A stretch of DNA of 64,000 nucleotides from Candidatus Nomurabacteria bacterium (GTDB lineage: Bacteria > Patescibacteriota > Minisyncoccia > Phycocordibacterales > UBA918): NCBI GenBank assembly GCA_020632095.1, contig JACKGF010000001.1:930713-994712 (forward strand), given 5' to 3'. The notes under the pieces are model-generated. The model searched no databases and was not told the origin of the DNA. It saw only the letters and a program-made list of their open reading frames with translations. This document shows positions 1 to 64,000 of this stretch, piece after piece. The translations under genes were made by a program, and so were the position numbers. Positions within the stretch are counted from its first letter, which is position 1. Each line of letters starts with the position of its first letter.

Positions 1-82
1 GTGTATACAATTAACGGTTACTTTTTAATGTAAGTTCTTCACAAGTAGTGCTTTTCAAAACCTATCACTTAGGAGGGAAAAT

Positions 83-1132
83 ATGAAAAACCCAATGTCG
101 TATTTTTACGGTTCGTTCGCTAGCCTGCTCGTTGCCTTACCTTTTGGTTATTGGGTGATGGGTTGGTCAGGTGTGTGGGTCGTTACTGTGTTGGCTGTTC
201 TGGAAACATCGTTGTCATTGGACAACGCGGTCGTGAATGCTAAAGTGCTTGACGGCTGGGACAGTACTTGGAGAAGAATCTTTCTCTGGGTCGGGCTTCC
301 GATTGCTGTTTTTGGCATGAGATTGGTCTTTCCAATCTTGATTGTGTCGTTGACCACTGGTCTCGGTATGACTGAGGCTTTTCAGCTGGCGCTTCACAAG
401 CCGGATGAATACGAACATGCGCTGACTTCAGCACATCATGAAGTGGCTGCCTTTGGTGGATCTTTCTTGATGATGGTGGCGCTTCAATTTTTCTTCGATG
501 ATGAAAAGGACGTTCATTGGTTGAAGCCACTGGAACAAGCTTTTGCAAAGTTAGGGAAGTACGAAGTCGCCCTAGAGGCCGGCATTACGATGCTTGTCTT
601 GATGATTGCGGCATCGTTGCTTCATGGTCACGAGAAAGCTGAGTTTGTGGTCGCTGGTGTGTACGGTTTTATTACCTATATCACCACAAAAGCGGTGGGG
701 CAATTGCTTTCTGGAGATAATGAGGATACCGGCAAGAAAGTGGCTCAAGGTGTCGGTGGTATGTTGTATCTTGAAGTGCTGGATGCTTCGTTCAGTTTTG
801 ACGGTGTTATCGGCGCCTTTGCCATCAGTAACAATCTTCTGCTCATTCTCGCTGGTTTGGGTGTGGGCGCGATGTTTGTCAGGTCGTTCACTATCTACCT
901 GGTAGACAAGGGTACGTTGGGTAAGTATCAATATCTAGAACACGGTGCCTTCTGGGCAATCGCCGCATTGGCAGTAATCATGTTTGTCGGGGTTGAAATC
1001 GAGATTCCCGAAACCATCACCGGTTTCATCGGTGCCGGTTTCATCGGTATCGCCTTCTGGAGTTCAGTGCGGGCAAACAAAAAGACCGAGGCAGAAAAAG
1101 TAGAAGCTGAGATTGTGCCCGAAAAGGTATAG
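83..1132 (+). CDS. TerC/DUF475-family integral membrane protein
   Basis: 349 aa multi-TM protein with SLDNAVVNA motif typical of TerC/DUF475 clan; AGGAGG RBS 8 nt upstream of ATG; heads a cluster with TelA-like and TerD genes. Confidence 0.6.
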   Translation: MKNPMSYFYGSFASLLVALPFGYWVMGWSGVWVVTVLAVLETSLSLDNAVVNAKVLDGWDSTWRRIFLWVGLPIAVFGMRLVFPILIVSLTTGLGMTEAFQLALHKPDEYEHALTSAHHEVAAFGGSFLMMVALQFFFDDEKDVHWLKPLEQAFAKLGKYEVALEAGITMLVLMIAASLLHGHEKAEFVVAGVYGFITYITTKAVGQLLSGDNEDTGKKVAQGVGGMLYLEVLDASFSFDGVIGAFAISNNLLLILAGLGVGAMFVRSFTIYLVDKGTLGKYQYLEHGAFWAIAALAVIMFVGVEIEIPETITGFIGAGFIGIAFWSSVRANKKTEAEKVEAEIVPEKV

Positions 1133-1279
1133 CTCAAATTTGAGAGGTAACTACTCTTCGGAATAACCATTGGGACGAATCCGTTAAGTTCGTCCCCTCA
1201 CTAGGAGTGACAATCTCATTAGATTGAAGCCCCTTAGAGTTGTGTCCTTTGACAATTTAACTTTATAGAAAGGTGATAA

Positions 1280-2488
1280 ATGAAACCTACTACCATTGGT
1301 TCTGTTGTTAGGACGACTGTGCCGGTTGCTATGCCTGAAGCTCAGGTGGTGTTTGCACCGGTCGTTGTTTCAAACCTACCTTGCGCTGTTAACTCTGAGC
1401 AACTGGCTCTCGTGAATAAATATCTTTCTGAGGTTGACTTCATGACGCTTCCTACGCGGGAGATTGCCACGCTCGGTAATGATGCTGAAATAGCTCTTCA
1501 CCGCACGCTGGATGGTTTTCTGTCTAAAATCGATCAATTCGAAAGTCCATGGCTGTTTCAGCTCATGGTGGAATTGAAAGAAGTAGTGGATAAACAGCAT
1601 CTGCCTGAACTCGCTGATCGAATCTTAAATGACAAGCCGGGGATGTTAGACCGTTTCAAAGGCATATTTAGTCGCAAAGCACTCACGAAGGCGATGGATG
1701 AAGCTTGGGAAGAGACTAAACGTCTCGCCTCGGGCAAAACCAAAACCTTGGCTGATCTTGTCACGACTATGGATCGTGAACTTAAGACCGAGCAACAAAA
1801 GCTTTGTATGGAGATTCGTTCCATGGAAGAACTCAAGGATGCTTATCGAAATCGCTTTGGCGATTTCGTGGTGGCTACTGCGTTTACTTCTGTATTCTTT
1901 GGACGTGCCAAAGAGCAGGTGATGCTGTTTGAGCAATCAATGGATCCGAACAACCCTGTGCAAAACGCGGAGTTGCAGGAATTGCATGATAAGCTCCAGG
2001 CTCTTGAAAGCCGTGCACTCGCTCTAGAAGGAACGTTGACTAGCTTGCCTGCGGATCAACTTGTGATTCGACAGCTTCAAAATGCTGGTATCTCAACCCT
2101 GCAAGAGACCACAGCAACGGCCTCGGCTCGATTCGCAAGTATCAAGATGACACTTCTGACGCTTCATGGAGCGTTGGTTGCCAAAGGTGTCCAGCGTCTT
2201 GCAGCGCAAGGTGCTGCACTGGACGCAAATCTGTTGGCTGTTCGTGGTCAGTTGATGAAGGATGTTGTTACAACTTCAGCTAATGCGCCCGGTGACAACC
2301 GACTCGCACAAGCTAAGCAGCTGTGTGATATCGTTACAGAGACTGCTGAGTTGGTAAGTATTGTTGAACAAGCTCGTGTGAGTAATCAGCAGAAGTTTGC
2401 GCAAGCACGTCAGCTCTTTGAAGGGTCTCGGCAACAAATGCTTATGCTCGGTAAGCAAATTCGTCCTGATCAAGAGTTGAATAACTAA
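1280..2488 (+). CDS. TelA-like toxic anion resistance family protein (putative)
   Basis: 402 aa soluble, coiled-coil-rich protein of TelA/KlaA size, placed between TerC-like and TerD genes; GGTGA RBS; family assignment from context and gestalt, not verified. Confidence 0.4.
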   Translation: MKPTTIGSVVRTTVPVAMPEAQVVFAPVVVSNLPCAVNSEQLALVNKYLSEVDFMTLPTREIATLGNDAEIALHRTLDGFLSKIDQFESPWLFQLMVELKEVVDKQHLPELADRILNDKPGMLDRFKGIFSRKALTKAMDEAWEETKRLASGKTKTLADLVTTMDRELKTEQQKLCMEIRSMEELKDAYRNRFGDFVVATAFTSVFFGRAKEQVMLFEQSMDPNNPVQNAELQELHDKLQALESRALALEGTLTSLPADQLVIRQLQNAGISTLQETTATASARFASIKMTLLTLHGALVAKGVQRLAAQGAALDANLLAVRGQLMKDVVTTSANAPGDNRLAQAKQLCDIVTETAELVSIVEQARVSNQQKFAQARQLFEGSRQQMLMLGKQIRPDQELNN

Positions 2489-2498
2489 GGAGGATGTC

Positions 2499-2687
2499 AT
2501 GAAATGTAGAAACTGTGGGTCGGAAGACTTTGATGTGAATAATCATTGTAAAAGATGTTCACATCGGTCAACTAGTCGCAGAGATGAATCGGTCACCGAC
2601 GAAATTATCGATATAGTTGGTGATGTGGTTGAAAGTGTCTTTGAAGGTGTAGGTGATGTTGCTGGAGATATTTTCAGCGACTTTTGA
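2499..2687 (+). CDS. small zinc-ribbon protein (CxxC...CxxC)
   Basis: 62 aa, strong AAGGAGG RBS, two CxxC pairs then acidic tail. Confidence 0.3.
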   Translation: MKCRNCGSEDFDVNNHCKRCSHRSTSRRDESVTDEIIDIVGDVVESVFEGVGDVAGDIFSDF

Positions 2688-2782
2688 AATTGTAGTAAAA
2701 AATGTAGTTTAACCATAGCCCTTAAGGGCGGCCTGATGTGTATCTGCCATGGTATACGGAAGGCTTGATTAGGAGTTACAAC

Positions 2783-3397
2783 ATGGCTTTGAAACCTCTC
2801 AACTTGGTAAAACAAGGCGACGTCGCCCCTAAACTTTCTCTGAATCTCTCCAAAGTGGCGCGGTTCACTGCGGAACTGTTCTGGGACTCGGAACATGACC
2901 TCGACGCCCACGCCCTGCTCGCCACTAATTCCGGTGATGGGGCCAAGGTGTCGGCTTTCGAGCAGGTGCTCAGTACCTACAACTGCAAGAAAACCAATCC
3001 TCAAGGTTGTTTGAATGGCAACTCTGACGGATCGTTCTCGACGCCGGAAGGAGCTTTGACTCACGGTGGCGATGCTCGGACTGGTGTCAACGCTGATGTC
3101 GACGAGGTCATCATCATCGACGGCGCAAAAATGCCGTCTGGTGTGAATGAAATCCCGATTTTCGTGACGATTCACCCTTCCAAGTCGGCCAAGTTTGCCG
3201 ACGTGAAATCGGCAGGTATCCGCATCAAAAATGACCAAGGTGTCGTGCTTGGTGAATACGAGTTGTCCAATCAGTTTGGCCAGTTCGATGCTGTTCAGAT
3301 GGGGAGCTTGCTTCTCGGTCCGTCCGGTTGGGAATTTGTTGAAGCTGGTGCCGGTTTTAACGGTGACTTCAACAGTATCCTGGAATACTTTTCGTAG
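2783..3397 (+). CDS. TerD-domain stress protein
   Basis: Motifs DLDAHALL and GGDARTG..DVDEVIIIDGAKMP..IPIFVTIH match the TerD/CABP fold signature (GDNxTGEGDGDDE-I-I-L); true start taken at MALKPLNL with AGGAG RBS rather than the longer track ORF. Confidence 0.7.
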   Translation: MALKPLNLVKQGDVAPKLSLNLSKVARFTAELFWDSEHDLDAHALLATNSGDGAKVSAFEQVLSTYNCKKTNPQGCLNGNSDGSFSTPEGALTHGGDARTGVNADVDEVIIIDGAKMPSGVNEIPIFVTIHPSKSAKFADVKSAGIRIKNDQGVVLGEYELSNQFGQFDAVQMGSLLLGPSGWEFVEAGAGFNGDFNSILEYFS

Positions 3398-3417
3398 TAA
3401 TCAACTAGGAGATTCTG

Positions 3418-4524
3418 ATGTCAGGAACAAACGGCTGTCAACAACCTCCGTTGGTTCCTGGCACAGTGTCTGGGACAACAAGGAGGCCGACTGTGATCGG
3501 AGATAGGAAAGGAAGTCCTTCGCATTCAGCAACCGCTTTACAAGATCGGAAGCCGACCGTGCTAGGGTCCAAACCAGCTCCGGTTGCAAATAGGCCAACA
3601 ACCATGATGGGAGAAAGTCCGCCAGCAACCGTCTCACAAGAGCGGAAGTCGACGGTTATCTCTCATGTCCAGCCCAGTATGACAGTATCTGAAGATGCTC
3701 CCAAAAAACCATTTATCGTTTCGAAACCCTCGGTTATACCAGGGACGGTGCGTAAGGGGTTTGTCGTAGAAACTGCTGATCTTAAGAAAGCCTTTGTTGG
3801 TTCGTCACATGAGGTGATTGTGAGAGCAGTAATTTTGTTGAGAGGTACAATTGTAGAAACTCTCAATACATCAGCTTGTTCACAGTGGGGAGCGATAGTT
3901 GGACAGCGATATGGGGTGCTTGTTAATGAAGCTCTAACCCACGCCTCATCAAAGGCAATAAGGGACGGAGCAAGTCATATGAGACGACTTTATCGCTTGT
4001 TAGAAGAAGTAGCTCAAGCTTTCCAAAAGAAGAGTTCAAAGGGAAGGTTTTGGGAAAAAGCGAAGACGCCTTGGGAGAAATTCCACGATGTCCAAGCAGA
4101 AGTAGATCAGCTTCGTGTGCTATTAGGTAATGTATTGCCCGGTTTGCGTGAGGTGCAGGTTAAGCTCGGGAATGTTTCGACTGATCTGCTTGAACTATCT
4201 TCAGAAATTGAAGCGTGGAGTATCGCGGCCTGTTTCCTGGCCGACACTCTTGGTCAAAACGACCAAAGGTCTTCGCACTTAATGGATCAGAGTATAAGCC
4301 TCGCTAAGATGATTGCTCTGATTCAAGAGGGAGTATTGATGCGTGAGGACAGCATTAGAGAAGTCGATGCTCTCGCTGATCGTATTCAGGAAGGGGTCCT
4401 AGTGACCTTGCCTGCGTGGATTGAAAAAGTTGTACATGTATCACAAAAAACCTCTCATACTGAAACGGATAGTTATACTCTCCGGCAAGGTATTGAGAAC
4501 ATCATACAATGTATCAAACCGTAA
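3418..4524 (+). CDS. hypothetical protein with N-terminal degenerate repeats (RKxTVxG..KP)
   Basis: 368 aa ORF, AGGAG RBS; three imperfect 12-15 aa repeats near N-terminus; no recognisable domain. Confidence 0.45.
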   Translation: MSGTNGCQQPPLVPGTVSGTTRRPTVIGDRKGSPSHSATALQDRKPTVLGSKPAPVANRPTTMMGESPPATVSQERKSTVISHVQPSMTVSEDAPKKPFIVSKPSVIPGTVRKGFVVETADLKKAFVGSSHEVIVRAVILLRGTIVETLNTSACSQWGAIVGQRYGVLVNEALTHASSKAIRDGASHMRRLYRLLEEVAQAFQKKSSKGRFWEKAKTPWEKFHDVQAEVDQLRVLLGNVLPGLREVQVKLGNVSTDLLELSSEIEAWSIAACFLADTLGQNDQRSSHLMDQSISLAKMIALIQEGVLMREDSIREVDALADRIQEGVLVTLPAWIEKVVHVSQKTSHTETDSYTLRQGIENIIQCIKP

Positions 4525-4535
4525 AGGAAAAAATA

Positions 4536-5341
4536 TGGCTCTGCAACTTGATTTGAACAAAGCTTCCGCCAAGTTGGTGCTCTCGCTTCAAAAGGCAGGT
4601 ATCACTACTCCGCCTTCTGTCGAGGTCGCTTTTGATCTGGATGTTTCAGGTTCGTTCGAAGACGAGCATCGTGATGGCTTGACGAATGATCTCATGGCAC
4701 GGCTTGTGCCTTGGGGTCTGGTGTTTGATCCGGACAAACAGCTCGACGTTTTTACCTTCAGTAGTCGGCCGGACAGTGTCTACAATGTGGGTTCGGTAAA
4801 CGCCGATAACTACGAAGGTTTCGTGATGAGGGAGATTTACGAAAAAGTTCCGGGTTGGAGCGGTGGTACTGACTACAGCTACGTGTTGCAGCGCAACCTA
4901 CAACTGTTTGGTTGGGCACCACAAGACGAAGTCGCGGCTGAAAAAACCAAGAGTTTCTTCGGCGGATTGTTTGGTGGAGGCAAAAAACCAACCGTTGCAT
5001 CGGCTCCGGTTGCGAAGCGTAAGTCGCTCGTTCTTTTTACTACGGACGGCGAAAACTCCGACAAGGACCGTACTGAGCGTCTGTTGGCTGAATCCGAAGC
5101 CCGCGGAGATGGGGTGTACTTTCTCTTTCTCGGTGTTTCACAGCAAGAGAAGCAACGTGCCGCCGAGTCGAAGAAAGCCTTCGGTAAGCGCGCCTTTCCG
5201 TTCATTCACGGCTTGGGCGAGAAGTTCAATAATGTCGGCTTTGAACCCATTAGCGACGTTCGCGAGTGGGTGAGTCAGACGGATGAAGCAATCAATGAGG
5301 CACTCATCAGCGATGAACTCGTCCTTTGGTTCAAGCAATGA
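4536..5341 (+). CDS. vWA-like (TerY-like) domain protein
   Basis: MIDAS-like DLDVSGSF motif after a hydrophobic strand, FTFSS and GGTDYSYVL motifs in vWA order; start moved to ATG at 4536 (AGGAAAAAAT upstream) because the track ORF overlaps the previous gene. Confidence 0.45.
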
Positions 5342-5374
5342 TGTGTTCTTGAAAAGTTAGCCTCTTAATTGAGG

Positions 5375-5402
5375 AACGCCCCTAGTATAGGGGCGTTTTT
5401 TT
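5375..5402 (+). terminator. rho-independent terminator
   Basis: GC hairpin cccctagtataggggcg followed by T7 run. Confidence 0.6.
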
Positions 5403-5547
5403 ATATCTAAAAACCTCCGGCTTCAGCCGGAGTGTACGTTTGCAGGCAACGCATATACTAAAGCTGTCCGGCAGGACAGCTTTAGTAATTAATACAATAC
5501 GTATACGCAAACGTACCATTAAAACCCTATCACATTGTTATTACGAA

Positions 5548-5958
5548 ATGAAATACCACCTAGTATGGACTCCAAAATACCGAGGTAAGGTACTAGGCCC
5601 ACAAAAGGTTAAAGATGAGTTTCGAATAACCTTTGAAACCATAACAAGATGGAAACACTGGGAAATCATTGAACTCAATATCCAAGAAGACCATATACAC
5701 ATGATTCTATCAGCTTCACCTAGAGACTCCATCTCATACATAATGCAGATGATTAAAGGCACAAAAGCTCAGCTTGGTTAAAAAAGAAAATTAAAAGAGC
5801 TCATGGTCTTTATGAACAAAAGTCACCATGGGCCAGAGGCTATTTTGTTTCTACGATTGGTCTAGATGAAATGATTATCCGTCGGTATGTTAAACACCAA
5901 CATCACCATAATCAAATGGTCTTTATGAACAAAAGTCACCATGGGCCAGAGGCTATTT
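5548..5958 (+). pseudogene. tnpA: IS200/IS605 tnpA, frameshifted
   Basis: N-terminal part MKYHLVWTPKYRGKVL...EDHIHMIL ends at 5781; C-terminal conserved part (SPWARGYFVSTIGLDEMIIRRYVKHQ) continues in another frame and runs into a tandem duplication. Confidence 0.6.
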
Positions 5959-6028
5959 TGTTTCTACGATTGGTCTAGATGAAATGATTATCTGTCGGTA
6001 TGTTAAACACCAACATCACCATAATCAA
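5803..6028 (+). repeat. tandem duplication, 2 x 113 bp, 1 mismatch
   Basis: atggtctttatgaacaaaagtcaccatggg...catcaccataatcaa occurs twice back-to-back (5803-5915 and 5916-6028), covering the tnpA 3' end. Confidence 0.85.
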
Positions 6029-6570
6029 GTTGATCAACCATCTCTCTTTACCAAACTTATCTCTGATTAACTATGTATCTGCCCGCTTCGCGGGCCTGAA
6101 GCTCACGCCGTTAGGTTGAGCCAAAGCCACCGGCCCTAAGGCCGGTGGTTGTTTACTTACTTATGTATAAATTTGTCAACCAAAACCAGATTTTCTATTG
6201 CTTTTTGGGTATATTCTGGTATTGTTGCGGGCAAGACGTGCAGGTACTTACTGATCAACTGTTTTAAAGTCTCAACACAATTGAGACGTATAAAGCATTG
6301 TTTCGGGTCGTCGTGTCTAAAAATATGGCTACAAAACTGCGGTTCACCCTCAATGAACATTAGTTCATTTCAGGCTCCACCTTGTTTTTCGCTCATATTT
6401 TTAAACACTTTGGACCGCGATGATTCTTTAAACAGTTTCTCGAGAAGCCTGTCGTTGAAGGCGAGGGGGGTGGTAAAGATTCTTTTAGAATTTTTATCAC
6501 CCACGAGCCGGATTTATAAGGGGGCACGTCATCGTTTCTAGGTGATACGGCTCCATAACAAAAAATAATC

Positions 6571-6756
6571 GTGGCACGAAAGGCTTTAATTATCCGCTCA
6601 GAGCGGACACCAAAGTTCAATTCGCGTGTGGTCCGACGTTGCAAGCTTTGCGCTCGCGGCAAGGGGTACATGCGTGACTTCGATATGTGTCGTATTTGCT
6701 TCCGCGAACACGCACACGAAGGACATATACCAGGCATAAGAAAATCATCATGGTAG
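6571..6756 (+). CDS. rpsN: 30S ribosomal protein S14 type Z (zinc-binding, 61 aa)
   Basis: MARKALIIRSERTPKF...CKLCARGKGYMRDFDMCRICFRE is the classic S14Z sequence with CxxC-CxxC. Confidence 0.85.
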   Translation: MARKALIIRSERTPKFNSRVVRRCKLCARGKGYMRDFDMCRICFREHAHEGHIPGIRKSSW

Positions 6757-7145
6757 GCGACTCAATTGGCGATTTGATTATCCGCCTTAAAAACGCAGGC
6801 GCTGTAGGAAAAAGTACTGTTTCATTACCGTACTCAAAACTCCGACACGCAGTTGCAGATAAGCTAGCAGAAGCAGGGTATGTTGCGTCAGTAACAACCA
6901 AAGGAAAGCAGGTACAAGAAAAAACCCTCGAAGTGACACTTAGCTATGTAAACGACGAACATCGAATTACTGATGTGAAGCGAATTTCAAAGCCAGGTCG
7001 ACGTCTCTACACGAAGGTGGCGGATTTACATCCGGTTAAATTTGGAAAGGGACACATGATTCTTTCTACTCCAGCTGGCATTCTAACGAATGACGAGGCT
7101 AGAGCTAAGAAAGTTGGAGGTGAACAACTTTTCATCATTTGGTAA
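6740..7145 (+). CDS. rpsH: 30S ribosomal protein S8
   Basis: MVGDSIGDLIIRLKNAG...; start chosen at ATG 6740 overlapping rpsN end, the track ORF has an in-frame upstream extension. Confidence 0.85.
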
Positions 7146-7678
7146 GTATGAGTCGATTAGGAAAAATTCCAGTAACTATTCCAGCCGGCGTCACTGTGAC
7201 GTTTGCGGACGGGGTACTGACGGTCCAAGGACAAAAAGCGACACTAACTCGTGAGATGAAAGATGATGTAAATGTGGTTGTTGCCGATGGCACAATTACT
7301 TTTTCACCAGGTAACACACCAGAAGCTAAGGCTTTGTGGGGAACTTACGCTGCTCACGCTCGAAATATGATTACTGGTGTAACTGAAGGGTTCACTAAGA
7401 TTCTTGAAATCGAAGGAGTTGGTTACCGAGCAGAAGTGAAGGGAAATGAAATCGTTTTGAACGTTGGATTTTCTCATCAAGTCATGCTGACTATTCCCGC
7501 AGGCATGACAGCTGAAGTAGTAAAGAATGTTATTACTCTAACTGGGTATGACAAAGATGCACTAGGTCAGTTTGCTGCTAATGTGCGTAAGGTTAAGAAG
7601 CCTGAACCATACAAAGGAAAGGGTATTAGGTACCGAGGAGAATTTGTTATCCGCAAGCAAGGTAAGAAGTCTGTTTAG
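7139..7678 (+). CDS. rplF: 50S ribosomal protein L6
   Basis: MSRLGKIPVTIPAGVTV... two-domain L6 signature. Confidence 0.85.
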   Translation: MVSMSRLGKIPVTIPAGVTVTFADGVLTVQGQKATLTREMKDDVNVVVADGTITFSPGNTPEAKALWGTYAAHARNMITGVTEGFTKILEIEGVGYRAEVKGNEIVLNVGFSHQVMLTIPAGMTAEVVKNVITLTGYDKDALGQFAANVRKVKKPEPYKGKGIRYRGEFVIRKQGKKSV

Positions 7679-7687
7679 TTTCAGTAA

Positions 7688-8044
7688 TTGTATATGGAAA
7701 AATCACAATACAAATCACAAATGCGAACACAGCGTCACAAGCGTTTACGTTCAAAGGTGTCTGGTACTGCAGCTCGACCGCGGTTAGCAGTATTTAGGAG
7801 TAATACAGCAGTGTATGCTCAATTGATAGACGATGAAGCCGGAAAGACATTAGGAGCAGCTGATTCTCGAAAGGAAGCAAAAGGCACTCTAGTCGAAAAG
7901 TCTAAGTTAGTAGGAGCAAATATCGCTAAAATGGCGGTAGAAGCTAAGATTACTGAAGTAGTCTTTGACCGTGGTGGTTTTCGCTATCAGGGCACAATAG
8001 CCGCTTTGGCTGATGCAGCAAGAGAGGGAGGGTTGAAGTTTTAG
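7688..8044 (+). CDS. rplR: 50S ribosomal protein L18
   Basis: [24 protein letters not shown]...DRGGFRYQG typical L18. Confidence 0.8.
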
Positions 8045-8213
8045 ACCTTAGTGCTGGCTGGATTTGAAAGCAAAGCTTTCAAATCCAGTCATCGCACTAA
8101 AGTCGTTCTACTAAACAGTCCAGTGGACTGTTTAGTAGAACTAGAACTCATAATACTCAAAGAACTCTCATGAGTTCAAAATTATCAAAAACTGAAGTAG
8201 TGAAAATCCCAAA

Positions 8214-8933
8214 TTGATAAAATTTCACTACCTTCATAAGAAAACAACAATGTCAGAAACAAAACAGCAGGAAGCTACAACTGACGTAGAGTCAGACACC
8301 GCTGCTCTCGAGCCAGCATCTGCAGCAAAACCAAAATACAATGGTGATGCAGGAGCTCGAACAGCACCCGATGCACCAGCTGCGACAGGAACGGACCGAG
8401 GTCCTCGTGGTCGTCGTGGTGGAAGTAATGATAGACGAGGTGGTGGAGGAGCCGGCGGTGGACGAAAGCCACGTCGTGGCGCTCGACCAGAACGAGTACG
8501 ACCAGAGTTCGATCAAAAGATTGTCAGTATCCGCCGAGTAACTCGTGTGATGGCAGGTGGACGACGTTTCTCTTTCTCAGTTTCAATGGTTATTGGAGAT
8601 AAGAAAGGAAAGGTGGGAGTCGGTATCGGAAAAGCTAGTGACACACAACTAGCAATTGAAAAGGCAGTTCGTGACGCAAAGAAGCACATGATTGTTGTAC
8701 CGATGGATAATGACGGACGAATTCCACATGATGTACATGTAAAGTACGCTTCCAGTGAAGTAATGATGATGCCAGCGGCTGGTCGTGGACTAGTGGCCGG
8801 TTCATCAGTTCGTACTGTACTTGAACTAGCTGGAGTAAAAGATATTACAGCGAAGATTTTCTCTCGTAGTAAGAACAAACTTAATAACGCACGCGCTGCA
8901 GTCGAAGCGCTCAAGCAACTTAGAAAAGCTTAG
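8214..8933 (+). CDS. rpsE: 30S ribosomal protein S5 with Gly/Arg-rich N-terminal extension
   Basis: VSIRRVTRVMAGGRRFSFSVSMVIGDKKGKVGVGIGKA core S5 motifs; true start may be ATG at 8247. Confidence 0.8.
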   Translation: MIKFHYLHKKTTMSETKQQEATTDVESDTAALEPASAAKPKYNGDAGARTAPDAPAATGTDRGPRGRRGGSNDRRGGGGAGGGRKPRRGARPERVRPEFDQKIVSIRRVTRVMAGGRRFSFSVSMVIGDKKGKVGVGIGKASDTQLAIEKAVRDAKKHMIVVPMDNDGRIPHDVHVKYASSEVMMMPAAGRGLVAGSSVRTVLELAGVKDITAKIFSRSKNKLNNARAAVEALKQLRKA

Positions 8934-8936
8934 TCT

Positions 8937-9386
8937 ATGCAACTTCATGAACTAAAGCCAAGTACACCCCGTCAAACAGCTAAGAGAATTGGACGCGGAG
9001 GAAAGCGTGGTAAGACCTCAGGAAAGGGTCATAAGGGACAAGCAGCACGAGCGGGTAATAGTACCCGTCCAGAAATGCGTGAATTTATCAAGAAGCTACC
9101 AAAGCTTCGTGGACACGGAAAGAACCGAGCCAGAACAGTAAACTCAGAACGAATACTACCAGTAGTAGTAAATGTGTCAGCATTGGAATCAGCTTTTGAG
9201 GCAGGAGCAACTGTTACACCAAAGACAATGGTATTAGCTGGGGTAGTAGAATCAGTAAAGCGACGAGCACCAAAAGTTAAGATTCTTGGAAATGGAAATA
9301 TTACTAAAAAACTAGTTGTTGAAGATTGTCAGGTATCGCAGTCAGCCAAGGAAAAGATTGAAGCCACTGGCGGAAGCGTTAAATAA
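8937..9386 (+). CDS. rplO: 50S ribosomal protein L15
   Basis: MQLHELKPSTPRQTAKRIGRGGKRGKTSGKGHKGQ N-terminus. Confidence 0.85.
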   Translation: MQLHELKPSTPRQTAKRIGRGGKRGKTSGKGHKGQAARAGNSTRPEMREFIKKLPKLRGHGKNRARTVNSERILPVVVNVSALESAFEAGATVTPKTMVLAGVVESVKRRAPKVKILGNGNITKKLVVEDCQVSQSAKEKIEATGGSVK

Positions 9387-9403
9387 GCGGTAGCATTAAG
9401 CTT

Positions 9404-10675
9404 ATGCAAACATTCTTACACAAACTAAAAGTAGTATTTACCGAACCAGCTATCCGTAATCGAGTATTGTTTGTACTCGCAGCGTTGACGGTTTTCCGAA
9501 TGCTAGCAGCAATTCCGATTCCTGGTGTTGATCATGGTGTTCTTGAACAATTCTTCACAGACAATCAATTTCTCGGTTTGCTCAATATCTTCTCTGGTGG
9601 TGGTTTGGCAAACTTGTCGATTGTGATGCTTGGGGTGGGGCCATTTATTACTGGTTCTATCATTATGCAGTTGGCGACAGTGATGTCACCAGCTCTGAAG
9701 AGTATGTACACCGAAGAGGGTGAAGCCGGACGAGCTAAGTTTACTCAGTTTAGCCGTATGCTCACATTACCATTAGCGATTTTGCAAGGTTTTGGATTCT
9801 TGACCCTACTTAAGAGTCAGGGAGTGCTGATGGATTTGTCAGTCTTTGGCTTTACCTTAAACGTTATATTGATTGTAACTGGTTCTGTCCTACTGATGTG
9901 GATTGGTGAACTGATTACTGAATACGGAGTTGGAAACGGTGTCTCGATCATTATCTTCTCAGGTATTGTAGCGAGCCTGCCATCGAACGTTAGTCAGTTA
10001 ATCTTCAATTACGAATCTTCACAATTACCACTTTATGTAGGATTTTCTCTAGTGGCGATTGGAATTATTTACTTAGTGGTAGTGATGACAGAGGCTGAAA
10101 GGCCAGTACCAATTACCTACGCTAAGCAAAGTCGAGGAGGGTCTACGTATGGTTCAAGCTCTTCTTATCTACCGATGCGACTCAATCAAGCGGGAGTGAT
10201 TCCAATCATCTTCGCCCTATCGATTATGCTTTTTCCACAGATGGTATTAAACATCTTGTCTGCCTTTGATTTACCTTGGGTAACCAATGCTAATGAAGTA
10301 GTGACAAGTTTCTTGAATAACCAGTGGGCTTATGGAGCTACGTACTTTGTATTAGTCTTCCTATTTACTTTCTTCTATACCGCTGTCACCTTTGATCCTG
10401 ATGCAGTGTCAAAGAACTTGCAGCGTAGTGGAGGATTTATTCCTGGAATTCGTCCCGGTGCCAATACCTCTGAGTATCTCGGTAACTTGGTGACTAGACT
10501 GACTTTGGTCGGTGCGATGTTTCTCGGTTTGGTAGCGGTGCTTCCGGTCGGTATGCAAATTGCCACTGGAGTTTCAGCGCTAGCGATTGGAGGAACAGCC
10601 GTATTGATTGTGGTGTCAGTGGTGCTTGATTTGATTAGGCGGCTTGATGCTCAGGTCTCCATGCGCGAGTACTAA
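9404..10675 (+). CDS. secY: preprotein translocase subunit SecY
   Basis: 423 aa 10-TM protein, follows rplO as in the spc operon. Confidence 0.9.
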   Translation: MQTFLHKLKVVFTEPAIRNRVLFVLAALTVFRMLAAIPIPGVDHGVLEQFFTDNQFLGLLNIFSGGGLANLSIVMLGVGPFITGSIIMQLATVMSPALKSMYTEEGEAGRAKFTQFSRMLTLPLAILQGFGFLTLLKSQGVLMDLSVFGFTLNVILIVTGSVLLMWIGELITEYGVGNGVSIIIFSGIVASLPSNVSQLIFNYESSQLPLYVGFSLVAIGIIYLVVVMTEAERPVPITYAKQSRGGSTYGSSSSYLPMRLNQAGVIPIIFALSIMLFPQMVLNILSAFDLPWVTNANEVVTSFLNNQWAYGATYFVLVFLFTFFYTAVTFDPDAVSKNLQRSGGFIPGIRPGANTSEYLGNLVTRLTLVGAMFLGLVAVLPVGMQIATGVSALAIGGTAVLIVVSVVLDLIRRLDAQVSMREY

Positions 10676-10813
10676 CAAAATTTCCTAAAATCACTTCATC
10701 TGCGTCGTTGTGTTCGTGAAAAAATTATTCACTGTACAATAAGTACACCTCATAATTTTTTCGCTCCACGCCTCGCACCTAAAGCAATTTTCGAAAATTT
10801 GACTATATAACAA

Positions 10814-10842
10814 AAAGACCCTTCATCGGGGTCTTTTTGTTA
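10814..10842 (+). terminator. rho-independent terminator after secY
   Basis: aaaagaccc-ttcatc-ggggtcttttt hairpin plus T-run. Confidence 0.65.
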
Positions 10843-11510
10843 TACTGGTGCTATGAAAATATTTGTTTCACATACTAAGCAGATTGATTACGAGAATGAG
10901 TTATATAGAACAATCCAAGAATCAGATTTAAGTAGTGTTCATGAATTCTTTTTACCTCACAGTGAATGAAAAAATGTTAATACAAAATCAGAAATACAAT
11001 CATCAGACTTGATGATTGCAGAAGTATCCTGCGTTGCTACCGGCAGCGGTATCGAAATTGGTTGGGCAGGTGCTGCCAGTATTCCATTACTCTGTATCTA
11101 TAAAAGGGTTCTCAACCTTCTGGCTCACTCAAATATATCACTACTAATTTTATCGAATATTCTTCAGCAGAGGAACTGATTCAGAAGATAAGAAAGTTTC
11201 TAAATAATAATTACACCCATTAGCCAAAGTAGATAAATGTCTCAATATGCAAATTAGTGTTGCAAAGGTATAGAAACCTTGCGAGGTGTTGACGATTAAG
11301 CGTGTAATTTTTATGTTTACAAATCTGGTTTAGTTTTAGCGAAAAGTTCACATTAGGTGGTTGTAGCGAACGTAGTTCTCAATTTTACATAATTATATTC
11401 AAAAGTGGGGGAGGAATATGAATACCAATCATCAGATTAAATTCGCAAAAGAAAAAGCCATCACAGATGACCTTTTCAGGTTGTGATGGCTTAGTGGTTT
11501 GCTTCTCAGG

Positions 11511-11951
11511 TCAGCTTCCGTACGCATCCGAGCGTTCTTTTTCCGACATCTTGTACAGAACCTCGTTCTGTTCGTTGATGTAAGTCGAAGCTTTCTTCCA
11601 GTCGAGGGCGTGGCAGATGGTGCCAAGGGCCAACAGGATGTGTCTCAGACACTCAAGCTGCATGCCTGCTGTATAGCAAGCATGGGCGCCCCGCAGTCGC
11701 TGTCCAACACCGAATTCGAGATTGGTCCTGGCGCGATCTTCAGCGCACTCCATATCGGGAGCGAATTCTTCGTTCGTGCAAAAGGCCGTTTCCTGTCCTC
11801 GGATCATGATGTTGTTGGCTTTGACATTGCCGTTGAAAACGGCACGTTGCTGCTCAACTTCACGCTCAGTGGCCTGGCGAAAGAAAAATTCTACAGCAAG
11901 TATGGATACGTTGTTGATGGCGGCGGAAGCTGCTTGAATTGTTTTGAACAT
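11511..11951 (-). CDS. hypothetical protein
   Basis: Minus-strand ORF with strong AAGGAGAA RBS 7 nt upstream of ATG (MFKTIQAAS...); preferred over the overlapping plus-strand ORF 11499-12014, which lacks an RBS. Confidence 0.35.
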   Translation of the reverse strand: MFKTIQAASAAINNVSILAVEFFFRQATEREVEQQRAVFNGNVKANNIMIRGQETAFCTNEEFAPDMECAEDRARTNLEFGVGQRLRGAHACYTAGMQLECLRHILLALGTICHALDWKKASTYINEQNEVLYKMSEKERSDAYGS

Positions 11952-12350
11952 TTTGGTTCTCCTTGTTGTCCAGATGTACGAGGTTTGGTCAATGAAGACC
12001 ATTCGATTGCTTAAACAATAATAGCACTATATTAGAAATATGTCAAGTCAAATTCACACGAATCCTTGATTTACTACCTAAGAAATTATTGAATAATCTA
12101 GTGTAGGCTGATGAATATAATTTGTTACAATAAATAAATGGAAAAAATGAACAAAGTTTTTCATGGTTCGTGTGAAAAATTTGACTCAGAAGAGGCAAGA
12201 CCTTCAAGACAGATTAGGACCTAGGAAGACCAGAATGGTAATGAGATTATTGTATTTGATGAAGAATCTTTTCATACAACACCACACAAATGGATTGCTC
12301 TTGCGTACACAGGAAAGACATTTTCTATTGAGCGTGGAGATATTTGTGGA

Positions 12351-12662
12351 ATGTACAGCATGTCAGTCAACCTATATGAAGATAATAAAAAGATAAAGAT
12401 TATCGGGATTGATTCTCTAGAGGATAGTCTGAAGGTTATATATGGAGAAGGTGGTTATCTTTATCATTTTGATGATGAAACTTTTGTTTATAAAGAAGGA
12501 TTGGGGGATATGGAAGTGGTATCAAATGTTCCAACAAAGCCGATTGAGATGGAAAGAATCGACGATCCGGTGGAGGAAATGAGAAACCTCGGTGTCACAT
12601 TCGAGTTTATAGATATTTCATTACCCGAAAATTCAAGATACAGGATTACTGCATCTACATAA
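12351..12662 (+). CDS. hypothetical protein
   Basis: 103 aa ORF in AT-rich inserted block, no recognisable motif. Confidence 0.25.
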   Translation: MYSMSVNLYEDNKKIKIIGIDSLEDSLKVIYGEGGYLYHFDDETFVYKEGLGDMEVVSNVPTKPIEMERIDDPVEEMRNLGVTFEFIDISLPENSRYRITAST

Positions 12663-12697
12663 TCTGGTTAAGAAAGTGACTCATCAGGTTTGTGCAG

Positions 12698-13783
12698 CTA
12701 TTGCTGGGGTCTGTAATCAATTGGGGGGCAGGGAGGAGCTTTTTGAGATTCTTCGTGGGTTAAGAAGTTAACTTTTGTGCCGTAGAAGTTTTCATAAGCC
12801 TTAACTAATTTTGGTAATTCGGTTTGTAGATAGGAGGTTTTTTCATTTCCGTCAAGTTTAGCAGCATAGTCGCGAATTTCAAATGCTAAATTAGAGGTGG
12901 CCCTAGTGGAGACGTTGGCAATTTTCTTGGCCATTGTTTTAAGTATAAGGTTCACACTTTCACCAATTACCCCGTCTTTCATCAATAGACCAAATGTCTT
13001 ACCGACTTCAAAGTTATTGGCTTCGGGAATTATCTCTACCATTTCCCAAAGTGTGTTGGCTATCTGTTCTGGTGATAATGTATCAATCTCGTGTCCTTTG
13101 TCTGACATGAGTATTCGTAGCTCATTGAATGTTGTATTTGGTTGAGAATCATTTACGATTCTATCTAGCCAATTTCTAACTGTGTTTATAAGTTCTATGC
13201 GTTCTGGTTCAATCTCAGAAGCAATGTTTTTCGCTACTAATTCAGGATTATAGCCTTCATAATACCAAATACCATTTGTGTCAGCCATCATGCCAGCTAC
13301 ACTTACATGGTCTGAGAAAACAGAGGATGGTCCTTCTGATAATTCATTAACATAATTCACAAATTTAGGTAATTGGCTTACGTCAATATAGCTGGGCCCA
13401 GGGGTTATATTATTTGAGGTCGGGTGAGTGTGACCAATACAAATACGCTCAATACTTTTTTCAGAATTATCTTTTTGTGCTGCCTCCACAGTTTCATCGA
13501 ATTCAATTTGCCCGGTATTCTTGCTGTGTTCCTGAGGACTTATCCAGGCTCCCGATGACTTGGTCTTTAGATATAAATAACTCCACTCGTTGTCTTCGTG
13601 ATTAGCAGTCATCTCAATCCTTTTGATTCCATCATACCAATCAGTTCCATTTGGAAATTCCAGAGCGTCGGCTTTTTGGGGTAAAGCTAACATGACTGCT
13701 CCAATGAGCGCGTACATTATCTGTCTTTTGTGCTCCGGACTTTCAAGATCTTTGTGTGTATGAAAAGCTTGAAATTCTTTCAT
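12698..13783 (-). CDS. secreted hypothetical protein with HxH...SxxD metal-site-like motif
   Basis: 361 aa, N-terminal signal-like hydrophobic segment, NHEDNEW then IGHTHPTSNNITPGPSYID resembling a JAMM/MPN-like HxH-S-D arrangement with non-canonical spacing. Confidence 0.35.
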   Translation of the reverse strand: MKEFQAFHTHKDLESPEHKRQIMYALIGAVMLALPQKADALEFPNGTDWYDGIKRIEMTANHEDNEWSYLYLKTKSSGAWISPQEHSKNTGQIEFDETVEAAQKDNSEKSIERICIGHTHPTSNNITPGPSYIDVSQLPKFVNYVNELSEGPSSVFSDHVSVAGMMADTNGIWYYEGYNPELVAKNIASEIEPERIELINTVRNWLDRIVNDSQPNTTFNELRILMSDKGHEIDTLSPEQIANTLWEMVEIIPEANNFEVGKTFGLLMKDGVIGESVNLILKTMAKKIANVSTRATSNLAFEIRDYAAKLDGNEKTSYLQTELPKLVKAYENFYGTKVNFLTHEESQKAPPCPPIDYRPQQ

Positions 13784-13788
13784 AATTT

Positions 13789-14436
13789 CTAATACTGATT
13801 CTTATAAGAATACCCAAGTGGAACAGAGTTGTGACGTTGTTCCCAGATTTCGGAGTCGAGCCAGTCTTTGTAGGCGTCGAAGACGGCGATGGCGACTGAC
13901 TGAGGATTTTGGCGGGAGGTGTCAATAACCAGATCGAAGTGGTTGCTATCGTAAGGGTTTACACCGTAAAGTTTTTTGAAGCGATTTTGTTCGGTCAACA
14001 TTCTTTCTCGAACTTGTCTTGAGACTTCGGTCAAGGAAGAGGAGTTAGTTCCGACTGATTTACGCGCGTTGTTACTTACTGCATCTTTAAAAATACGAGC
14101 AGTAGCGATATCTAGATCTAAGTCCAGATAAACTTTAAAGGACTCAGGTAGCCAGTAGAAACCGAGACGAGAGTCAACCACAATGTCACTTTTGGTTCTT
14201 AAGTTGCGAAGTTTTTCATCAACTTTTGCGTCGAAGGCATGGTCATCATTGGCGAGTTCGTTGTACTTTTCGAGAGTCATTCCAGATTGGCTAAGTACTT
14301 GCCGCACCATGTCGCCGGATGAGTGGCGGGTGTAGCCGAGTAATTCTGCTACTTTATCTGCGGTTGATGATTTGCCACTACCAGGCTTACCCGAAATTGT
14401 GATGATGTGTGGTTTTTTCATATTCGCCAATAGCAT
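13789..14436 (-). CDS. P-loop nucleoside monophosphate kinase, cytidylate kinase-like
   Basis: ITISGKPGSGKSSTADKVAELLGY Walker A and cmk-like downstream motifs; start chosen at internal Met (MLLANMKKPH) to avoid overlap with divergent gene. Confidence 0.5.
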   Translation of the reverse strand: MLLANMKKPHIITISGKPGSGKSSTADKVAELLGYTRHSSGDMVRQVLSQSGMTLEKYNELANDDHAFDAKVDEKLRNLRTKSDIVVDSRLGFYWLPESFKVYLDLDLDIATARIFKDAVSNNARKSVGTNSSSLTEVSRQVRERMLTEQNRFKKLYGVNPYDSNHFDLVIDTSRQNPQSVAIAVFDAYKDWLDSEIWEQRHNSVPLGYSYKNQY

Positions 14437-14484
14437 ATCACACAGTTGCACTATAGTTAAAAAGTTGGTAACCTCCTTTAGTCT

Positions 14485-15057
14485 ATGGAATATTCGACTA
14501 AATATCAAAGCGTTGTTTTAATGGGAAAAATTGCTTCTGGTAAGGGTACTCAAGCAGATTTAATATTAAACCACTTTGGTGGAACTCTTTATTCAAATGG
14601 AAATAAGGTGCGAGAATCAGCTCAGCTTCCTACTCCTTTTGGCAGGAAGATGAAGGAGATGTATGAAGGAGGGTACTTAATGCCAGAGTGGATCGCTTCA
14701 TACTGGATGACTCATGCTCTTGTGTCACAATATCAATCAGAACGAGTGGTTTTTGAGGCGGTGGCCAAAAAGCCTAATGAAGCGGAATTGTTTCATGAAA
14801 TTCACGAATGGATAGATCGGCAATACGTGGTTTTTAATTTAGATATTTCTGACGAGTTGGTAAAGGCACGAAGTCTAGCACGAGCGCGCGACGTGGTGGA
14901 TTCGGAAAAGTCAGTTGCTAAGCGACTCGAAGAATATCATACTTATACTGCTCATTCGATAGAATTTTTCCGGAACAAAGGTACCTTGATAGATATCGAT
15001 GGAACCAAGTCGCCAGACGAGGTAAAAGAACAAATTTTTACGTATTTAAATTCATAA
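14485..15057 (+). CDS. adenylate kinase-family protein (divergent paralog)
   Basis: GKIASGKGTQ P-loop typical of adenylate kinases, 190 aa. Confidence 0.5.
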   Translation: MEYSTKYQSVVLMGKIASGKGTQADLILNHFGGTLYSNGNKVRESAQLPTPFGRKMKEMYEGGYLMPEWIASYWMTHALVSQYQSERVVFEAVAKKPNEAELFHEIHEWIDRQYVVFNLDISDELVKARSLARARDVVDSEKSVAKRLEEYHTYTAHSIEFFRNKGTLIDIDGTKSPDEVKEQIFTYLNS

Positions 15058-15059
15058 AC

Positions 15060-15659
15060 ATGCAACCAATCACAGTTATTTTTATCGGTCCACAAGGCAG
15101 TGGAAAAGGAACCCAAATCGAGCGACTCGATAAAGTAATTGCAGAAGTCGACCCGCTAAGAAGAGTGGTAGATATTCAGACTGGTCGTCGCTTTCGTGCG
15201 TTGGCAGCTAGACAAGAAACTTTTGCTGAAAAGAAAGTGGCGCGTGGATTGGTTACTGGTGAACTCCAGCCAGATTTTCTGACACATATTCTCTGGGGGC
15301 AAGCGATGTTAACTCAGTTAGATGCCAAGAGTCACTTGTTTATTGATGGGTTTCCTCGAACTGTGATTCAAGCGAAGGTGTTGGAAGAAGCGCTGGTTTT
15401 CTTTGAGCGAGAAAATGTACATATTATAAATCTCGATACGCCAGAAGATATTGTGCGTCGCCGTATGCAAGGTCGGGCTCGAGAAGACGATACAGTCGAC
15501 TCTATCGAAACTCGTCTGCGTTGGTACCGAGAGGATACTTTGCCAGTATTAGATTATTACCGAGCCAGAGCCGACACTTTCGTACACGATATCAACGGTA
15601 CCGATTCGATTGAAGGTGTGCATCAACAAATCCTAAAAGCACTAAATATTTCACAATGA
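15060..15659 (+). CDS. adk: adenylate kinase
   Basis: IFIGPQGSGKGTQ P-loop, 199 aa, position before map as in spc/alpha region. Confidence 0.75.
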   Translation: MQPITVIFIGPQGSGKGTQIERLDKVIAEVDPLRRVVDIQTGRRFRALAARQETFAEKKVARGLVTGELQPDFLTHILWGQAMLTQLDAKSHLFIDGFPRTVIQAKVLEEALVFFERENVHIINLDTPEDIVRRRMQGRAREDDTVDSIETRLRWYREDTLPVLDYYRARADTFVHDINGTDSIEGVHQQILKALNISQ

Positions 15660-16426
15660 TTACTAAAAAATCTCCCGAGGAAATAGAGGTTTTAAAAGCC
15701 GGTGGGAAGCTGTTGGCAATGTTTTTGAAGGAAATTACTAAAGAGGCGGTACCAGGGGCGACCACTCTTTCACTTGATGATCGAGCGATGGAACTAGTTG
15801 AAGAGTATGGGGTTGAACCGATTTTGCTTGGTTACCACCCTGACTTTGCAGATCGACCATATCCAGCCGCGGTTTGTATTTCGGTTAATAATTGCGTGCA
15901 ACATGGTATTCCCTCTGAAGAAGTAGTTTTGCAAGAAGGTGACGTAGTGAATATCGACATGTCGATTGCTTATGAAGGAATGGTGGTAGACTCGGGTATT
16001 ACAGTTGGTGTTGGTGAGATTGATGATGAGGCGAAAAAATTAATCGCCGTTACTCAAGAAGCGTTAGCTCATGGTATCAAGGCTGCTAAGCCGGGGGGTC
16101 ATATAGGAGATATTAGTGCGGCGGTGCAGAAGTTTGTCGAGTCGCGGGGAATGTCTGTTGTGCAGGTGCTTTGTGGTCACGGGGTAGGTTACGAAATACA
16201 TGAAGAACCAACCATTCCCAACTTCGGTAAGGCTGGTACTGGCCCTCTAATCGAGGCTGGTCACGTCTACGCGATTGAACCAATTGTTAATGTCGGCAAG
16301 CCTGAAGTCTGGTTTGATGACGAAGGGGATGGATACAGCGTCTACACCCAAGATGACTCCTGGAGTGCCCATTTTGAACACACAGTAGCCATCACCAAGG
16401 ACGGCCCGGTTATTTTGACTAAGTAA
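15656..16426 (+). CDS. map: type I methionine aminopeptidase
   Basis: 256 aa; pita-bread fold motifs (GHGVGYEIHEEP, metal-ligand D/E/H pattern). Confidence 0.85.
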   Translation: MITKKSPEEIEVLKAGGKLLAMFLKEITKEAVPGATTLSLDDRAMELVEEYGVEPILLGYHPDFADRPYPAAVCISVNNCVQHGIPSEEVVLQEGDVVNIDMSIAYEGMVVDSGITVGVGEIDDEAKKLIAVTQEALAHGIKAAKPGGHIGDISAAVQKFVESRGMSVVQVLCGHGVGYEIHEEPTIPNFGKAGTGPLIEAGHVYAIEPIVNVGKPEVWFDDEGDGYSVYTQDDSWSAHFEHTVAITKDGPVILTK

Positions 16427-16467
16427 ATTTGCTTGCAGTCCACAATCCAAAATGATCTAATTGGTCT

Positions 16468-17232
16468 GTGGAGCTAAACTTTAAACAAAATATAACTGCC
16501 CAGTATAAAAGCCAAGCACAGGTGGCTAGAGTTTTGACTGAGGATTGGGTTTTAAGCGAAATATATTGCCCTAATTGTGGTGGAAGTTTGGCTGGTTATA
16601 TAAATAATAAACCCGTTGCTGATTTCTATTGCTTGAAGTGTGCTGAAGACTTTGAATTGAAATCAAAGAAAGGGAAAATCGGCAGTAAAGTAACGGCGGG
16701 TGCTTACAGTGAAATGATTAAGCGTATTGGTTCCAGTCAGAGGCCAAACTTTTTCTTTTTAGCGAGACAAGAATCCGTATCGGTTACTGATTTATTTGTT
16801 GTCCCAAAATATTTTTTTGTCCCCGGCATTATTGAGAAAAGAAAACCGCTTAGAGAAAATGCTAAGAGGGCAGGGTGGGTTGGTTCAAATATCTTGTTCT
16901 CAAAAATACCGTTTGCCGGACAAATTCATTATGTAAAAGATGGTGTAGAGATATTGAAAGAAGAAGTTTTAGATAAATGGAACAAAACGAAATTTCTTAA
17001 GGCGGTTCAACGTCCAGAATCGAAAGGATGGATTTTAGATATTATGAATTGCATTGATGAGTTAAAAAAGAATGAATTTTCGTTATCAGACTTGTATGAG
17101 TTTGAAAAAGCTTTACACGAAATTCATCCCAATAACAAAAATGTAAAACCAAAGATAAGACAACAACTTCAATTCTTACGTGATAAAAGATATTTAGAGT
17201 TTGTAGGGGAAGGTAGATATCGATTAGTTTGA
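16468..17232 (+). CDS. DpnI-like (Dam-replacing family) methyl-directed restriction endonuclease
   Basis: 254 aa; N-terminal CPNCG...CLKC zinc motif with D...ELK PD-(D/E)XK-like triad (ADFYCLKCAEDFELKSKKG) and C-terminal winged-helix-like RQQLQFLRDKRYLEFVGEGRYRL, matching DpnI architecture as I recall it. Confidence 0.5.
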   Translation: MELNFKQNITAQYKSQAQVARVLTEDWVLSEIYCPNCGGSLAGYINNKPVADFYCLKCAEDFELKSKKGKIGSKVTAGAYSEMIKRIGSSQRPNFFFLARQESVSVTDLFVVPKYFFVPGIIEKRKPLRENAKRAGWVGSNILFSKIPFAGQIHYVKDGVEILKEEVLDKWNKTKFLKAVQRPESKGWILDIMNCIDELKKNEFSLSDLYEFEKALHEIHPNNKNVKPKIRQQLQFLRDKRYLEFVGEGRYRLV

Positions 17233-17293
17233 TTAGTGATGTTCTGGGGATAATACACTTGATCTAATTTTAAGAACGATCAATGATCGGGAT

Positions 17294-17497
17294 GTGAATA
17301 AAATAATTCAAAAGTTTTCTTGTCACGCTTGTCAGTATTGTGGATCAGAGCAGAAATTGGTAGAGACACTTATTGATGATGAGTTTTTTTGGAATGAGTC
17401 AGAAAAAAGATATGAACCAAACAAATTTACAAATAATTTTGAACACACTGGTAATGATAGGTGTTCTCTGTGTGAAGCAGACTGGAGTGGTTTATAG
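17294..17497 (+). CDS. small Cys-rich (zinc-ribbon-like) protein
   Basis: 67 aa, CHACQYC ... CSLCE. Confidence 0.3.
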   Translation: MNKIIQKFSCHACQYCGSEQKLVETLIDDEFFWNESEKRYEPNKFTNNFEHTGNDRCSLCEADWSGL

Positions 17498-17585
17498 GTT
17501 GAATTGTTTAAAAAGGGTCGAAAAATACTTTGTATTTTTCGACCCTTAGGCTATACTGCACGCATAAATTTTAAGGTTTATTTAT

Positions 17586-18191
17586 ATGACAAAACATCCA
17601 AATCAAGAGCGATCATTAGTACTACTGAAGACAGATGCTGTCCAACGCAGTCTAGTAGGTGAGATTATCAAGCGGTTTGAGCAAACTGGTCTGAAGATCA
17701 GTGCCATGAAAATGGTTGAAGCCACCGAAGCTCAATTACTCACTCACTACAACAAGAGTGATGAATGGTACGAGAAGAAAGGGAAAGGAATTGTTGAAGA
17801 GTTGAAGTCACGAGGGGTGGAAGTAGAAAAGGAAGCGATTGAGTACGGTAAGGATATTATTCGTACTGTAGTGAAGTACATGATGGTTAGTCCAGTGGTT
17901 GCGATTGTGTTTGAAGGGAACAAGGCAGTATCTGTGGTGACTAAGATTGTTGGTACGACTGAGCCTGCGACTTCCGATGTGGGAACTATCCGCGGTGACT
18001 ATACTGTCGATTCCTATGGACATGCTACTTACGAAAATAGAGCCGTTCGCAACCTGATTCATCAGTCAGAGTCTCCAGAAGAAGCTGAACGAGAAATCGC
18101 AATTTGGTTTAAAGAAGAGGAAATTATGCAGTACACCACTGCTCAAGAGAGAATACTTTACGACGTAAATCTTGACGGTTCGCCAGAGTAA
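17586..18191 (+). CDS. ndk: nucleoside diphosphate kinase with C-terminal extension
   Basis: LVLLKTDAVQRSLVGEIIKRFEQTGLKI NDK N-terminus, 201 aa. Confidence 0.8.
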   Translation: MTKHPNQERSLVLLKTDAVQRSLVGEIIKRFEQTGLKISAMKMVEATEAQLLTHYNKSDEWYEKKGKGIVEELKSRGVEVEKEAIEYGKDIIRTVVKYMMVSPVVAIVFEGNKAVSVVTKIVGTTEPATSDVGTIRGDYTVDSYGHATYENRAVRNLIHQSESPEEAEREIAIWFKEEEIMQYTTAQERILYDVNLDGSPE

Positions 18192-18216
18192 ATTCGTAGT
18201 TTATTATGCACAGCGG

Positions 18217-18250
18217 TGGCCCCTTTGGGGCCACCGCTGTTCTGATATAA
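18217..18250 (+). terminator. hairpin terminator after ndk
   Basis: gcggtggcccctttggggccaccgc perfect hairpin, weak T-tract. Confidence 0.45.
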
Positions 18251-18264
18251 TACGAAGTGGAACC

Positions 18265-18440
18265 ACATTACGTATGTTCCGATTACATAGCGTAAGGGCT
18301 GCCAGCAGTCGCGAGGAGTAATGAGAATCCATTCGGAATTTCAGACACGAATCGGAAATGGTGCCCACCTGATTTTTTAAGTCAGGAGCATACGTTAGTG
18401 GTTCCCTAGAAAAAACATCTCTCCGAGGTGTTTTTTCTTT
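18265..18440 (+). ncRNA. candidate structured small RNA (unclassified, 6S-like closed architecture?)
   Basis: Extended -10 TGaTATAAT at 18248-18257; about 175 nt later a hairpin plus T-run terminator (18407-18440); long-range complementarity GUGGAACCAC...GUGGUUCC and ACGUAUG...CAUACGU closes the molecule. Confidence 0.25.
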
Positions 18441-18506
18441 TGATATTGACTTTTTGGTAAAATCTTTTATAGTCAACTATAGTTAGTTGCTTGGTGTATT
18501 TCCATT

Positions 18507-19148
18507 TTGGAGCTATTGCTCAAAGGGGGTGTTGTGAATACAGAATTTTGGGGATACTTATCCGCAATCATAGTTGGTATTAGTGGTGGGTATTACGCCT
18601 TCCGTGCTTGGCAGGGTAAAATTTATCCCAATCCCGTTAGTTGGAGTGTCTGGGCTGTGGTAGGTGTAGCGTTGTTTCTGACCGCAGAGGCATCTATGAT
18701 TGACGCAGTGTACTTCAGTACTCTTGTGTCGGCTTTTAATCCGGCATTGGTGGTGGCTGTCATAATATGGCGTTCTAAATCAAAAACCTATACTATGGCG
18801 CCACATGAACAGAAGTGTCTAGTACTTGCTTTGATAGGGTATGCTTTTTGGTTTTGGGTTAAAGATGAGCCTAGCGCCGCAACTTGGTCAATGTACTGGA
18901 TGATCGTTGTCGATATCGTTGTGCTTTGGCCGACCTTTAAGCAAGTGTTGGCCGACCCGATGTCCGACAAGCCTTTGCCTTGGATAATATTTGGCTGGGG
19001 CTTTCTTTTGTCGGTGTTGGCTGTAGAGGAAAACACTTTTGCTAACCTTGTTATACCTTGGTACATGTTCTTGGGTTCACAGGCAATTGTTATACCAATG
19101 GTCGTCAGGCGTATACGCCGACGGTCTCCGCTTGCGGAATGGGTGTAA
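18507..19148 (+). CDS. hypothetical multi-pass membrane protein
   Basis: 213 aa, 6-7 hydrophobic helices; candidate promoter TTGACT-N17-TATAGT at 18447-18480. Confidence 0.45.
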   Translation: MELLLKGGVVNTEFWGYLSAIIVGISGGYYAFRAWQGKIYPNPVSWSVWAVVGVALFLTAEASMIDAVYFSTLVSAFNPALVVAVIIWRSKSKTYTMAPHEQKCLVLALIGYAFWFWVKDEPSAATWSMYWMIVVDIVVLWPTFKQVLADPMSDKPLPWIIFGWGFLLSVLAVEENTFANLVIPWYMFLGSQAIVIPMVVRRIRRRSPLAEWV

Positions 19149-19156
19149 AACCCTAA

Positions 19157-19200
19157 TCGCCTCTCGAGATTTTTTCGAGAGGCGGTTTGTATATTTTTTT
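19157..19200 (+). terminator. rho-independent terminator
   Basis: cgcctctcgagattttttcgagaggcg hairpin followed by T7. Confidence 0.6.
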
Positions 19201-19260
19201 AGGGTCATACAGATACTTCTAACCCTTTAGTCTTAATCGAAATCTTGGTAATATATAGCA

Positions 19261-19632
19261 ATGATTCGGCCGATGGTTTTAATATTTGTTTTGCTGGGAA
19301 CTGTCTTTGCGGGAGTGCATCTGTTTGCTACTAAGGTGTCTTTGTATTGGTACTATTGGTGGTTTGATATTATGATGCATTTTTGGGGTGGAATACTGAT
19401 TGGTCTCGGGGTGCACTCATTTTGTACATTTAGTCGCATTAATCTAAAACCAACTCTCAAACTAGTATTGTTCACATTGCTACTAATTACGGTCACTTGG
19501 GAGGTGTTTGAGCGTCTGACAGGGCTTTTTGTCACAACTAACTACCTATTTGATACAGCTAAAGACATCGTTATGGGCTTCAGTGGGGGATTACTCGCAC
19601 ATATTATTTTGAAAAAATATACAATAGGCTAA
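19261..19632 (+). CDS. hypothetical small membrane protein
   Basis: 123 aa, 4 predicted TM helices. Confidence 0.4.
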   Translation: MIRPMVLIFVLLGTVFAGVHLFATKVSLYWYYWWFDIMMHFWGGILIGLGVHSFCTFSRINLKPTLKLVLFTLLLITVTWEVFERLTGLFVTTNYLFDTAKDIVMGFSGGLLAHIILKKYTIG

Positions 19633-19633
19633 T

Positions 19634-20995
19634 ATGAGTTCAACAATAGGTTTTTATGGAGGAATCGGTTCAGTGACGGGTGCAAACTTTATGCTAGATA
19701 CCGGTGAGCTGGCGGTGTTGGTGGATTGCGGTTTGGTGCAGGGTGATAAATTTGCTAAGGAAATAAACGCAGAGAAGTTTGTTTATGATCCGAAGAAGGT
19801 TGATGTTTTGTTTTTGACCCACGCGCACGCTGACCATATTGGTCGCGTTCCTAAGTTGGTGCGAGATGGTTTTCGCGGCCGGATTTATTCTACTCTACCA
19901 ACGCGAGAATTATCCGAAGTGATGTTTGACGATGCTTTTTATATTATGCAGTATGAAGCGAAGCGAGATAATCAAGAAATGATGTATAGCCAAGAAGATA
20001 TCGAGTTGGCTTTATCTTTGTGGCACGTGGTTGGTTACCATGAAGCGATTGATCTTGGTGACGATGTTATCGCTACGCTCACCAACGCCGGCCATATACT
20101 CGGCTCAGCCATGGTTAACTTCGAACGTCATGGCAAGAAGGTGGTATTTACTGGCGATATTGGTAATGTCCCACAGCCCCTAGTCGACCGACCAGAAGTA
20201 CCTACTGGTTATGATTATATGGTGATGGAAAGTGTTTATGGAGACCGCGTGCATGAGGAAGTGGAAGAGCGCACTGCGATTTTGCAACACCACATTGAAG
20301 AAACTATTCGCCAAAGCGGAACGCTTATCATTCCAGCTTTTTCACTGGAGCGCACCCAAGGGATTTTATTTGAAATCAACAACATGATTGAGTCGGGTAG
20401 GGTGCCGGCCATCAAAACATATCTTGATTCACCACTAGCGATAAAGGTGACAGATATCTATCAACATTCCACCGCATTCCTTAAGCCAGAAGTACAAGAT
20501 CAAATCAATGGAGGAGATGATATTTTTTCTTTTGAAGGTTTGTCTTTTACTGAGACAGTCAAAGAGTCTAGTCAGATTGATAAGTTTAAAGGTCCGAAGA
20601 TTATTATCGCTGGTTCAGGTATGAGTCACGGCGGCCGGATTCGTGGACATGAGCAAGAATATCTTGATGATGCAAACACCACTTTGCTTTTAGTTGGCTA
20701 TCAGACCGTCGGTAGTGTTGGGCGATTGTTGCAAGATGGTGCCAAGAAAGTTTGGATAGATAAAATGGAAGTGAAGGTCAAGGCCAAGATAGCGACTATC
20801 AGAGGCTTCTCTGGTCACGCCGACCGTAATCAATTAATCGACCTAGTACACGGTGGCGCCGAAAACGCCAAGCAGGTGTTTGTGACCATGGGGGAGGAGC
20901 GCGCCTCACTTTTCCTGACTCAACGCTTACGTGATTACTTGGGAGTAAACGCAATTACACCCGAGCCGAACGCTGAGGTGGAGATAGATTTCTAG
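19634..20995 (+). CDS. MBL-fold metallo-hydrolase, beta-CASP RNA-metabolising family
   Basis: LTHAHADHIG HxHxDH motif, 453 aa with beta-CASP-like C-terminal half. Confidence 0.6.
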   Translation: MSSTIGFYGGIGSVTGANFMLDTGELAVLVDCGLVQGDKFAKEINAEKFVYDPKKVDVLFLTHAHADHIGRVPKLVRDGFRGRIYSTLPTRELSEVMFDDAFYIMQYEAKRDNQEMMYSQEDIELALSLWHVVGYHEAIDLGDDVIATLTNAGHILGSAMVNFERHGKKVVFTGDIGNVPQPLVDRPEVPTGYDYMVMESVYGDRVHEEVEERTAILQHHIEETIRQSGTLIIPAFSLERTQGILFEINNMIESGRVPAIKTYLDSPLAIKVTDIYQHSTAFLKPEVQDQINGGDDIFSFEGLSFTETVKESSQIDKFKGPKIIIAGSGMSHGGRIRGHEQEYLDDANTTLLLVGYQTVGSVGRLLQDGAKKVWIDKMEVKVKAKIATIRGFSGHADRNQLIDLVHGGAENAKQVFVTMGEERASLFLTQRLRDYLGVNAITPEPNAEVEIDF

Positions 20996-21032
20996 GTCCC
21001 GAAAAGCTTTAGTGACTAGAATGAATAAAAAG

Positions 21033-21066
21033 AAAGGCCGGCGCTTTGCGCCGGCCTTTCTTTTTC
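21033..21066. terminator. bidirectional hairpin terminator
   Basis: aaaggccggcgctttgcgccggccttt flanked by A-run and T-run, between convergent genes. Confidence 0.65.
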
Positions 21067-21083
21067 TAAAGTCTCCCTTAAAA

Positions 21084-21431
21084 TTACTTACTCGCTTCGG
21101 CTACGATTCGGCCAAAGGCTTCTGGGTTTTCAACTGCGATGGTGGCTAGCACCTTGCGGTCTAGTTCAATATTGCGGTCTTTCAAAGCTTTGATGAATCG
21201 GCTGTACTTAAGTCCAAATGACATTAAAGCGGCGTTGATTCGAACTGTCCAAAGTCGTCGGAAGTCGTTCTTCTTGTCCTTACGGTGAGCAAAAGCGTAG
21301 AGTTGTGCGTGATAGATTGCTTCGCGCGCTACTCGCTTTTTCTTTGAGCGCTGTAGACGATACCCTTTAACTTCATCAAGAATATTACGTCGGCGCTTTT
21401 GGGCCATTAGACCTCCTTTTACACGTGCCAT
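21084..21431 (-). CDS. rplT: 50S ribosomal protein L20
   Basis: MARVKGG...RRRNILDEVKGYR classic L20. Confidence 0.9.
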   Translation of the reverse strand: MARVKGGLMAQKRRRNILDEVKGYRLQRSKKKRVAREAIYHAQLYAFAHRKDKKNDFRRLWTVRINAALMSFGLKYSRFIKALKDRNIELDRKVLATIAVENPEAFGRIVAEASK

Positions 21432-21454
21432 ACTTGTTTGTTATTGGTTAATAA

Positions 21455-21646
21455 TTAAGCGCCGGTACTTGGTAGAAAGCGACGAGTGATACGCTTACCC
21501 AAAGTGAGTAATTGTGTGCGCTTTCGAGCTAGACGTTGCTGACCAGTTTGGCGGGCATTAAAGTGGTTTTGACCAGGCCGGCGAGCAACCAGCTTGCCGT
21601 TTTTGGTGACCTTAATGCGCTTGGTAAATGATTTGTTTGTTTTCAT
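21455..21646 (-). CDS. rpmI: 50S ribosomal protein L35
   Basis: MKTNKSFTKRIKVTKNGKLVARRPGQNHFNA; the track ORF is longer, true start set at MKTNK. Confidence 0.8.
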   Translation of the reverse strand: MKTNKSFTKRIKVTKNGKLVARRPGQNHFNARQTGQQRLARKRTQLLTLGKRITRRFLPSTGA

Positions 21647-21833
21647 AAAATTCGAATTTTTTGATCGGGCTTCGGCCACAGGGAAATGGCAAAGTGGGCA
21701 AAATATACCGCATTTGGTTGATAAAGTCCAGCAATATTTACATATATTGGCTATCTTCAATACATAATATAGCAAATATGATTGATTAGAGACAGGAAAG
21801 CCTAGCAGTAGGCTAGGCTTTTCTTAAATCATC

Positions 21834-22574
21834 TTAAATCATTCCGTTTTCTAGGAGGTCGTCCAGACTCTTCTTTTTGGACTTGGTGCCTGACTTTTCT
21901 TCGGTCTCCTCATCATCTTTCTCCTTTTTTTCAGTCTCGTCTTTACGGATCACCTTTGGTGGTTTTTGCACTTTTGTACCAGGGATGCGCTCGATGGTGG
22001 TAGTGAAGCCTTTCGGGCTTTTCTTGATAGGGTCAGCTAGTTTGTATTCAATCGGGATAATTTTTAGGAAGCGTTCGAGACGTTCTTTAAGAAAACCAGC
22101 TTCCATGTATTTATAGCGCCCCCACAGGAATAGATCGACTTTTACACGGTGACCTTCTTCTAGCCATTCTGCAATACGCTTGGCTTTGAGTTGTTGGTCG
22201 TGGTCGCCAGTACCAATCTTTACTTGAGCACTCTTGGTTTCTGTCACATGAGCTTTGGACTTTGCTTCACTCGCCTTGCGCTTGGTGTCATAACGATATT
22301 GACCGTAGTCCATGATTTTGGCGACTGGTGGCTTGGCTTTAGGCGAAATCTCAATCAAGTCGAGCTTCATCTTCTCGGCTTCTTTGAGTGCGTCTGTCGT
22401 GGAGAGGGTACCGAGATTTTCACCTTTTGGTCCGATGACGCGGAGTTCCGAAGCACGAATAGCGTGGTTAATTCTGGTCCGAGTATCTTTACCTGAAAAT
22501 GTTCGATTGGGTTTTTGCAATGTAAATGGGTTTATGAAATAAAATACACGGCCTTCCGAATGAAAACGGTGCAA
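21834..22574 (-). CDS. infC: translation initiation factor IF-3 with Lys/Glu-rich C-terminal tail
   Basis: RINHAIRASELRVIGPKGENLGTLS...ISPKAKPPVAKIMDYGQYRY; the IF-3 start is probably a non-AUG codon inside the track ORF, so the 5' coordinate is uncertain. Confidence 0.8.
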   Translation of the reverse strand: MHRFHSEGRVFYFINPFTLQKPNRTFSGKDTRTRINHAIRASELRVIGPKGENLGTLSTTDALKEAEKMKLDLIEISPKAKPPVAKIMDYGQYRYDTKRKASEAKSKAHVTETKSAQVKIGTGDHDQQLKAKRIAEWLEEGHRVKVDLFLWGRYKYMEAGFLKERLERFLKIIPIEYKLADPIKKSPKGFTTTIERIPGTKVQKPPKVIRKDETEKKEKDDEETEEKSGTKSKKKSLDDLLENGMI

Positions 22575-22642
22575 TAATTAAGAAAATGTAACATATAAAG
22601 GCCGCTTTGCAAGGAGGTGGGTAAGAATAGGTGGCAAAACGC

Positions 22643-22677
22643 TTGACAAATACCTGACACTATGCTACTATGGTAGG
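22643..22677 (+). promoter_or_regulatory. sigma70-type promoter TTGACA-N17-TACTAT
   Basis: Exact -35 TTGACA, 17-nt spacer, TACTAT -10 read directly from the sequence. Confidence 0.5.
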
Positions 22678-22882
22678 TATAAAGTTTTTTATGTTCTTAC
22701 TGGCATGCCGCCAAAGGAGGTGTTATGCGAAGATAGTTTGAGTGCTGGCCTTGACCAGCCCAGGGGTCACACAGGTACCAGGTCGCGTGCTATGTGTGAA
22801 AGCACCTCTGTCCGAGCAACCCTCGGAAAGTCTTAAGCTAGCTTAAATAAAGGTCAGTATGCAATCGTGTACTGACCTTTTT
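22678..22882 (+). ncRNA. candidate small RNA, about 200 nt (unclassified; SRP-RNA-like UACCAGGUC motif)
   Basis: Consensus promoter upstream, multiple internal hairpins, ends in ggtcagtatgcaatcgtgtactgacc plus T5 terminator; no protein gene downstream on this strand; contains a 3-codon ORF (AUG CGA AGA UAG) behind a perfect AAGGAGGUG SD. Confidence 0.35.
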
Positions 22883-23033
22883 CAATATTTAATTTTTAAC
22901 CCTGTACTAAAAATATCTTCTGAGCCTTTGTGTAAATCGATAGCATAACAGGCGTGGTTTCCTTTGAGGCTGGTTTGACGAGTATTCTGGATCAGGTCTA
23001 GGCTATTTAGATTGAGGTATTCAGGTTTCTAAA

Positions 23034-23804
23034 TTACTGACTTGCTTCATCGACCTGAATTTTTAAACCCTCTAGGAGTTGTTGGTCGTACTCACTTCTC
23101 TGTACTTGATATGATATAAAGTAAACCCCAGGGGTTACAAAAGTGTGTTGTAGCTTATTGGTTCTGAGACATTTCTTACCGCTGGAATCGAACTGTTCAC
23201 ATTTTACTTCAAGTGCTTGGCGGGTTCCGTTCTCTGCAAATTCAATCGTTAAGTTGTCATATTGGCTACCAGGGTGAATTACTGAGAAAACTACATTAAG
23301 TGGAGCTTCACCTGCTTCAGTGTTTACTGTAAAGACAGGATTTGGTGAATGGAATGAACAATAGGTCATGTCTCCATTGCGAGATGACATGCAATCATTC
23401 CATAAAAAAGACTTTGCTTCTTCCTCAGGAAGAGCTCTTGTATACCAAGGTAGCCATTCACATTTGTAGTTTTTGATTGAATTTGTAAACTTGTTTTCTC
23501 CTACTAGATCATTGCAGTGTGAGCCTTTAAAGCTACCTCCTGTAATTCCTCCCACGATACCAAAAAACAAATTGTTAACGAACAGTACAACAAAGATGAT
23601 GGTCATCGCTAAGGTTCCAAAAATCACTTTAAAAATCAATTTTGGTGGATTTGTTAATGCGATGTAAGGTAACGTAAAGAGTGCTAGTTTGAATAGTGTG
23701 CCATTGATAAACCCTAGAAACATCGGACTGGACACACTTAAATTAATTGCTATCACGGTAGCAATACACCAATAAGATATTTTAAATATTTTAGCTTGAT
23801 TCAT
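23034..23804 (-). CDS. hypothetical membrane protein
   Basis: 256 aa, several N-terminal TM helices, Cys-containing extracellular domain. Confidence 0.4.
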   Translation of the reverse strand: MNQAKIFKISYWCIATVIAINLSVSSPMFLGFINGTLFKLALFTLPYIALTNPPKLIFKVIFGTLAMTIIFVVLFVNNLFFGIVGGITGGSFKGSHCNDLVGENKFTNSIKNYKCEWLPWYTRALPEEEAKSFLWNDCMSSRNGDMTYCSFHSPNPVFTVNTEAGEAPLNVVFSVIHPGSQYDNLTIEFAENGTRQALEVKCEQFDSSGKKCLRTNKLQHTFVTPGVYFISYQVQRSEYDQQLLEGLKIQVDEASQ

Positions 23805-23809
23805 TGCGC

Positions 23810-24400
23810 CAGCCTAAACCACCGCCTCCGGCGGTGGTGATCAAAAAAAAGGTTCCACCAGTCTATCTAGTACTATTAACATAGCTCCAGTGATGAAGGC
23901 ACTGAAGCTATGAAAACACAATATAAGAAATTGTCACACACCGTATGGCTGTGTACTTATCATATCGTATTTTGTCCTAAATATCGATATAAAATCCTAG
24001 AAGGAAAAGCCGAAGTATTGGTACGAAACTACTTCTACCAACTCTGTGGAAGAAAAGACCAAGTAACGATTGAAGAAATAAATATCCAACCAGATCACGT
24101 CCACATGATAATCTCCATACCACCAAAATACTCCATTTCAGATATGATGGGATACCTGAAAGGAAAAACTGCTCTCAAATTATTTCAAGAACAAAAAACC
24201 ATGACCAAACGATACTGGGGAAGACACCTGTGGAGTCGTGGGTACTGTGTATCCAGTGTGGGTCTGAATGAAGAACAGATACGAAAGTATGTGAAATGGC
24301 AACAAGAACGAGATTCTAAAGGTTAACATTAACCACTAATAATTTATGCCTTCTAGGCTGGAGTTCATACCACCGCTTTTAGCGGTGGTTGTTGATTAGT
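23810..24400 (+). mobile_element. IS200/IS605-family insertion sequence (tnpA only), apparently intact
   Basis: tnpA flanked by subterminal hairpins accaccgcctccggcggtggt (about 23826-23848) and accaccgcttttagcggtggt (about 24372-24394). Confidence 0.7.
23910..24326 (+). CDS. tnpA: IS200/IS605 Y1 (HuH) transposase TnpA
   Basis: 138 aa; YHIVFCPKYR, HVHMII HuH motif and catalytic-Tyr region RGYCVSSVG. Confidence 0.8.
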   Translation: MKTQYKKLSHTVWLCTYHIVFCPKYRYKILEGKAEVLVRNYFYQLCGRKDQVTIEEINIQPDHVHMIISIPPKYSISDMMGYLKGKTALKLFQEQKTMTKRYWGRHLWSRGYCVSSVGLNEEQIRKYVKWQQERDSKG

Positions 24401-24464
24401 AAATTTTATCACAAGAGCACAAGGTACGTCTTTCATCACTGTTGGTGACAATGAAATCGCTCTG

Positions 24465-26141
24465 ATGAAGCGTATTTACCTAGCCACTGACCTGCCCACA
24501 GGTCACATTATTGGCACCGGATCACAAAAAGGAAAGAAGGCCGAGACCATTGGTCCCGGGTTTCATTTCTCCTTCGGTCTGAATGTTCTTAATGATGTTG
24601 AGAAGGTGAAAATGATTACTGTGAGACCGGGTAATTACCGTACTCTGTCTGCGCGGGATGGTAAGCCTTTGCCTCCTGGTGTCACTTACGCACCAGCATT
24701 TCAGTCTCAATTGAACACGTTTCTCGAAGCTGATGTTTTTCTGAGTACTCAGGAACCGCATATTGGTTTCAAGGGTCCGCAAGCAACGGTTCTTCCTCCT
24801 GGCACTTACCGTGTAAACACGTATCTGTGGGATGTGTCAGAAGACCGTAGGGCGACTGATGTTGACCAAGGATTCGTGGGTGTTGTGAAATCAAATGCAC
24901 TTACGGCAGTGAACTTCGGTTCAGCTATGACCGCTGCGTTCCCTGAGTCAGGGAAGTGTGTAGCTATTGAGGATAACTCACATGGTTCAGGCGCATTGTC
25001 CAGTCCTCTGATGCCAGTTGGTTGTATTGGTATTTGGAACGAAGTCCTTCCTCCTGGAAAATACTATGTCAATGAAGATGTGTTTACGGTAACTCCCGTG
25101 GATATTCGTGTTCAAGCATGGGAATACAAAGGTGGATACCTCAGTCGTTTTGTAGATTTGTCAGTAGATGCTAAGGGTGAAATTACTCAGAAACCGCGAC
25201 AGGTTGAAGTGCCTAAGCCCGAAGGTGCAGCTGATGAAGCTATCGGTATCAAAATCGAAGGCTACACCATCCATCAGTCACTTCGTGTGCTGGTTCAGGT
25301 GACGCCACAGAATGCCCCGTTCATTGTGGCATCAGTAGGTAGTATGAAAGAAGTTGAGGATCGCATCATCACCCCTGCGGTGCAAAGTGCGGTTCGTGAC
25401 CTTTCTGGTCAGTTTATCACTGTGACGGAAGCTGTTATCGATCGTGAGACCGGTAAGCCAAAGCTTGATGCTGATGGCAACGCTGTGACTCGTGAATCGC
25501 GTCGGCCGGTTGCGCCGCTTGATCTCATCGAACGTCGTGGTGTGCTTCAAACAGTTGCTGAAGAGCAAATCAAGCCCGAAGGTGAGAAGGCTGGTGTTTC
25601 CATCCGTGAGGTTCGCTTCTTGCAGCCTGACATGCCGCCCGAGGTGCTCATTCCTCGCAAGCGCCAGCAGTTGGCGTTTGAGATGATTGAGACCTTGAAG
25701 AAAGAGCAACAAGCTCAGGTTGAGCGTATCGCCAAGGCAAACGCTGAAGCAACTGCTGAACAACAACCAGCGCTAGTGGAAGCTCAACAGGCGGTGAAGA
25801 TTGCCGAGCAGTACAAACAAAAGCAACAACTGCGCGGTGAAGCTGACCGTAAATATCTGGAGCAAGTTGCTGCTGGTCAAGATGCACAAGCAAATGTTCT
25901 TGGTAAAGATTTGGTTGCTCGATTGAAGATGATGGAGCTTATCTTGGAGAACCCGGCAGCTTTGGCCAGTTTGGGCAAAACAGTTCCGAACATCGTCGTG
26001 ATGAGTGGCGGCGGTAAAAGCGGTATCGGAGGCATTGGTTCTCTGGAAGGACTAGCTGCAGTTCTAAGTGGCGGCGGAGTCCTTGGTAGTGAAGGGGTAG
26101 GACTTTCGGCTCAAAAGACTCAAAAACCAGTAGCACAGTAA
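24465..26141 (+). CDS. SPFH/band-7 (flotillin-like) domain protein with C-terminal coiled coil (putative)
   Basis: 558 aa; central region and a long Ala/Gln/Glu-rich coiled coil resemble flotillin-like proteins; no N-terminal TM detected; start uncertain. Confidence 0.3.
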   Translation: MKRIYLATDLPTGHIIGTGSQKGKKAETIGPGFHFSFGLNVLNDVEKVKMITVRPGNYRTLSARDGKPLPPGVTYAPAFQSQLNTFLEADVFLSTQEPHIGFKGPQATVLPPGTYRVNTYLWDVSEDRRATDVDQGFVGVVKSNALTAVNFGSAMTAAFPESGKCVAIEDNSHGSGALSSPLMPVGCIGIWNEVLPPGKYYVNEDVFTVTPVDIRVQAWEYKGGYLSRFVDLSVDAKGEITQKPRQVEVPKPEGAADEAIGIKIEGYTIHQSLRVLVQVTPQNAPFIVASVGSMKEVEDRIITPAVQSAVRDLSGQFITVTEAVIDRETGKPKLDADGNAVTRESRRPVAPLDLIERRGVLQTVAEEQIKPEGEKAGVSIREVRFLQPDMPPEVLIPRKRQQLAFEMIETLKKEQQAQVERIAKANAEATAEQQPALVEAQQAVKIAEQYKQKQQLRGEADRKYLEQVAAGQDAQANVLGKDLVARLKMMELILENPAALASLGKTVPNIVVMSGGGKSGIGGIGSLEGLAAVLSGGGVLGSEGVGLSAQKTQKPVAQ

Positions 26142-26205
26142 ACCTCTAGTGAGGTAGGTGGTGAGGGGTACAAGCCCCTCACTATCAGAAATATATGAAA
26201 CATTT

Positions 26206-26240
26206 ATCTCGCGTTCCTACGCGAGATTTTCTTTTTTTCT
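26206..26240 (+). terminator. rho-independent terminator
   Basis: atctcgcgttcctacgcgagat hairpin plus T-rich tract. Confidence 0.6.
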
Positions 26241-26428
26241 GATGCATATTTTTAGTTAGGTGCTACACATAGACATACTCATATAAAATAAATAACTAGT
26301 TGAATCGAGAGAAAACCCTTTACAAACCACCTATCGTGTTGTAATTTAGGTCAAAGTCTGGGGCTGGTTTTGATTGGCTCTAATTTCGTTCTTAAATCAA
26401 AGCAGTACTTCTTATCAGGAGAATCACC

Positions 26429-27151
26429 ATGAGTGATAATAAACAAGGAAAGACTCGGCAATCACCTTTTGTGAAGTTTTTAGTTCGTTCGGCGTCGGGT
26501 TGGCCGGGGGTTTGGATAGGGGCGATTTTCATTTTTTGGGGATTTCAAACGTTTTCTTTCTGGACGGTGGGCGCGGTAAGTGCAGCATTGCTCACCTTCT
26601 TTCTCTCGTACTCCTTCGGTGAGATTGTAATCAAGCCGGAAGAGTTTCTCGACAGAGCAACGGAGGACCCTTTTTACTACAAGGCTGTAAATGCGGAGGG
26701 TTTGTTGTACAAGTCTAAAGGACAGTCTGCAATTCTAAAGGTGTTCAATCGTTGGGCGGAGCCTGTTCAACAGGAGTTGGAGGAGTGGATCCGGAAACAA
26801 AAAGCGCGCGAGTTGCTTTCTGAAATGGATTATTGGTCAGGGCTGGATGACCGTCTTGACGGTGTGATTGATGCTCTGGCTCTCGATCCAACTTGTTTGG
26901 ATGAAGCGTTAGTTCGCGTTCAATCACTTATACGAAAAGACACAGAGAGACAGAAACAACTTTTGGATGCTCATGCAGTCAGAGATTCAGAACTCAGTTC
27001 TGATAACCGGTATGTACAACAAGCACGAGAATACATATCGGCAAACAATATGAAGCGTTCGATTGCAAGTGAGGCCGAAACAATGCTCAGAAAGATTGAA
27101 GAACGGCTGGCTGTCTATGAGAAAACCGGCACCTACCCTGCTTGGGAGTAG
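26429..27151 (+). CDS. hypothetical membrane-anchored protein
   Basis: 240 aa, two N-terminal TM helices; GGAGAAT RBS. Confidence 0.4.
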   Translation: MSDNKQGKTRQSPFVKFLVRSASGWPGVWIGAIFIFWGFQTFSFWTVGAVSAALLTFFLSYSFGEIVIKPEEFLDRATEDPFYYKAVNAEGLLYKSKGQSAILKVFNRWAEPVQQELEEWIRKQKARELLSEMDYWSGLDDRLDGVIDALALDPTCLDEALVRVQSLIRKDTERQKQLLDAHAVRDSELSSDNRYVQQAREYISANNMKRSIASEAETMLRKIEERLAVYEKTGTYPAWE

Positions 27152-27168
27152 TTAGGCTCCGTATCACA

Positions 27169-27204
27169 CCGCCCTCAACGAACCGTTGGGAGGCGGTTCT
27201 TTTT
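27169..27204 (+). terminator. rho-independent terminator
   Basis: ccgccctcaacgaaccgttgggaggcgg hairpin plus T-run. Confidence 0.6.
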
Positions 27205-27372
27205 ATGTTTGGTTAAGAAGATTAAAGCTTTGATTGCTCAGATTTTAGCTTTAGTGTCGGTGATGTAACCTGCCACCACTTTTTATGGTTGTATTTTATG
27301 GTGAGCCTGGATAGTTTTTGTCTGGCTTGAAATTTAGTTCTAAATGAGTAGCCTTTTGCTAGGAGAATTGTT

Positions 27373-27843
27373 GTGAATATAGCAAAACTTAGTAGTTCAT
27401 TCAAGATTTTCTCTACTATGATGGGTTGGTGGAGAATGTTGGGTATTTATGCTCAGCTTGCAATTCTTTCGCCCATTTTGGTTTTTGGGATATTTCCTCT
27501 GATACCAATTGAAGTTTGGTTATTGTTTGGAGTTAGGACGTCTCCAGAATTGTATTCTGAAAATAATTCTGGGGTTAAGTGCGCATTCGAAATACTTTTA
27601 TTGCTTGGTTGTTTTATTCCGTTGAGTGAAGTGTATCACTATGCTGTGCGTGAGCCGAGGATGTTTCTTGATGAAATCAATAAAACTTCCTCTAGTGAAG
27701 TTTCAGAATCAGAAAGCAAAAAAATGGAAAAGATTCTTAAGATAGCCGAGAAGAAGCTACGGAATGCTCCTTTCTTAGCCTACTGGGCGACACCTGTGCA
27801 TGCTGGGTTAAGGGGCTATCTTGGATACAATAAAAAGAAATAA
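27373..27843 (+). CDS. hypothetical membrane protein
   Basis: 156 aa, 3 TM helices. Confidence 0.35.
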   Translation: MNIAKLSSSFKIFSTMMGWWRMLGIYAQLAILSPILVFGIFPLIPIEVWLLFGVRTSPELYSENNSGVKCAFEILLLLGCFIPLSEVYHYAVREPRMFLDEINKTSSSEVSESESKKMEKILKIAEKKLRNAPFLAYWATPVHAGLRGYLGYNKKK

Positions 27844-27902
27844 AATAAGAATAGTAAGGTTATAACAAATAGTAGAAGAAAACAGTATATAAGATTATAT
27901 GT

Positions 27903-27945
27903 CGCCTCTAACAAATTGTTGTGAGGCGGCTATTATTTTTTTAAA
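27903..27945 (+). terminator. rho-independent terminator
   Basis: cgcctctaacaaattgttgtgaggcgg hairpin plus T-run. Confidence 0.55.
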
Positions 27946-27997
27946 ACCCCACCTTTACGTATGTAAAAGCGGGGTTTTGGTGTCTGTATAGTACTGA

Positions 27998-28360
27998 CTA
28001 GTCTATACGGACACCATTTAAGTCTATAAAAAAATCTTCTCCATCCAAGCTCTGTACTTGAGCTTGACCGTTTTTGAAACGACCAACCCAACGAAATCTT
28101 GCTACGTAGGCTGGACTACCATCTGTCAGTATGTGGTACGCCAGACCGTTTTGCCACACAGCAGCCCGTTCTGCGAAGAAGGGTCGAACTCTTTGAAAAC
28201 TACGTCTGTGTAGCGGTTGCCCGTTACGATCAATGTGCAAATATCGTCCCCTAAATCTTGCCCAGGCAACATCTGTATTCCTGGTTGGCTCGCTTACGAC
28301 GAATGCTCCTACGGAGTCGTAAGTCATCATTTCCTTTGGTACAAAGGTTGTTTTGGGCAT
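27998..28360 (-). CDS. hypothetical protein (WG-repeat-like)
   Basis: 120 aa ORF, GC-richer than its neighbours. Confidence 0.35.
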   Translation of the reverse strand: MPKTTFVPKEMMTYDSVGAFVVSEPTRNTDVAWARFRGRYLHIDRNGQPLHRRSFQRVRPFFAERAAVWQNGLAYHILTDGSPAYVARFRWVGRFKNGQAQVQSLDGEDFFIDLNGVRID

Positions 28361-28528
28361 TTCTTATCCTCTGAAATAATGAAAAAATCAAAAGCTACAT
28401 TATATAGTATAATCAAATTTATAGATGTCAATAGTGAATGTGCGTTGACATAAGTATGGTTATGATAAATAGTGTTAGTAGTCAAAGGTTCGTTGTCAAG
28501 GTTGTAAATATTTTATTGATTCAGAAAG

Positions 28529-29092
28529 GTGGGTAACGTGATGAATTGGAGAATTATCAAGTACGGTGGTCTTTTGTTGCTATTTTTACTTAGTATTTTT
28601 TACTCGGCATTTTGGTTGCAGAAGCAAGAGTTAGAGGTTTCTTTTCCAACTAATCCTAGTCGGGAGCAGAAAGAATTAATTTGCCATTTCCTAGAAAGTA
28701 AGGAAGTCCGTAAACAGTTTGATTCCATTGATGGTACTTGTTTGGGTTCTATCAGAGAGTGGTGGAAAGGTGAGGGTTTATCAGAATATGAAAAGCGGCA
28801 AGTGACCAATCTTGGTATTTATGAGGCACCAAGCTGGGTCTATGGAGTAGAGACTTTAAATTGGTATGGTTTTGAGAAATTAAAATTATTGATACAGGTA
28901 TTCTTCATAATCGGATTTGCTTTTGTTTATTTTTTACGCTGGCCAGTATTGTTAGTCTTGGTCTGGTTCTTCGTTTCTTTTGAGGTGTTGTCGCCTATAC
29001 TTATATTAGCATTTTTGTTGGGAGGATTATCGGATTTGGTTTACGAGAAGATAGTTGAAAGGTTAAATAGTTCACCTGTTAAGGGTGGTTAG
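28529..29092 (+). CDS. hypothetical membrane protein
   Basis: 187 aa, N- and C-terminal TM segments. Confidence 0.4.
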   Translation: MGNVMNWRIIKYGGLLLLFLLSIFYSAFWLQKQELEVSFPTNPSREQKELICHFLESKEVRKQFDSIDGTCLGSIREWWKGEGLSEYEKRQVTNLGIYEAPSWVYGVETLNWYGFEKLKLLIQVFFIIGFAFVYFLRWPVLLVLVWFFVSFEVLSPILILAFLLGGLSDLVYEKIVERLNSSPVKGG

Positions 29093-29109
29093 AATTGTGA
29101 GGGATAAAG

Positions 29110-29145
29110 GGGGAGGAGGCCGTAGGCCACCCTCCCCTTATTTTA
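29110..29145 (+). terminator. rho-independent terminator
   Basis: gggggaggaggccgtaggccaccctcccc hairpin plus T-run. Confidence 0.6.
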
Positions 29146-29246
29146 AATTAATATAAATTAATATAAATATTCAACATTTACCCTTCTGAGTATTATTCGG
29201 TTCGATAGCTTGGCTAAATGTTTGCAGGTGGTACAATCTATGCTAT

Positions 29247-29927
29247 ATGCCAAGTCCTTCAGACGGTGAGGAAAAAGTAGTAAGACGACGACGAGCTCCT
29301 GCCCGGGTTGTTGCTGATGGTGATGAAACTCCAGTAGCGAAACGTCCGCTAAAAACTGCGGTTAGAAAAGCACCAGTCAAGCGTGCTCCAAGGAAAGTTA
29401 CTCCACGAGAAATAGAAAAAGCGGAAGTGAGAGTAGACAATGAGCTCGAAAGTGTGACGCGAAAAGCGCCAACGCCGATTCGTAGTGAACAACGTAATCG
29501 TCAACTACGAAAAAAACAAATAATCATAGTGGCTTCAATTATTCTGGTTGGTATTGGGGTTTCAGCTGCGGTAGGGTTGTCTGATCCTGGTCAAATTAAT
29601 GTTAGTCAAACAGTAGAAGCAAGAAATGAGCGTATCCGTACAAATAATACTGATGAAAGAGATGAAAATACGAGTTTGGTTGAAGTCCCAGTCCAGAACA
29701 CTTCAAACGCAGGAAAATCATTAAGTGGTTTTGTGGGTATTGGTTCAGCAAAGCCAGATGCATCTAAAATAGAAGAGAAGGAAACAGCCTCAACTACCGC
29801 TTCGACTGCTTCCAGTACCGAAGAAGTAGTAGCTTCTAGTACAGAGTCTGTAGAGACAGGTAGTGTTGATGTTGAGTCTATTGAAACAGGAAGTAATCCT
29901 GAGGTTGAAGAAGCTCCTTCCATTTAG
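29247..29927 (+). CDS. hypothetical low-complexity protein with one TM helix
   Basis: 226 aa; basic N-terminus, TM segment, Ser/Thr/Glu-rich tail. Confidence 0.35.
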   Translation: MPSPSDGEEKVVRRRRAPARVVADGDETPVAKRPLKTAVRKAPVKRAPRKVTPREIEKAEVRVDNELESVTRKAPTPIRSEQRNRQLRKKQIIIVASIILVGIGVSAAVGLSDPGQINVSQTVEARNERIRTNNTDERDENTSLVEVPVQNTSNAGKSLSGFVGIGSAKPDASKIEEKETASTTASTASSTEEVVASSTESVETGSVDVESIETGSNPEVEEAPSI

Positions 29928-29931
29928 ATTT

Positions 29932-30318
29932 CTAAGTAGCGAGACATTTTTCGCATTTGCACCCAAACGGTTTAATCATAATTTCAAAATACTCCTTTCC
30001 GTAGTTATAAGTTAACTCCTCACCGGGGTTTATTTTTTTCTTGGCGTAAATGAAAACGTGTTCCTCATCTTCATCTAGCTCGGGATAGCAGTTTGGTTTG
30101 CAGCTATGGTTGATGTAGCGGGCGATATTTTTGCGCCCTTTGCCGTCTATGGTCCAGTCGTCATTGAGTTCAAATAAATATCTACCACCACGACGGTTAG
30201 CTTCAGCAGAAGAAATTTTTTCGCCAGTGTACTCAATTACTAAGTCGCCTTTTTTAAAATTTTTGTTAGCGAAAAGTCCAAGACCAGCTCGACTTCTTTT
30301 GATAGATAAATTTGACAT
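29932..30318 (-). CDS. SET-domain protein (putative protein-lysine methyltransferase)
   Basis: GLGLFA..GDLVIEYTGE...ARYINHSCKPNC...GEELTYNYG plus post-SET CKCEKC; canonical SET signature. Confidence 0.75.
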   Translation of the reverse strand: MSNLSIKRSRAGLGLFANKNFKKGDLVIEYTGEKISSAEANRRGGRYLFELNDDWTIDGKGRKNIARYINHSCKPNCYPELDEDEEHVFIYAKKKINPGEELTYNYGKEYFEIMIKPFGCKCEKCLAT

Positions 30319-30399
30319 GCCGGCTAGTATAGCAAAGTTAAAGATTTATACAGTATGTTTACACAGTGTGGACAAACTTAAATTTTAAAACCTGATAGA

Positions 30400-32763
30400 A
30401 TGAATCATATGAGTGATGTTCTTAAAAAGTTCTGTCGGGCCGCTAACTATTTGTCAGCCGCTCAGATTTATTTACAAAGTAATACTTTATTAGCTGAGCC
30501 ATTAAAAGCTGACGATATTAAGCCGCGACTACTGGGGCACTGGGGAACCTGTCCTGGTATAAACTTTACATACGCCCACCTCAACCGAGCCATTATCGCC
30601 CACGACGTCGACATGATGTTTGTCCTTGGTCCTGGTCACGGATTCCCTGCAGTGCAGGCTAACCTTTTCTTAGAAGGAACACTGTCAAAATATTTTGGTG
30701 AAATTCCCCGTAACACTGCTGGAATATCACACATGGCAAAGAAATTCAGTTGGCCTTATGGTTATCCAAGTCATAGTAACCCTGAAGCTCCAGGAGTAAT
30801 TTTGGAGGGAGGGGAACTTGGTTATTCACTCTCAACTTCATACGGAGCAATTTTAGATAATCCAAACCTAGTCGTAGCGTGTTTGGTGGGAGATGGTGAA
30901 GCCGAGACTGGCCCAACCGCGACCGCTTGGCATCTAAATAAACTCATAGACCCAGCGACCAATGGTGCTGTGTTGCCGATTCTCCATCTCAATGGTTACA
31001 AGATTTCTGGTCCTACTTTCATGGGTCGTATGAGTGACGATGAGCTACGGGCCTTGTTTTATGGCTATGGGTACGAACCTCACTTTGTTGATGCTTACAC
31101 CGAAGAAGATGTGCACGCACGCATGATGGAAGTTATGGACACAGCGATTGAAGCAATCCGTTTCACTCAGCACTGTGCTAGAGAAGGTACTCTGCAAGAA
31201 AATCCACGTTTCCCGATGATTGTCCTTCGAACACCAAAAGGTTGGGATAGTATCGACTACATCGGAGACCAAAAAATCGAAGACAACCACTACTCTCATC
31301 AAGTGATTGCTGTAAACGCTAAGACCAATGATAGTGAACGTGCTCAACTTGAAGAGTGGTTGCGTTCGTATCGTTTTAACGAATTGTTTGATGGCGAAAA
31401 TTTTGATGCTGATATCCAAAGCTTGATTCCACGAGAGGGTAGGAGAATGGGAGACAATCCACACGCTCGCGGGGGAGATCCGTGTTACAAACCACTGTCA
31501 TTACCAGCTATAGAAAATTATTCTGTTACCGGTACTTGTAATCTAAATGACCCAATCTGCGGTACTGAAAGTGGAATGGAAAAGATTGGACATTACTTGC
31601 GTGACATCATGCGTGACAACGCAGCTAATCGAAACGTTCGTCTGATGTCTCCAGATGAGACTTATTCCAACAAGTTAGACGCGGTCTTTGAGGTTACTGA
31701 CAGAGCGTTTGTTTGGCCACACAAGGAATGGGACAAAAACCTAGCTTGGGATGGTCGGGTACTGGAGATGCTGTCTGAACATAGTTTGCAGGGTATGCTC
31801 CAAGGTTATGTATTAACCGGTCGTCACGGAGTGTTTGTTTCCTACGAAGCTTTTGTGCAGATTGTTGCTAGTATGACTGACCAATATGCTAAGTTCCTCA
31901 AGATTGCTCGTGACGTGAAATGGCGAGGAACCATTCCTTCACTCAACTACATCTTGACTTCTGGTGCTTGGCGTCAGGAACATAATGGTTTCTCTCACCA
32001 AAACCCAGGTTTCATTGACGGAGTTTTGCAACGACAAGGTTGCTTCACTAATGTGTATTTCCCAGCCGACGCTAACACTGCTTTAGTGACATTTAACCGC
32101 ATGATGGCTTCCACTAAAGAAATCAACGTACTCGTTGGCTCTAAGCGACCATTACCGATTTGGCGCTCACTAGAGGAAGCGAAAAAAGATGTGATGGATG
32201 GAATCTCAGTTTGGAAGTTTGCCAGTGATGAAGATCCTCATGTGGTATTTAGCGCAGCAGGGGACTACCCAACTCTAGAAGCCCTAGCGGCAATGAGCTT
32301 GGTCCGCAAGTATGCTCCAGCGGTACGAATGCGATTTGTGAATATTACTTCACTATCTGTTCTTGGTATTGGTAACTCACAGTGTCGAGTACTACGTCAT
32401 GACTTTGAACACTACTTCACAGAAGACAAACCAGTAATTGTTAACTTCCACGGTTACCCACAAACCATCAAGCAAGTATTATTTGATTATGTTGATGACA
32501 CAAGACGCTTTGTAATCCACGGTTATGAAGAATCTGGCTCAACCACAACTCCGTTTGATATGATGGTGCGCAATCGAGTAGATCGGTTCCATCTAGCAAT
32601 GGAAGCCTTTGCTAAGGCTGCTGAACAGGGAGTGATTGCCGAAACGGAAGCTCAAGAACTCATAGCCTCTTTCCAAGAAAGGTTAGCTGAACACCGAGCT
32701 TATGTAGTTGAACATGGCGAAGATATCGCTGAAATCACTAACTGGGTATGGGAACAACGCTAG
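30400..32763 (+). CDS. xfp: xylulose-5-phosphate/fructose-6-phosphate phosphoketolase
   Basis: 787 aa; GHWGTCPG motif and overall XFP architecture. Confidence 0.9.
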   Translation: MNHMSDVLKKFCRAANYLSAAQIYLQSNTLLAEPLKADDIKPRLLGHWGTCPGINFTYAHLNRAIIAHDVDMMFVLGPGHGFPAVQANLFLEGTLSKYFGEIPRNTAGISHMAKKFSWPYGYPSHSNPEAPGVILEGGELGYSLSTSYGAILDNPNLVVACLVGDGEAETGPTATAWHLNKLIDPATNGAVLPILHLNGYKISGPTFMGRMSDDELRALFYGYGYEPHFVDAYTEEDVHARMMEVMDTAIEAIRFTQHCAREGTLQENPRFPMIVLRTPKGWDSIDYIGDQKIEDNHYSHQVIAVNAKTNDSERAQLEEWLRSYRFNELFDGENFDADIQSLIPREGRRMGDNPHARGGDPCYKPLSLPAIENYSVTGTCNLNDPICGTESGMEKIGHYLRDIMRDNAANRNVRLMSPDETYSNKLDAVFEVTDRAFVWPHKEWDKNLAWDGRVLEMLSEHSLQGMLQGYVLTGRHGVFVSYEAFVQIVASMTDQYAKFLKIARDVKWRGTIPSLNYILTSGAWRQEHNGFSHQNPGFIDGVLQRQGCFTNVYFPADANTALVTFNRMMASTKEINVLVGSKRPLPIWRSLEEAKKDVMDGISVWKFASDEDPHVVFSAAGDYPTLEALAAMSLVRKYAPAVRMRFVNITSLSVLGIGNSQCRVLRHDFEHYFTEDKPVIVNFHGYPQTIKQVLFDYVDDTRRFVIHGYEESGSTTTPFDMMVRNRVDRFHLAMEAFAKAAEQGVIAETEAQELIASFQERLAEHRAYVVEHGEDIAEITNWVWEQR

Positions 32764-33929
32764 TCGTCAATCCAGGTAGTTCATCAAAAAAATACGCGCT
32801 TTATAACGACGGTGAACCAGTCATAGAAATTCGCTTCGAAAAAACCAATACGGGTTTCGAGACTTGTTTAAGTGTAATTGGAGGTCAACAGACTTGCGAA
32901 TCTGTTTCAGCTATTGGTTTTTCTGACGCTTTTTCTAAAGTTTTTTCTAGCACTAGAGATTATCTAAAACAGGCGAATCTCAGTGAATTAGATTCAATTG
33001 TAGTACGAGTGGTGTCACCAGGGACTTTTTTCCAGAAGCATGCAGAAGTAGACAAGGAGTATTTGGATCAGCTTAACAAACGACAAGCTTCCGCACCGCT
33101 ACATATTCCAACTATCCTAAAAGAAATAAAAAGTATTCAAAAACATTATCCAAAAATTAGGATAATTGCTGCCTCAGATAGTGCTTTTCATGCTGATATG
33201 CCACCGCAAGCTAGAGACTTCAGTATTGCTGTGAAAGATGTTAAGAAGTTTGATATTCATCGATTCGGTTATCATGGCTTGTCAGTAGCTTCGGTGGTGA
33301 GACGGATTCATTCTGTAATCGGTCAAGATCCAGAACGAATGGTGGTTTGTCATATCGGTAATGGTGTTAGTGTGACAGCGGTTAAGGGAGGGAAGAGTGT
33401 TGATACGACCATGGGGTTTTCTCCAACTAGTGGTTTGCCGATGGGTAGTCGGGCTGGTGATATCGATAGTGCAGCCTTGCTAGAATTGATGCGAGTGAAG
33501 AATTTTCGTCCAACTGATGCTGAGATGTATCTAAACACCAATGGTGGTCTCTCCGGTATGGCTCAAGATTCTGATATTCGTCGTTTGCTCGACCGTCGTT
33601 CCAAACACGACCCGGTCGCTGTGCAAGCATTAGATACTTTTGCTTACAATATTCAAAAAGCAGTCGCCGCCATGACAGTAGCCCTTGGCGGTTTGGATGT
33701 ATTGGTTTTGACCGCTACGGCCTCTGTGCGTAGTTCAGAGCTAAGGTGTCTGATTTTGAGTGGTTTAACCCATCTTGGGGTGGACGTGCATCAAGATAGA
33801 AATGATTTGTTTGTTGGTAAGGAAGGGGTGGTTAGTAGTAATAACAGCCAGATTAAAGTGGTTGTCATGAAGACTGATGAGATGGGAGAAATGGAGCAAG
33901 TTGCAAGACAACTTAATTTACCAAATTAG
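32748..33929 (+). CDS. ackA: acetate kinase
   Basis: LVVNPGSSSKKYALY N-terminus, 393 aa; overlaps xfp end, so exact start uncertain. Confidence 0.85.
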   Translation: MGTTLVVNPGSSSKKYALYNDGEPVIEIRFEKTNTGFETCLSVIGGQQTCESVSAIGFSDAFSKVFSSTRDYLKQANLSELDSIVVRVVSPGTFFQKHAEVDKEYLDQLNKRQASAPLHIPTILKEIKSIQKHYPKIRIIAASDSAFHADMPPQARDFSIAVKDVKKFDIHRFGYHGLSVASVVRRIHSVIGQDPERMVVCHIGNGVSVTAVKGGKSVDTTMGFSPTSGLPMGSRAGDIDSAALLELMRVKNFRPTDAEMYLNTNGGLSGMAQDSDIRRLLDRRSKHDPVAVQALDTFAYNIQKAVAAMTVALGGLDVLVLTATASVRSSELRCLILSGLTHLGVDVHQDRNDLFVGKEGVVSSNNSQIKVVVMKTDEMGEMEQVARQLNLPN

Positions 33930-33987
33930 CAATTTGGTAAATTGTTGTTTGTTTAGATGGTAAACTAGTCAAGAAGCAGGTACGGAT

Positions 33988-35307
33988 ATGAATCCTTGGT
34001 CAAATCAAAATAAAAAAGCTTTTTTTCAATCAATTCTTGTTTTTACAATTCTGTTTTCAGCAGTGATTTTGTTGACTGTTTACTATGATTTCACTGGTGT
34101 CGATATGGGGGGGTTGCTGTTTTTGTCAGCCTTTTTACTTTGTGTGTTTGCTGCCAAAAATGCTTATGATACTACTAGGGGAGCGGTCAGCTCAGCTTTT
34201 TTAAAAAAGAACGTTGGCGAGAGTTTAGACTTCACCTCTGAAGAATTGTACGTTCAGTTGTATAAAAATAGTCCGATACCATATCTTTTAATTGATATAG
34301 ATGGGCAGGTACAGTCGGCCAACCTAGCGGCGGCGCGTATGTTTGGTATGACTCAGGCCAATGTCACTGGTCTTAATGTATTCAGCCGAGTGGAGTGTGA
34401 TGTGGTTGAGCACCTTGATTTTTTAATAGAGAAATTTCGTCGTGGAGTATCGATTAGTGACGAAATAGTGCGTGTGAAGCGGGAAGATTTTAAAGAAGAA
34501 TGGGCATTATTGTCACTTTTTCGTTTTACTGATATACACGGTCAACGAATTGGTCTTTTGACTCTGGTTGATATCACCAAGCAGAAAAGAGCTGAAGACG
34601 CCAAGTCAGAATTTGTTTCACTAGCTTCGCATCAACTCAGGACCCCGATTGCTGGCATGAAGTGGAGTGCTGAGTTACTGCAATTAGACAATCCCGAGAC
34701 TCTAACCGATAGACAACAAAAGTACATTGAAAGATTGTTGATCAGTATTAAGAGAATGGCTATTCTGGTGGATGATTTTTTGCGAGTGTCCCGCTTCGAG
34801 TTGGGAACATTTCAAGCTGAGCTGGAGGAGGTTAAATTGTCTGAACTTTTTGAAGACATAATGTCTGAACAAGAGTCTAGAGCAAAACAAAAGAAATTGT
34901 CAGTTAAGTCGTTTTATGAAAAGTCTATCGACACAGTAATAACTGATCCGAATCTTGTTCGGATGATAGTAACAAATCTTTTTTCAAACGCTGTTAAATA
35001 CACTCGTGAGAAGGGAACGATTCATATTGGCTTTGGTCGTAAGGATGACAATATTATTATTACAGTAGCCGACAATGGTATGGGTATTCCGGCTGAAGAT
35101 CAGGACAGTATTTTCTTAAAGTTATTTCGAGCTTCAAACGCGGTGCGAGATGTTCCAGATGGAACTGGGTTAGGTTTGTATATTGTACACGAGGCGGTGT
35201 CAGTCCTTAAAGGAAACATAACCTTCACTACTACTGAAGGTATCGGAACTACATTCGAAGTATTGCTACCACTTGAGTTACCTGGAGAAAAAACTAAAGA
35301 AGATTAG
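33988..35307 (+). CDS. sensor histidine kinase (TM - PAS - HisKA - HATPase_c)
   Basis: H-box SHQLRTPIAG, N-box NLFSNAVKYT, G-boxes DNGMGI and GTGLGL. Confidence 0.75.
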   Translation: MNPWSNQNKKAFFQSILVFTILFSAVILLTVYYDFTGVDMGGLLFLSAFLLCVFAAKNAYDTTRGAVSSAFLKKNVGESLDFTSEELYVQLYKNSPIPYLLIDIDGQVQSANLAAARMFGMTQANVTGLNVFSRVECDVVEHLDFLIEKFRRGVSISDEIVRVKREDFKEEWALLSLFRFTDIHGQRIGLLTLVDITKQKRAEDAKSEFVSLASHQLRTPIAGMKWSAELLQLDNPETLTDRQQKYIERLLISIKRMAILVDDFLRVSRFELGTFQAELEEVKLSELFEDIMSEQESRAKQKKLSVKSFYEKSIDTVITDPNLVRMIVTNLFSNAVKYTREKGTIHIGFGRKDDNIIITVADNGMGIPAEDQDSIFLKLFRASNAVRDVPDGTGLGLYIVHEAVSVLKGNITFTTTEGIGTTFEVLLPLELPGEKTKED

Positions 35308-35678
35308 TCGTTGACGAGAGCTTCGATTTTGCTTAGTAAATCCTTAATGCTCCAATCTGGTTTAAAAAGTACGTAATCTTTAGGTAGATCAATATTTTTG
35401 GAAATATTTTCGATTGATTCGGAGGCAGTGAGAACTACTATTTTTGCTTTGGCCCCCCATTTGTCTTCGCGAATTCGACGATAAACTTCATAACCATCAA
35501 TATCTGGTAAACGGATATCTAACAAAATAAGGTCTGGTTGTTGTTCTAGGGCAGCGACAACCCCGTCACGACCGTTGGCCGCTACTATTGCACCGTATTC
35601 TTTAATGGTAAGCATGTCTACCAACGACTCGGCAAGGTAGGGCGAATCTTCAATTATAAGGACAGTTTTCTTTGACAT
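35304..35678 (-). CDS. single-domain response regulator (CheY-like receiver)
   Basis: 124 aa; DD...D(LILLD)...K receiver pattern. Confidence 0.75.
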   Translation of the reverse strand: MSKKTVLIIEDSPYLAESLVDMLTIKEYGAIVAANGRDGVVAALEQQPDLILLDIRLPDIDGYEVYRRIREDKWGAKAKIVVLTASESIENISKNIDLPKDYVLFKPDWSIKDLLSKIEALVND

Positions 35679-35770
35679 GTTTCTATTTTACCTTATTTTT
35701 CTCTTTTAGGTTGGAACGTCTGTATGTATAATGTTTGTAAGAAAGAGATAAAAATTTCGTCATTAAAGAT

Positions 35771-36382
35771 ATGAAAAAAATACATTTGTTTGCAGGGATT
35801 GCCGTTTTGGTGATCGTCGTATTGATAGGTTACACACAATTAATTAAACCAAAGCTAGATAATAGAACCGTCACTACTGTAGTGTCTACTACCATCACTC
35901 AACCAGAGCTTGATTTTGAGTTCACATATCCGAGTGGTGAAGAGGGGTATAGTTTAATTGAGCCGCCAGTGACAACTTCCTCTGGTTCTGAACTGAAGAA
36001 GATTTACCTGATGATGCCGACCGAAAATTATATTGGCTATCAAGGTAAAGAGGATTCAGAAGACGCACCACCAACTACAAGTGTTTTTGTTTTTGAAGAT
36101 CAGTCTGAGGAGGGTGATTCTGGCCGAGTAACACTCTTGCAGAATTGGGCCAATAGTCACGCTGGACTTACTGCTTTTGATCAGATATCTACTGAGGCTG
36201 AAGTAATAGAGCTTGATGGAGCCAAGGCTTTGCATTATCAAGTAGAAGGTACCTATAAAAAAGACGTTTATTTGGTTAGTCATCAAGGTAATGTATATTT
36301 GTTTGTTGGCCAGTATAAAGAGGCTGGTGATGCTCTACAAACTGAATTTACAAAAGTCGTCAATTCTGTGCTTTTCTACTAG
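35771..36382 (+). CDS. hypothetical secreted or membrane-anchored protein
   Basis: 203 aa with N-terminal signal anchor. Confidence 0.4.
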   Translation: MKKIHLFAGIAVLVIVVLIGYTQLIKPKLDNRTVTTVVSTTITQPELDFEFTYPSGEEGYSLIEPPVTTSSGSELKKIYLMMPTENYIGYQGKEDSEDAPPTTSVFVFEDQSEEGDSGRVTLLQNWANSHAGLTAFDQISTEAEVIELDGAKALHYQVEGTYKKDVYLVSHQGNVYLFVGQYKEAGDALQTEFTKVVNSVLFY

Positions 36383-36939
36383 ATTTTCACCGATTTACAA
36401 TGTTAAAGGCGACGTGGAAGATAGATAATCATCTATTTTCCACGTCGCCTTTTGACGGTGGGTATTAATCTGAATTATGAAATGATTCGTACTCTTTAGT
36501 ATCCATCAGAATTTGCAGGTTTCGTCTGTTGAACCCTTTTCCTCTAGATTCGAGTGTTATGTCGCTTATACCTATAATTAGACGTAAAAGACTGTCTCTA
36601 GCTATCTCCATAGAACGCATTCCAAAAGTCCTATTCTCAGACATTACTTTCATTCTTAAGAAGAGATTCCAAGCCCTGTCCAAGTCTGTCCAACTGACTC
36701 TTTTGGCGGGAGGCCATCTCAAAAATAGGAAACAAATTGTTTTTCGTTGCGAATGGATCCTCGAAGGTTTTTTCTTATTCTTAAGAAGAGCGCATACCTC
36801 CCCTTGTCCATATGACCTGCCTTTAGTTTTCACTAGCTGTATCTCCCGAAATGTTTACTAATCTGACTGTGATTATGCACTATAAAAATAATTTTTCAAT
36901 TCCCAGCTCAATTATAAAATGACTCAGAATTCCTTAATA

Positions 36940-36975
36940 AAAAAATCCCCGCTGGCCAGGCGGGGATTAAACATA
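36940..36975 (-). terminator. rho-independent terminator (minus strand)
   Basis: cccgctggccaggcgggg hairpin preceded on plus by A7, which reads as a T-run on the minus strand; lies just downstream of the minus-strand gene ending at 36996. Confidence 0.6.
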
Positions 36976-36995
36976 CTATTTGTGATCTGGTAATT

Positions 36996-38123
36996 CTATA
37001 CTCTCATCTGACTCAATATGGCATTATTTTTTGCTTTCCTGGATGTCCTATTAGACCGTTTTTTCTCAAGACGAGTTTGGCCTTGGGTAATAAAAAACCC
37101 CAACCTTTCTTTCATTTCCTTATCTTCTTCGTCAGCCTCTTCAAGCATCTGGCGGGCCATTTTCATTTCGTCATCATGGTGGACGCTAAAAGGTCCGAAT
37201 TCACAGTGGTCACCCAATACAATATATCGGGCAAAGCGACGCCGGAGATCAAGAAACTTAACTTCAGATAATAGATTTAGAAAATACTTGCATGTATGAA
37301 CCTGAATTCCTCTTGCGCCGGGCTTATCACCCGGTCCAATCAAAAACTCAACTTGCTCCGCCAACAAATCAACGGCGTAGGGTAGGGCTCGACCTCCGAT
37401 TATGCACAATTCAATCTGGTATAAGTAGCAGCGACGCGCGTCTTCATGGTCGGCGCGAGGCTGTGTTTTACCAGCATTCTCGGACAGAATAATCCGAACC
37501 ATTCTTTCGTGCGCCTTTTTCTTCCAGGAAGAAGGAATTCTGGCTTGTAACAACGCTCTTAGCTGGTCGTAACCAGAGGCAAAGTCCATGTTCCAATACA
37601 CTACCGGGTCAAGTGGTTGCCAGAGCTGAAAAAGCTCTTCCGCCAGCGGGTCATCTTCTGCCAGGACGCTAAGAGCAAAGATTATTGCCTTGTGGTAAGT
37701 GGGGACAGATTCATCCGCTTTATGCCCGCTCTCTTTATCAGCGTCTGGAGTAGCCTTCATGCATAGGGGCAAGAGCTGGAATAGAAACTTTTGCAGAGCC
37801 CGCGACAATGTTGCAAAATCAAAATCTCTCAACAACCCGTTGAGCTTTCTCTTGGCCGAAGCTTGGTTGTTTGCCCACGGAAACGGCGAGAGTGAGATGT
37901 TGGGTGACAGCAATACCACCAAAGCACGGGCTTTGTAGGTATCATTAATTTCTTTGTTGGTAAGTAATTCTAGAAGTGCGTGGTTCTCATTTTTTACAAA
38001 CGCGCACCACTTGCTCCAAACCTGACCGGGAAAGTTAATGTTGGCGTCAACGTGGCCAAAGTGCAATCCGTGAAGCGCACGAGCTTTTTTGATAAAGTCG
38101 ATACTGCTATTTTGTTCAGACAT
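36996..38123 (-). CDS. hypothetical cytoplasmic protein
   Basis: 375 aa ORF, no motif recognised; GC-richer than surroundings. Confidence 0.45.
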   Translation of the reverse strand: MSEQNSSIDFIKKARALHGLHFGHVDANINFPGQVWSKWCAFVKNENHALLELLTNKEINDTYKARALVVLLSPNISLSPFPWANNQASAKRKLNGLLRDFDFATLSRALQKFLFQLLPLCMKATPDADKESGHKADESVPTYHKAIIFALSVLAEDDPLAEELFQLWQPLDPVVYWNMDFASGYDQLRALLQARIPSSWKKKAHERMVRIILSENAGKTQPRADHEDARRCYLYQIELCIIGGRALPYAVDLLAEQVEFLIGPGDKPGARGIQVHTCKYFLNLLSEVKFLDLRRRFARYIVLGDHCEFGPFSVHHDDEMKMARQMLEEADEEDKEMKERLGFFITQGQTRLEKKRSNRTSRKAKNNAILSQMRV

Positions 38124-38605
38124 TTACTTCTCCTTCGGTTGTGTTTTTAACAATTACACTAGTTGAACAACAACATTTTACTAAGAACCCTCCATTGAGA
38201 AATATAGCATTAGGGTATGGATTGTAAACACTTAGGGCTCTCACTCTTGCTAGCTGGATTTTTTGTACCATAATGTACAATTTTGTTTGTTGCTGATTTT
38301 TTTATGCACGGCTTATAAAGAACTTTTACGATAGTTATACACAATCTTATCCACGGTTTGAGATTTTAGGATTTAAGACAGACTGAAAACAAACGATTTC
38401 TGGTCTTGCGAAATTTTTGGTGTGAAATTTCGTGTTGAATTTGACATGTCAAGCAATAATTGACCCTGGCTGTAAAGGGGGTAAATTTAAGATTCATAGA
38501 AATATATTTTGCGGTTCTTCTCGGTATTTATGCCGAAAAATGATGGGGCCACAACATATATTTCTAGGAAATATTTTAAGAGATTTAATTACTTAAAAAG
38601 GTGTT

Positions 38606-40252
38606 ATGAATTATAAAAAAATAGTAATGAGCGCCAGTACGATTGCATTCGTGACCGCTCTAGTGATCGGAGGGACCGGAGCTTTCTTTAGTGACACTGA
38701 AACCTCAGAAGCCAACGTGTTTACTGCTGGCTCAATAGATCTGAAGGTGGATAGTACACAACATTATAATAATGCAATTTGTGAAGGTGGAGTGTGGGTT
38801 TTGGTAGGTGAAGAAACTGTGCCCCAATACCCAGTAATAGGTAGTGCTTGTGATGGAACATGGGAAGAAACAGATCTTGGGCCAACAAATCAATTTTTTG
38901 ATTTTGACGATGTAAAGCCGGGTGATCTTGGTGAAAATACTATTTCACTGCACGTTGTAAACAACGATGCTTATGCCTGTGCTGATTTGTCTAACATCAT
39001 AAATATTGATAACGGCTTCAGTGAGCCAGAAGATGAAGTAGATGGTCCGGCTACTCCGGGTGACGATGGTACTCCTGATGGAGATTTGGCTCAAAATCTC
39101 GACTTCCTTGTGTGGTCAGACAATGGAGCTGCGGAAGGTCATGCAGGAAACAACATTTGGGACGCTGACGAGGTTGGTGACGACACTTCTGGTGGAGCTC
39201 CAACAACAAATATGTCATTCCCACTAGCTGTTCCAGGTAACCCACTGCCTGGTGGACAAACTCGATTCTTAGGATTTGCTTGGTGTGCTGGAACCTTTAC
39301 AGCAGGTGGTCCTGGTGTTGCTCCAGTTTGTGACGGTTCAACTATGGGTAATATTGCTCAAACTGACAAATATCAAGCTGATATTACTTTGCGAGTTGAA
39401 CAAGCTCGAAATAATCCAAACTTCACATGTGAAGCTCCACAAGTAGTAGAGCGACAACTAGTTGGATCAGAAGCGTTGGCCTATGTTGCGCCTACTTGTG
39501 ATGTGACTGTAAGTGGAGATGAGTCAATTCAAACTGCGGTAAGTGGTGCAGCAGAGAATAGTACTGTTTGTGTTGATTCTACTTACGACATGAGTGGAGA
39601 TAATGTGGCAATACGTATTGAAACTCTAGGCCTCACACTAGCCGCTGTTACTAAGGGCGTTGATTTAGATGTGCCTGTCGTGCTTAGTAACAGTAATGTA
39701 ACTGTGACTGGGTTTGATGGCGTAATTGGTCAGGCAGAAAGCCCAGCTGAACAAGCGGCCTTTTATCTGGATAATGACGCAGATGGTGCAGAAATTTCTC
39801 ACAACACAGTAACAGGTGGTGTTGGAGCCGCTGTGCTTACAGAGACTGGTGCCGCTAATGGTGGAAGTCTTATCGCTAACAATGTATTTACCGGTGCAGT
39901 TCAAGGTATTTACACTAATCCACACACAGGAATAATTGTAATTGAATATAACGATTTCGTGGATAACGTTGTAGGGGTTGCAGGTTTAATGGGTGCAACA
40001 GTTCGTTACAATGAATTTACTCACACAACTCCTGCTTCAGAGGCTATTGGTATTGATGGCTCATTCGACAGTAATGTTGCTACTATTAACTTCAACAACT
40101 TCTTAAACGGAGTGAAAATAAACGACTATGGAGCTACAGCGGTTATTAATGCAGAGAATAACTTCTTTAGTGTAAGTGGTGCACTACAAACTACTACCCC
40201 GGCAGACTTTGATATCACACCGGAGGAAGTAAGTGTTTTCCCACACAACTAA
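38606..40252 (+). CDS. TasA/camelysin-like surface protein with SipW-cognate signal peptide and beta-helix-like repeats
   Basis: N-terminus GTGAFFSDTETSEANVFTAGSIDLKVD matches the SipW-cognate signal class (AFFSD motif); C-terminal half has NxxxG/T-rich parallel-beta-helix-like repeats. Confidence 0.6.
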   Translation: MNYKKIVMSASTIAFVTALVIGGTGAFFSDTETSEANVFTAGSIDLKVDSTQHYNNAICEGGVWVLVGEETVPQYPVIGSACDGTWEETDLGPTNQFFDFDDVKPGDLGENTISLHVVNNDAYACADLSNIINIDNGFSEPEDEVDGPATPGDDGTPDGDLAQNLDFLVWSDNGAAEGHAGNNIWDADEVGDDTSGGAPTTNMSFPLAVPGNPLPGGQTRFLGFAWCAGTFTAGGPGVAPVCDGSTMGNIAQTDKYQADITLRVEQARNNPNFTCEAPQVVERQLVGSEALAYVAPTCDVTVSGDESIQTAVSGAAENSTVCVDSTYDMSGDNVAIRIETLGLTLAAVTKGVDLDVPVVLSNSNVTVTGFDGVIGQAESPAEQAAFYLDNDADGAEISHNTVTGGVGAAVLTETGAANGGSLIANNVFTGAVQGIYTNPHTGIIVIEYNDFVDNVVGVAGLMGATVRYNEFTHTTPASEAIGIDGSFDSNVATINFNNFLNGVKINDYGATAVINAENNFFSVSGALQTTTPADFDITPEEVSVFPHN

Positions 40253-40376
40253 CATAAGAAATAAGAAAATCTAGCAATCTTATCTAGCCGTTCCACTCAT
40301 CACTTTGGTGGTGAGTGGCGGGCTGGAAGGGAAATCAGCGGCACATTAAAAATTACTTATCATTAAATACTCGCTT

Positions 40377-42035
40377 ATGAAACGCATCATTACAAGTTTA
40401 TTCCTCATCACAGTTGTTACCGGAGCGGTGGTTCTGGGGGGCACAAACGCTTTTTTCTCAGACGTTGAATCTTCAACTGCCAATACTTTTGCGGCTGGAG
40501 CCATAGACCTTAAGGTAGACAACGAAAGTTACTACAACGGTAAAGTAAACGAAGAGACTTCTTGGGATTTGGTTGATTTAACCGTTGAGAAATTTTTCGA
40601 TTTCCTCGACCTTAAGCCTTCTGATTACGGAGAAGACACAATCTCTCTTCATGTTGAGACTAATGATGCCTATCTATGCGCCAATGTGACGCTGACCTCC
40701 AATGAAGAAAATCTAATCAATGAGCCAGAATCACTAGTAGACCAAACCGATGGTCCAGGAGAAGGTGAACTAGCCGGCTTGGTGAATTTTATCTGGTGGG
40801 CGGATGATGGTGATAATGTCTTCGAGAGTGATGAGGTTGTGATTTCTCAAGGTAATTTAGGTGAATTGGGGATTGGTAATACCTATCCAATTACACTAGC
40901 TGATAGTGATGAAAATGTTTGGACTGGAGTGGGTGGTCCAGTTCCTGGTAACGAAACTCTTTATCTTGGTAAGGCGTGGTGCTTTGGAACTATCGGTACT
41001 GATCCGATTGAGCAAGATGGCAAAACAGATGCTATGTCTCCAGCCGGAAATAATAACGGTAACGATGTTGATGGTGAGCCTGAGGATGGTGGAATCACTT
41101 GCGATGGTTCATTACTCGGAAATGAAAGTCAGACAGATACTTTGACGGCTGACGTGACCTTTGAAGCAGTGCAAGCTCGACATAACGATGATTTCCAATG
41201 TACTGCTACTCCACGAACAACTTTGACTTTGGTTAAGCAGTTGCTAAATGGAGACAATGTCGTGACTGATTGGACACTAGAAGCGGCTGGTCCAACTAAT
41301 ATTTCAGGTCTAACTGGGGAGGTAGGAATTACCAACGCCGCTGTTTTAGCTGGTAGCTACAATTTGTCTGAATCTGGTCCTGGAGAATATGAGGCAACAA
41401 ACTGGTCATGTAGTGGTGGTAATCAGATTGACGGAGATACTGTAGAGATTGCTGATGGAGATAACGTGGTTTGCAAGATAAGTAATTACTTGGTGTGTGA
41501 TCCAAAGTTAGCTTATGCTGACGATGTTGTGAGCTCTGATCAAGGGGTAAGGAAAAATGGTACAGGCATTGCGCTAGATAGAACAGATCCGACTAAGGCA
41601 CTCGGTGCACCGCAGAGTTCTGGAGCACCGTATGACAATCCAGTGGTTCCTGGTTCCTTCTTTAGTCTTGGTTTCAATCCAGTTACTACAGCTACTTCTG
41701 GCGGTTCTATAGTGGTTAAGTTTAACGATAGTTACATTGTTGATGGCCCAGGTAATGACTTGCGAGTTTGGGAAATTACTGGCGGTACAGATTATCCGGT
41801 TGAAAAAGTAAAGATTGAGGTGAGTCAAAATGGAATTTCATGGTTTGAAGTAGCATCTAGTCTTGATCGTGATGCCGAAGCCGATCTGTTCGCTTCTGGT
41901 TTGACTTGGGCACGCTATGTCAGGCTGACCGATGTGTCTGACCGAAGTCTATTTGAAGCGACTGCCGATGGCTTTGACCTCGATGCCTTCAGTGCTCTCA
42001 ACTGTGCCGACCGGACCTTCATTCCTAATATCTAG
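40377..42035 (+). CDS. TasA/camelysin-like surface protein paralog 2, C-terminal discoidin-like domain
   Basis: N-terminus GGTNAFFSDVESSTANTFAAGAIDLKVD; C-terminal WARYVRLTDVSD-type jelly-roll features. Confidence 0.6.
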   Translation: MKRIITSLFLITVVTGAVVLGGTNAFFSDVESSTANTFAAGAIDLKVDNESYYNGKVNEETSWDLVDLTVEKFFDFLDLKPSDYGEDTISLHVETNDAYLCANVTLTSNEENLINEPESLVDQTDGPGEGELAGLVNFIWWADDGDNVFESDEVVISQGNLGELGIGNTYPITLADSDENVWTGVGGPVPGNETLYLGKAWCFGTIGTDPIEQDGKTDAMSPAGNNNGNDVDGEPEDGGITCDGSLLGNESQTDTLTADVTFEAVQARHNDDFQCTATPRTTLTLVKQLLNGDNVVTDWTLEAAGPTNISGLTGEVGITNAAVLAGSYNLSESGPGEYEATNWSCSGGNQIDGDTVEIADGDNVVCKISNYLVCDPKLAYADDVVSSDQGVRKNGTGIALDRTDPTKALGAPQSSGAPYDNPVVPGSFFSLGFNPVTTATSGGSIVVKFNDSYIVDGPGNDLRVWEITGGTDYPVEKVKIEVSQNGISWFEVASSLDRDAEADLFASGLTWARYVRLTDVSDRSLFEATADGFDLDAFSALNCADRTFIPNI

Positions 42036-42070
42036 TTTCTAACGTAACGCAGTAATCAATCAAAAGCAAA

Positions 42071-43051
42071 ATGACTAGCCACTACCTCACAACATTAATA
42101 AAAATCAGTTTGATTATCGGAACAGTCGTTCTGCTGGGATTATTGATGCTGGGGAAAGAGGCGGTTGGTCAGACTTTTGCAACTGGGTCTGGGACTGGAG
42201 GATTGGAATTAAAGATAGATAGTACAACTTATTACAACGGTGTAATACAACCACAATTATCTTGGTCTCTTAAGAATCTAAAACCATGGCATGATAAATT
42301 CTTTAGTTTCGATGATGTTAAACCGGGTGATTTTGGCTCTAGTTCTATTAGTATTCACATTAAGAAAAATCCGGCTTACGTTTGTTTAGATTTTCAGAAT
42401 TTAAAAGATAAAGAAAATGGTCGCAACGAACCGGAAAGAGAAGTTGATGGTAATGGTAAAGGAGAACTATCTTCCGAAATTGAATTCTTCGCGTGGCGGG
42501 ATGACGGTGATAATTTGTTTGAAGTCGGAGAGGAGGCACTATTTGGTACTTCCACTCAGTCAGCTAAGCAGGTGTTGAAAGGGAAGACTTACCCTCTAGC
42601 AGATAGCAAGAATGGTTCTCCTTATTTATCAAATAAAACCAAATACATTGGAATCAATTGGTGTGCTGGAGATTTGGCGGTCGACTTGTCGACCGCCAAG
42701 ATCACCTGCGATGGTGAAACAATGGGTAACGAAGCTCAGACCGACTCCATGACATTTGATGTTTCCTTGCGAGCCGTGGTGGCCAAACAACAACCTTGGT
42801 TTACTTGTGTGCAAGGGGAAAAACCTCATGGTGATCATCATGATGATGACGAGGATGAAGATGATGATCATGAATCAGAACATGACGACGACGAAGATCA
42901 TGGTGGTGGTTCTGGTCATGGTGATCAAGACGACAATCATAATGACGATGATGACCATAGTTCTTGGCACTGGGCAAAAAAGACTCGATGGGAATCAGTC
43001 AAAAATTATTGTGTGGGAGCATGGAATAACGTACGTAATAGACATTCATGA
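42071..43051 (+). CDS. TasA-like paralog 3 with His/Asp-rich C-terminal tail
   Basis: ELKIDSTTYYNG, FSFDDVKPGDFG and ITCDGETMGNEAQTD align with paralogs 1 and 2; C-terminal DHHDDDEDEDDDHESEHDDDEDHGGGSGHGDQDDNHNDDDDH. Confidence 0.45.
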   Translation: MTSHYLTTLIKISLIIGTVVLLGLLMLGKEAVGQTFATGSGTGGLELKIDSTTYYNGVIQPQLSWSLKNLKPWHDKFFSFDDVKPGDFGSSSISIHIKKNPAYVCLDFQNLKDKENGRNEPEREVDGNGKGELSSEIEFFAWRDDGDNLFEVGEEALFGTSTQSAKQVLKGKTYPLADSKNGSPYLSNKTKYIGINWCAGDLAVDLSTAKITCDGETMGNEAQTDSMTFDVSLRAVVAKQQPWFTCVQGEKPHGDHHDDDEDEDDDHESEHDDDEDHGGGSGHGDQDDNHNDDDDHSSWHWAKKTRWESVKNYCVGAWNNVRNRHS

Positions 43052-44649
43052 AAATAATCATCACCATTTTTAACGTTGTAGTTTGTGTACTGATGCTAGC
43101 AGTAGCTTTACTCTTTGTAACACCGCTATTACCACTAGAAAATAATATTGAGTTACGGATTGTTCAGTCAGGTTCGATGGAGCCGTCGATAATGACGGGA
43201 GCGGTGGTTTTGGTGGTTCCTCATGAAAATTATAAAGTAGGGGATGTTATTACCTTCGGAGGAAGTGCGGCTAAGGTGCCGACTACACACCGTATTGTAG
43301 AGATTTATGAAGAGGGTGGTCAGAGCTGGTTTGTTACTAAGGGTGATGCCAACGAAGAAGCTGATACCGCTGTTACCCCAAGCAAAGACATCATCGGTTC
43401 AGTTTTTGTAGATGTTCCTTACGCTGGCTATGTGCTCGATTTTTCTAGGCAGCCACTCGGTTTCTTTTTCTTGATTGTTTTACCAGCCTTGCTAATCGTA
43501 TTTAGCGAAATTGAAAAAATTTGGTCAGAAATAAGAAACAAAAAGTCAGAAGCAAAAGATGTTGATGATAGAGATAAGACCGAGGATGTCCCTCATAGCG
43601 GTCCAGAGGAAATAACTACATACCCAGTCCGGGGTCAAAGAATGATGGATATTGGCAATCCAGTGCGCTATTCGTATTCTGGTTTTAGTGAGAGTGAGTC
43701 ACAGAAAATGTCTACTCTAAAATTTTCACCTGCTATTCCCAGCGCGAAAAGTTCGAAGTTTAGTTTAAATTGGAAAAGTTTTGGGGTTGGGGTTTTGATC
43801 TTGGGTACTGTCATCGGAATAAATTTTGTTCCGTTAACTATGTCTTACTCAAATGACTCTGAAGACTCTACAGGTAACACTTTAACAGCAGTTTCTCTAG
43901 ATTTTAAAACTTTACCAGACGGCCAAATTTATAGTTTTATCAATGGCGAATTGTCTGGTGATGATGATGGGGCTTTGGTAACAGTGGTGGCACCAGAAGC
44001 GGGGAGTGTACCAGTGCGATACAATATTGCGGTAGAGGTGACAGGCGGTAGTCAAGCTTTTTGTGATGCGATACAGGCGGTAGCTGATGAACCATTTATT
44101 TATACTGGGTCTTTGACAGCACTCGTGGCCGATGGGGTTTACTTTGACTGGCCGTGGTCACTCAACCTGTCTTTGCCAAATTCTGATGGTTTGAATTTTA
44201 GTGATACTTGTCAGGTTGATATTGTTTATACTGCTTGGCATTACGATGAAGAGACGGACCAAGGTTATTTTGATGAAGAAAAAGTCCCGCTGTCGTTTAC
44301 TTTGTTAGCAGAAATTGTTCCGGTTGCCAGCTTCGAATTGCAGTCTTTCTCAGTCCCTCTAGAAGAAGAAACACCAGAATCTGATAAACCAGAACCAGAA
44401 CCGGTGATAGAGCCAGGATTAGAAACTGAATTAGAAAAAGTAGTTGAAGCAGAAGACAAGAAAGAAATAACTGAGCCCACCGCTAAAGCAGAGACAGAAG
44501 TAGAGGTTGTGATAGAAGAAGTGGTAGACGATAATTCTGATCCAGTAGTAGAGAATCCACCAGAAGAAACTGAACAACCAGAAATTACTGAAGAGACCAA
44601 AAAAGAAGAGGTGGTCGAGATAGTAAAAGAAGTTACGATAGAAGACTAG
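43048..44649 (+). CDS. SipW-like (archaeal/ER-type) signal peptidase I with long acidic Glu/Pro-rich C-terminal extension
   Basis: VQSGSMEPSIMTGAVV...THRIVEI: catalytic Ser-His motifs of S26B peptidases; followed by about 350 aa with a TM segment and an EPEPE/ETE low-complexity tail. Confidence 0.65.
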   Translation: MKIIITIFNVVVCVLMLAVALLFVTPLLPLENNIELRIVQSGSMEPSIMTGAVVLVVPHENYKVGDVITFGGSAAKVPTTHRIVEIYEEGGQSWFVTKGDANEEADTAVTPSKDIIGSVFVDVPYAGYVLDFSRQPLGFFFLIVLPALLIVFSEIEKIWSEIRNKKSEAKDVDDRDKTEDVPHSGPEEITTYPVRGQRMMDIGNPVRYSYSGFSESESQKMSTLKFSPAIPSAKSSKFSLNWKSFGVGVLILGTVIGINFVPLTMSYSNDSEDSTGNTLTAVSLDFKTLPDGQIYSFINGELSGDDDGALVTVVAPEAGSVPVRYNIAVEVTGGSQAFCDAIQAVADEPFIYTGSLTALVADGVYFDWPWSLNLSLPNSDGLNFSDTCQVDIVYTAWHYDEETDQGYFDEEKVPLSFTLLAEIVPVASFELQSFSVPLEEETPESDKPEPEPVIEPGLETELEKVVEAEDKKEITEPTAKAETEVEVVIEEVVDDNSDPVVENPPEETEQPEITEETKKEEVVEIVKEVTIED

Positions 44650-44840
44650 GTGGTAGAAGTTGAGCAACCTGTTGAGACTAGTGAAACTGAATAGGGAATC
44701 TACAAATGAAAACGTCCCATCAATTGACAGGACGCTCGACCATTAGGTCTATTAATCTATAATACCCAGAAATTTCCTGTCTTTTTTTGACAATTTTTCT
44801 ATATCTTCCTTCGTCATGCCAGTTACATACGAGTGGTAGC

Positions 44841-45098
44841 CTATGCTAACTGCGTCACAACACACTCTGACAGCTTCGGTAAGGTTTTGGCAAGGAGTAT
44901 CAAAAAAGCACGCCTCCCAGTCGAATCCATGAACACAGTAAGGACTGTCAGGTTTATCGCAGGCACAATTTTTATTGGCAATAAATATGTCTTCGTTCTG
45001 CGTGTTTTTTTATTCACTCTCTGACACAGCGGAATCTTTTGCTCTGCGGTTACTGTACCGCAGACGGTACATACTGCTTCGTGAACATCTTTATCCAC
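44841..45098 (-). CDS. hypothetical small protein (CxxC start)
   Basis: 85 aa; GAGGTGGA RBS 7 nt upstream; weak call. Confidence 0.2.
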   Translation of the reverse strand: MDKDVHEAVCTVCGTVTAEQKIPLCQRVNKKTRRTKTYLLPIKIVPAINLTVLTVFMDSTGRRAFLILLAKTLPKLSECVVTQLA

Positions 45099-45326
45099 CT
45101 CGGTTTCCTTTTAAAGGTTGGTTGGTTCGATTAACAAAAAACCCTTCTGTTCAAATAATACACTAGATATTAAAGTTAATGTTTGTGGGGTGGTAATAGA
45201 CAATACTTTCGTAAGCACCTAGTTTTTATTTATAGGCTTTAAATAACCTTTGACTTTGGGCTAATTGTAAGTATTATCACTAATCTAATAGATTACTTTT
45301 AACATTATTCTGTCTACAGCCACGAC

Positions 45327-46073
45327 ATGAAAACATCTAGTATTATTCTCGCCGCCGGTAAGGGGACACGAATGTTGTCGGAAACTCCTAAGGTTCTACA
45401 TGAATACGAAGGTCGTCCTTTTGTATGTTCAATCTGTGACAAGGCAATAAGTTGTTCTGACGAAACTGTGGTGGTGGTCGGCTATAGAGGGGAGGATGTA
45501 ATAAAGGTATTACCTGAAGGGGTAAAGGTTGCTTGGCAGAAAGAACAGCTTGGTACCGGCGACGCAGTGCGTACTGCCTTGGTCGAGGTTTCGCCAGACA
45601 CCGATACGGTATTGGTGATGCCGGCTGATCATCCGCATATAACAGCTGAAACTTTAGCTGAACTTTTTACTAAACATCATTCGCATGATTTCCCGGTTAC
45701 TTTCGCTACTGTGAGTTTTTCAGATTATGGTGAATGGCGTAGTGCTTTTGTGAGACACGGACGAGTGATACGAAACGAGCACGGGGTAGTGGAAAAAATT
45801 ATTGAGTACAAAGATGCAGATGAAGAGGAGCGAGCTATAACAGAAGTCAACGTTGGAGTATACGCTTTTGATACTAGTTGGCTACGTCAACATATTGGTG
45901 AACTGAATAATAATAACAACGCTCAGGAAATATATATAACAGACTTGGTAGCGGTAGCGGTTGCTACCGCTGGTGGAGCCTTTGCTTCACCACTTGGTGA
46001 TATTAGACAAGGTCTCGGAGTTAATTCGCTTGAAGATTTGTCGGTGCTACAAGGTCTACATCTGGAAACGTAA
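45327..46073 (+). CDS. sugar-phosphate nucleotidyltransferase (GlmU N-terminal-like)
   Basis: ILAAGKGTRM, LGTGDAV motifs of NTP-transferase domain; 248 aa. Confidence 0.65.
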   Translation: MKTSSIILAAGKGTRMLSETPKVLHEYEGRPFVCSICDKAISCSDETVVVVGYRGEDVIKVLPEGVKVAWQKEQLGTGDAVRTALVEVSPDTDTVLVMPADHPHITAETLAELFTKHHSHDFPVTFATVSFSDYGEWRSAFVRHGRVIRNEHGVVEKIIEYKDADEEERAITEVNVGVYAFDTSWLRQHIGELNNNNNAQEIYITDLVAVAVATAGGAFASPLGDIRQGLGVNSLEDLSVLQGLHLET

Positions 46074-46111
46074 GCGGGGTAGTTTTGATTGGGGTAAATG
46101 TAGATAAAAAC

Positions 46112-46144
46112 AAACCGCCCGTGTTGCTTGGGCGGTTTTGCTCT
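46112..46144 (+). terminator. rho-independent terminator
   Basis: aaccgcccgtgttgcttgggcggtt hairpin plus T-run. Confidence 0.55.
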
Positions 46145-46513
46145 TTAGAGCGGTAGCGAGATTGTATAAAAGCTTATGGTCAAGGCTATTGCCTCCATCT
46201 CCACCCAGCTTATTTCAGAGGTTGCCACCCTCAGTACTCCTGGCGGAACCTCTTCCTCGCATTTAGTTTCGGTAACCAGAATAACTAGGTTGCCCGGAAA
46301 ACTTTTTGCCAGACCGCGCGCCGTCTTTGCATCGCCCACAAACATGATGCTGTTGGGTAATGCGTCATCTTCAACGAACGGTAGGGTGTTCATACCGAGT
46401 CTCTCAATAAGGCTTCGGATTCGAGTATCCGAAGCCTTCATTTCTTTGGGGCATCCCTCAACATGATTGTTGCTGGGAAAAATCGAAAAGTAAATGGGAG
46501 ATTGTGCTGACAT
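46145..46513 (-). CDS. hypothetical protein
   Basis: 122 aa minus-strand ORF with AAGGAG RBS 6 nt upstream; preferred over antisense plus ORF 46176-46466. Confidence 0.4.
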   Translation of the reverse strand: MSAQSPIYFSIFPSNNHVEGCPKEMKASDTRIRSLIERLGMNTLPFVEDDALPNSIMFVGDAKTARGLAKSFPGNLVILVTETKCEEEVPPGVLRVATSEISWVEMEAIALTISFYTISLPL

Positions 46514-46697
46514 GACCTACTCCTTGAGTGGGGTTTAAAGGACTACATTTTAAATAGTATACATAATTTTCAACAAAAGTCAAGGACTACGTCTTGAGCA
46601 AGATTTACCTAATTTAAATCAATAATGTTTATTAGATATAATTTTAGCGTGTTTTGTAAAGTATAATAAATGTACTTATAAATTAACTATTACTCAT

Positions 46698-48521
46698 ATG
46701 GAGCTCTTGTTCATTGTTGTTATTATCTTAATAGTTTATACCTTTTCGGTGAGTGGAAAAGTTAATAAGCTTGAGGATAGGATTAATAGGCTTGAGTCAA
46801 GAGGGGTGGGAATGGATGTTTTGCAGACACCACAAACTTCAGTGCATCAAGGTGTGGATGAAGGTCAGTTGGCTCCAGTTCCGCAAGCTTCAGATAGAGG
46901 TTCTGCTTACGAATATACTCCAAATGGTCTCTCATACGCCAGGGTCGAGCGTTCATTTAGTGAACATAATCCATTTTCAGAAAGAAAACCAAATGCTTTT
47001 TGGGAGTGGTTAAAAGAGGATTCATTTGTGAAGTTAGGGGCTTTTCTACTGTTGATTGCAATTGGTTGGTTTGTTAGTTATGCCTTTATGAATAACTGGA
47101 TTGGTCCAGCAGGAAGAATATTCATGGGCTTGTCACTGGGAGTGGTTCTGCTTGTAATGGGAGTCTGGCGTATTCAAACTCATGGTCATCAAGGAGGAAT
47201 CTTTACCGCTGTCGGTGCTACTACAATTATGATGACGTTGTTTGCCGCTCGTGAGTTATATGATTTTTTCACTCCGGTGTCGGCCTTGTTTGTGATGTTT
47301 ATGACGGTTGTGTTTGTGGCTTTTGTAAGTGTGCGATACCAACGTCAAGCGCTAGCTTTGGCTGGATTAGTTTTGGCTAGTATTGCGCCGTTATTTACTA
47401 GTGTTCAACAATTGGAAATCAGTGTTTTGTTCACTTATCTACTTGTAGTTATCCTCGGTTCATTATGGGTTGTAGCAGTTACTGGTTGGAGTCGTTTGAT
47501 ACCGGTTTCTCTATTTATCTCATTTATGTACAGCTTGCCGTCTTTCGCCGGACAATTAAGTGAAGGAGATAGAGATGTAGCGGTTATTTTCTCATTTATT
47601 TTTGTGAGTATATTCTTTATTGCAAATATCATCAGTATCTTACGTCGTGTAGATACCGAACATATGCACAATCACTCCACCACTGCACTCGGTTCCGCAA
47701 TATTCTTATTTATTTGGATTCAAACGGCGGTTTCAAATGAGTTACAAAGTTTGTTGTATGTCGCCTGGGCCTTAGTGTTTTCTGTTGGTACCTACTTAGT
47801 ACATTATTACAGCTATAATCGCACAGCTTTCTTCCTTTACGGCGGAACAAGTGTAGCGTTGTTAGCGGCGGCTACCGCCGCAGAGCTTAGTGGTCCAGCG
47901 CTAACGATTGCATTTTTGTTTGAAATATCAGCGATTGTTATTGCGTCAGCTGCACTGCATGCCGAAAGAAGTTTGGTCACTAGGCTTTGTTGGTTATACG
48001 TGGTGCCAGTTGCGATGTCACTTGAAAGTGCTGGTTCATCAAAATGGTTTAGTGGTATCTGGCATTGGGACTTCTTCGTTGTGACACTTACTATAATTAC
48101 TTTATTGTTGGTAGGAGTATTGATACACACTGAAGTAAACAAATCTGAAGATGAACCACAAAATAAGACGGGCAAGTACATGATTGTAATTGGATTGGTA
48201 TACCTTACTGTATGGGTTTGGTTGGTGTTACACGCTTTGTTTAATGATGAGTCTGGAACTACTCTGTCTTTGATCGCTTACACTATTGCTGGTATTTCTC
48301 TCTACGTACAAGGTAAGCGAGAAGATAATAAGACTTATCTAATTGGAGGCCGGTGTCTAATTGCTTTTGTAGTATTTTGGTTATTTATTAATGTTATGAG
48401 TATGGATATTGTAGGGCGAATTATTACCTTCTGTATTGTTGGGGTCTTATTGATGTCTACCGCTTTTATCAGAAAGAATAACAAGAATGAAATTGAAAGT
48501 GTTAATAATCAAGAATCATAA
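46698..48521 (+). CDS. large polytopic membrane protein (about 14 TM), hypothetical
   Basis: 607 aa; N-terminal coiled-coil then many hydrophobic helices. Confidence 0.5.
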   Translation: MELLFIVVIILIVYTFSVSGKVNKLEDRINRLESRGVGMDVLQTPQTSVHQGVDEGQLAPVPQASDRGSAYEYTPNGLSYARVERSFSEHNPFSERKPNAFWEWLKEDSFVKLGAFLLLIAIGWFVSYAFMNNWIGPAGRIFMGLSLGVVLLVMGVWRIQTHGHQGGIFTAVGATTIMMTLFAARELYDFFTPVSALFVMFMTVVFVAFVSVRYQRQALALAGLVLASIAPLFTSVQQLEISVLFTYLLVVILGSLWVVAVTGWSRLIPVSLFISFMYSLPSFAGQLSEGDRDVAVIFSFIFVSIFFIANIISILRRVDTEHMHNHSTTALGSAIFLFIWIQTAVSNELQSLLYVAWALVFSVGTYLVHYYSYNRTAFFLYGGTSVALLAAATAAELSGPALTIAFLFEISAIVIASAALHAERSLVTRLCWLYVVPVAMSLESAGSSKWFSGIWHWDFFVVTLTIITLLLVGVLIHTEVNKSEDEPQNKTGKYMIVIGLVYLTVWVWLVLHALFNDESGTTLSLIAYTIAGISLYVQGKREDNKTYLIGGRCLIAFVVFWLFINVMSMDIVGRIITFCIVGVLLMSTAFIRKNNKNEIESVNNQES

Positions 48522-48522
48522 T

Positions 48523-49812
48523 ATGAAATTTTTCACAGCTGTATTTATTTTAAGTTTTTTGCTTAGTGGTAATCAAGCTTTTGCATTAATGGCAGCTCCT
48601 CCGATAGATGACTCTAGTTTACCTAGGGCTCCACAGTTGCCTGCTCAAAGACCAGAAAGTGTCCCTGTTCAACCTCTCAATAATTTTCCAGAAACTACTC
48701 CTTTTCAAAATTTTATTTTTGTACCAGCTGTTCCTATAGTTGTACCAACAGTGGTTGCACTACCGATTGATGAAGGGCTGTTTTTAGGTAGTCAGTTTTT
48801 GGTTAGGGAAAAGGAGACTGGTGCGATAATCGGGTCTTACTATAAGCGTGTGTATACAGCTGAGGAGCAACGGGTGACGGTGGTAACTACTCCTCCTGTG
48901 CCAAACACACAATTTTTAGTTGATAAAAATTCAAACACTAGTGTAGATTTTGATTTACCGGAAGATAATAATGGGAGTGTAAAAATTAGTATTGTGGTAC
49001 CGGAAGGGGTGACTACTTCTGAGTTAAGGTTCAATTTAGCACCAAATGTTTCGAATCCAAATACTGTTACTGTCCAGGCGCAGACTAGTAACGGACTTAA
49101 AACAGTCGTTGCCACTACTCAAGTTTACGGTTCTTCGGTTAAGTTTCCAGAAACTACAGCCAACTATTTTGAAGTAACTTTTACTTATGTACAACCCCTT
49201 AGAATTTCAGAGATTTCTTTAATTCCTAAAATCGTTAATCAATCAGTTGATCAAACCTTGCGATTTTTAGCACAACCGATGATGTCATACGAAGTCTTTC
49301 TCAACGCTGATAGTTCAGTGTCAGTTACGTCATCGGAAGCCGGTAATTTGACCAAAGATGAAGGGGTACTATTGTTGGATCGATACCCTGCTCAGACCAA
49401 TATGTTTTACATTCCAGCAGACGTTGATTCTGATGGCGTCCGTGATACTTTAGATAATTGTGTTAAAACTTTCAATCCTAAGCAAGAAGACATAGATCGT
49501 AATGGCCGAGGGGATGCTTGTGAGGATTTTGATCGAGATGGGTACATGAATAACGTTGATAATTGTCCTAATAATCCAAACTATAATCAGCGTGATGAAG
49601 ATGGAGATGGAATCGGTGACGTTTGTGATAGTGAAGAAAGTCGTTTTACCGAAAGAAACAAATGGGTGCCGTGGGTAGGTATCGGAATGGCAGCGCTTGT
49701 GATTTTAATCTTATTCACACTAGTTGCTACCAGTACCAGAAGAAAGGAGGGTGAAGCAGAGGATGTTCCAGACTTAGATTCTGAAGGAGGTTCAGAGAGG
49801 GAAGGAGATTAG
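48523..49812 (+). CDS. secreted protein with thrombospondin type-3 (Ca-binding DxDxDGxxDxxD) repeats and C-terminal TM anchor
   Basis: Signal peptide MKFFTAVFILSFLLSGNQAFA; repeats DSDGVRDTLDNC, DRNGRGDACEDFDRDGYMNNVDNC, DEDGDGIGDVCD; start moved to ATG 48523. Confidence 0.6.
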   Translation: MKFFTAVFILSFLLSGNQAFALMAAPPIDDSSLPRAPQLPAQRPESVPVQPLNNFPETTPFQNFIFVPAVPIVVPTVVALPIDEGLFLGSQFLVREKETGAIIGSYYKRVYTAEEQRVTVVTTPPVPNTQFLVDKNSNTSVDFDLPEDNNGSVKISIVVPEGVTTSELRFNLAPNVSNPNTVTVQAQTSNGLKTVVATTQVYGSSVKFPETTANYFEVTFTYVQPLRISEISLIPKIVNQSVDQTLRFLAQPMMSYEVFLNADSSVSVTSSEAGNLTKDEGVLLLDRYPAQTNMFYIPADVDSDGVRDTLDNCVKTFNPKQEDIDRNGRGDACEDFDRDGYMNNVDNCPNNPNYNQRDEDGDGIGDVCDSEESRFTERNKWVPWVGIGMAALVILILFTLVATSTRRKEGEAEDVPDLDSEGGSEREGD

Positions 49813-49901
49813 TAAGACAGTGCTTCTTCAGAAGAGTTAGAGAACTCAAAGTGTTGCCATAAAGGCGAAGTTTTTGGCTCTGAATATTAGCCAATAAAAA
49901 T

Positions 49902-49936
49902 AGTAAAATACCCGCAACACTAAGTTGCGGGTATTT
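49902..49936 (+). terminator. rho-independent terminator
   Basis: acccgcaacactaagttgcgggt hairpin plus T-run. Confidence 0.6.
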
Positions 49937-49984
49937 TTGTAGCCTAGGCTAATGTTTGATTTAATTTTTTGTTCAAATTAATAA

Positions 49985-50281
49985 TCAGACATGCATGAAC
50001 ACTTCTGCAAAAGGGTCTAAAACCAGCTGTATTTCTCTACTGTCTAAATACCTGGCTGACATCCGCCAGTAATCTGATGAACCGTCTGGTGGATAGAGCC
50101 AATAATCATGGCTATCTCTATGAAGTTCAAAGCGTTTAGTTGTCTCGTCCCAAATTACTGGACAAGATTTCACTTCGTCTGGTGCAAATATGTGGTTTGC
50201 AATTTTCTGAGCAAATCTAACTCTCTGCTCAGGGGTTATAAGGTTTGACTTAAGTGTACTTGGTACAAAATTCACATCCAT
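49985..50281 (-). CDS. hypothetical protein
   Basis: 98 aa ORF at the edge of the ssrA-associated region. Confidence 0.35.
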   Translation of the reverse strand: MDVNFVPSTLKSNLITPEQRVRFAQKIANHIFAPDEVKSCPVIWDETTKRFELHRDSHDYWLYPPDGSSDYWRMSARYLDSREIQLVLDPFAEVFMHV

Positions 50282-50770
50282 TCTTATTTTCTCCAGTCAA
50301 AAAACATTTCAACCTATAGTAAAGATTATTTAATCACACAAGTCAATCATAGGTTAGGTCATTTAAATTTTTGAAACGGATAGAATATTGAATGATAACA
50401 AATTCATGTTTTGTTTCTTTTTTGTTTCTTGTGAATTGAATTGTAAAAAACGGCCCGGTGTTTATTCCGGGCCGAGGTTGACATTGCTTAGACGCCAAAA
50501 TTTTGCTTAGTTAGGCGATCGATGGTGCCATCACCCCACATTTTCAACAAAACGGCGTTAAAAGTTTCCCGCAGATTGCCAGGTGTATCGGTTTCATCAC
50601 AAGAGTTTTGCAATCTGAACGGCGTTTAGGGTCGCACCCTTCAGTACTTAGTCGCCTACGACCCAGATAATCACAAAGCCACCGCTCTGTTGAGCGGTGG
50701 CTTTGTGATTTCAAGTCCTAAAAAGTTTCTTTAGCCCGAAATACTAAATATTGAGAATGAAATAGACACT

Positions 50771-51133
50771 TTGCTTAGCAGAGTTACCAAGACAGAAAAC
50801 CAAAGCCTAATAAAAATATATGAAGATAAGATTACTAGTGCGCAAAGGAAAAAAGTAAAGCTACAGAATAGTAAGACCATTAGCAAAAGAACCAAAGAAG
50901 AATTTAGAACCGCCTTAGATGAGGTGATGGGTTGTGTTAAAAGCCCTTACAATACATGGCTGAATGGAGGCTTTAACGACAAAAGACTAGTATTATTACT
51001 AGTCTTTGTCGAGCCTATTGTATATAGCGTAGAAAATGGATTTAGAACCACAAATCCGTCGCATATTTTAAGGTTGTTTGAGGATTTTGTGTTTACAAAC
51101 TCCCAAGATGTGGAAGACTTTGCACCAAGTTAG
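50771..51133 (+). pseudogene. C-terminal fragment of a large serine recombinase (paralogous to 56627-58243)
   Basis: LNGGFNDKRLVLLLVFVEPIVYSVENGFRTTNPSHILRLFEDFVFTNSQDVE aligns with the last 60 aa of the intact recombinase (WDSDSLDDKRLVIKLVF...VIRLFERIRATNSQDVE); no catalytic domain present. Confidence 0.6.
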
Positions 51134-51191
51134 AACCTGTTTGATTGAAATGGAGTGTGCAAATTTTCTTAAGGTAGTTGACTTGTGGTGA

Positions 51192-51467
51192 TTATTTCAT
51201 TGAAACCTGCAGTGATAGATCAAGTGCTTTTGCAATTTTGTGTAGTGTTTGTAGGGAAGGGTTACCTTCGCCTCGTTCGAGTCTAGAAATAACTGGCTGA
51301 CGGCTACCAACAGCCTCTGCGAGTTGTGTCTGAGACCAGCCACGCTTAATACGTTGGTTGATGATAGTTTTAACCACTTCATACTCAGGTTCAAGAGCAT
51401 CGTATTCAGCTTTCACTGCGGGGTTCTTGAGAGCCTTGTTTTTAAATTGGTTGAATGTAGTTGTCAT
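51192..51467 (-). CDS. HTH-XRE antitoxin (HigA-like)
   Basis: RGWSQTQLAEAVGSRQPVISRLERGEGNPSLQTLHKIAKAL helix-turn-helix; downstream partner of the toxin gene. Confidence 0.65.
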   Translation of the reverse strand: MTTTFNQFKNKALKNPAVKAEYDALEPEYEVVKTIINQRIKRGWSQTQLAEAVGSRQPVISRLERGEGNPSLQTLHKIAKALDLSLQVSMK

Positions 51468-51493
51468 GAGTTAAATATAACTTATAAGTTATA

Positions 51494-51799
51494 TTACTGC
51501 AAGTTTTCTTTTGTTTCCCGTGCTCTTGTCAGTTCCTTCTCTAGGGTCCTTTGAGTTTTCTTTATACAGGAGTGCAGTAGGACGGCTTTATTTTTATGGA
51601 AACAGTAGAATATTCTGATTTCTCGTTTACCTCGAATACGCAGTTCTAACAAACCATCATCCATATGTCTACTGTGAGGCATTCCCAATTTATTTCCAAA
51701 TTCTTCCAATAGTTCAATAGTACGAATGACTTTAGCGATTTCTTTCTCATTCAGTTTTTCAATAAATGTTTCAACTGAATTTAGTAGATCAATTTGCAT
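51494..51799 (-). CDS. HigB/Gp49-like (RelE superfamily) toxin
   Basis: KVIRTIELLEEFGNKLGMPHSRHMDDGLLELRIRGKREIRIFYCFH matches Gp49-like addiction-module killer proteins; toxin-then-antitoxin order. Confidence 0.6.
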   Translation of the reverse strand: MQIDLLNSVETFIEKLNEKEIAKVIRTIELLEEFGNKLGMPHSRHMDDGLLELRIRGKREIRIFYCFHKNKAVLLHSCIKKTQRTLEKELTRARETKENLQ

Positions 51800-51880
51800 G
51801 TATTCAGTATAGCAAAATAAAAAACCTACTCAAAAGTAAGTTTTTTATTCTTCCATATATTTCTATGTTTATGTGGAGAT

Positions 51881-51897
51881 GGGGGGATGAACCTGAC
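51881..51897. repeat. 17-bp direct repeat ATGTGGAGATGGGGGGA (copy of ssrA 3' end plus recombinase stop-proximal codons); distal att-like junction
   Basis: Identical 17-mer at 58182-58198; similarity extends with a 2-bp indel (ggggggaTGAACC vs ggggggaatTGAACC). Confidence 0.7.
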
Positions 51898-51994
51898 GGT
51901 TACTAAGCTATTTTTCTTCACTGCGTTCGAAAACTAGCAAGTGCCGCGGGTCACGCCTCATTCGTTCGTCATTCTTCCTCACATCATTCTGGCG

Positions 51995-52037
51995 GTTCAA
52001 TTCCCACGTGAAGCGCGCAGGCGCTTCACTCCCATCT
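51995..52037 (+). other. inverted ssrA-3'-end-like fragment (GGTTCAATTCCC...CCCATCTCCACCA) with 25-nt hairpin insertion
   Basis: 12/12 match to T-loop region and 12/12 to acceptor 3' strand of the minus-strand ssrA, but on the plus strand, ending in CCA, with gtgaagcgc-gcag-gcgcttcac inserted. Confidence 0.5.
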
Positions 52038-52304
52038 CCACCAAAAAACAAAAAACGTCCAAAAGGACGTTAATGTTTTAAAAGTGGACATAGCTAAAAA
52101 CGAGTGGAACCAAATAGAAAGCTACATATTCGAGTCGTACCATATGATACAGGGGCTAAAAATGCGAGATATAGCAACGGTATCATAATGAATTAGTACC
52201 ACAGTGTAGTAATAGAAACACTAGAACAAAAAGAAAAAAGAATTTCATTTATCCGGATAACTACTATAGGGGCATGTGCTCATTCGTTGTAGAATTGAAA
52301 TAAC

Positions 52305-53366
52305 ATGAAAAAGAAACCTAGTTCATTGAAAGCTGTTGACTTCTTCTGTTCTGGAGGAGGAATGACAAATGGTTTAATTCAAGCTGGTATTGAGGTAGTT
52401 GCTGGTATCGATAATGACCCAATTTGTAAGGAAACGTATGAGGCGAACAACCCAGGAGCAGAATTTATACTAGAAGACGTCTTTGATCTTGAGGAGAAAA
52501 AACTTGCTAAGAAACTAGACTTAAAAAAGAATGATGACGATCTTATCCTGATAGGATGTAGCCCATGTCAGTTTTGGTCAATCATCCAGACTGACAAAAC
52601 AAAATCTGAAAAATCGAAGAATCTATTAATCGAATTTCAAAGGTTTGTTAAATACTTTAACCCAGGTTATGTACTGGTTGAGAATGTGCCGGGTATATTA
52701 AATCGAAAAGAGGAGAGTGGCTTGAAAAAGTTTGTCGATGATCTGGAGAATGATAGTTATGTGGTTCACTACGATATCGTAAACATGAACGATTATGGAG
52801 TGCCACAAGCAAGGCGCAGATTTTCTCTGATCGCTACACGATTACAAGATGTTCCTATAAAGTTAAGTCCGAAAAAGAAAAAACTAACACTTCGTGACGT
52901 TCTTGGTGAAGCTAATGGATTTCCAAAAATTGGACCCGGTCATGTAGACAAAAGTAGTCTTCAGCACTCAACAGCAAAGCTGACTGAAATAAATGTAAAA
53001 AGATTAAAGAAGACTAGGAAGAATGGTGGGTCTTGGCTTGATTGGGCAGATGATCCAGAACTAAAAAGAAAGTCTTATCGAGGTAAAGATTTCAAAGATA
53101 ATTATGGACGTATGAGTTGGGATAAGCCAGCCCCAACAATAACCACAAAATACATCAGTGTTTCTAATGGTAGATTTGCCCACCCAGATGAGAACAGGGG
53201 AATTTCAGTAAGAGAAGGTGCAACAATCCAAACTTTTCCTAAAAACTATGAATTCCGCACAGCATCTATTGCGTCAGCCGCAAAAATTGTTGGCAATGCT
53301 GTTCCCCCTGCCTTTGCAAAAACACTCGGAAAGAGTATTGTAAAGGCACATGCCACAAGAAAATGA
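52305..53366 (+). CDS. dcm: DNA (cytosine-5)-methyltransferase
   Basis: Motif I FFCSGGGMTNG, motif IV GCSPCQFWS, motif VI ENVPGIL, conserved C-terminal QTFP...GNAVPP. Confidence 0.85.
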   Translation: MKKKPSSLKAVDFFCSGGGMTNGLIQAGIEVVAGIDNDPICKETYEANNPGAEFILEDVFDLEEKKLAKKLDLKKNDDDLILIGCSPCQFWSIIQTDKTKSEKSKNLLIEFQRFVKYFNPGYVLVENVPGILNRKEESGLKKFVDDLENDSYVVHYDIVNMNDYGVPQARRRFSLIATRLQDVPIKLSPKKKKLTLRDVLGEANGFPKIGPGHVDKSSLQHSTAKLTEINVKRLKKTRKNGGSWLDWADDPELKRKSYRGKDFKDNYGRMSWDKPAPTITTKYISVSNGRFAHPDENRGISVREGATIQTFPKNYEFRTASIASAAKIVGNAVPPAFAKTLGKSIVKAHATRK

Positions 53367-55005
53367 GCCACTAAAAATGTCTTTCGATCCTAATACGATC
53401 GAACATTTGGGTGTGCGAATGTACTCAACTATACCTCCAGTCTTGGCGGAGCTTATTGCAAATTCTTATGATGCTAATGCCAAAGAAGTGCATATACAGC
53501 TGAACGACACTGACAGTAAAGAAATCATTGTTTCCGATAATGGTCATGGAATGAGCAAAGAGGATATTAATGGAAAATTCCTTCGCATTGGTAGGAATAG
53601 AAGAGACGGAGGTGATACTGCAGAGGAGGGTAGCAGGAAGCCAATTGGAAAGAAGGGACTAGGTAAGCTTTCTTTCTTTGGTATCGCAGATGAAATCGAA
53701 GTTGTTACAGTTCGAAATAATCTCAAGAATGTCTTCTTGATGAAATGGGATGATATAAAAAATACTGAAGACGGAAAGAATTATGAGCCGACAGTAATTG
53801 TTGATAATGAGTCAACAGAAGAGGAGAATGGAACTTCCATTGTTTTAAAAAACATACGGCGCACTAGTGATTTTGTGGCGCAAGACCTCGCTGTGTCGTT
53901 GTCGAAGGTCTTTGTTGTAGACAAAACATTTGGAATTTTTGTCAGACGCAATGAAGAAGATCCTGTTCAGGTAGATAACAAGATGAAATATGATGGTCTC
54001 AATGTAGAGGTTGAGTGGAATGTGCCATCTGACGTGTCTCTAGAGTCAGAATACCCTAATAAGGGAGATGTTACTGGGCACTTGATTTCAACAGAAAAGC
54101 CGATTTCCCCGCAGACGAATATGCGAGGAATAACACTTTTCTCTAGAAACAAGATGGTTAATTTGCCAGAATATTTTTCTGACAGTACTTCCAGTCACTT
54201 TTACTCGTATCTTACCGGGGAGCTACATGTTGATTTTATTGATGAGCTTGATGAAGATGTTATCGGAACTGATAGACAGTCTCTCAATTGGGGTCAGCCA
54301 GAAATGACCGAGCTAAGAGATTACTTACGTTCACTGATGAATTGGCTCGAAAGAGACTGGCGTACAAAAAGAGAAACAAAGAGACAGGAGAAACTAGATA
54401 AACAGCTAGGTATTAAAACTGACGAATGGTTTGGAACAATGCCTGATGATATAAGAGCCCAAGCCGAGACGATCGTTAAAGCAATTGTTAAGGACTCAGA
54501 ATTACCAGAAGAAATCGGATCTGCAGCCGTAAAAAGTTTTCATGCTCTCGTGCCAGAGTATCCTAAATACTATTGGCGACACCTGCATGATGAGGTTAAG
54601 GATGCATCTAGTGAATATTATCAATCAGGCGATTATTACCATGCGTTTATTGAAGCTTCAAAGAGATACGTAAATGCAGTTAGAGCAAAAGCTGTAAGGA
54701 CAACACGTGATGAGCGTGCACTTATGCAAGAAGTATTCCCAGAAGCAAGTCCTATCTTGTCGGTGACCGAAGGTTACCTAAAGCCAGATGGTAATGAATT
54801 TACGGCAGATACATTGAAAAACATCCGGGTGGCTCAACAAATGTTCTCTGAAGGTGTAATCTGCGGAGGTAGACATCCGATATCTCATGAAGAAATCGTT
54901 GACTTACGTGAGTCGGAATTATTTACAGAAAAGGATTGTTTAGACGCCCTAAGTCTTTTGTCGCATCTGTTCTGGAGACTCGAACATTCAACGAAGATGC
55001 GGTAA
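53350..55005 (+). CDS. GHKL-family (HATPase_c, MORC/MutL-like) ATPase with alpha-helical C-terminal domain carrying an Rx4H (HEPN-like) motif
   Basis: N-box ELIANSYDA, G1 DNGHGM, G2 GKKGLGKLSFFG; C-terminus GGRHPISHEE; translationally coupled to dcm (16-nt overlap). Confidence 0.6.
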   Translation: MPQENEPLKMSFDPNTIEHLGVRMYSTIPPVLAELIANSYDANAKEVHIQLNDTDSKEIIVSDNGHGMSKEDINGKFLRIGRNRRDGGDTAEEGSRKPIGKKGLGKLSFFGIADEIEVVTVRNNLKNVFLMKWDDIKNTEDGKNYEPTVIVDNESTEEENGTSIVLKNIRRTSDFVAQDLAVSLSKVFVVDKTFGIFVRRNEEDPVQVDNKMKYDGLNVEVEWNVPSDVSLESEYPNKGDVTGHLISTEKPISPQTNMRGITLFSRNKMVNLPEYFSDSTSSHFYSYLTGELHVDFIDELDEDVIGTDRQSLNWGQPEMTELRDYLRSLMNWLERDWRTKRETKRQEKLDKQLGIKTDEWFGTMPDDIRAQAETIVKAIVKDSELPEEIGSAAVKSFHALVPEYPKYYWRHLHDEVKDASSEYYQSGDYYHAFIEASKRYVNAVRAKAVRTTRDERALMQEVFPEASPILSVTEGYLKPDGNEFTADTLKNIRVAQQMFSEGVICGGRHPISHEEIVDLRESELFTEKDCLDALSLLSHLFWRLEHSTKMR

Positions 55006-55069
55006 GATTACATTATCTCCGCAATGGAGTTACAACACCTAACCCTCGCAAGAGATATGGTGCACAGAA

Positions 55070-55137
55070 TCCCACGCTAGTAGAAACGACCGTATAAGTC
55101 GGCACTTACTAGCGTGGGTTCACATCCGAAAGGATGT
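55070..55137 (+). other. tandem stem-loops downstream of the GHKL gene (12-bp stem cccacgctagta/tactagcgtggg, then cacatccgaaaggatgtg)
   Basis: Seen directly; a third copy of cccacgctaga at 55209-55219. Confidence 0.5.
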
Positions 55138-55222
55138 GGGATAATTCTCGAAAGAGAGTTGTCGTCGGTCTTGTGCGGTCGTTTGTGTACACAGGATCGA
55201 AATTAAAACCCACGCTAGAAAT

Positions 55223-55468
55223 ATGAATATTAAAAAAGTATTAAAGTACTTGGTGATTGTGGTATGTATTGCCATAATCATCTTGTTGCTTGCCGCTTAT
55301 TCCTCTGCTAAATCTGATTATCGAACTGCAGGAAAGCATTGTGACAACTATGCACGAGAGCAGGCAGGATCAAGAGGAGGTATGGTTACGTTGTATGAGC
55401 CATTGTACGTTTCTTGTATGCGATCCAATGGATATCTACTAGATGTCAGAGAAATGGAGTCAAATTAG
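55223..55468 (+). CDS. small membrane-anchored protein
   Basis: 81 aa with N-terminal TM helix. Confidence 0.3.
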   Translation: MNIKKVLKYLVIVVCIAIIILLLAAYSSAKSDYRTAGKHCDNYAREQAGSRGGMVTLYEPLYVSCMRSNGYLLDVREMESN

Positions 55469-55950
55469 GTTGTGTACCACCAAAGAAGAATAGCTAGGAA
55501 TTGATTGTAGAAAGCATGGATCAACAAAGGAATAATCAATGCGAAAGCATAGTACCTCTTCGATTTTAGTCTCACAGCACGATCAAACATGACTGCCATA
55601 GCCACGCCGGCAATTGCGTGCATCCATGGAGTAATTAGACTTGCTGTCCCATTCGGGAACCAGAAGTGGGTCAACTGCTCACCAAAACCATACCCAAGAC
55701 CAATAAATGCGATTGTAAGAGGAATTGCGCCGAGTCTGAGGGTTATGAGCGCAAATACGAATTTGAGCGATTCTTCGAGCAGTGCGCCGTATACAAACAA
55801 GCGCCATGGCACATCAGGGAATTCAAAGCGTAATAGTACTTCAAAGTGTAAAAACATCAGTACTATTCCAGAGACAAATAATGTAAAAGCTTGCAGGTAT
55901 CTTTTCATACAGACAATCATAACTTGAAAACTTGAAAAAATAGACTCCAA
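55465..55950 (-). CDS. small polytopic membrane protein (CPBP-like?)
   Basis: 161 aa, 4-5 TM helices, LLEESLKF and HxxxG-like segments weakly reminiscent of CPBP/Abi proteases. Confidence 0.3.
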   Translation of the reverse strand: MESIFSSFQVMIVCMKRYLQAFTLFVSGIVLMFLHFEVLLRFEFPDVPWRLFVYGALLEESLKFVFALITLRLGAIPLTIAFIGLGYGFGEQLTHFWFPNGTASLITPWMHAIAGVAMAVMFDRAVRLKSKRYYAFALIIPLLIHAFYNQFLAILLWWYTT

Positions 55951-56478
55951 TCAAGTTTAAGTCAGTTGAATTCCTTGAAAAAAATCACTCTATTCAACCA
56001 ACTTACAAACTGAAAAAACTGATTAAAATGTACTTAATCAGTTTCTGTAAACTTTGAAAAGATTGAAAAAAAGAGACTAATTCAATCTCTCCACAAGTAG
56101 ACACAAAAATGACAATTGCTTATTACAAACAGACGTATATACTGAGAGTAACAACTGAATATCTTAAGCTCTAGTGAGAGAAATGTTACTTGATTTGATT
56201 GAATCTGGCTTGGCGAGGCAAAATAATACGTGTGAAGACATTGTCCCTGGTAGTACGCTCTGGGTCGGACAGCATCAGAAAGACTATTTGTAACATCATG
56301 TCTTATCTCACATAAGAGGACGTATGTACTACGTTGAGCGGGTGCCTCTGAGAATCGTCTTGAATGGAAATTCGAGATGGTTCTCAGGGGTATTTTTGTT
56401 GGATTAAAGTCAGCCACACATTGTCCCGCTTTTGTTGGGTAGGTCGAGTGGCTGAACTTACCTAACAAAAGATGGATA

Positions 56479-56649
56479 ATGTTATCGATAGAAGAGTGTC
56501 GCCAGCACCTAAATGATCCAGAGTTAACCGATGAGAAGGTCGAAGAGATTCGTGATGTTCTGTACAGTTTTGCAGAAAGTGCACTAGATAAACACCTGTT
56601 TAGCGGTAGTGTGTCCTTGCAAGACAATGGCGAAGAAAAAACAAATTAA
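56479..56649 (+). CDS. small acidic alpha-helical ORF overlapping the recombinase start (unannotated, 56 aa)
   Basis: MLSIEECRQHLNDPELTDEKVEEIRDVLYSFAESALDKHLFSG...; below the ORF-track cutoff; ends 23 nt into the recombinase gene. Confidence 0.2.
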   Translation: MLSIEECRQHLNDPELTDEKVEEIRDVLYSFAESALDKHLFSGSVSLQDNGEEKTN

Positions 56650-58243
56650 TAAAGTGATGGCTCTCATTTATTGTCGAGTATCGTCAGACAGGCAGATGCA
56701 AGAGGGTCATGGGCTAGATAGTCAAGAGCAACGCTGTAAAAAGTATGCGCTTGAGCATAACTATGGAGTAGAAAAGGTATTCAGAGACAGCTACACAGGC
56801 GGTGGTGATTTTATGAAGAGACCTGCGATGGCTGATATGATTTCATACATTGAGAAAAAGCCATACACAAACTATGTCGTGATCTTCGATGATACAAAAC
56901 GATTGGCACGTGATCACATGGAGTATTGGCGACTAAGAAACTTGTTTAAGTCTCTGGAAGCTGAAGTTGAATCACCAAACTTTAGCTTTGGTGACACGGA
57001 AGAATCTTGGCTTCAGGAAGCTATAACAGCTATCTTCAGTGACTTCGAAAGAAGGTCGAACAAACGACAGGTTAATCAGAAGATGCGTGCCAGGTTAGAA
57101 TCTGGTTACTGGACATTTAATTCAACAGAAGTACCGGGCTATAAGAGGAAAGATTTGCCTGATAAAACTTGGATCCTTGTTAGGAGTGAACCGAAGGCAA
57201 GCATTATTAAAGAAGCATTGGAAGGTTATGCAAATGGCAGGTTTGACACTAAGACAGACGTACAAAAGTTTCTCCAGAGGAAAAATTATCTAGCAGAAAA
57301 CAAACAAAAAAGAGTTTACCTATCTAGAGTAGATCGGCTACTTGAAAGATCATGGTTGTATGCTGGATTTATTGAGCATCTCGAATGGGAGGTGGAGCGT
57401 CGTATAGGTAAGCACGAGGCAATCATTACTCTGGAGGTATTAAAGAGAATTGAAGATAAGTTACAGAATAAAAGCAGGGTGCGAATCCGTAAGGATTACA
57501 ATGAAGACTTTCCGTTAAGACCGCATGTGCTATGTGCTGGTTGTGGCAAGAAACTAACAGCAAGTTGGACTAGGGGAAGGAGCGGAACTTATCATCCGTA
57601 TTATAGATGTAGTAACGACTCGAAAGTGTGTCCATATGGAAATAAGAGCATACGAAGGGAAGCGATGGAAACGGAGTTTAGGGAGTTGCTTACCAGTCTG
57701 AGACCCAATCAGGGGGTTGTGTCGTTGACTCGAGCAATATTAGATGACCTGTACAAAAAGAAGCATTCTGAGACAGAAGGGTATCAAGCTGATATTGATA
57801 AGCAACTAAGGAAGTTGGATACTGAAATTGAAAAGTTGATGGACCGAGCAATGAATACAAAGAATGAGATCATGGCTGAGAGGTATGACGAACAAGCTTC
57901 GAAACTAATAGAGGAAAAAGAAAAGTTGCTAGAGAATAACAGTAAATCGGATAACTTCGATGTGGACTTTGGAACCGCCTGTGATGAAGTGATGTCAGTA
58001 ATAAATAATCCAGTAAACAAATGGGATTCTGACAGTCTTGATGATAAAAGACTAGTAATAAAGCTGGTTTTCGATGGTGATCCTACATATGACAAAATCC
58101 ATGGCTTTGGAACCACGGATTTGTCATGTGTTATAAGGTTATTTGAGAGAATTCGTGCTACGAATTCCCAGGATGTGGAGATGGGGGGAATTGAACCCCC
58201 GTCCGAATTAGGGTGCGATTGTGAATCTACAGTGTGTAGCTGA
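56627..58243 (+). CDS. large serine recombinase (resolvase/invertase N-domain + recombinase domain + zinc ribbon + coiled coil); C-terminus reads into the tmRNA gene
   Basis: ALIYCRVSSDRQ catalytic-Ser motif, zinc ribbon CAGCGKKL...YYRC; last 17 codons (MGGIEPPSELGCDCESTVCS) are translated from ssrA 3'-end DNA; start set at MAKKKQ (56627). Confidence 0.8.
   Translation: MAKKKQINKVMALIYCRVSSDRQMQEGHGLDSQEQRCKKYALEHNYGVEKVFRDSYTGGGDFMKRPAMADMISYIEKKPYTNYVVIFDDTKRLARDHMEYWRLRNLFKSLEAEVESPNFSFGDTEESWLQEAITAIFSDFERRSNKRQVNQKMRARLESGYWTFNSTEVPGYKRKDLPDKTWILVRSEPKASIIKEALEGYANGRFDTKTDVQKFLQRKNYLAENKQKRVYLSRVDRLLERSWLYAGFIEHLEWEVERRIGKHEAIITLEVLKRIEDKLQNKSRVRIRKDYNEDFPLRPHVLCAGCGKKLTASWTRGRSGTYHPYYRCSNDSKVCPYGNKSIRREAMETEFRELLTSLRPNQGVVSLTRAILDDLYKKKHSETEGYQADIDKQLRKLDTEIEKLMDRAMNTKNEIMAERYDEQASKLIEEKEKLLENNSKSDNFDVDFGTACDEVMSVINNPVNKWDSDSLDDKRLVIKLVFDGDPTYDKIHGFGTTDLSCVIRLFERIRATNSQDVEMGGIEPPSELGCDCESTVCS
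58182..58198. repeat. 17-bp direct repeat, proximal copy overlapping ssrA 3' end
   Basis: Identical to 51881-51897. Confidence 0.7.
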
Positions 58244-58579
58244 TTCCTTGGGTTTAAAATCATTTGCTTGAGAACGAGCAAAACACAAATGATTCGAGTT
58301 GTTTAATTCTTAGTCGCCTACGACAACGGCAAAGGTAACCATAGTCTCGTGTTTATTCTACGAGAAGTGCCGTATGAGACGTTTAACACTTTCGCATCGA
58401 TCCGGCAGGCGTATGATTACGCAAATGCGGGAGCGAATCCAAACGCGTTAGCGTAAGGACTTACTATTGCTTTTTTTGCAAGTAGATAGTGGAACCTTTT
58501 AACGAATTGATTACCAATTTCGACACTGCACACAACCGACACGACTAACCGTCGATGCCGAGCATCCCCTCAGTGGTAG
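58185..58579 (-). ncRNA. ssrA: tmRNA (transfer-messenger RNA)
   Basis: Minus strand: 5' GGGGAUGCUCGGCAUCGACGG (cf. E. coli GGGGCUGAUUCUGGAUUCGACGG); G3:U70 wobble and A73 Ala identity; T-arm GGGGGUUCAAUUCCCCC; internal tag ORF GCU AAC GCG UUU GGA UUC GCU CCC GCA UUU GCG UAA (ANAFGFAPAFA*); smpB 950 bp upstream. Confidence 0.7.
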
Positions 58580-58719
58580 CGGGTGAGGTCTTCCGAGGGA
58601 AGACCTCACCCGTGAACACTGAGGGACGTATGTACAAATTAAATTTAGTTACAGAAAGGTGATAGGGAAGGAATATTTTCTTCCCTATAAGAAAGCAGTC
58701 TGCAAGGCTGCTTTCGGGG

Positions 58720-59070
58720 TTAATGAATGGTTTTGGAAGTTCTTAAGGAACAGTCTGCCCACCGCTCAACTTGTTGTCTGAGGTATGAGCACGATACGAG
58801 GTCGGTACAAGTGCAAGTACTTTGTTCGACCAAGATGCTAAGGGCGGCCGCAAAGCGAAGTAAGTGTCCGTGGTAACGCTCCACTAAGACCGCTTGAAGC
58901 TTGACCTCTAAGCGGTCATTTTCGTCACCAATGGCGCGCATTAGTCCGTCGGTGAAGTCGTCGGGGTCCACGACTTCAACCTCGCTTGCACAGGGGCGTT
59001 TCACTTCCGTCATATCAAACATCCGATTCTCCTTGTGATACAGGATAATGAATCGATGGAACAGGCTCAC
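58720..59070 (-). CDS. Cys-rich small protein, paralog A (ends ...CSLRTSKTIH)
   Basis: 116 aa; GC-richer than the genome; shares its C-terminal octapeptide with the next ORF. Confidence 0.35.
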   Translation of the reverse strand: MSLFHRFIILYHKENRMFDMTEVKRPCASEVEVVDPDDFTDGLMRAIGDENDRLEVKLQAVLVERYHGHLLRFAAALSILVEQSTCTCTDLVSCSYLRQQVERWADCSLRTSKTIH

Positions 59071-59110
59071 TCCTGAACCACCTTTCTATAACCAAATTTA
59101 GTATTTATGA

Positions 59111-59128
59111 AATTGAATGTAAGACGGT
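59111..59128. repeat. 18-bp inverted repeat, left arm (AATTGAATGTAAGACGGT)
   Basis: Perfect reverse complement at 59509-59526; extends to 21/22 including flanking GG. Confidence 0.7.
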
Positions 59129-59217
59129 AGGTCGGACAGCAAGCTGGGCGGCTTGTTGTCCGACATAAGGTGCACTACTCCAGCCGTCCTTTACAAAGGT
59201 TTGGAGGGTGCCGGTTG

Positions 59218-59472
59218 TTAGTGGATGGTTTTGGAGGTTTGGCAGTCGCAATAGCCTTCCATTCCGAATGTGACAAAATACGAAAGTTGTTCATCCGTAA
59301 GATTAAGATAATGAGCCGATCTTCCCAGTTCTGCCAACTCTAAGTGACAGACTTCACATTGGGTTCGTTGTTCAGAAGGGCAGTCTGAATTCACCATAGC
59401 ATGGAGTTCCTCCTTTAATTTTTTGAGTTCCTCATCAATTGTAGGGTCTCCCAGCTTGTGTGCGATACACAT
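59218..59472 (-). CDS. Cys-rich small protein, paralog B (ends ...CDCQTSKTIH)
   Basis: 84 aa with CxxC (CEVC) and CDC; flanked by the inverted repeat. Confidence 0.35.
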   Translation of the reverse strand: MCIAHKLGDPTIDEELKKLKEELHAMVNSDCPSEQRTQCEVCHLELAELGRSAHYLNLTDEQLSYFVTFGMEGYCDCQTSKTIH

Positions 59473-59508
59473 GACCTATCCTTTCATTACTTGTGGGCAA
59501 AATTACCC

Positions 59509-59526
59509 ACCGTCTTACATTCAATT
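59509..59526. repeat. 18-bp inverted repeat, right arm
   Basis: ACCGTCTTACATTCAATT, reverse complement of 59111-59128. Confidence 0.7.
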
Positions 59527-59971
59527 ATTGAGATTTCAAGGTGCGGTTGATTTCGCGTTTGACGTCGCGGGCTTTGATGGATTCACGTTTATCGTGTTTC
59601 TTCTTACCACGTGCTACGGCGACTTCGAGCTTGATTTTCTGCTTATTATTGTACAACCTAACAGCCATAGCTGTCAAGCCAGCTGTTTCGGTTTGGTTTT
59701 CGAGCCGAGCAATTTCTTTTTTGGATAAAAGGAGTTTACGCGGTCGTTCACTGTCGTAGCTTTTGGGAGTGTTGACTGGCTGGAAGGCAGTAATATGAGC
59801 ACCAACCAAGTAGGCTTCACCACCACGTACGATTACATAAGCGCCTTCCAGCTTACCTTTCTTGGCGCGAATACCCTTAACTTCATATCCGTGCAACACC
59901 AAACCAGCTTCAAAAGTCTCAAGGATGTCGAAGTCAAAGCGGGCTTTTCTATTTTGGATATAAGTTGTCAT
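59525..59971 (-). CDS. smpB: SsrA-binding protein SmpB
   Basis: 148 aa; RKARFDFDILETFEAGLVLHGYEVK...GAHI SmpB signature and basic C-terminal tail. Confidence 0.85.
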   Translation of the reverse strand: MTTYIQNRKARFDFDILETFEAGLVLHGYEVKGIRAKKGKLEGAYVIVRGGEAYLVGAHITAFQPVNTPKSYDSERPRKLLLSKKEIARLENQTETAGLTAMAVRLYNNKQKIKLEVAVARGKKKHDKRESIKARDVKREINRTLKSQ

Positions 59972-60025
59972 ATATTAGATGTTTCAACTAGTAATGATAC
60001 TATATTAAAAACCTAAAATATAAAA

Positions 60026-60940
60026 ATGATTTTCGAAGGCGACCATTCAGTAGTAGAGGCAATTAAAGAAAAAAAGCGTCTAATGGACGCCGGTAAAGAG
60101 CATGATCACATCAGGCCTTTATTGATTCAGGGTGGGGGATTGATGCGGGGAGCTTACGGCGCCGGAGCCTCCTTGGCTTTAGAAGAACTTGGCTATACCA
60201 ACACATTCACTTCGATGGTAGGGATTTCTTCTGGCGCTCCATTAATAGCTTATTTTGCCGCAGGTAATGCCAAGGTAGCCAAGTCTATTTTTATTAAAGA
60301 TTGTGCAGATAAAAGATTTGTAAATGTTTGGCGATTTTGGAATCAGGCCGACACTAAATATTTAATCAATATTATTAGCTCAGATGAAAAGAAAAAATTA
60401 GATTTTGATAAAGTTTCGAGTAATCCAGCTGATTTATATATAGGAGTCTCAGAATTTGAAACTGCCTTACCTAAATTACTAAAACCTAAAAACGTTTACC
60501 ACTTTTTTGATTCTGTGCACGCTTCGATAAATATGCAGAACGTATCGCCACATAAAGTTATTATTGACGGTGTTCATTATGCTGACGGAGGTTTCACTAA
60601 ACCTCATATGTTTACTGAAGCATTGAAAGAGATTGATGCTACTCACATTCTTATTATTACAAATAATGATAAGAGATTTACCCCAATTTCAATAATAGAA
60701 AAAATTATGAATCGGACGTTATTTAGGTTTAGGTTAAATGGGGTATTAGCTCAAGCAATTAATAGTCGGCGAGAAGAACGTGACAAAGCGATTGCTGGGG
60801 CGATGAAAAGTGATAATGCGGTGGCGGTGGTTTGGGGTGATTGCTCGATTCATGGGATGGAAAACAATCCACAAAAAATAGCAGCTACCATTGAAGCTTC
60901 GCGTACTTGGTGGCACGGTTTGTTCTCATTAGAGAAATAA
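60026..60940 (+). CDS. patatin-like phospholipase
   Basis: GGGLMRGAYGAG oxyanion motif and GISSGA (GxSxG) nucleophile elbow. Confidence 0.75.
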   Translation: MIFEGDHSVVEAIKEKKRLMDAGKEHDHIRPLLIQGGGLMRGAYGAGASLALEELGYTNTFTSMVGISSGAPLIAYFAAGNAKVAKSIFIKDCADKRFVNVWRFWNQADTKYLINIISSDEKKKLDFDKVSSNPADLYIGVSEFETALPKLLKPKNVYHFFDSVHASINMQNVSPHKVIIDGVHYADGGFTKPHMFTEALKEIDATHILIITNNDKRFTPISIIEKIMNRTLFRFRLNGVLAQAINSRREERDKAIAGAMKSDNAVAVVWGDCSIHGMENNPQKIAATIEASRTWWHGLFSLEK

Positions 60941-60986
60941 GCGAAAACGTGGTATTTCGAGCTGTTTTCTGTATAATAGCCCTCAT

Positions 60987-63104
60987 ATGAATAAGCCTGA
61001 AAATACCGAAGAATTGAAGGAAGTAGAGACCGGTACGCCAGAAGTCCCGGTTGAATCAGATGAAAAAACGCCAGATTCAAACCAAATAGAACCTTCGCCG
61101 ATCCCTAGAGCAGAAAAAGCTGAGAAAGGAGAAAAGAATAGTTCTAGTTTAAGAGATATTGGTAAAAAAATGCCACTTGGTCCGGGCAATTTTTGGAACA
61201 ATATGCTGTCGACGGTTCTGTTACTTATTTTTGTAACAGCGTTATTTTCCTATGTAACCGAAAATCAAGTTAAGCCAGAAGAGCTAACTATCACAGATGT
61301 TGTTAGTCAAGTAAAGGCTGGTGAAGTTAAAACTATTATCGTACGGGGTGCGATGTTGGAAGTTTCATACAATGACGATACTAAGACACCTGGTGAAGCC
61401 AAGCGGGAAGTAGACGCTTCAGTTACTGAGTCACTTACTAATTTGGGTGTGACTCCGGAGGAGTTGTCTAAAATTTCGATTGATGTCCAGCGTGAGACAG
61501 GCTTCATGTATTGGTTTAGTAACTTTGCTCCGTTCTTATTCCCATTGTTATTTCTCGGGGTGATTATTTGGTTTTTCACTCGTTCAGTTAAGGGTGCTGG
61601 TATGCAGGCAATGAGTTTTGGAAATTCCAAAGCTCGTATGATCGACCCTAATGACCTTAGTCAGAAGGTGACTTTCAAGGATGTGGCAGGAGCTAAGGAA
61701 GCTAAGCAAGAGTTGGAAGAAATTGTTGATTTCCTAAAGAATCCAAAAAAGTTTCTTGATATTGGTGCTGAGATTCCAAAGGGAGTAATGATGATGGGGG
61801 CGCCAGGTACTGGTAAGACACTGCTTGCTCGAGCGGTGGCTGGAGAGGCTGGTGTGCCATTTTACTCAATTTCTGGTTCTGAGTTTGTGGAGATGTTTGT
61901 GGGAGTTGGTGCTTCGCGAGTGCGAGACCTGTTTCAGATGGCTAAGAAGTCAGCTCCTTCAATTATCTTCGTGGATGAAATAGATGCGGTAGGGCGAGTG
62001 CGTGGGACTGGTGTTGGGGGAGGAAACGACGAACGGGAACAAACTCTCAATCAGATCTTGGTTGAGATGGATGGCTTTGAGCCAAACGCAAAAGTAATCG
62101 TGATGGCGGCCACTAACCGTCCAGACGTACTCGACCCAGCCCTATTACGACCTGGTCGATTCGACCGACGTGTCACTATCGATCTACCAGACCGTAAGGA
62201 TAGAGAGGCTATACTAACTGTACATGCGCGTAAGAAGCCACTGCAAGAAGATGTGAATTTGGAAATTATTGCTAAGCGGACACCTGGTTTTTCTGGGGCT
62301 GACTTGTATTCACTGATGAACGAAGGAGCGATTCTGGCGGCTCGTGAGAAACGAAAGAAAGTTGGTCAGTTTGACTTGATTCGTTCAATTGAAAAGGTCA
62401 TGCTTGGTCCAGAGCGAAAAAGTCACGTATTAACTAAGTATGAAAAAAGAGTCACTGCTTATCATGAAGTAGGTCATGCTTTGGTGGCTTCGGTTTTACC
62501 GTACGCTGACCCAGTACAAAAGGTATCTATCATTTCTCGTGGACGGGCGGCTGGCTACACACTTAAGCTGCCAGACCAAGACCGCAGAATGCATACTAAG
62601 AAGGAATTTCTGGACGATATCGCGATGACGCTCGGCGGTTATGTGACTGAAGAAATGGTCTTCGGCGATCTTTCAACTGGTCCATCAAATGACCTTCAGG
62701 TCGTAGCCAACATAGCGAGGGATATGGTGACTAAGTATGGTATGAGTGAGACTTTAGGAGCAGTGGCTTTTGAAGGGACTGGTGGCCGGATGATCGGCGG
62801 CGGCTTGTCTGAGGATAGAGGCTATTCGGAAAAAGTGGCTAAAGAGATTGACGATGAGGTGGCACGGATTATAGAGGAAGGAAAAACTCGAGCGAGAGAA
62901 ATCTTGACTAAGTACCGAACAGCTTTGAATTCTATTTCAGAAAAGTTGGTAGAAGTTGAAACTTTAGAAAGGGAGGAATACGAAACTCTATTGAAGCAGC
63001 AAGGAGTTGAAATAAAGGATGTTTATACCGATATGTATAGTGAAGAACAGAAGGTTGGAGATCCGACGAAAAGTTTGGAGACTCCGGTGAAGGAGGTTGA
63101 GTAG
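60987..63104 (+). CDS. ftsH: ATP-dependent zinc metalloprotease FtsH with extended N-terminal region
   Basis: Walker A GAPGTGKT, second region of homology, HEVGHAL zinc motif; 705 aa. Confidence 0.85.
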
Positions 63105-63118
63105 AAAGAGTAAATAAA

Positions 63119-63150
63119 AGAGTGGCGGCCCGTAGGGCCGCCACTCTTTT
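63119..63150 (+). terminator. rho-independent terminator after ftsH
   Basis: agagtggcggcccgtagggccgccactctttt. Confidence 0.65.
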
Positions 63151-63207
63151 ATTTACATCTGTCCACCATGGATAGAAGCTAATATTATTGGACTGAAATT
63201 TCCTATG

Positions 63208-63280
63208 TCCGCCCGCCAGGACTCGAACCTGGGACCACGAAGGTATAAGCTTCGCGCTCTACCAACTGAGCTACAGGCGG
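63208..63280 (-). tRNA. tRNA with anticodon UAU (Ile-like body, would read AUA)
   Basis: Reverse complement folds as CCGCCUG-UA-GCUC AGUUGGUA GAGC-G-CGAAG CUUAUAC CUUCG-UGGUC-CCAGG UUCGAGU CCUGG-CGGGCGG-A; D-arm/T-arm nearly identical to bacterial tRNA-Ile; unusual C1:G72. Confidence 0.6.
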
Positions 63281-63418
63281 ACATAATAAACTTCAATCTA
63301 TTTAATTTATCTTAGAAGCCAAATGTCTTAAGGTTGATTCCAAGGTTCAAATTATAAGCTTCGCGCACTACTTGGACAAGTGAGGAAAAATATGGAAGTT
63401 TACTTACATATTATTTCC

Positions 63419-63470
63419 GAACGCAGTTCAAGAAAGCTTGCTTACCAACTGAGCTATGGATGGATGTTGG
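63419..63470 (-). other. partial duplicate (5' half) of the adjacent tRNA; tRNA-like remnant
   Basis: Shares TAGCTCAGTTGGTA (14/14) and a degraded anticodon-stem region with the tRNA 150 bp away; no matching 3' acceptor strand. Confidence 0.3.
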
Positions 63471-63750
63471 TACCAAGTACTATATCGTAAACAGGGTTAG
63501 TTCACAATCTAACAAATAACCATTTACTTTTTTATGATCCTAGAGTATAAAATATAAGGACGGTATTGATTTCGTCCTCTTTCCAACATCAGAAATGGAG
63601 AAGGAAATGAAATTAGAGATTGGTAATTCAATAGACAGGGTGGTTGACAGAAAGGGGGTGATCCAGCCGTTATCTGTAGACAGAACCTAATCCATACAGT
63701 GGATTAGAGAAGTCTGTCTCAGAGGTTAACCGCCTCTTAAGAAAAATTTG

Positions 63751-63780
63751 GCCCAGCACAGTCTGGGCCGTTTTTTTTTT
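63751..63780 (+). terminator. rho-independent terminator
   Basis: ggcccagcacagtctgggcc hairpin followed by T10. Confidence 0.65.
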
Positions 63781-64000
63781 GCTATTTATGAATTTTTCTT
63801 GTGTTATTTAAATAACGGGAAATTTTAGTTGCAAAGTATGATTAAATCTAGTTTGATGTATAAAGTCCAGTTATGTTATTTTAGGTTCTACAAAACACAT
63901 AATACTTACAGGAGAAATGACCAATGAGTATCATAGGAGTGAGTGTAGGCAAAAAGTTTGATTGGTACATATCCGGAAAACCTAATGCAACAAGAGATGA

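Follow-up and report, generated by a model that had tools for sequence, protein, structure and literature searches.

We analysed a 64-kb stretch of DNA, referred to below as the window, from a genome of ~1 Mb. Between map (15656–16426) and ndk (17586–18191) it carries a gene for a DpnI-family type IIM restriction endonuclease (16468–17232, + strand; GTG start, 254 aa), identified by matches in Pfam, the PDB and PADLOC. Both the ORF and its position between the two genes had been pointed out in an earlier note on this DNA. The gene is followed by a putative GATC-studded promoter (17259–17293, + strand), proposed from consensus and spacing, and by s67 (17294–17497, + strand), which encodes a conserved 67-aa Cys4 zinc-ribbon protein linked to DpnI-family genes. 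Further downstream lie a perfect 16-bp inverted repeat with a 3-nt loop (17513–17547, + strand) and the native ndk promoter region (GGCTATACTGCACGCA...; 17548–17585, + strand).

The earlier note had placed the protein in the DpnI/Dam-replacing family on the basis of an N-terminal CxxC...CxxC region, a D...ELK triad and a C-terminal winged-helix-like segment, and had proposed a search against the DpnI Pfam family. All three elements are present: the motifs CPNC (C34/C37) and CLKC (C55/C58), the triad D52, E63 and K65 (E63-L64-K65) and a winged-helix segment at residues 184–252. The Pfam search gave significant similarity to both domains of the family, far above the gathering cut-offs of 26.7 bits (PF06044) and 23 bits (PF17726). 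PF06044 (DpnI) matched residues 1–178 over profile positions 1–181 of 183 (233.6 bits, E=1.7e-69), and PF17726 (DpnI_C) matched residues 184–252 over positions 1–69 of 70 (107.5 bits, E=3.8e-31). The PADLOC model mREase_II ('type II methyl-directed restriction enzyme') covered the whole protein (E=1e-97), and R.DpnI (4esj/4kyw) was the only real match among all PDB sequences (E=4.2e-76). No model matched in an NCBIfam scan. Together with the retained key residues of R.DpnI described below, these matches bear out the family assignment. The start of the protein (MELNF...) coincides with that of R.DpnI (MELHF...), and the reading frame is of full length and has no frameshifts.

R.DpnI, the product of dpnC in Streptococcus pneumoniae, is a monomeric type IIM enzyme that cuts G(m6A)^TC only with the adenines methylated. 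The protein of the window has the same length of 254 aa and the same architecture: a PD-(D/E)XK domain, which includes a Cys4 zinc site, at the N-terminus and a winged-helix domain at the C-terminus. The two proteins (R.DpnI in 4esj and 4kyw) can be aligned end to end (residues 1–252 to 4–255 of 4esj; identity ~48%). Each of the two domains of R.DpnI reads G(m6A)TC (PMC4117772). Its catalytic residues are E25, D53, E64 and K66, and its structural Zn2+ site is formed by four cysteines in two CXXC motifs that flank the 'PD' aspartate (PMC3424567, PMC4117772). In the alignment to 4esj, E25, D52, E63 and K65 of our protein correspond to these catalytic residues, and C34, C37, C55 and C58 correspond to the zinc cysteines C34, C37, C56 and C59 of R.DpnI.

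Guanines are read in R.DpnI by N48, R126 and R135, with a minor-groove hydrogen bond from S17; the methyl cleft consists of L129, R135, W138 and an obligatory G140, and the recognition-helix residues of the winged-helix domain are E228, K229, R231 and Q232 (PMC3424567, PMC4117772). The counterparts here are N47, R125 and R134 for guanine reading and L128, R134, W137 and G139 in the cleft, and K229, R231 and Q232 of the winged-helix domain are the same in both proteins. Two DNA-contact residues are changed relative to R.DpnI, with A in place of S17 and P in place of E228. The latter position is variable among the homologues that were examined, with D in three of them (L139, L140, L142), P in one (L058) and E also occurring. 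Since the key residues of R.DpnI are conserved, the protein would have all the features that G(m6A)TC-dependent cleavage is known to require. Judged from its sequence, it is likely to be a functional orthologue of R.DpnI, with the corresponding enzymatic activity and specificity.

The Dam-replacing protein of Neisseria (drg/DRP, NmeBII-type) belongs to the same Pfam family and is 42% identical to the protein described here. It occurs as a solitary methyl-directed endonuclease in a Dam-negative host, as the protein of the window presumably does. It differs in that it occupies the position of dam, encodes H instead of W138, and has neither a GATC-studded promoter nor s67 downstream.

According to the earlier note, the insertion of the endonuclease gene had broken the spc-alpha ribosomal superoperon, in which infA-rpmJ-rpsM and further genes would be expected directly after map. 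We mapped the proteins of the window onto 21 related Patescibacteria loci whose map is 55–88% identical; the closest map relatives (70–88%) are Patescibacteria MAGs labelled Kaiserbacteria, Nomurabacteria or Paceibacteria. The spc part of the window contains rpsN (6571–6756), rpsH, rplF, rplR, rpsE, rplO and secY, after which come two adk-like genes and map. In 20 of the 21 relatives, with or without cargo, the order is rplO-secY-(cytidylate-kinase-like, reverse)-adk-map-ndk-beta-CASP-rplT(-)-infC(-), and most of these 20 loci have DUF2238 between ndk and beta-CASP. The remaining locus (L019) stops ~1.1 kb past map, before any ndk. Insert-free relatives thus have ndk, and not infA, after map, and the absence of infA-rpmJ-rpsM... 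from this place is a clade-wide ancestral state. The synteny rules out a break of the superoperon by the endonuclease gene, which entered a pre-existing map-ndk spacer. In this clade of Patescibacteria the alpha operon is not attached to spc but is located elsewhere.

The map-ndk spacer measures 63–204 bp in 10 relatives and holds 0.5–3.7 kb of unrelated cargo in 10 others, comprising a PCC-domain protein, MazE-type toxin-antitoxin pairs, a TrmB-type regulator, a small methyltransferase-domain protein, large surface proteins and unknowns. It is therefore a recurrent hot spot for accessory genes in this clade. The short spacers share a common plan, in which the map stop codon is followed by a hairpin and by a conserved ndk promoter (TTGCTATACTGC). 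Hairpins are found at the equivalent site, directly upstream of the ndk promoter, in L007, L010, L012, L020, L004 and others. In the window, the inverted repeat corresponds in position to the native map terminator hairpin, and the ndk promoter region is the one conserved across the clade as TTGCTATACTGC. Since both survive downstream of s67, and nothing but a hairpin and the ndk promoter separates map from ndk in relatives, we place the insert with the endonuclease gene, the putative promoter and s67 at ~16427–17512 (+ strand; limits approximate), between map and its terminator, so that the insert separates the hairpin from map.

This cassette is horizontally acquired. No DpnI homologue was present in the locus of any of the 21 related species, the nearest non-identical homologue (71% identity) lies in an unrelated pil/PNPOx context, and the GC contents of the endonuclease gene (35.2%) and s67 (33.3%) are lower than those of map (46.8%) and ndk (43.6%). 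An identical protein in an identical context (adk-map-DpnI-small ORF-ndk) was found on contigs from at least three metagenome samples. The description of the defence gene as 'fixed' in the earlier note accordingly holds within the species but does not extend to the wider clade. A DpnII-type cassette of Dam and a restriction enzyme, as an allelic alternative, was not found at this locus in the relatives, which have either an empty spacer or unrelated cargo. The setting in the map-ndk spacer of a Patescibacteria (CPR) host distinguishes the gene from its pneumococcal counterpart, where the dpn locus has DpnII as the alternative cassette. Searches for the endonuclease in phages and plasmids found essentially none: phages gave one partial match, and the matches among plasmids were Neisseria chromosomes filed as plasmids and matches to the winged helix only.

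A scan for sigma-70 promoters and Shine-Dalgarno sequences upstream of the GTG start of the endonuclease gene revealed no clear promoter or ribosome-binding site. The gap between map and the gene is 41 nt long and contains no terminator, so that read-through from adk-map is likely. Within this gap, 5 nt upstream of the start codon, lies TGATCTAATT (16453–16462, + strand), whose 10 nt recur exactly in the −35 region of the downstream promoter (17260–17269); by a rough estimate, the chance expectation for the pair is ~0.04. We considered a target-site duplication as the origin of this repeat. The two copies of TGATCTAATT bracket only the endonuclease ORF and not the whole insert, which excludes a simple duplication of this kind.

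We then considered DNA methylation in the host. Pfam scans of most ORFs of at least 110 aa identified no adenine methyltransferase in the 64-kb window, and the ORFs outside these scans are too short to encode Dam. The 'island dcm' mentioned in the earlier note does exist: a C5 cytosine methyltransferase (52305–53366), the only DNA methyltransferase in the window, is paired with a gene resembling those of type II restriction enzymes (53350–55005), whose product, an HATPase_c_3/Hypoth_Ymh protein, matches a type II restriction enzyme in PADLOC. A DpnI-type enzyme is compatible with m5C methylation of the host DNA, as the earlier note had stated. As a clue to the specificity of the m5C system, we looked for depleted 5-mer and 6-mer palindromes and found none that was clear in 64 kb; the best was GCAGC (0.71), which is weak.

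The earlier note had further suggested counting GATC motifs as a sign of avoidance. No other 4-bp palindrome is as strongly under-represented in the window as GATC (138 observed versus 233 expected; O/E 0.59, z=−8), and the depletion is real. The O/E values in the relatives' loci range from 0.25 to 1.34, and the closest relatives, which have no DpnI gene at the locus, are the most depleted (0.25–0.34). Because relatives without the gene at the locus are equally or more strongly depleted, GATC avoidance cannot be credited to DpnI, and we rejected it as a signature of this enzyme. The depletion is most simply explained by the history of the lineage, which was, or still is, exposed to enzymes with unmethylated GATC as their target. 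The presence of a methyl-directed enzyme in a lineage with such a range of O/E values may point to long-standing restriction conflict centred on GATC, which would recall the pneumococcal alternation between DpnI and DpnII.

Overall, the locus is probably best explained by an R.DpnI-type enzyme encoded on a horizontally acquired two-gene cassette that landed in the map-ndk hot spot. The enzyme would destroy the DNA of phages or plasmids with Dam-type methylation and would spare the host's own GATC sites, which would be unmethylated or m5C-methylated. The cassette, compact and consisting of the endonuclease gene and the gene of the 67-aa zinc ribbon, would have been acquired horizontally and have come to lie between the map stop codon and the map terminator hairpin. 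The endonuclease gene is probably transcribed by read-through from adk-map; s67 would be transcribed from its own promoter, in which GATC occurs at the −35, at the upstream edge of the −10 and overlapping the −10.

The enzyme by itself adds little to what is known. An identical protein is present in NCBI nr, where it is labelled 'restriction endonuclease' [Candidatus Nomurabacteria bacterium], and DpnI-family genes are common (>7,000 clusters): more than 7,352 clusters match the protein at E≤1e-10, many of them labelled Parcubacteria, Pacebacteria or Nomurabacteria. What goes beyond annotation is only the GATC-bearing promoter and the linkage of DpnI with a small gene.

The s67 product had no match in Pfam (E≤0.01), NCBIfam or PADLOC. 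We found 32 clusters of homologues, all annotated as 'hypothetical', with identities of 53–70% across the aligned set. C13, C16, C57 and C60 are invariant, and the conserved core is KLVETLIDDEFxWN...YEPNKF..FEHTG. The AlphaFold model (pLDDT 83.5) is a four-stranded zinc ribbon, for which a comparison with the PDB gave no significant fold match. In five of six independent contexts, s67 is located directly 3′ of a DpnI-family gene. The nearest homologue of the endonuclease gene, in its pil/PNPOx context, is followed by a copy of s67 that is 61% identical, and three of four further s67 homologues that were looked up lie 26–52 nt after DpnI-family genes, the products of which are 51–56% identical to the one described here. 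The fourth (L137) follows an SLFN-helicase/Peptidase_S24 gene and not a DpnI gene. These data show that s67 is a conserved downstream partner of DpnI in this branch.

A small gene also follows dpnC in the pneumococcus. Its product, DpnD/PcfM, is different from the Cys4 zinc ribbon encoded by s67, which has no match to PF14207. We know of no function that has been assigned to pneumococcal dpnD since the 1980s. At more than 50 other DpnI loci the downstream genes differ and include genes for other CxxC proteins, for DpnD/PcfM (L099, L110, L109) and for winged-helix-like mosaics.

Three GATC sites lie within 28 bp after the stop codon of the endonuclease gene (17261, 17278 and 17285). They are part of the putative s67 promoter, which consists of a −35 box TTGATC (17259–17264), a 17-nt spacer ending in GATC (17278–17281) and a −10 box AATGAT (17282–17287) that is overlapped by the third GATC (17285–17288). 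The score of this promoter is 8 of 12, and generic sigma-70 scan thresholds miss it. The start codon of s67 is 6 nt downstream of the −10 box, and the corresponding distance is 5–7 nt in the window and in L058, L130, L137, L139 and L140. Such a short distance would imply a leaderless s67 mRNA. The start codon of s67 is GTG here and ATG in all homologues; GTG would be poor for a leaderless mRNA.

We compared GATC densities at 53 non-redundant DpnI-family loci. The motif occurred 0.48 times per kb inside the DpnI gene, 1.74 times per kb in the 120 nt upstream, 8.85 times per kb in the 120 nt downstream and 1.84 times per kb in the rest of the locus. In a set of 58 non-redundant loci that included the window, GATC was the most enriched 4-mer in the first 60 nt after the stop codons of DpnI-family genes (58 observed, 7.1 expected). 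The loci share an architecture in which a −35 box (TTGACA, TTGACT or TTGATC) abuts or overlaps the DpnI stop codon and is followed by 13 nt of drifting sequence, an invariant GATC and a −10 box (AAnAAT/AAnGAT) at the canonical spacing of 17 nt. The GATC at the upstream edge of the −10 box is invariant in 34 distinct promoter instances, while the remaining spacer drifts. A second GATC is usual and either overlaps the −10 box (+20/+27 type) or begins one base after it (+20/+31 type); approximately one-third of the instances carry a single GATC.

Across the 64 kb of the window, the pattern TTGAYN-N12-14-GATCAANRAT is found a single time (17259–17287; expected 0.01). In 45 related loci it occurs exactly once per locus, on the coding strand and at the junction of DpnI and the small gene, and it is absent from 54 map-anchored control loci. 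The promoter is retained in front of s67 at the locus where the upstream gene is not DpnI (L137). It was not found after the Neisseria drg gene or at loci with no more than ~20 nt between the DpnI stop codon and the start of the next gene. The association of this promoter with the enzyme's own GATC target is statistically clear, and the promoter has, as far as we could find, apparently not been reported before. A scan of viral sequences for the pattern gave one match, which is uninformative as it lies at the cut end of a 366-kb contig. The possibility that the GATC pairs form the arms of a terminator hairpin was rejected, since there are no complementary arms in the window or in the +20/+27 type. 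In loci with 'MKISRK...', a separate covarying hairpin was seen by inspection after the second GATC.

In Escherichia coli, Dam-methylation-sensitive promoters such as IS10 pIN have GATC overlapping the −10 and −35, which makes initiation dependent on adenine methylation in Dam-positive hosts. The GATC sites described here likewise overlap the −10 and −35 hexamers. In contrast to promoters of the IS10 pIN type, they occur in a host presumed to be Dam-less and next to the gene of an enzyme that would destroy Dam-methylated DNA.

A tentative extension of the best explanation is that DpnI and s67 are coupled: s67 would be a regulator, inhibitor or sensor, and the GATC promoter would report the methylation state of the cell. 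Dam activity entering with a phage or plasmid would lead to methylation of the GATC sites at the −35 and −10, or create DpnI binding sites there, and thereby change the expression of the partner. The promoter might then be a cis-encoded sensor of Dam methylation or a DpnI-binding operator that couples foreign adenine methylation to expression of the partner gene, though we regard this as doubtful. The invariance of the GATC at the −10 edge in an otherwise drifting spacer, the second or third GATC in most instances, the restriction of the motif to the junction of DpnI and the small gene, and its persistence with s67 where the upstream gene is not DpnI are consistent with such coupling. So are the paired sites, 7 or 11 bp apart, given that each of the two domains of R.DpnI binds one G(m6A)TC (PMC4117772). 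However, the downstream genes vary widely between loci, which makes a single partner function unlikely, and the instances with a single GATC also argue against coupling. Moreover, the motif could belong to an unusual extended −10 element that is conserved through common descent, and s67 has no recognizable fold relative. If the coupling were true, methylation-coupled expression of a partner would be a regulatory layer that is not known from restriction systems of type IIM or type IV. The promoter and the linkage with small partners provide a testable handle on the role of these partners, including the orphan DpnD.

It is improbable that the protein is a DpnI-fold enzyme with an altered specificity or requirement, such as for hemimethylated DNA, other m6A contexts or a different tetranucleotide. 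The replacements S17A and E228P affect two DNA-contacting residues, R.DpnI itself has star activity on other m6A contexts (PMC3424567), and Neisseria homologues tolerate H or Y at W138 (PMC4117772). Against this, all residues that read the G:C pairs (N48, R126, R135) or form the methyl cleft (L129, R135, W138, G140) are identical, as are three of the four residues of the winged-helix recognition helix. The contacts made by S17 and E228 are minor or hydrophobic, and cleft mutants kept their specificity (PMC4117772).

It is very unlikely that the gene is only a passenger, decaying or silent, which came in recently as a selfish element and has no defence role in this host: the GTG start, the absence of a recognizable promoter or ribosome-binding site of its own, the atypical GC content and the narrow distribution in the clade would fit such an element, but the ORF is intact and has kept all key residues, the same protein recurs in the same context in contigs from at least three independent samples, and its position 41 nt after map, inside an essential transcription unit and with no intervening terminator, makes read-through likely.

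Returning to the preferred reading of an R.DpnI-type cassette in a hot spot, we also observed that the map-ndk spacer is not the only variable site in this region. The secY-adk junction contains 3.1 kb of unknown genes in the window and measures 0.1–6.4 kb in the relatives. Both junctions are recurrent landing sites for accessory genes and are useful for reading genome plasticity in the CPR.

A conserved putative promoter bearing GATC motifs was found immediately 3′ of the DpnI-family genes, at 17259-17293 in the window and at the DpnI stop codon in loci L058-L143. It occurred once per locus in 45 loci, compared with none in the 54 map-anchored control loci. The GATC motifs lie at the −35 box, adjoining the −10 box, and overlapping or just past the −10 box, and GATC was eightfold enriched in the first 60 nt past the stop codons of DpnI-family genes.

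The gene that follows, s67 (17294-17497), encodes a 67-aa Cys4 zinc-ribbon protein for which no known fold relative was found. Its family is small, with just 32 clusters among 5.8 billion proteins, and its members are nearly always the immediate 3′ neighbours of DpnI-family genes. In the window the s67 start codon is GTG, as opposed to ATG in all homologues. In one metagenome locus (L139), the gene immediately after the DpnI-s67 pair (3281-4051 of that locus) encodes an N6_N4_Mtase-family methyltransferase.

GATC depletion, present across the window and in L004, L006, L007, L010 and L017, differs among closely related genomes, with ratios of observed to expected GATC from 0.25 to 1.34. This spread suggests that GATC-specific restriction has changed over the history of the clade.

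Two exact repeats were detected around the DpnI ORF. The 10-nt repeat TGATCTAATT flanks it (16453-16462 and 17260-17269), and the copies of the 13-nt repeat ATTTTGAACACAC lie at the 3′ end of map (16371-16383) and within the s67 ORF (17436-17448). They may have been left behind by recombination or may be matches that arose by chance.

Comparison of the related loci L004-L024 identified the map/ndk and secY/cmk-like junctions as hot spots for variable cargo in this Patescibacteria clade. Among the cargo genes are toxin-antitoxin pairs, regulators, surface proteins and unknowns. In the window, ~3.1 kb of genes (10676-13788) matched no family. Next to them, between secY and adk, is a cytidylate-kinase-like gene (13789-14508, minus strand) that is conserved across the clade; its match to the PADLOC pVip-kinase model (E 9e-21) probably reflects generic kinase similarity. 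Two adenylate-kinase-family genes follow in tandem (14485-15659; 190 and 199 aa). They share ~25% identity, and the first copy is present in some relatives only (L004, L009, L013 and L024).

A complete m5C type II restriction-modification pair, consisting of a C5 methyltransferase and a HATPase_c_3/Hypoth_Ymh REase-like gene, was found in the region 52305-58569. Adjoining the pair is a gene for a large serine recombinase (56609-58243), whose ORF runs at its 3′ end into the tmRNA gene (58175-58569 on the minus strand). This arrangement resembles an island that has inserted at ssrA.

At its upstream edge, the spc operon in the window starts abruptly at rpsN (6571-6756), and rplN-rplX-rplE are absent. 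The sequence upstream of rpsN holds a TerC/TerD/vWA tellurite-resistance-like cluster (83-5341), followed by a Y1 transposase of the IS200 type that is truncated (5440-5781). A complete IS200 transposase is located at 23910-24326.

What the first reader, a model, noticed from the sequence alone, without database searches (positions are those of the whole stretch)
38606..44649. Operon of three TasA/camelysin-like proteins plus a dedicated SipW-like signal peptidase with a 350-aa acidic extension
- Two proteins begin with the SipW-cognate signal peptide class (AFFSD(T/V)E(T/S)S.AN.F.AG.IDLKVD). This class marks TasA amyloid-fibre subunits in Bacillus and the archaeal bundling-pilus subunits, which assemble by donor-strand exchange.
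- A third paralog keeps the downstream core (ELKIDSTTYYNG, ITCDGETMGNEAQTD) and adds a His/Asp-rich tail.
- The gene immediately downstream is an S26B (SipW/archaeal-type) signal peptidase followed by a TM segment and a Glu/Pro-rich tail.
- Paralogs 1 and 2 carry different C-terminal modules (beta-helix-like repeats; discoidin-like domain).
- In a candidate-phyla-like epibiont this looks like a self-contained fibre or adhesin system with lectin-like tips, which to my knowledge is not characterised in such organisms.
Basis: partly seen in the sequence, partly recalled or inferred. Interest (0 to 1): 0.6.

Follow-up and report, generated by a model that had tools for sequence, protein, structure and literature searches.

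The report
TasA-like fibre cassette, peptidase-substrate fusion
This is a four-gene cassette, conserved across the tiny symbiotic Patescibacteria, that encodes three relatives of the Bacillus biofilm-fibre protein TasA and their own signal peptidase, and the peptidase's long "tail" turns out to be a fourth substrate-type protein fused to the enzyme.

Summary
Four co-directional genes lie at 38606-44649. P1 and P2 pass the curated SipW-cognate signal model (TIGR04088, 27 bits against a cut-off of 19). The peptidase passes the archaeal/Sec11-type model (113 against 52 bits) and keeps the catalytic Ser43, His81, Asp100 and Asp106.

The shared ~250-aa N-domain is a divergent TasA-superfamily domain. 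Profile-profile probability against real TasA/CalY is 92.5% without the signal peptide. The best structural match in the PDB is the TasA fibre, and AbpA is third.

The "350-aa acidic extension" was misread. It consists of a cytoplasmic linker, a third TM helix, a cognate-type cleavage motif (TMS|YSNDSEDS..N.L.A..LDF), an Ig-like β-sandwich and an acidic tail. That module is a family of its own (402 relatives). In 81 Patescibacteria loci it is fused to the peptidase in 21 and is the next gene in 35. The -3/-1 site residues are as conserved in the fused forms as in the free ones.

P3 lacks the donor-strand segment. I infer a donor-strand-exchange fibre made of a TapA-like primer, two extender subunits carrying adhesin-like modules, and an acceptor-only end subunit. 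Polymerisation itself is untested. This is a new variant of a known kind.

The parts
38606..40252 (+). P1: cleavable TasA-superfamily subunit. Signal peptide res 1-26 (38606-38683), predicted cut TGA|FF. Donor-strand-like segment FFSDTETSEANVFTAGSIDLKVD res 27-49 (38684-38752). N-domain to res 275 (39430). C-terminal module res 286-548 (39461-40249) with beta-helix-like repeats (weak).
   Evidence: TIGR04088 27.3 bits and PF12389 32.1 bits. 36% identity to P2, E 4e-47. NosD match only E 0.02. No PDB sequence match for the C-module.
40377..42035 (+). P2: cleavable TasA-superfamily subunit. Signal res 1-25 (40377-40451), predicted cut TNA|FF. Donor-like segment res 26-48 (40452-40520). N-domain to res 275 (41201). 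SpaA_2 prealbumin-like domain res 281-368 (41217-41480). C-terminal discoidin-like region res 373-552 (41493-42032).
   Evidence: TIGR04088 26.9 bits. PF19403 8e-23 and F5_F8_type_C 2.7e-4, the latter below cut-off. AF2 model pLDDT 80.5 with res 22-41 disordered. Top PDB fold hit is the TasA fibre 8AUR. More than 1,700 homologues.
42071..43051 (+). P3: TasA-superfamily paralogue without the cognate cleavage/donor segment. TM res 9-27 (42095-42151). A short spacer, then TFATGSGTGGLELKIDS res 35-51 (42173-42223). N-domain to res 246 (42808). His/Asp-rich tail res 253-300 (42827-42970). Predicted acceptor-only chain-end subunit, possibly membrane-anchored.
   Evidence: 35% identity to P2, E 1e-46. 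No TIGR04088 hit. Orthologues in other loci have the same TM + spacer + TFATGSG layout, are single-copy and lie directly upstream of the peptidase.
43048..43527 (+). SipW/Sec11-type (S26B) signal peptidase domain, res 1-160: TM1 res 3-21, catalytic Ser43 (SGSMEP), His81 (THRIV), Asp100 and Asp106 (KGDANEEAD), TM2 res 137-155.
   Evidence: TIGR02228 113 bits (cut-off 51.85); SipW equivalog 115 bits, below its cut-off of 190. Alignment to human SEC11A/C, E 1e-8. S43, H81, D100 and D106 invariant in 63 fused relatives. TM segments.
43528..43779 (+). Cytoplasmic linker, res 161-244, with the conserved MMDIGNPVRY segment (res 199-208). It corresponds to the long cytoplasmic N-region of the free-standing C-domain proteins.
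   Evidence: Topology. Conserved MMDIxTPVRY..LPTLDLR in fused forms and a related motif in free forms.
43780..43908 (+). Internal signal-like element: TM3 res 245-263 (43780-43836), site T264-M-S266|Y267 (43837-43848), donor-strand-like segment YSNDSEDSTGNTLTAVSLDFK res 267-287 (43846-43908).
   Evidence: The C-domain HMM hits the signal plus first strand of 170 TasA-like proteins, median E 4e-8, including window P1 and P2 at 6e-9 and 4e-10. 12 of 51 family members hit TIGR04088. Family consensus vGsTvS|YFnDxExSxxNxlxAxxlDF. -3/-1 residues conserved 100%/98% in fused forms and 100%/97% in free forms. The window copy itself does not score with TIGR04088.
43846..44322 (+). C-domain: Ig-like beta-sandwich with two invariant Cys, res 267-425. 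A family of its own, either fused to the peptidase or encoded by the next gene.
   Evidence: 402 relatives at E<=1e-3 and 183 at E<=1e-10. AF2 model pLDDT 89.4. Generic Ig-like fold, with chaperone-usher pilins among the hits and TapA not among the top 50. No Pfam or PDB sequence match. Invariant C95 and C144 of alignment A2.
44338..44649 (+). Glu/Pro-rich acidic tail, res 431-533, plus the stop codon. Predicted disordered.
   Evidence: 30% Glu, 11% Pro, net charge -29. The separate 154-aa gene downstream of the 200-aa peptidase in L001 has the same kind of tail after a cognate signal.

Best explanation
The locus is one copy of a cassette conserved across Patescibacteria. I infer that it builds a TasA-type extracellular fibre or adhesin.

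Shown:
- P1 and P2 are secreted proteins with SipW-cognate signal peptides.
- Their shared N-domain is a divergent TasA-superfamily jelly-roll. Its most conserved segment is the ~23 residues just after the cleavage site (FFSDxExSxxNxFxAGxIDLKxD), and this segment is unstructured in the monomer model.
- The fourth gene is an active-site-intact Sec11/SipW-type signal peptidase.
- The peptidase C-terminal part is a natural fusion to a further substrate-type protein: cytoplasmic linker, TM3 running in-to-out, T-x-S|Y-x-x-D-x-E-x-S..N.L.A..LDF on the catalytic side of the membrane, Ig-like sandwich, acidic tail.

Inferred mechanism:
1. The Sec system exports the subunits.
2. The peptidase cuts after T-x-A/S and frees the N-terminal strand.
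3. As in TasA, that strand inserts into the next subunit (donor-strand exchange).
4. The peptidase also cuts its own C-terminal module, in cis or trans. This releases a protein with a donor-like strand on an already complete Ig fold. That protein would be a donor-only primer comparable to TapA, made 1:1 with the enzyme and at the site of secretion.
5. P1 and P2 both donate and accept strands. They are the extender subunits, and they carry variable C-terminal modules (beta-helix-like; SpaA-like plus discoidin-like) as candidate adhesive side-domains.
6. P3 has the fold but lacks the donor segment. It would be an acceptor-only subunit that ends the chain and, if its TM is not cleaved, ties the fibre to the membrane.
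For: Family assignments:
- Curated models for the signals and the peptidase.
- Catalytic residues aligned to SEC11A/C and invariant in 63 relatives.

TasA relationship of the mature domain:
- hhalign against 117 real TasA/CalY proteins gives 97.0% (E 9e-11) with the signal and 92.5% (E 5e-7) without it. The alignment runs from the donor strand to the LKPGD motif. A collinear weak match falls on the last strand.
- Foldseek top hit among 350,542 PDB chains is the TasA fibre 8AUR (prob 0.99). The bundling pilin AbpA 7UEG is third.

Fusion:
- The C-domain family has 402 relatives. Among the best 150, 63 are fused to a peptidase and 85 are not.
- In 81 loci from named genomes, 21 are fused, 35 have the domain in the next (often overlapping) ORF, and 7 have only the motif segment.
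- L001 shows a 200-aa peptidase followed by a separate gene with ISA|YGDTETSSANIFQAG and an acidic tail.
- The C-domain HMM hits the signal plus first strand of 170 TasA-like proteins.
- 12 of 51 members pass TIGR04088 at E<=0.01.
- The topology places the site on the catalytic side of the membrane.
- The -3/-1 residues are equally conserved in fused and free forms.

P3: the donor segment is replaced by a TM end plus a short spacer. The gene is single-copy and directly upstream of the peptidase in many loci.

TapA parallels: long signal, essential N-terminal donor-like residues, disulfide-bonded Ig fold, dispensable tail (PMC10151520; PMC9674648).
Against: - No result here shows polymerisation. 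I had no multimer prediction.
- Core-only profile comparison with TasA is not significant (best local E 9e-4, prob 23%). TM-scores to 8AUR are low (0.35/0.42). The N-domain profile finds no PDB sequence.
- Large C-terminal modules are not a feature of characterised TasA-type fibre subunits and could hinder packing.
- The window's own internal site deviates at +2 (Ser instead of Phe/Tyr) and does not score with TIGR04088. It might not be cut in this organism.
- The C-domain shows no detectable relationship to TapA by sequence or fold.
- Some P3 orthologues have AxA-like sites after the TM. P3 may therefore be cleaved by a general peptidase rather than stay anchored.
Confidence: 0.6

Rival explanations
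1. The proteins are monomeric secreted or surface adhesins or enzymes. The TasA-like N-domain and the SipW-type signal would serve only for export and surface display of the C-terminal modules. No fibre is made.
For: The AF2 monomer of the N-domain is a complete, confident fold. P1 and P2 carry large, variable C-terminal modules that characterised TasA fibre subunits lack. Core similarity to TasA is weak.
Against: The most conserved part of the family is the ~23 residues after the cleavage site. They are nearly invariant even between paralogues that are 35% identical overall. A signal peptidase does not require that. In TasA this segment is the donor strand, and it is disordered in the monomer model. 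The cassette also keeps a donor-only-type and an acceptor-only-type member, which makes little sense for monomers.
Confidence: 0.22
2. The C-terminal part of the peptidase is a permanent accessory domain of the enzyme, for example for substrate docking, cell-envelope anchoring or regulation. It would not be a substrate and is never cleaved. The motif resemblance would reflect descent from a substrate gene without retained function.
For: The window copy has Ser at +2 and fails TIGR04088. The +2 aromatic is relaxed in fused forms, 67% against 97%. B. subtilis SipW is reported to have a second, non-catalytic role residing in its C-terminus (my own recollection of Terra et al. 2012, not checked here).
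Against: In fused forms, -3 is T/S/G in 100% and -1 is small in 98%, +1 is aromatic in 100%, and D at +4 and E at +6 are each at 95%. This matches the free-standing proteins, which must be processed. Fused and split forms alternate among related genomes, which implies that the two arrangements are functionally interchangeable.
Confidence: 0.15
3. The proteins are precursors of ribosomally synthesised peptides, as the automatic JGI label suggests, or camelysin-type metalloproteases, as the Pfam family name suggests.
For: JGI names many homologues 'predicted ribosomally synthesized peptide with SipW-like signal peptide'. PF12389 is titled 'Camelysin metallo-endopeptidase'.
Against: The proteins are 326-552 aa with confidently folded domains, not short precursor peptides. 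No modification enzymes are nearby. The label merely follows the TIGR04088 hit. No metalloprotease motif is among the invariant columns. The PF12389 match covers only the signal and first strand.
Confidence: 0.03

Closest known systems
Bacillus subtilis tapA-sipW-tasA operon (TasA fibres assembled by donor-strand exchange, TapA primer, dedicated peptidase SipW)
   Same: - A dedicated Sec11/archaeal-type signal peptidase is encoded with its substrates.
- The substrates carry the TIGR04088 signal class.
- The main subunits are TasA-superfamily (hhalign 92.5% without signal; TasA fibre is the top fold hit).
- The N-terminal segment after the cleavage site is conserved.
- There is an accessory protein with a long signal, a donor-like N-terminus, a Cys-pair Ig-like domain and a dispensable-looking tail.
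   Different: - There are two to five TasA-like paralogues rather than one.
- The N-domain is ~250 aa, has conserved Cys, and is followed by large variable modules.
- One paralogue lacks the donor segment.
- The accessory protein is not detectably homologous to TapA, and in about a third of cassettes it is fused to the peptidase.
- The peptidase scores below the SipW equivalog cut-off (115 against 190 bits).
- The host is a wall-poor, ultra-small Patescibacterium.
Archaeal bundling pili (AbpA/AbpB of Pyrobaculum calidifontis) and related TasA-superfamily matrix filaments (cannulae, AbpX)
   Same: The subunit has a TasA-like jelly-roll fold (7UEG is the third-best fold hit). A larger beta-rich accessory protein is proposed there to provide the first strand or act as an adhesin.
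   Different: Wang et al. found no dedicated peptidase in the Abp operon (PMC9245690). Sequence similarity to AbpA is not detectable here. The C-terminal adhesin-like modules and the peptidase fusion are absent there.
Chaperone-usher pili (donor-strand exchange with tip, rod and terminator subunits such as PapH)
   Same: The inferred logic has specialised chain-starting, extending and chain-ending subunits. The C-domain model matches CfaB, AggA, CooA and MrkA pilins at modest scores.
   Different: There is no chaperone, no usher and no outer membrane. The resemblance is architectural (Ig-like sandwich) and not evidence of homology.

Membership tests
SipW-cognate signal peptide class (TIGR04088) | Score at or above the curated cut-off (19 bits) on the N-terminal signal plus the A-[FY]-[FY]-x-D-x-E-x-S..N.F.AG segment | tested here: met
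   P1 27.3 bits and P2 26.9 bits. P3 and the internal site of the window peptidase do not score, but 12 of 51 members of the C-domain family do.
SipW-cognate signal peptide class (TIGR04088) | Encoded next to an archaeal/Sec11-type signal peptidase | tested here: met
   The peptidase lies directly downstream in the window and in 74 of 81 related loci.
Signal peptidase S26B (Sec11 / archaeal type / SipW) | Profile membership: TIGR02228 at or above 51.85 bits | tested here: met
   113.3 bits, E 9.8e-33, residues 7-156.
Signal peptidase S26B (Sec11 / archaeal type / SipW) | Catalytic Ser and His (not Ser/Lys) plus the conserved Asp residues | tested here: met
   Ser43, His81, Asp100 and Asp106 align with the SGSMEP, HR and KGDNN..D segments of SEC11A/C. 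All four are invariant in 63 relatives.
Bacillus SipW equivalog (NF046067) | Score at or above the 190-bit equivalog cut-off | tested here: not met
   115 bits. This is a SipW-like enzyme, not an orthologue by NCBI's criterion.
TasA / camelysin / CalY family (PF12389; NF046066) | Pfam gathering score (22.5 bits) | tested here: met
   P1 32.1 bits and P2 28.1 bits, but the match covers only residues ~4-52 of a 196-position model. P3 does not match. The TasA equivalog NF046066 scores 16 bits against a cut-off of 450, so it is not met.
TasA / camelysin / CalY family (PF12389; NF046066) | Homology of the mature domain, independent of the signal peptide | tested here: inconclusive
   hhalign without the signal gives 92.5%, E 5e-7, but over 45 columns (donor strand to LKPGD). 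Global alignment gives 84.5%. Core-only gives two collinear sub-threshold matches. No PDB sequence hit.
TasA / camelysin / CalY family (PF12389; NF046066) | Jelly-roll fold like TasA | tested here: met
TasA / camelysin / CalY family (PF12389; NF046066) | Polymerisation by insertion of the N-terminal donor strand into the next subunit | not testable with these tools
   No multimer prediction was available. Indirect evidence only: the segment is nearly invariant and disordered in the monomer model.
TapA (TasA anchoring/assembly protein) | Sequence or fold homology to the TapA V-set Ig domain (PDB 6HQC/8AIF) | tested here: not met
   The C-domain profile finds no TapA among PDB sequences at E<=10. 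TapA is not among the top 50 Foldseek hits.
TapA (TasA anchoring/assembly protein) | Architecture: SipW-type signal, donor-like N-terminus resembling that of the main subunit, complete Ig-type domain, dispensable tail | tested here: met
   for this protein. TapA properties come from PMC10151520 and PMC9674648. This supports 'works like', not membership.

The most novel reading that the evidence does not exclude
The SipW-type peptidase is a self-processing enzyme-primer fusion. It cuts its own C-terminal module at the internal cognate site, releasing one fibre-nucleating protein per enzyme molecule at the secretion site. The released protein is donor-only, with a complete Ig fold. The resulting TasA-type fibre would have a defined polarity: primer at the tip, P1/P2 extenders displaying adhesin modules, and an acceptor-only P3 at the membrane. 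That would be a chaperone-free, usher-free pilus pathway with dedicated start and stop subunits. It could be a main host-attachment organelle of Paceibacteria and related CPR lineages.
Probability: 0.3. Interest if true: 0.75.

Novelty: new variant of a known kind. Interest (0 to 1): 0.6.

Why it matters
Patescibacteria/CPR bacteria make up a large share of bacterial diversity and mostly live attached to host cells. To my knowledge (not checked in the paper library), type IV pili are the only surface appendages studied experimentally in these organisms.

This cassette occurs in at least 289 species-representative genomes across many CPR classes. It is therefore a strong, testable candidate for a second, Sec- and SipW-dependent fibre or adhesin system.

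The peptidase-substrate fusion is, as far as I could find, an undescribed arrangement for a type I signal peptidase. It offers a simple experiment: does the enzyme cut itself? The trio of donor-only, donor-plus-acceptor and acceptor-only proteins gives a concrete model for how TasA-type fibres could be started and stopped. That question is still open even in Bacillus.

Tried and rejected
- TIGR04088 on the isolated internal segment of the window peptidase and on the P3 N-terminus: no hit at E<=10. The case for the internal site therefore rests on the family, not on the window copy alone.
- Word-seeded homologue search with the peptidase C-terminal part: nothing. The exhaustive HMMER search was needed.
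- N-domain profile and C-domain profile against PDB sequences: nothing meaningful, only acidic-tail noise.
- TapA homology of the C-domain: not supported.
- Promoter and terminator scans of 38000-45400: at or below chance, uninformative.
- Rfam on the 677-bp downstream spacer: no match.
- PDB sequence searches with the P1 and P2 C-terminal modules: nothing.
- Tandem repeats in the operon: only the (GAT/ATG)n-type run that encodes the P3 His/Asp tail.
- RiPP-precursor and metalloprotease readings: rejected, as explained under the rival explanations.

Full report
**1. What is in the sequence**

Four co-directional ORFs occupy 38606-44649:
- P1, 548 aa
- P2, 552 aa
- P3, 326 aa
- a 533-aa peptidase

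They are separated by 124, 35 and -4 bp. Base composition is even across the region. The flanking genes are unrelated:
- upstream: a PAS histidine kinase and two ORFs without a family
- downstream: a nucleotidyl-transferase and a DUF2339 membrane protein

Promoter and terminator scans were at chance level.

**2.

P1 and P2 pass the curated SipW-cognate signal model TIGR04088 (27.3 and 26.9 bits, cut-off 19) and Pfam PF12389. Those matches cover only residues ~4-52.

P3 has no such hit, but it shares 35% identity with P1 and P2 over about 250 residues (E 1e-46 and 2e-41). P1 against P2 gives 36% identity, E 4e-47.

The peptidase passes TIGR02228 (113 bits, cut-off 51.85) but not the Bacillus SipW equivalog (115 bits against 190). 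Its SGSMEP, THRIV and KGDANEEAD segments align with the catalytic Ser/His/Asp/Asp of human SEC11A and SEC11C. Ser43, His81, Asp100 and Asp106 are invariant in 63 relatives.

On the C-terminal modules:
- Its discoidin-like match is sub-threshold.
- The beta-helix reading of P1 rests on a NosD match at E 0.02.
- PDB sequence searches with both modules found nothing.

**3. Is the mature N-domain really TasA-like?**

A profile of the domain finds no PDB sequence. I therefore tested the question in two other ways.

*Fold.* An AlphaFold2 model of P2 residues 1-283, built with 52 sequences, reached pLDDT 80.5 and pTM 0.74. It is an all-beta domain in which residues 22-41 are disordered. Those residues span the cleavage site and the conserved FFSD...AG segment. 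Foldseek against 350,542 PDB chains put the TasA fibre subunit 8AUR first (E 1.1e-3, probability 0.99, TM 0.35/0.42). The archaeal bundling pilin AbpA (7UEG) came third.

*Profile-profile comparison.* I fetched 117 real TasA/CalY proteins and ran hhalign against a 225-sequence N-domain profile:

| Region compared | Probability | E-value |
|---|---|---|
| With the signal peptide | 97.0% | 9e-11 |
| Without the signal (45 columns, donor strand to the LKPGD motif) | 92.5% | 5e-7 |
| Global, mature protein | 84.5% | 8e-7 |

The core alone gave two collinear sub-threshold matches, one on FFxFxDLKPGD and one on the last strand.

I conclude that the domain is a divergent TasA-superfamily member. That is family-level resemblance, not orthology.

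**4. The peptidase 'extension' is a fused substrate-type protein**

A hydropathy scan gives this layout:
- TM1, residues 3-21
- TM2, residues 137-155
- a cytoplasmic linker
- TM3, residues 245-263
- T264-M-S266|Y267-SNDSEDSTGNTLTAVSLDFK
- about 160 residues of non-acidic sequence
- a Glu/Pro-rich tail (residues 431-533; 30% Glu)

TM3 runs in-to-out, so the motif lies on the same side of the membrane as the active site.

An exhaustive HMMER search with residues 225-425 found 402 relatives, 183 of them at E<=1e-10. Among the best 150, 63 carry an N-terminal peptidase domain and 85 do not. The proteins without a peptidase are mostly 270-350 aa. They have a cytoplasmic N-region, one TM and then GSTVS|YFNDxExS.

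Further evidence:
- Of 51 aligned members, 12 pass TIGR04088 in their own right and 17 carry the peptidase.
- An HMM of this module hits the signal plus first strand of 170 TasA-like proteins (median E 4e-8). These include the window's P1 and P2.
- The AF2 model of the module (pLDDT 89.4) is an Ig-like sandwich preceded by an unstructured motif segment.
- Its fold matches are generic Ig-like domains, including chaperone-usher pilins. TapA is not among them.
- Pfam and PDB sequence searches do not recognise the module.
- Public names for family members are only automatic labels.

**5. The cassette is conserved across Patescibacteria**

A scan of one genome per GTDB species found 289 relatives of the N-domain. 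The 79 loci retrieved are all Patescibacteria. They include Paceibacteria, Kaiser-, Nomura-, Zambryski-, Lloyd-, Woese-, Davies-, Falkow-, Giovannoni-, Adler-, Vogel-, Yonath-, Taylor- and Portnoybacteria. The closest has 76% identity.

I ran an HMM census over 81 loci. Each locus has one to four N-domain genes, most often three. The state of the peptidase and C-domain is as follows:

| State in the locus | Loci |
|---|---|
| Full C-domain fused to the peptidase | 21 |
| C-domain encoded by the next, often overlapping, ORF | 35 |
| Only the motif segment present (5 fused, 2 in the next ORF) | 7 |
| Peptidase present, no C-domain hit | 9 |
| Peptidase at the contig end, state undetermined | 2 |
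| No peptidase ORF seen in the locus | 7 |

L001 is one of the nine. There a 200-aa peptidase is followed by a separate 154-aa gene with ISA|YGDTETSSANIFQAG and an acidic Pro/Glu tail. L002 has the same fused layout as the window. The neighbours differ between loci, so the cassette is a self-contained unit.

**6. Three classes of substrate**

- **Class A (168 proteins).** The consensus is TGA|FFSDTETSTGNtFTAGAIDLkiD. Thr is at -3 in 158 and Ala at -1 in 156.
- **C-domain class.** The consensus is vGsTvS|YFnDxExSxxNxlxAxxlDF. In fused proteins, -3 is T/S/G in 100% and -1 is small in 98%. In free proteins the figures are 100% and 97%. Only the +2 aromatic is relaxed, at 67% against 97%. This equal conservation argues that the internal site is used.
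- **P3 type.** A TM helix is followed after 4-8 residues by G-x-TFATGSGxGGLELKIDS. The segment equivalent to the TasA donor strand (FFSDTETST) is missing. When present, the gene is single-copy and directly upstream of the peptidase.

**7. Mechanism**

In B. subtilis, TasA residues 28-38 insert into the next subunit. TapA has a 43-aa signal, an essential N-terminal segment, a disulfide-bonded Ig fold and a dispensable tail. It is proposed to supply the first donor strand (PMC9674648 and PMC10151520).

By analogy I infer the following roles:
- The C-domain protein is a donor-only primer.
- P1 and P2 are donor-and-acceptor extenders that carry adhesin-like modules.
- P3 is an acceptor-only end subunit, which might stay membrane-anchored.

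The fusion would have the peptidase release its own primer. None of these assembly steps is shown here. I had no multimer prediction, and the window's internal site is slightly degenerate (Ser at +2; no TIGR04088 score).

**8. Novelty**

Wang et al. 2022 already stated that PF12389 proteins occur in Patescibacteria. Four full-text searches found no description of the cassette, of the acceptor-only paralogue or of a peptidase-substrate fusion.

I rate the finding a new variant of a known kind. It is a TasA/SipW-type system with a distinctive subunit set and an enzyme-substrate fusion, in a lineage where surface organelles matter for the symbiotic lifestyle.

Noticed in passing
window 63207-63280 (-): A tRNA-Ile gene with anticodon UAU. 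This is an uncommon way for bacteria to read AUA codons.
   Followed up: no
window 52305-58569: The tmRNA gene (58173-58569, minus strand) is overlapped at its 3' end by the end of a large serine recombinase gene (56609-58243; Resolvase + Zn_ribbon_recom). Upstream lie a Dcm-type cytosine methylase (52305-53366), a HATPase_c_3 + Hypoth_Ymh protein (53350-55005) and a LOOT RNA (55036-55163, 56.5 bits). This looks like a mobile element integrated at ssrA that carries a defence-like module.
   Followed up: partly
window 44650-45326: A 677-bp stretch without a convincing ORF follows the peptidase gene, which is long for a compact CPR genome. It has a 12-bp-stem hairpin at 44710-44737 and no Rfam match at E<=1.
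   Followed up: partly
window 43642-43671 (peptidase res 199-208) and free-standing relatives P0146-P0270: A conserved cytoplasmic segment (MMDIxTPVRY..LPTLDLR in fused forms; Y(V/A)RxR(M/T)DD(V/I)FVP...FPVSxHVLDL in free forms) precedes the signal-like TM of the C-domain family. A signal peptide should not need a conserved 40-70-aa n-region, and its function is unknown.
   Followed up: partly
L001 11577-11915 and L001 9478-10455: A fifth cassette gene in L001 (112 aa) has ASA|FGSDKT after its signal and a Gly/Asn-rich 'IVNNxxVxN...ANTGxN...NIVNTTxI' motif. The same motif recurs in the C-terminal tail of the L001 P3 orthologue. The window has no such gene.
   Followed up: no
window 42827-42970 (P3 res 253-300): The tail of P3 is a His/Asp/Glu-rich run (HGDHHDDDEDEDDDHESEHDDDEDH...) that suggests divalent-metal binding. 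The orthologues have quite different low-complexity tails, either Ser/Thr/Asn/Gly-rich or His/Asn/Asp-rich.
   Followed up: no
window 30400-35307: A phosphoketolase (XFP_N/XFP/XFP_C, 30400-32763) is followed by an overlapping 393-aa ORF and then a PAS-HisKA-HATPase sensor kinase (33988-35307). This is ordinary metabolism and signalling, unrelated to the cassette.
   Followed up: partly
alignment A2 (C-domain family): Five of 51 members of the C-domain family carry a lamin-tail domain (PF00932, best E 3e-16) C-terminal to the Ig-like domain, in place of an acidic tail.
   Followed up: no

Follow-up and report, generated by a model that had tools for sequence, protein, structure and literature searches.

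Elements accreted at the 3' end of a patescibacterial ssrA gene, including a probable serine-integrase element with its attP inside the integrase gene

What is a gene for a large serine recombinase (LSR) doing where it ends, on the opposite strand, inside the tmRNA gene ssrA? The question is raised by a Candidatus Nomurabacteria locus within the window, the 64-kb stretch of DNA analyzed here, in which ssrA (58173–58569, minus strand; Rfam RF00023, 109.8 bits; ARAGORN 58175–58569; tag peptide AKKAIVSPYANAFGFAPAFA) is flanked on the right by the housekeeping genes smpB, patatin and ftsH. The first-pass annotation took the locus for a mobile island brought to the ssrA 3' end by the LSR and bounded by 17-bp direct repeats. 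A horizontally mobile island at this target is well supported. Its relatives vary in cargo: the related locus L083 combines the same backbone with another cargo and another left flank, and the cargo of L213 is of the OLD family. The repeats, however, probably do not delimit a single element. Judging from the anatomy of the sequence, we put at roughly 0.78 the probability that the locus consists of elements accreted at the ssrA 3' end, among them an intact integrative element of 6.1 kb (about 52084–58179) that has its attP inside the integrase gene and swaps the tail of that gene.

The LSR gene (56627–58243, plus strand; start at ATG 56627 or, alternatively, GTG 56609) specifies in its integrated form a 538-aa integrase, a designation that rests on profile matches (Pfam Resolvase, 1.7e-19; Zn_ribbon_recom, 2.2e-6), 1163 homologues and an alignment of the C-terminus; the catalytic motif YCRVSSDRQ is conserved. 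The gene does end inside minus-strand ssrA and its reading frame crosses the att site, as had been proposed, with an overlap of 66 nt plus the stop: the final 22 sense codons (MGGIEPPSELGCDCESTVCS and adjoining residues), and not 17, come from ssrA antisense DNA. These codons are a junk tail gained at integration, the native C-terminus being encoded 6 kb away. In an AlphaFold model of a fused-form homologue the LSR tail is only a low-confidence helix (pLDDT 51–69) following a disordered linker, so that a structural role for it is no more than possible.

Recombination most likely takes place at a 5-bp core, GTGGA, formed by the final ssrA bases (attR, 58175–58179, plus strand); it is the reverse complement of UCCAC, which comprises the last acceptor bases and the discriminator A. 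In the B' arm on the right of this core, GAACC (the T-loop GGTTC) occupies +14 to +18, and the tmRNA and tRNA-Ala targets in Patescibacteria all read GTGGA-N13-GAACC. Another GTGGA, at 52084–52088, opens the predicted attL, whose P' arm is at the same time a conserved, GTG-initiated micro-ORF of 34 codons (52084–52188, plus strand; MDIAKNEWNQIESYIFESYHMIQGLKMRDIATVS). This element, E2, is present at 17 loci on the LSR strand, and an aromatic residue of the micro-ORF is retained via differing codons. GAACC stands at +19 to +23 in the P' arm of the island, in 17 of 17 E2 arms and in E1, an element of an older neighboring cassette (see below), which places the motif 5 bp further out in P' than in B'. 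The same rule holds for the att sites of serine integrases, in which the recognition motif is 5 bp further from the center in attP than in attB (PMC3783163). In the P and B arms, the mirror position yielded no motif matching GGTTC.

The true left end of the island is most likely the GTGGA at 52084, because attL and attR of the related locus L213 have nothing but GTGGA in common and because the succession of LSR 3' end, GTGGA and micro-ORF occurs in nature: in eight of 120 homologues, including the one on the circular episome L218, the LSR reading frame runs on through the micro-ORF, which then encodes the C-terminus of the protein. From these fusions it would follow that attP lies inside the integrase gene and that integration swaps the tail. 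The fused LSR reconstructed in frame from the window has 550 aa. Further, the arm CTTCTATATATTTCCATGTCTG stands before GTGGA in the window, in L213 and in L216, and each time a different sequence follows on the right. The inner attP is predicted to be P arm/GTGGA/E2, or LSR end/GTGGA/CATAGCTAAAAACG, containing ...CCCAGGATGTGGACATAGCTAAAAACG..., and the repaired site paired with it to be ...TTTTAAAA/GTGGA/GATGGGGGGAATTG.

In the corresponding integration scheme, which we infer from this anatomy, the LSR would recombine an attP located within its own coding sequence, some 33 codons short of the stop, with an attB at the extreme ssrA 3' end, where the core GTGGA would represent UCCAC, the G3:U70-type acceptor end common to tmRNA and tRNA-Ala. 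The B' arm would consist of DNA for the acceptor and T arm, including the universal T-loop motif GGTTC, and the position of this motif 5 bp further out in P' would provide the offset that lets serine integrases tell attP from attB. Integration would leave ssrA intact, detach the tail-coding segment to give the GTG-initiated micro-ORF at the far (attL) end, and supply the integrated LSR with its 22 junk codons. The integrated LSR copy is probably kept quiet, because its gene would run head-on into ssrA, which is assumed to be strongly transcribed; excision would restore the full-length gene. The slot for cargo would lie between the micro-ORF region and a LOOT RNA, and would here hold a restriction-modification pair.

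Upstream of the first cargo gene lies a candidate promoter or operator, a conserved non-coding stretch (52190–52304, plus strand) with the pattern TAyCACA-N5-7-GTAATAGAAC; the motif is found again behind the micro-ORF stop codon at most of the 17 loci. The cargo itself is, by its domain matches, a type II restriction-modification pair. It comprises a C5 cytosine DNA methyltransferase (52305–53366, plus strand; PF00145, 8e-59; PADLOC MTase_II, 4e-90; TIGR00675 above its own cut-off) and a GHKL-ATPase-type restriction enzyme candidate of the BbrUII/HgiDII kind (53350–55005, plus strand; HATPase_c_3, 9e-22; C-terminal Hypoth_Ymh domain, 1e-12; PADLOC REase_II, 3e-33), which matches the BbrUII/HgiDII family NF050001 at 1e-72 and 245.7 bits, under the curated cut-off of 550 bits. 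Just 3' of the cargo, the conserved island backbone starts with the LOOT RNA (Rfam RF03000; 55036–55163, plus strand; 56.5 bits, gathering score 46.4), found in related elements too, including the circular L218. It is followed by a predicted membrane ORF of 81 aa from the ORF list, partly in the backbone (55223–55468, plus strand), and by a backbone gene for a polytopic membrane protein of 161 aa (55465–55950, minus strand) with only a weak PrsW-like match (E = 0.005). The earlier view that the methyltransferase, GHKL ATPase and small membrane proteins are unrelated to the flanks is supported. The 56-aa ORF overlapping the LSR start codon (56479–56649, plus strand) is a candidate regulator or directionality factor; it has no family match and is 86% identical to the C-terminal portion of the ORF that precedes the LSR in L081. 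No recombination directionality factor was identified for the island, and a Pfam domain search of the window ORFs found no replication or transfer genes on the 6-kb element. Regions 52084–52246 and 55676–58258 are conserved in both L081 and L083, and region 55014–55234 in L083.

To the left of the island, a C-terminal remnant of a second, earlier LSR gene (50771–51109, plus strand) aligns with 57965–58179, which identifies the fragment at 50771–51133 that had been singled out for comparison with the recombinase C-terminus. The remnant is joined at GTGGA to E1, its translation ending ...TNSQDVEDFAPS, and from its sequence this junction is attP-like, a trace of tandem accretion. With the same GTGGA (51110–51114) begins an older cassette without an integrase (51110–51870, plus strand), composed of the P'-type E1 (to 51191), an HTH antitoxin-like gene (51192–51467, minus strand; Pfam HTH_3), a Gp49/HigB-like gene (51494–51799, minus strand; Pfam Gp49) and a bidirectional terminator (51808–51857). 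A conserved arm of 22 nt, directly adjacent to the next core, closes the cassette, which is itself conserved beside the ssrA arrays of L213 and L216. Between it and the island lies a 213-bp non-coding unit (51871–52083, plus strand; fold z-score -5.5; inverted repeat), which contains the T-loop and acceptor end of ssrA as a degenerate copy in inverted orientation (51995–52041), interrupted by a 9-bp hairpin with a GCAG loop (52008–52029; 7 of 9 pairs covary, 100% Watson-Crick), and a bidirectional terminator found by a terminator scan (52054–52071). This layout is repeated in L083, L006, L027, L028 and L030.

The distal copy of the 17-mer falls at the left end of this module. The duplication is real: ATGTGGAGATGGGGGGA has exactly two copies in the 64 kb, at 51871–51887 and 58173–58189 (spacing 6302 nt; two copies in 0 of 100 shuffled controls), the coordinates given earlier (51881–51897 and 58182–58198) being 9–10 nt too high. 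The ssrA-like sequence also continues past the distal copy, with TGAACC there versus AATTGAACC in ssrA, a 2-bp indel, after which the two diverge. Recombination between the outer repeats would be expected to give the junction 58172/17-mer/51888.

These repeats could be taken to bound a single 6.3-kb island (51871–58189) with the 213-bp segment as its left end, formed by a crossover inside the repeat (T-loop/acceptor), as in classical tRNA islands, that supplied a replacement ssrA 3' end; we regard this as unlikely. The exact 17-bp identity of the outer sites, found only twice in the window, is still compatible with recombination there, several relatives have repeats of 15–20 nt that start at the RNA 3' end and are spaced at island-like distances of 3.5–10.9 kb, the module adjoins the micro-ORF in about 10 of 16 loci, and the published account of the Dehalococcoides islands gives them ssrA repeats of 20 bp and an insertion point in the T-loop (PMC3146451). 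However, besides the ends of L213 with their shared GTGGA, the circular or fused-form contigs L218, L220 and L221 lack the module and have the LSR joined directly to the micro-ORF; the module occurs at tRNA-Ser in L209 without any island and between LSR and ssrA in L019; and its left end has no correctly spaced GAACC (a 2-bp shift here, GTCAC in others). The distal 17-mer is, from its sequence context, probably part of a separate non-coding module and not an island end.

Somewhat less improbable, though still doubtful, is that recombinase and neighbors are now an immobile relic kept by the restriction-modification pair as an addiction module, the layout recording past events. Neither an empty site nor a junction of a circular form turned up for this species, and contigs of the same strain are occupied or end inside ssrA; the comparison with relatives that had been suggested did yield a related species without an LSR at the site (L216). 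The older remnants alongside and the want of replication or transfer genes fit this reading as well, and in a 99.3%-identical strain the cargo side has been replaced by an IS at 56417, so the element may be decaying rather than active. Yet the LSR ORF, its catalytic motif, the micro-ORF and both cores are intact, and L081 carries the same cargo at 86% nucleotide identity in a species whose smpB is merely 70% identical. The relic reading bears, moreover, on present activity and not on the identity of the element. Very improbable is a host-recruited serine recombinase, an invertase or regulator acting on ssrA expression with the overlap serving antisense control. The convergent ssrA overlap is conserved across the LSR clade and the ssrA 3' end has an inverted copy in the vicinity, but the clade targets many different tRNA genes, travels with variable cargo, is wholly absent from one related species, and has a member on the 12.4-kb episome L218, which closes into a circle through a 55-nt terminal overlap, carries genes for Prim-Pol and ParB and has no RNA gene.

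The integrative element that we favor shares with the classical tRNA/tmRNA islands of tyrosine integrases the target class, tandem accretion and a preserved RNA gene, but its recombinase is of a different family, which sets it apart from that class, and its crossover would lie at the very gene end and not in the anticodon or T-loop. In myxophage Mx8 (IntP/IntX) and fusellovirus SSV1, attP is likewise internal to the integrase gene; integration alters or splits the reading frame, and a different protein is encoded before and after it. Those integrases are tyrosine recombinases, whereas here a serine integrase is involved and the detached segment remains as a micro-ORF in its own right, starting with GTG. 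As a precedent, the Dehalococcoides ssrA islands with DsiB (McMurdie et al. 2011, PMC3146451) come closest, although the identity between the D. mccartyi recombinase P0340 and the window LSR is only 22% (E = 2e-9). There too the LSR adjoins ssrA, its 3' end crosses the att site into ssrA or a neighboring island, and direct repeats of the ssrA 3' end, tandem arrays, integrase-less members and variable cargo occur; the codons GTG GAG cover the same ssrA-end bases in both (LVETGEG in P0340, DVEMGG here), and the authors already proposed that the gene is perhaps complete only on the circular form (PMC3146451). The earlier remark that a serine recombinase with its own codons in the att core is unusual was fair, but the arrangement is not without precedent. 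The window island differs in lacking DsiA (a second, small serine recombinase), ParB, Mom and an embedded tRNA-like gene, in a detached tail that is a conserved peptide documented in fused form, in an insertion point placed at the last gene bases (GTGGA) and not in the T-loop, and in its host phylum, Patescibacteria, its clade also occurring at tRNA-Ala and at proteobacterial tRNAs. With the phage LSRs (Listeria A118/LI, Bxb1, phiC31; identity at most 26%) it shares the resolvase catalytic domain, zinc ribbon, long coiled-coil helices and sites with a short identical core and the 5-bp offset (PMC3783163); unlike them it has an additional conserved C-terminal domain, an attP within the integrase coding sequence, the end of an RNA gene and not a protein-coding gene as attB, and no obvious motif in the mirror half-sites (P, B).

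Serine integrases at such targets have been met before: a TIGER/Islander survey found a single S-Int at t(m)RNA genes in 14 of 297 islands, a use termed previously unreported and needing proof (Mageeney et al. 2020, PMC7192596), and an LSR occurs in 27 of 937 Prochlorococcus elements at tRNA/tmRNA sites (tycheposons; bioRxiv 10.1101/2020.12.28.424599). Neither study describes a dedicated clade, the att architecture or the tail swap. In the clade described here the layout is systematic. Where sequence is available after the ORF, a tmRNA (30) or tRNA gene abuts the ORF end in 56 of 70 related loci, always on the opposite strand and overlapping it by 5–68 nt; nine further loci have tmRNA-like 3' ends by eye, and translated tRNA or tmRNA antisense forms the C-terminal end in 97 of the 120 best homologues. 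Beyond tmRNA, the targets include tRNA-Ala and, in Proteobacteria, other tRNAs. The window LSR belongs to a large, little-described clade aimed at tRNA and tmRNA gene ends.

The ssrA gene is complete on the minus strand (58175-58569 by ARAGORN; 58173-58569 by Rfam, 109.8 bits), and a large serine recombinase (LSR) gene of 538 codons converges on it from the plus strand, running from an ATG at 56627 to a stop at 58241-58243. As the first-pass annotation had claimed, the end of this reading frame is translated from ssrA DNA, though the overlap with the ssrA 3' end amounts to 22 sense codons and not 17. The profile searches that it had proposed for the recombinase recover a resolvase-type catalytic domain (PF00239, 1.7e-19, residues 18-167) and a recombinase zinc ribbon (PF13408, 2.2e-6); PF07508, which is present in most homologues, was undetected in the window LSR in the Pfam search. 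The catalytic serine motif YCRVSSDRQ is kept across the family alignment, and in the AlphaFold2 model of the homologue P0103 a beta-rich zinc-ribbon region is followed by long paired helices (345-393 and 397-424). No tyrosine recombinase of the Phage_integrase family was detected by Pfam among the island ORFs, the gene at the end being the serine recombinase. The ARAGORN and Rfam calls for ssrA, the Pfam assignment of the LSR and relatives with variable cargo thus bear out the idea of a serine-integrase island at ssrA. A phage origin of the LSR was considered and rejected: the best phage integrases are just 24-26% identical to it, and hence nothing points to phage. On the far side of the integration site, a 28-nt inverted repeat (58567-58625; 89% complementary) spans the ssrA 5' end and the DNA upstream of it, with a comparable hairpin in the related locus L216; a tRNA-Ile gene with the anticodon UAU (63207-63280, minus strand) lies near ssrA here and in many related loci (L002, L015, L016, L019, L024, L029 and others).

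Among the candidates scored, more than 1100 homologues of the LSR were recovered at E <= 1e-10, the nearest database proteins being patescibacterial (Candidatus Kaiserbacteria for the LSR and Nomurabacteria for SmpB, by their NCBI names). The extreme C-terminus in an alignment of 21 homologues has the form ...NS.DVEM(G/A)GIEP(P/A)SE, which reads as an antisense translation of the tRNA-like T-arm and acceptor, and an RNA-gene-derived translated tail of this kind occurs in 97 of the 120 best homologues. With each species represented by one genome, a scan yielded 489 LSR relatives; 80 of the loci were retrieved, 70 of them with sequence past the ORF. In 56 of these 70 the ORF end is overlapped, by 5-68 nt, by the 3' end of an RNA gene encoded on the other strand: tmRNA in 30 loci, tRNA-Ala in 12, tRNA-Met in 5, tRNA-Arg in 3, tRNA-Leu in 2, and tRNA-Phe, Val, Ser and Tyr in 1 each; nine of the other loci have a 3' end like that of tmRNA, undetected by ARAGORN. 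Judged from these loci and tails, the arrangement in the window is one instance of a habit found across the clade.

The recombination core can be narrowed by comparing element ends. GTGGA is all that the two island ends of the related locus L213 have in common, and a 22-nt arm, CTTCTATATATTTCCATGTCTG, precedes it in the window, L213 and L216, with a different right-hand partner each time. Reverse-complemented, this pentamer gives UCCAC, which comprises the last acceptor-stem bases and the discriminator A. Both tmRNA and tRNA-Ala carry the G3:U70 alanine identity pair, which is why GTGGA is common to them and, in turn, why the Patescibacteria members of the family use exactly these two targets; every tmRNA and tRNA-Ala gene in the phylum has the attB pattern GTGGA-N13-GAACC. 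The GAACC of this pattern complements the universal T-loop GGTTC; counted from the end of GTGGA, it occupies +14 to +18 in every Patescibacteria target, and +19 to +23 in each of the 17 arms that open the micro-ORF described below, as well as in a second P'-type arm, E1 (51110-51191). In the Listeria integrase system the zinc-ribbon-domain motif of attB likewise sits 5 bp nearer the centre than that of attP (PMC3783163). The offset between P' and B' is exactly 5 bp here and in the direction expected from that rule, on the P'/B' side only; no clear mirror-image motif was seen in the P or B arms. This spacing supports GTGGA as the core and position 52084, where a P' arm begins, as the real attL. 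Directly before the core at the ssrA end, inside the LSR 3' end, lies a palindrome, GAATTCGTGCTACGAATTC (58153-58171, plus strand), whose L083 counterpart, GAATTGGTGCTACCAATTC, has C and G exchanged in a compensatory manner. This palindrome could serve as a hairpin at which ssrA read-through is processed or terminated, or belong to the P arm.

From 52084 onward, about 200 nt inside the distal 17-mer copy and directly past a bidirectional terminator, the sequence reads GTGGACATAGCTAAAAACGAGTGGAACCAAATAGAAAGC. Elements of this type occur in 17 loci, on the LSR strand and 4-7 kb upstream of the LSR. A promoter or an RNA motif was ruled out in favour of coding capacity: each carries a micro-ORF of 28-40 codons with a GTG start and the conserved opening MDIVxKSWNQIESYIFESY, and one of its aromatic positions stays Y, W or F via different codons. 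In 8 of the 120 homologues the same peptide is fused in frame to the LSR itself after ...(D/L)V(D/E), replacing the RNA-derived tail; one of these fused forms is on the circular episome L218 and two more are on contigs without an RNA gene. In the window, the GTG within ...GAT GTG GAG of the LSR is in frame with the GTG of the micro-ORF, so recombination at GTGGA would yield a 550-aa protein ending ...TNSQDVDIAKNEWNQIESYIFESYHMIQGLKMRDIATVS. We conclude, from the junctions as they read in the sequence, that the free-form attP would consist of the LSR 3' end, GTGGA and the tail-coding segment. Integration would then detach the tail-coding segment from the LSR gene; the predicted inner attP junction is ...CGAATTCCCAGGATGTGGACATAGCTAAAAACGAGTGG..., and the repaired site predicted to match it is ...GGACGTTAATGTTTTAAAAGTGGAGATGGGGGGAATTGAACC.... 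In the AlphaFold model of a fused-form homologue, inspected for docking of the tail, the tail has low confidence. No directionality factor was recognised, the only candidates being a 56-aa ORF (56479-56649) that overlaps the LSR start and is also kept in L081, and the micro-ORF, both without a family match. About 90 nt upstream of that small ORF there is a hairpin with a 20-bp stem followed by a T-run (56344-56391, plus strand), which may insulate or regulate integrase expression.

The alternative model, that of the first-pass annotation, takes two 17-bp direct repeats as the ends of the island. The 17-mer, ATGTGGAGATGGGGGGA, does occur in exactly two copies in the window, an outcome seen in none of 100 shuffles, but at 51871-51887 and 58173-58189, the positions originally assigned being 9-10 nt too high. 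Recombination between these outer repeats would give a circle junction of ...CCCAGGATGTGGAGATGGGGGGATGAACCTGACGG... and an empty site of ...TTTCTATGTTTATGTGGAGATGGGGGGAATTGAACC.... A stop codon directly past the 17-mer in such a circle (DVEMGG*) was considered as a conserved feature and dropped, since it is not kept in L083. The distal copy opens a 213-bp non-coding module (51871-52083), which begins with this copy of the ssrA 3' end, continues through about 100 variable nt into a degenerate copy, in inverted orientation, of the T-loop and acceptor end of ssrA (GGTTCAATTCCCAC...TCCCATCTCCACCA), and finishes with an A-run and the bidirectional terminator; a hairpin (52008-52029) with a 9-bp stem and the loop GCAG splits the inverted copy, the unit having the pattern CGCTCCGnnTTCnAnTCCnCACG-stem-GCAG-stem-CT. 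An acceptor-like stem and an ACCA end made the plus-strand segment 51875-52046 a candidate for a second tmRNA or tRNA; neither ARAGORN nor Rfam (E up to 10) returned one, its third base pair is A-U and not G-U, and the segment was re-read as ssrA-end DNA copied in inverse orientation.

In about 10 of 16 loci a module of like design stands ahead of the micro-ORF, and both copies within it match the local target, whether tmRNA or tRNA-Ala. Instances of this family of about 200 bp include, besides that in the window, L209:905-1220, L083:3939-4258 and examples in L003, L006, L011, L014, L033, L036 and L041. The GCAG loop is invariant across the family, and pairing in the hairpin is 100% Watson-Crick over 11 examples, with compensatory changes in 7 of 9 pairs and no G-U, values reached in none of 500 shuffles. 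So strict a palindrome is as suggestive of a hairpin at the DNA level, or of an inverted repeat bound by protein, as it is of an RNA. The module is missing from the circular and fused-form contigs, occurs twice beside a tRNA-Ser without any island in a sister strain (L209:905-1220), and in L019 separates the LSR from ssrA, all of which marks it as an entity of its own. The boundaries originally proposed and the reading of the overlap call for correction, the left end being better placed at the GTGGA at 52084, the probable attL. The 17-bp repeat itself is, on this comparison of sequences, most simply the module's ssrA-end copy, which the entry of the island at GTGGA would have parted from ssrA.

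The island is one member of a wider array. At its left end an LSR remnant (50771-51109) is joined at a GTGGA (51110) to the E1 arm of an integrase-less cassette (51110-51870), which encodes a Gp49/HigB-like and HTH gene pair and ends in a terminator; the next GTGGA (51873) is followed by the 213-bp module, a third (52084) separates the module from the island, and a fourth (58175) the island from ssrA. The junction of the remnant with a P'-type arm is as would be expected if a second element had entered the attR of a resident one. L216 has two more integrase-less cassettes, with ORFs of 93 and 142 aa, and in the window, L213 and L216 such cassettes queue downstream of ssrA with GTGGA and a P'-type arm first and a terminator last, an order like that of a cassette array assembled by a serine recombinase. 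To the left of the LSR remnant, a 16-mer (50647-50662) identical to ssrA-internal DNA at 58309-58324 (blast E = 0.14) adjoins a perfect 19-bp hairpin (50669-50710); it may be due to chance or be the trace of an older rearrangement.

The cargo that had been reported between the 17-mer copies was found: a clear type II C5 methyltransferase (52305-53366), a GHKL-type protein (53350-55005) and two small membrane ORFs. The methyltransferase partner gives a PADLOC REase_II match (3e-33) and an NF050001 BbrUII/HgiDII match (1e-72) that scores 245.7 bits against a cut-off of 550 and covers residues 9-380 alone, the C-terminus differing from BbrUII/HgiDII in having a Ymh domain. Based on these profile matches, the pair can be read as a restriction-modification system. 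Next to it, a LOOT RNA (Rfam RF03000; 55036-55163, plus strand) scores 56.5 bits, above the gathering threshold of 46.4, and 62-92 bits in related elements (L081:2978-3105, L083:8066-8194, L013:9051-9187, L047:8916-9034, L014:8288-8406, L036:9323-9460, L221:4020-4138 and, on the circular contig, L218:4858-4978). Of 12 tmRNA-type or free-form elements examined, 9 have it, the circular episome included; L216, which has no LSR, and four islands of the tRNA-Ala type lack it. This RNA looks like a component of the serine-integrase element family; no stated function for it was found in the text searched.

Related loci give evidence that the island is mobile and indicate how far its parts vary. L081, whose smpB is 70% identical at the DNA level, has a methyltransferase-GHKL cargo 86% identical to that of the window at the same site. 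L083, with an LSR 80% identical, shares a backbone of left-end element, LOOT RNA, membrane gene and LSR, and has a different cargo, a 1191-aa protein, and infC-rpmI-rplT as its left flank; in L213 (SmpB 82%) the LSR accompanies an OLD-family ATPase-nuclease. A strain 99.3% identical over 56417-64000 has a DDE_Tnp_1 insertion sequence abutting 56417 (compare L209 and L210), and as everything left of that point differs from the window, the LSR stands there without its cargo side. In the comparison with relatives that had been proposed, L216 (SmpB 78%) has no recombinase downstream of ssrA; no empty site was found in the same species among contigs with identical or 95%-identical SmpB, the same-species contigs from this look-up being occupied, ending inside ssrA or carrying the insertion sequence at 56417. 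An excised circle of the window island was not found for the window species. The free form of a relative is seen in L218, a contig of 12,376 nt with a 55-nt overlap of its ends, therefore circular, which lacks tRNA and tmRNA genes and encodes Prim-Pol/AAA_25, ParB, a kinase, LOOT RNA and an LSR of this family.

The closest parallel is with the ssrA islands of Dehalococcoides, in which the 3' end of a serine recombinase gene runs across the att site into ssrA, with ssrA-end repeats and tandem arrays, and in which, as has been suggested, only the circular form has the complete gene (PMC3146451). Both systems share the island at the ssrA 3' end, the ORF across the att site and the tandem arrays. 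However, their recombinase, DsiB, is not orthologous to the window LSR: D. mccartyi P0340 (ending ...LVETGEG...) and the DsiB-type ORF of L150 (L150:12697-14545) are each 22% identical to it, and an ORF and Pfam survey of the window island found no DsiA-like second resolvase-domain protein, ParB or Mom. Hence, the locus works like a DsiB island without being a member of the DsiB family. The NCBIfam models for CcrB, CcrC and XisF give the window LSR 66-77 bits against cut-offs of 375-900, and ARAGORN finds no tRNA inside the island. This second, unrelated LSR lineage (P0340 and L150, of the Chloroflexota/Dehalococcoides DsiB type) likewise runs across the 3' end of ssrA, its codon register (LVETGEG) being that of the window LSR. 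A search for the Dehalococcoides-type ssrA 3' end found nothing in viral contigs and 120 loci in metagenomes, most without an LSR, with one tyrosine integrase (L133) and a few DsiB-type LSRs among them. A 2020 survey recorded a single serine integrase at t(m)RNA genes in 14 of 297 islands, a use it called previously unreported and unproven (PMC7192596), and a few tRNA-site elements of Prochlorococcus carry large serine recombinases (bioRxiv 10.1101/2020.12.28.424599). Nothing on such elements in Patescibacteria was found in the literature searched.

These observations could be joined in one reading, to which we assign a probability of about one half: a large serine-integrase clade, common across Patescibacteria and extending to Proteobacteria, would have specialised on the universal tRNA-like 3' end (acceptor plus GGTTC T-loop) as attB, with attP in its own gene; integration would replace a conserved C-terminal peptide by junk and park the segment coding for it at the other end of the element; integrase-less cassettes (terminator plus GTGGA) and modules of about 200 bp, copying the local RNA 3' end both ways round a strict GCAG palindrome, would gather at the sites that it uses, and the orphan LOOT RNA would be a component of these mobile elements. 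If true, the tail replacement would act as a switch, inherent in the element, from one state (free or integrated) to the other, and the family would offer a testable natural instance of an integrase protein that changes with integration state.

To our knowledge, tRNA and tmRNA genes have been viewed as tyrosine-integrase territory, and we are aware of no genetic tools for Patescibacteria. Large DNA segments are inserted chiefly with serine integrases; the clade, with its legible attB, a predicted attP and a natural circular episome, could supply candidate tools for this group. The family deserves follow-up for its targeting of tRNA-like 3' ends across the clade, for att sites that can be read from sequence, for the tail swap and for the non-coding module found alongside. 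It also supplies a genomic setting for the LOOT RNA, and the locus shows where defence genes, including restriction-modification, OLD nuclease and toxin-antitoxin genes, gather in very small genomes.
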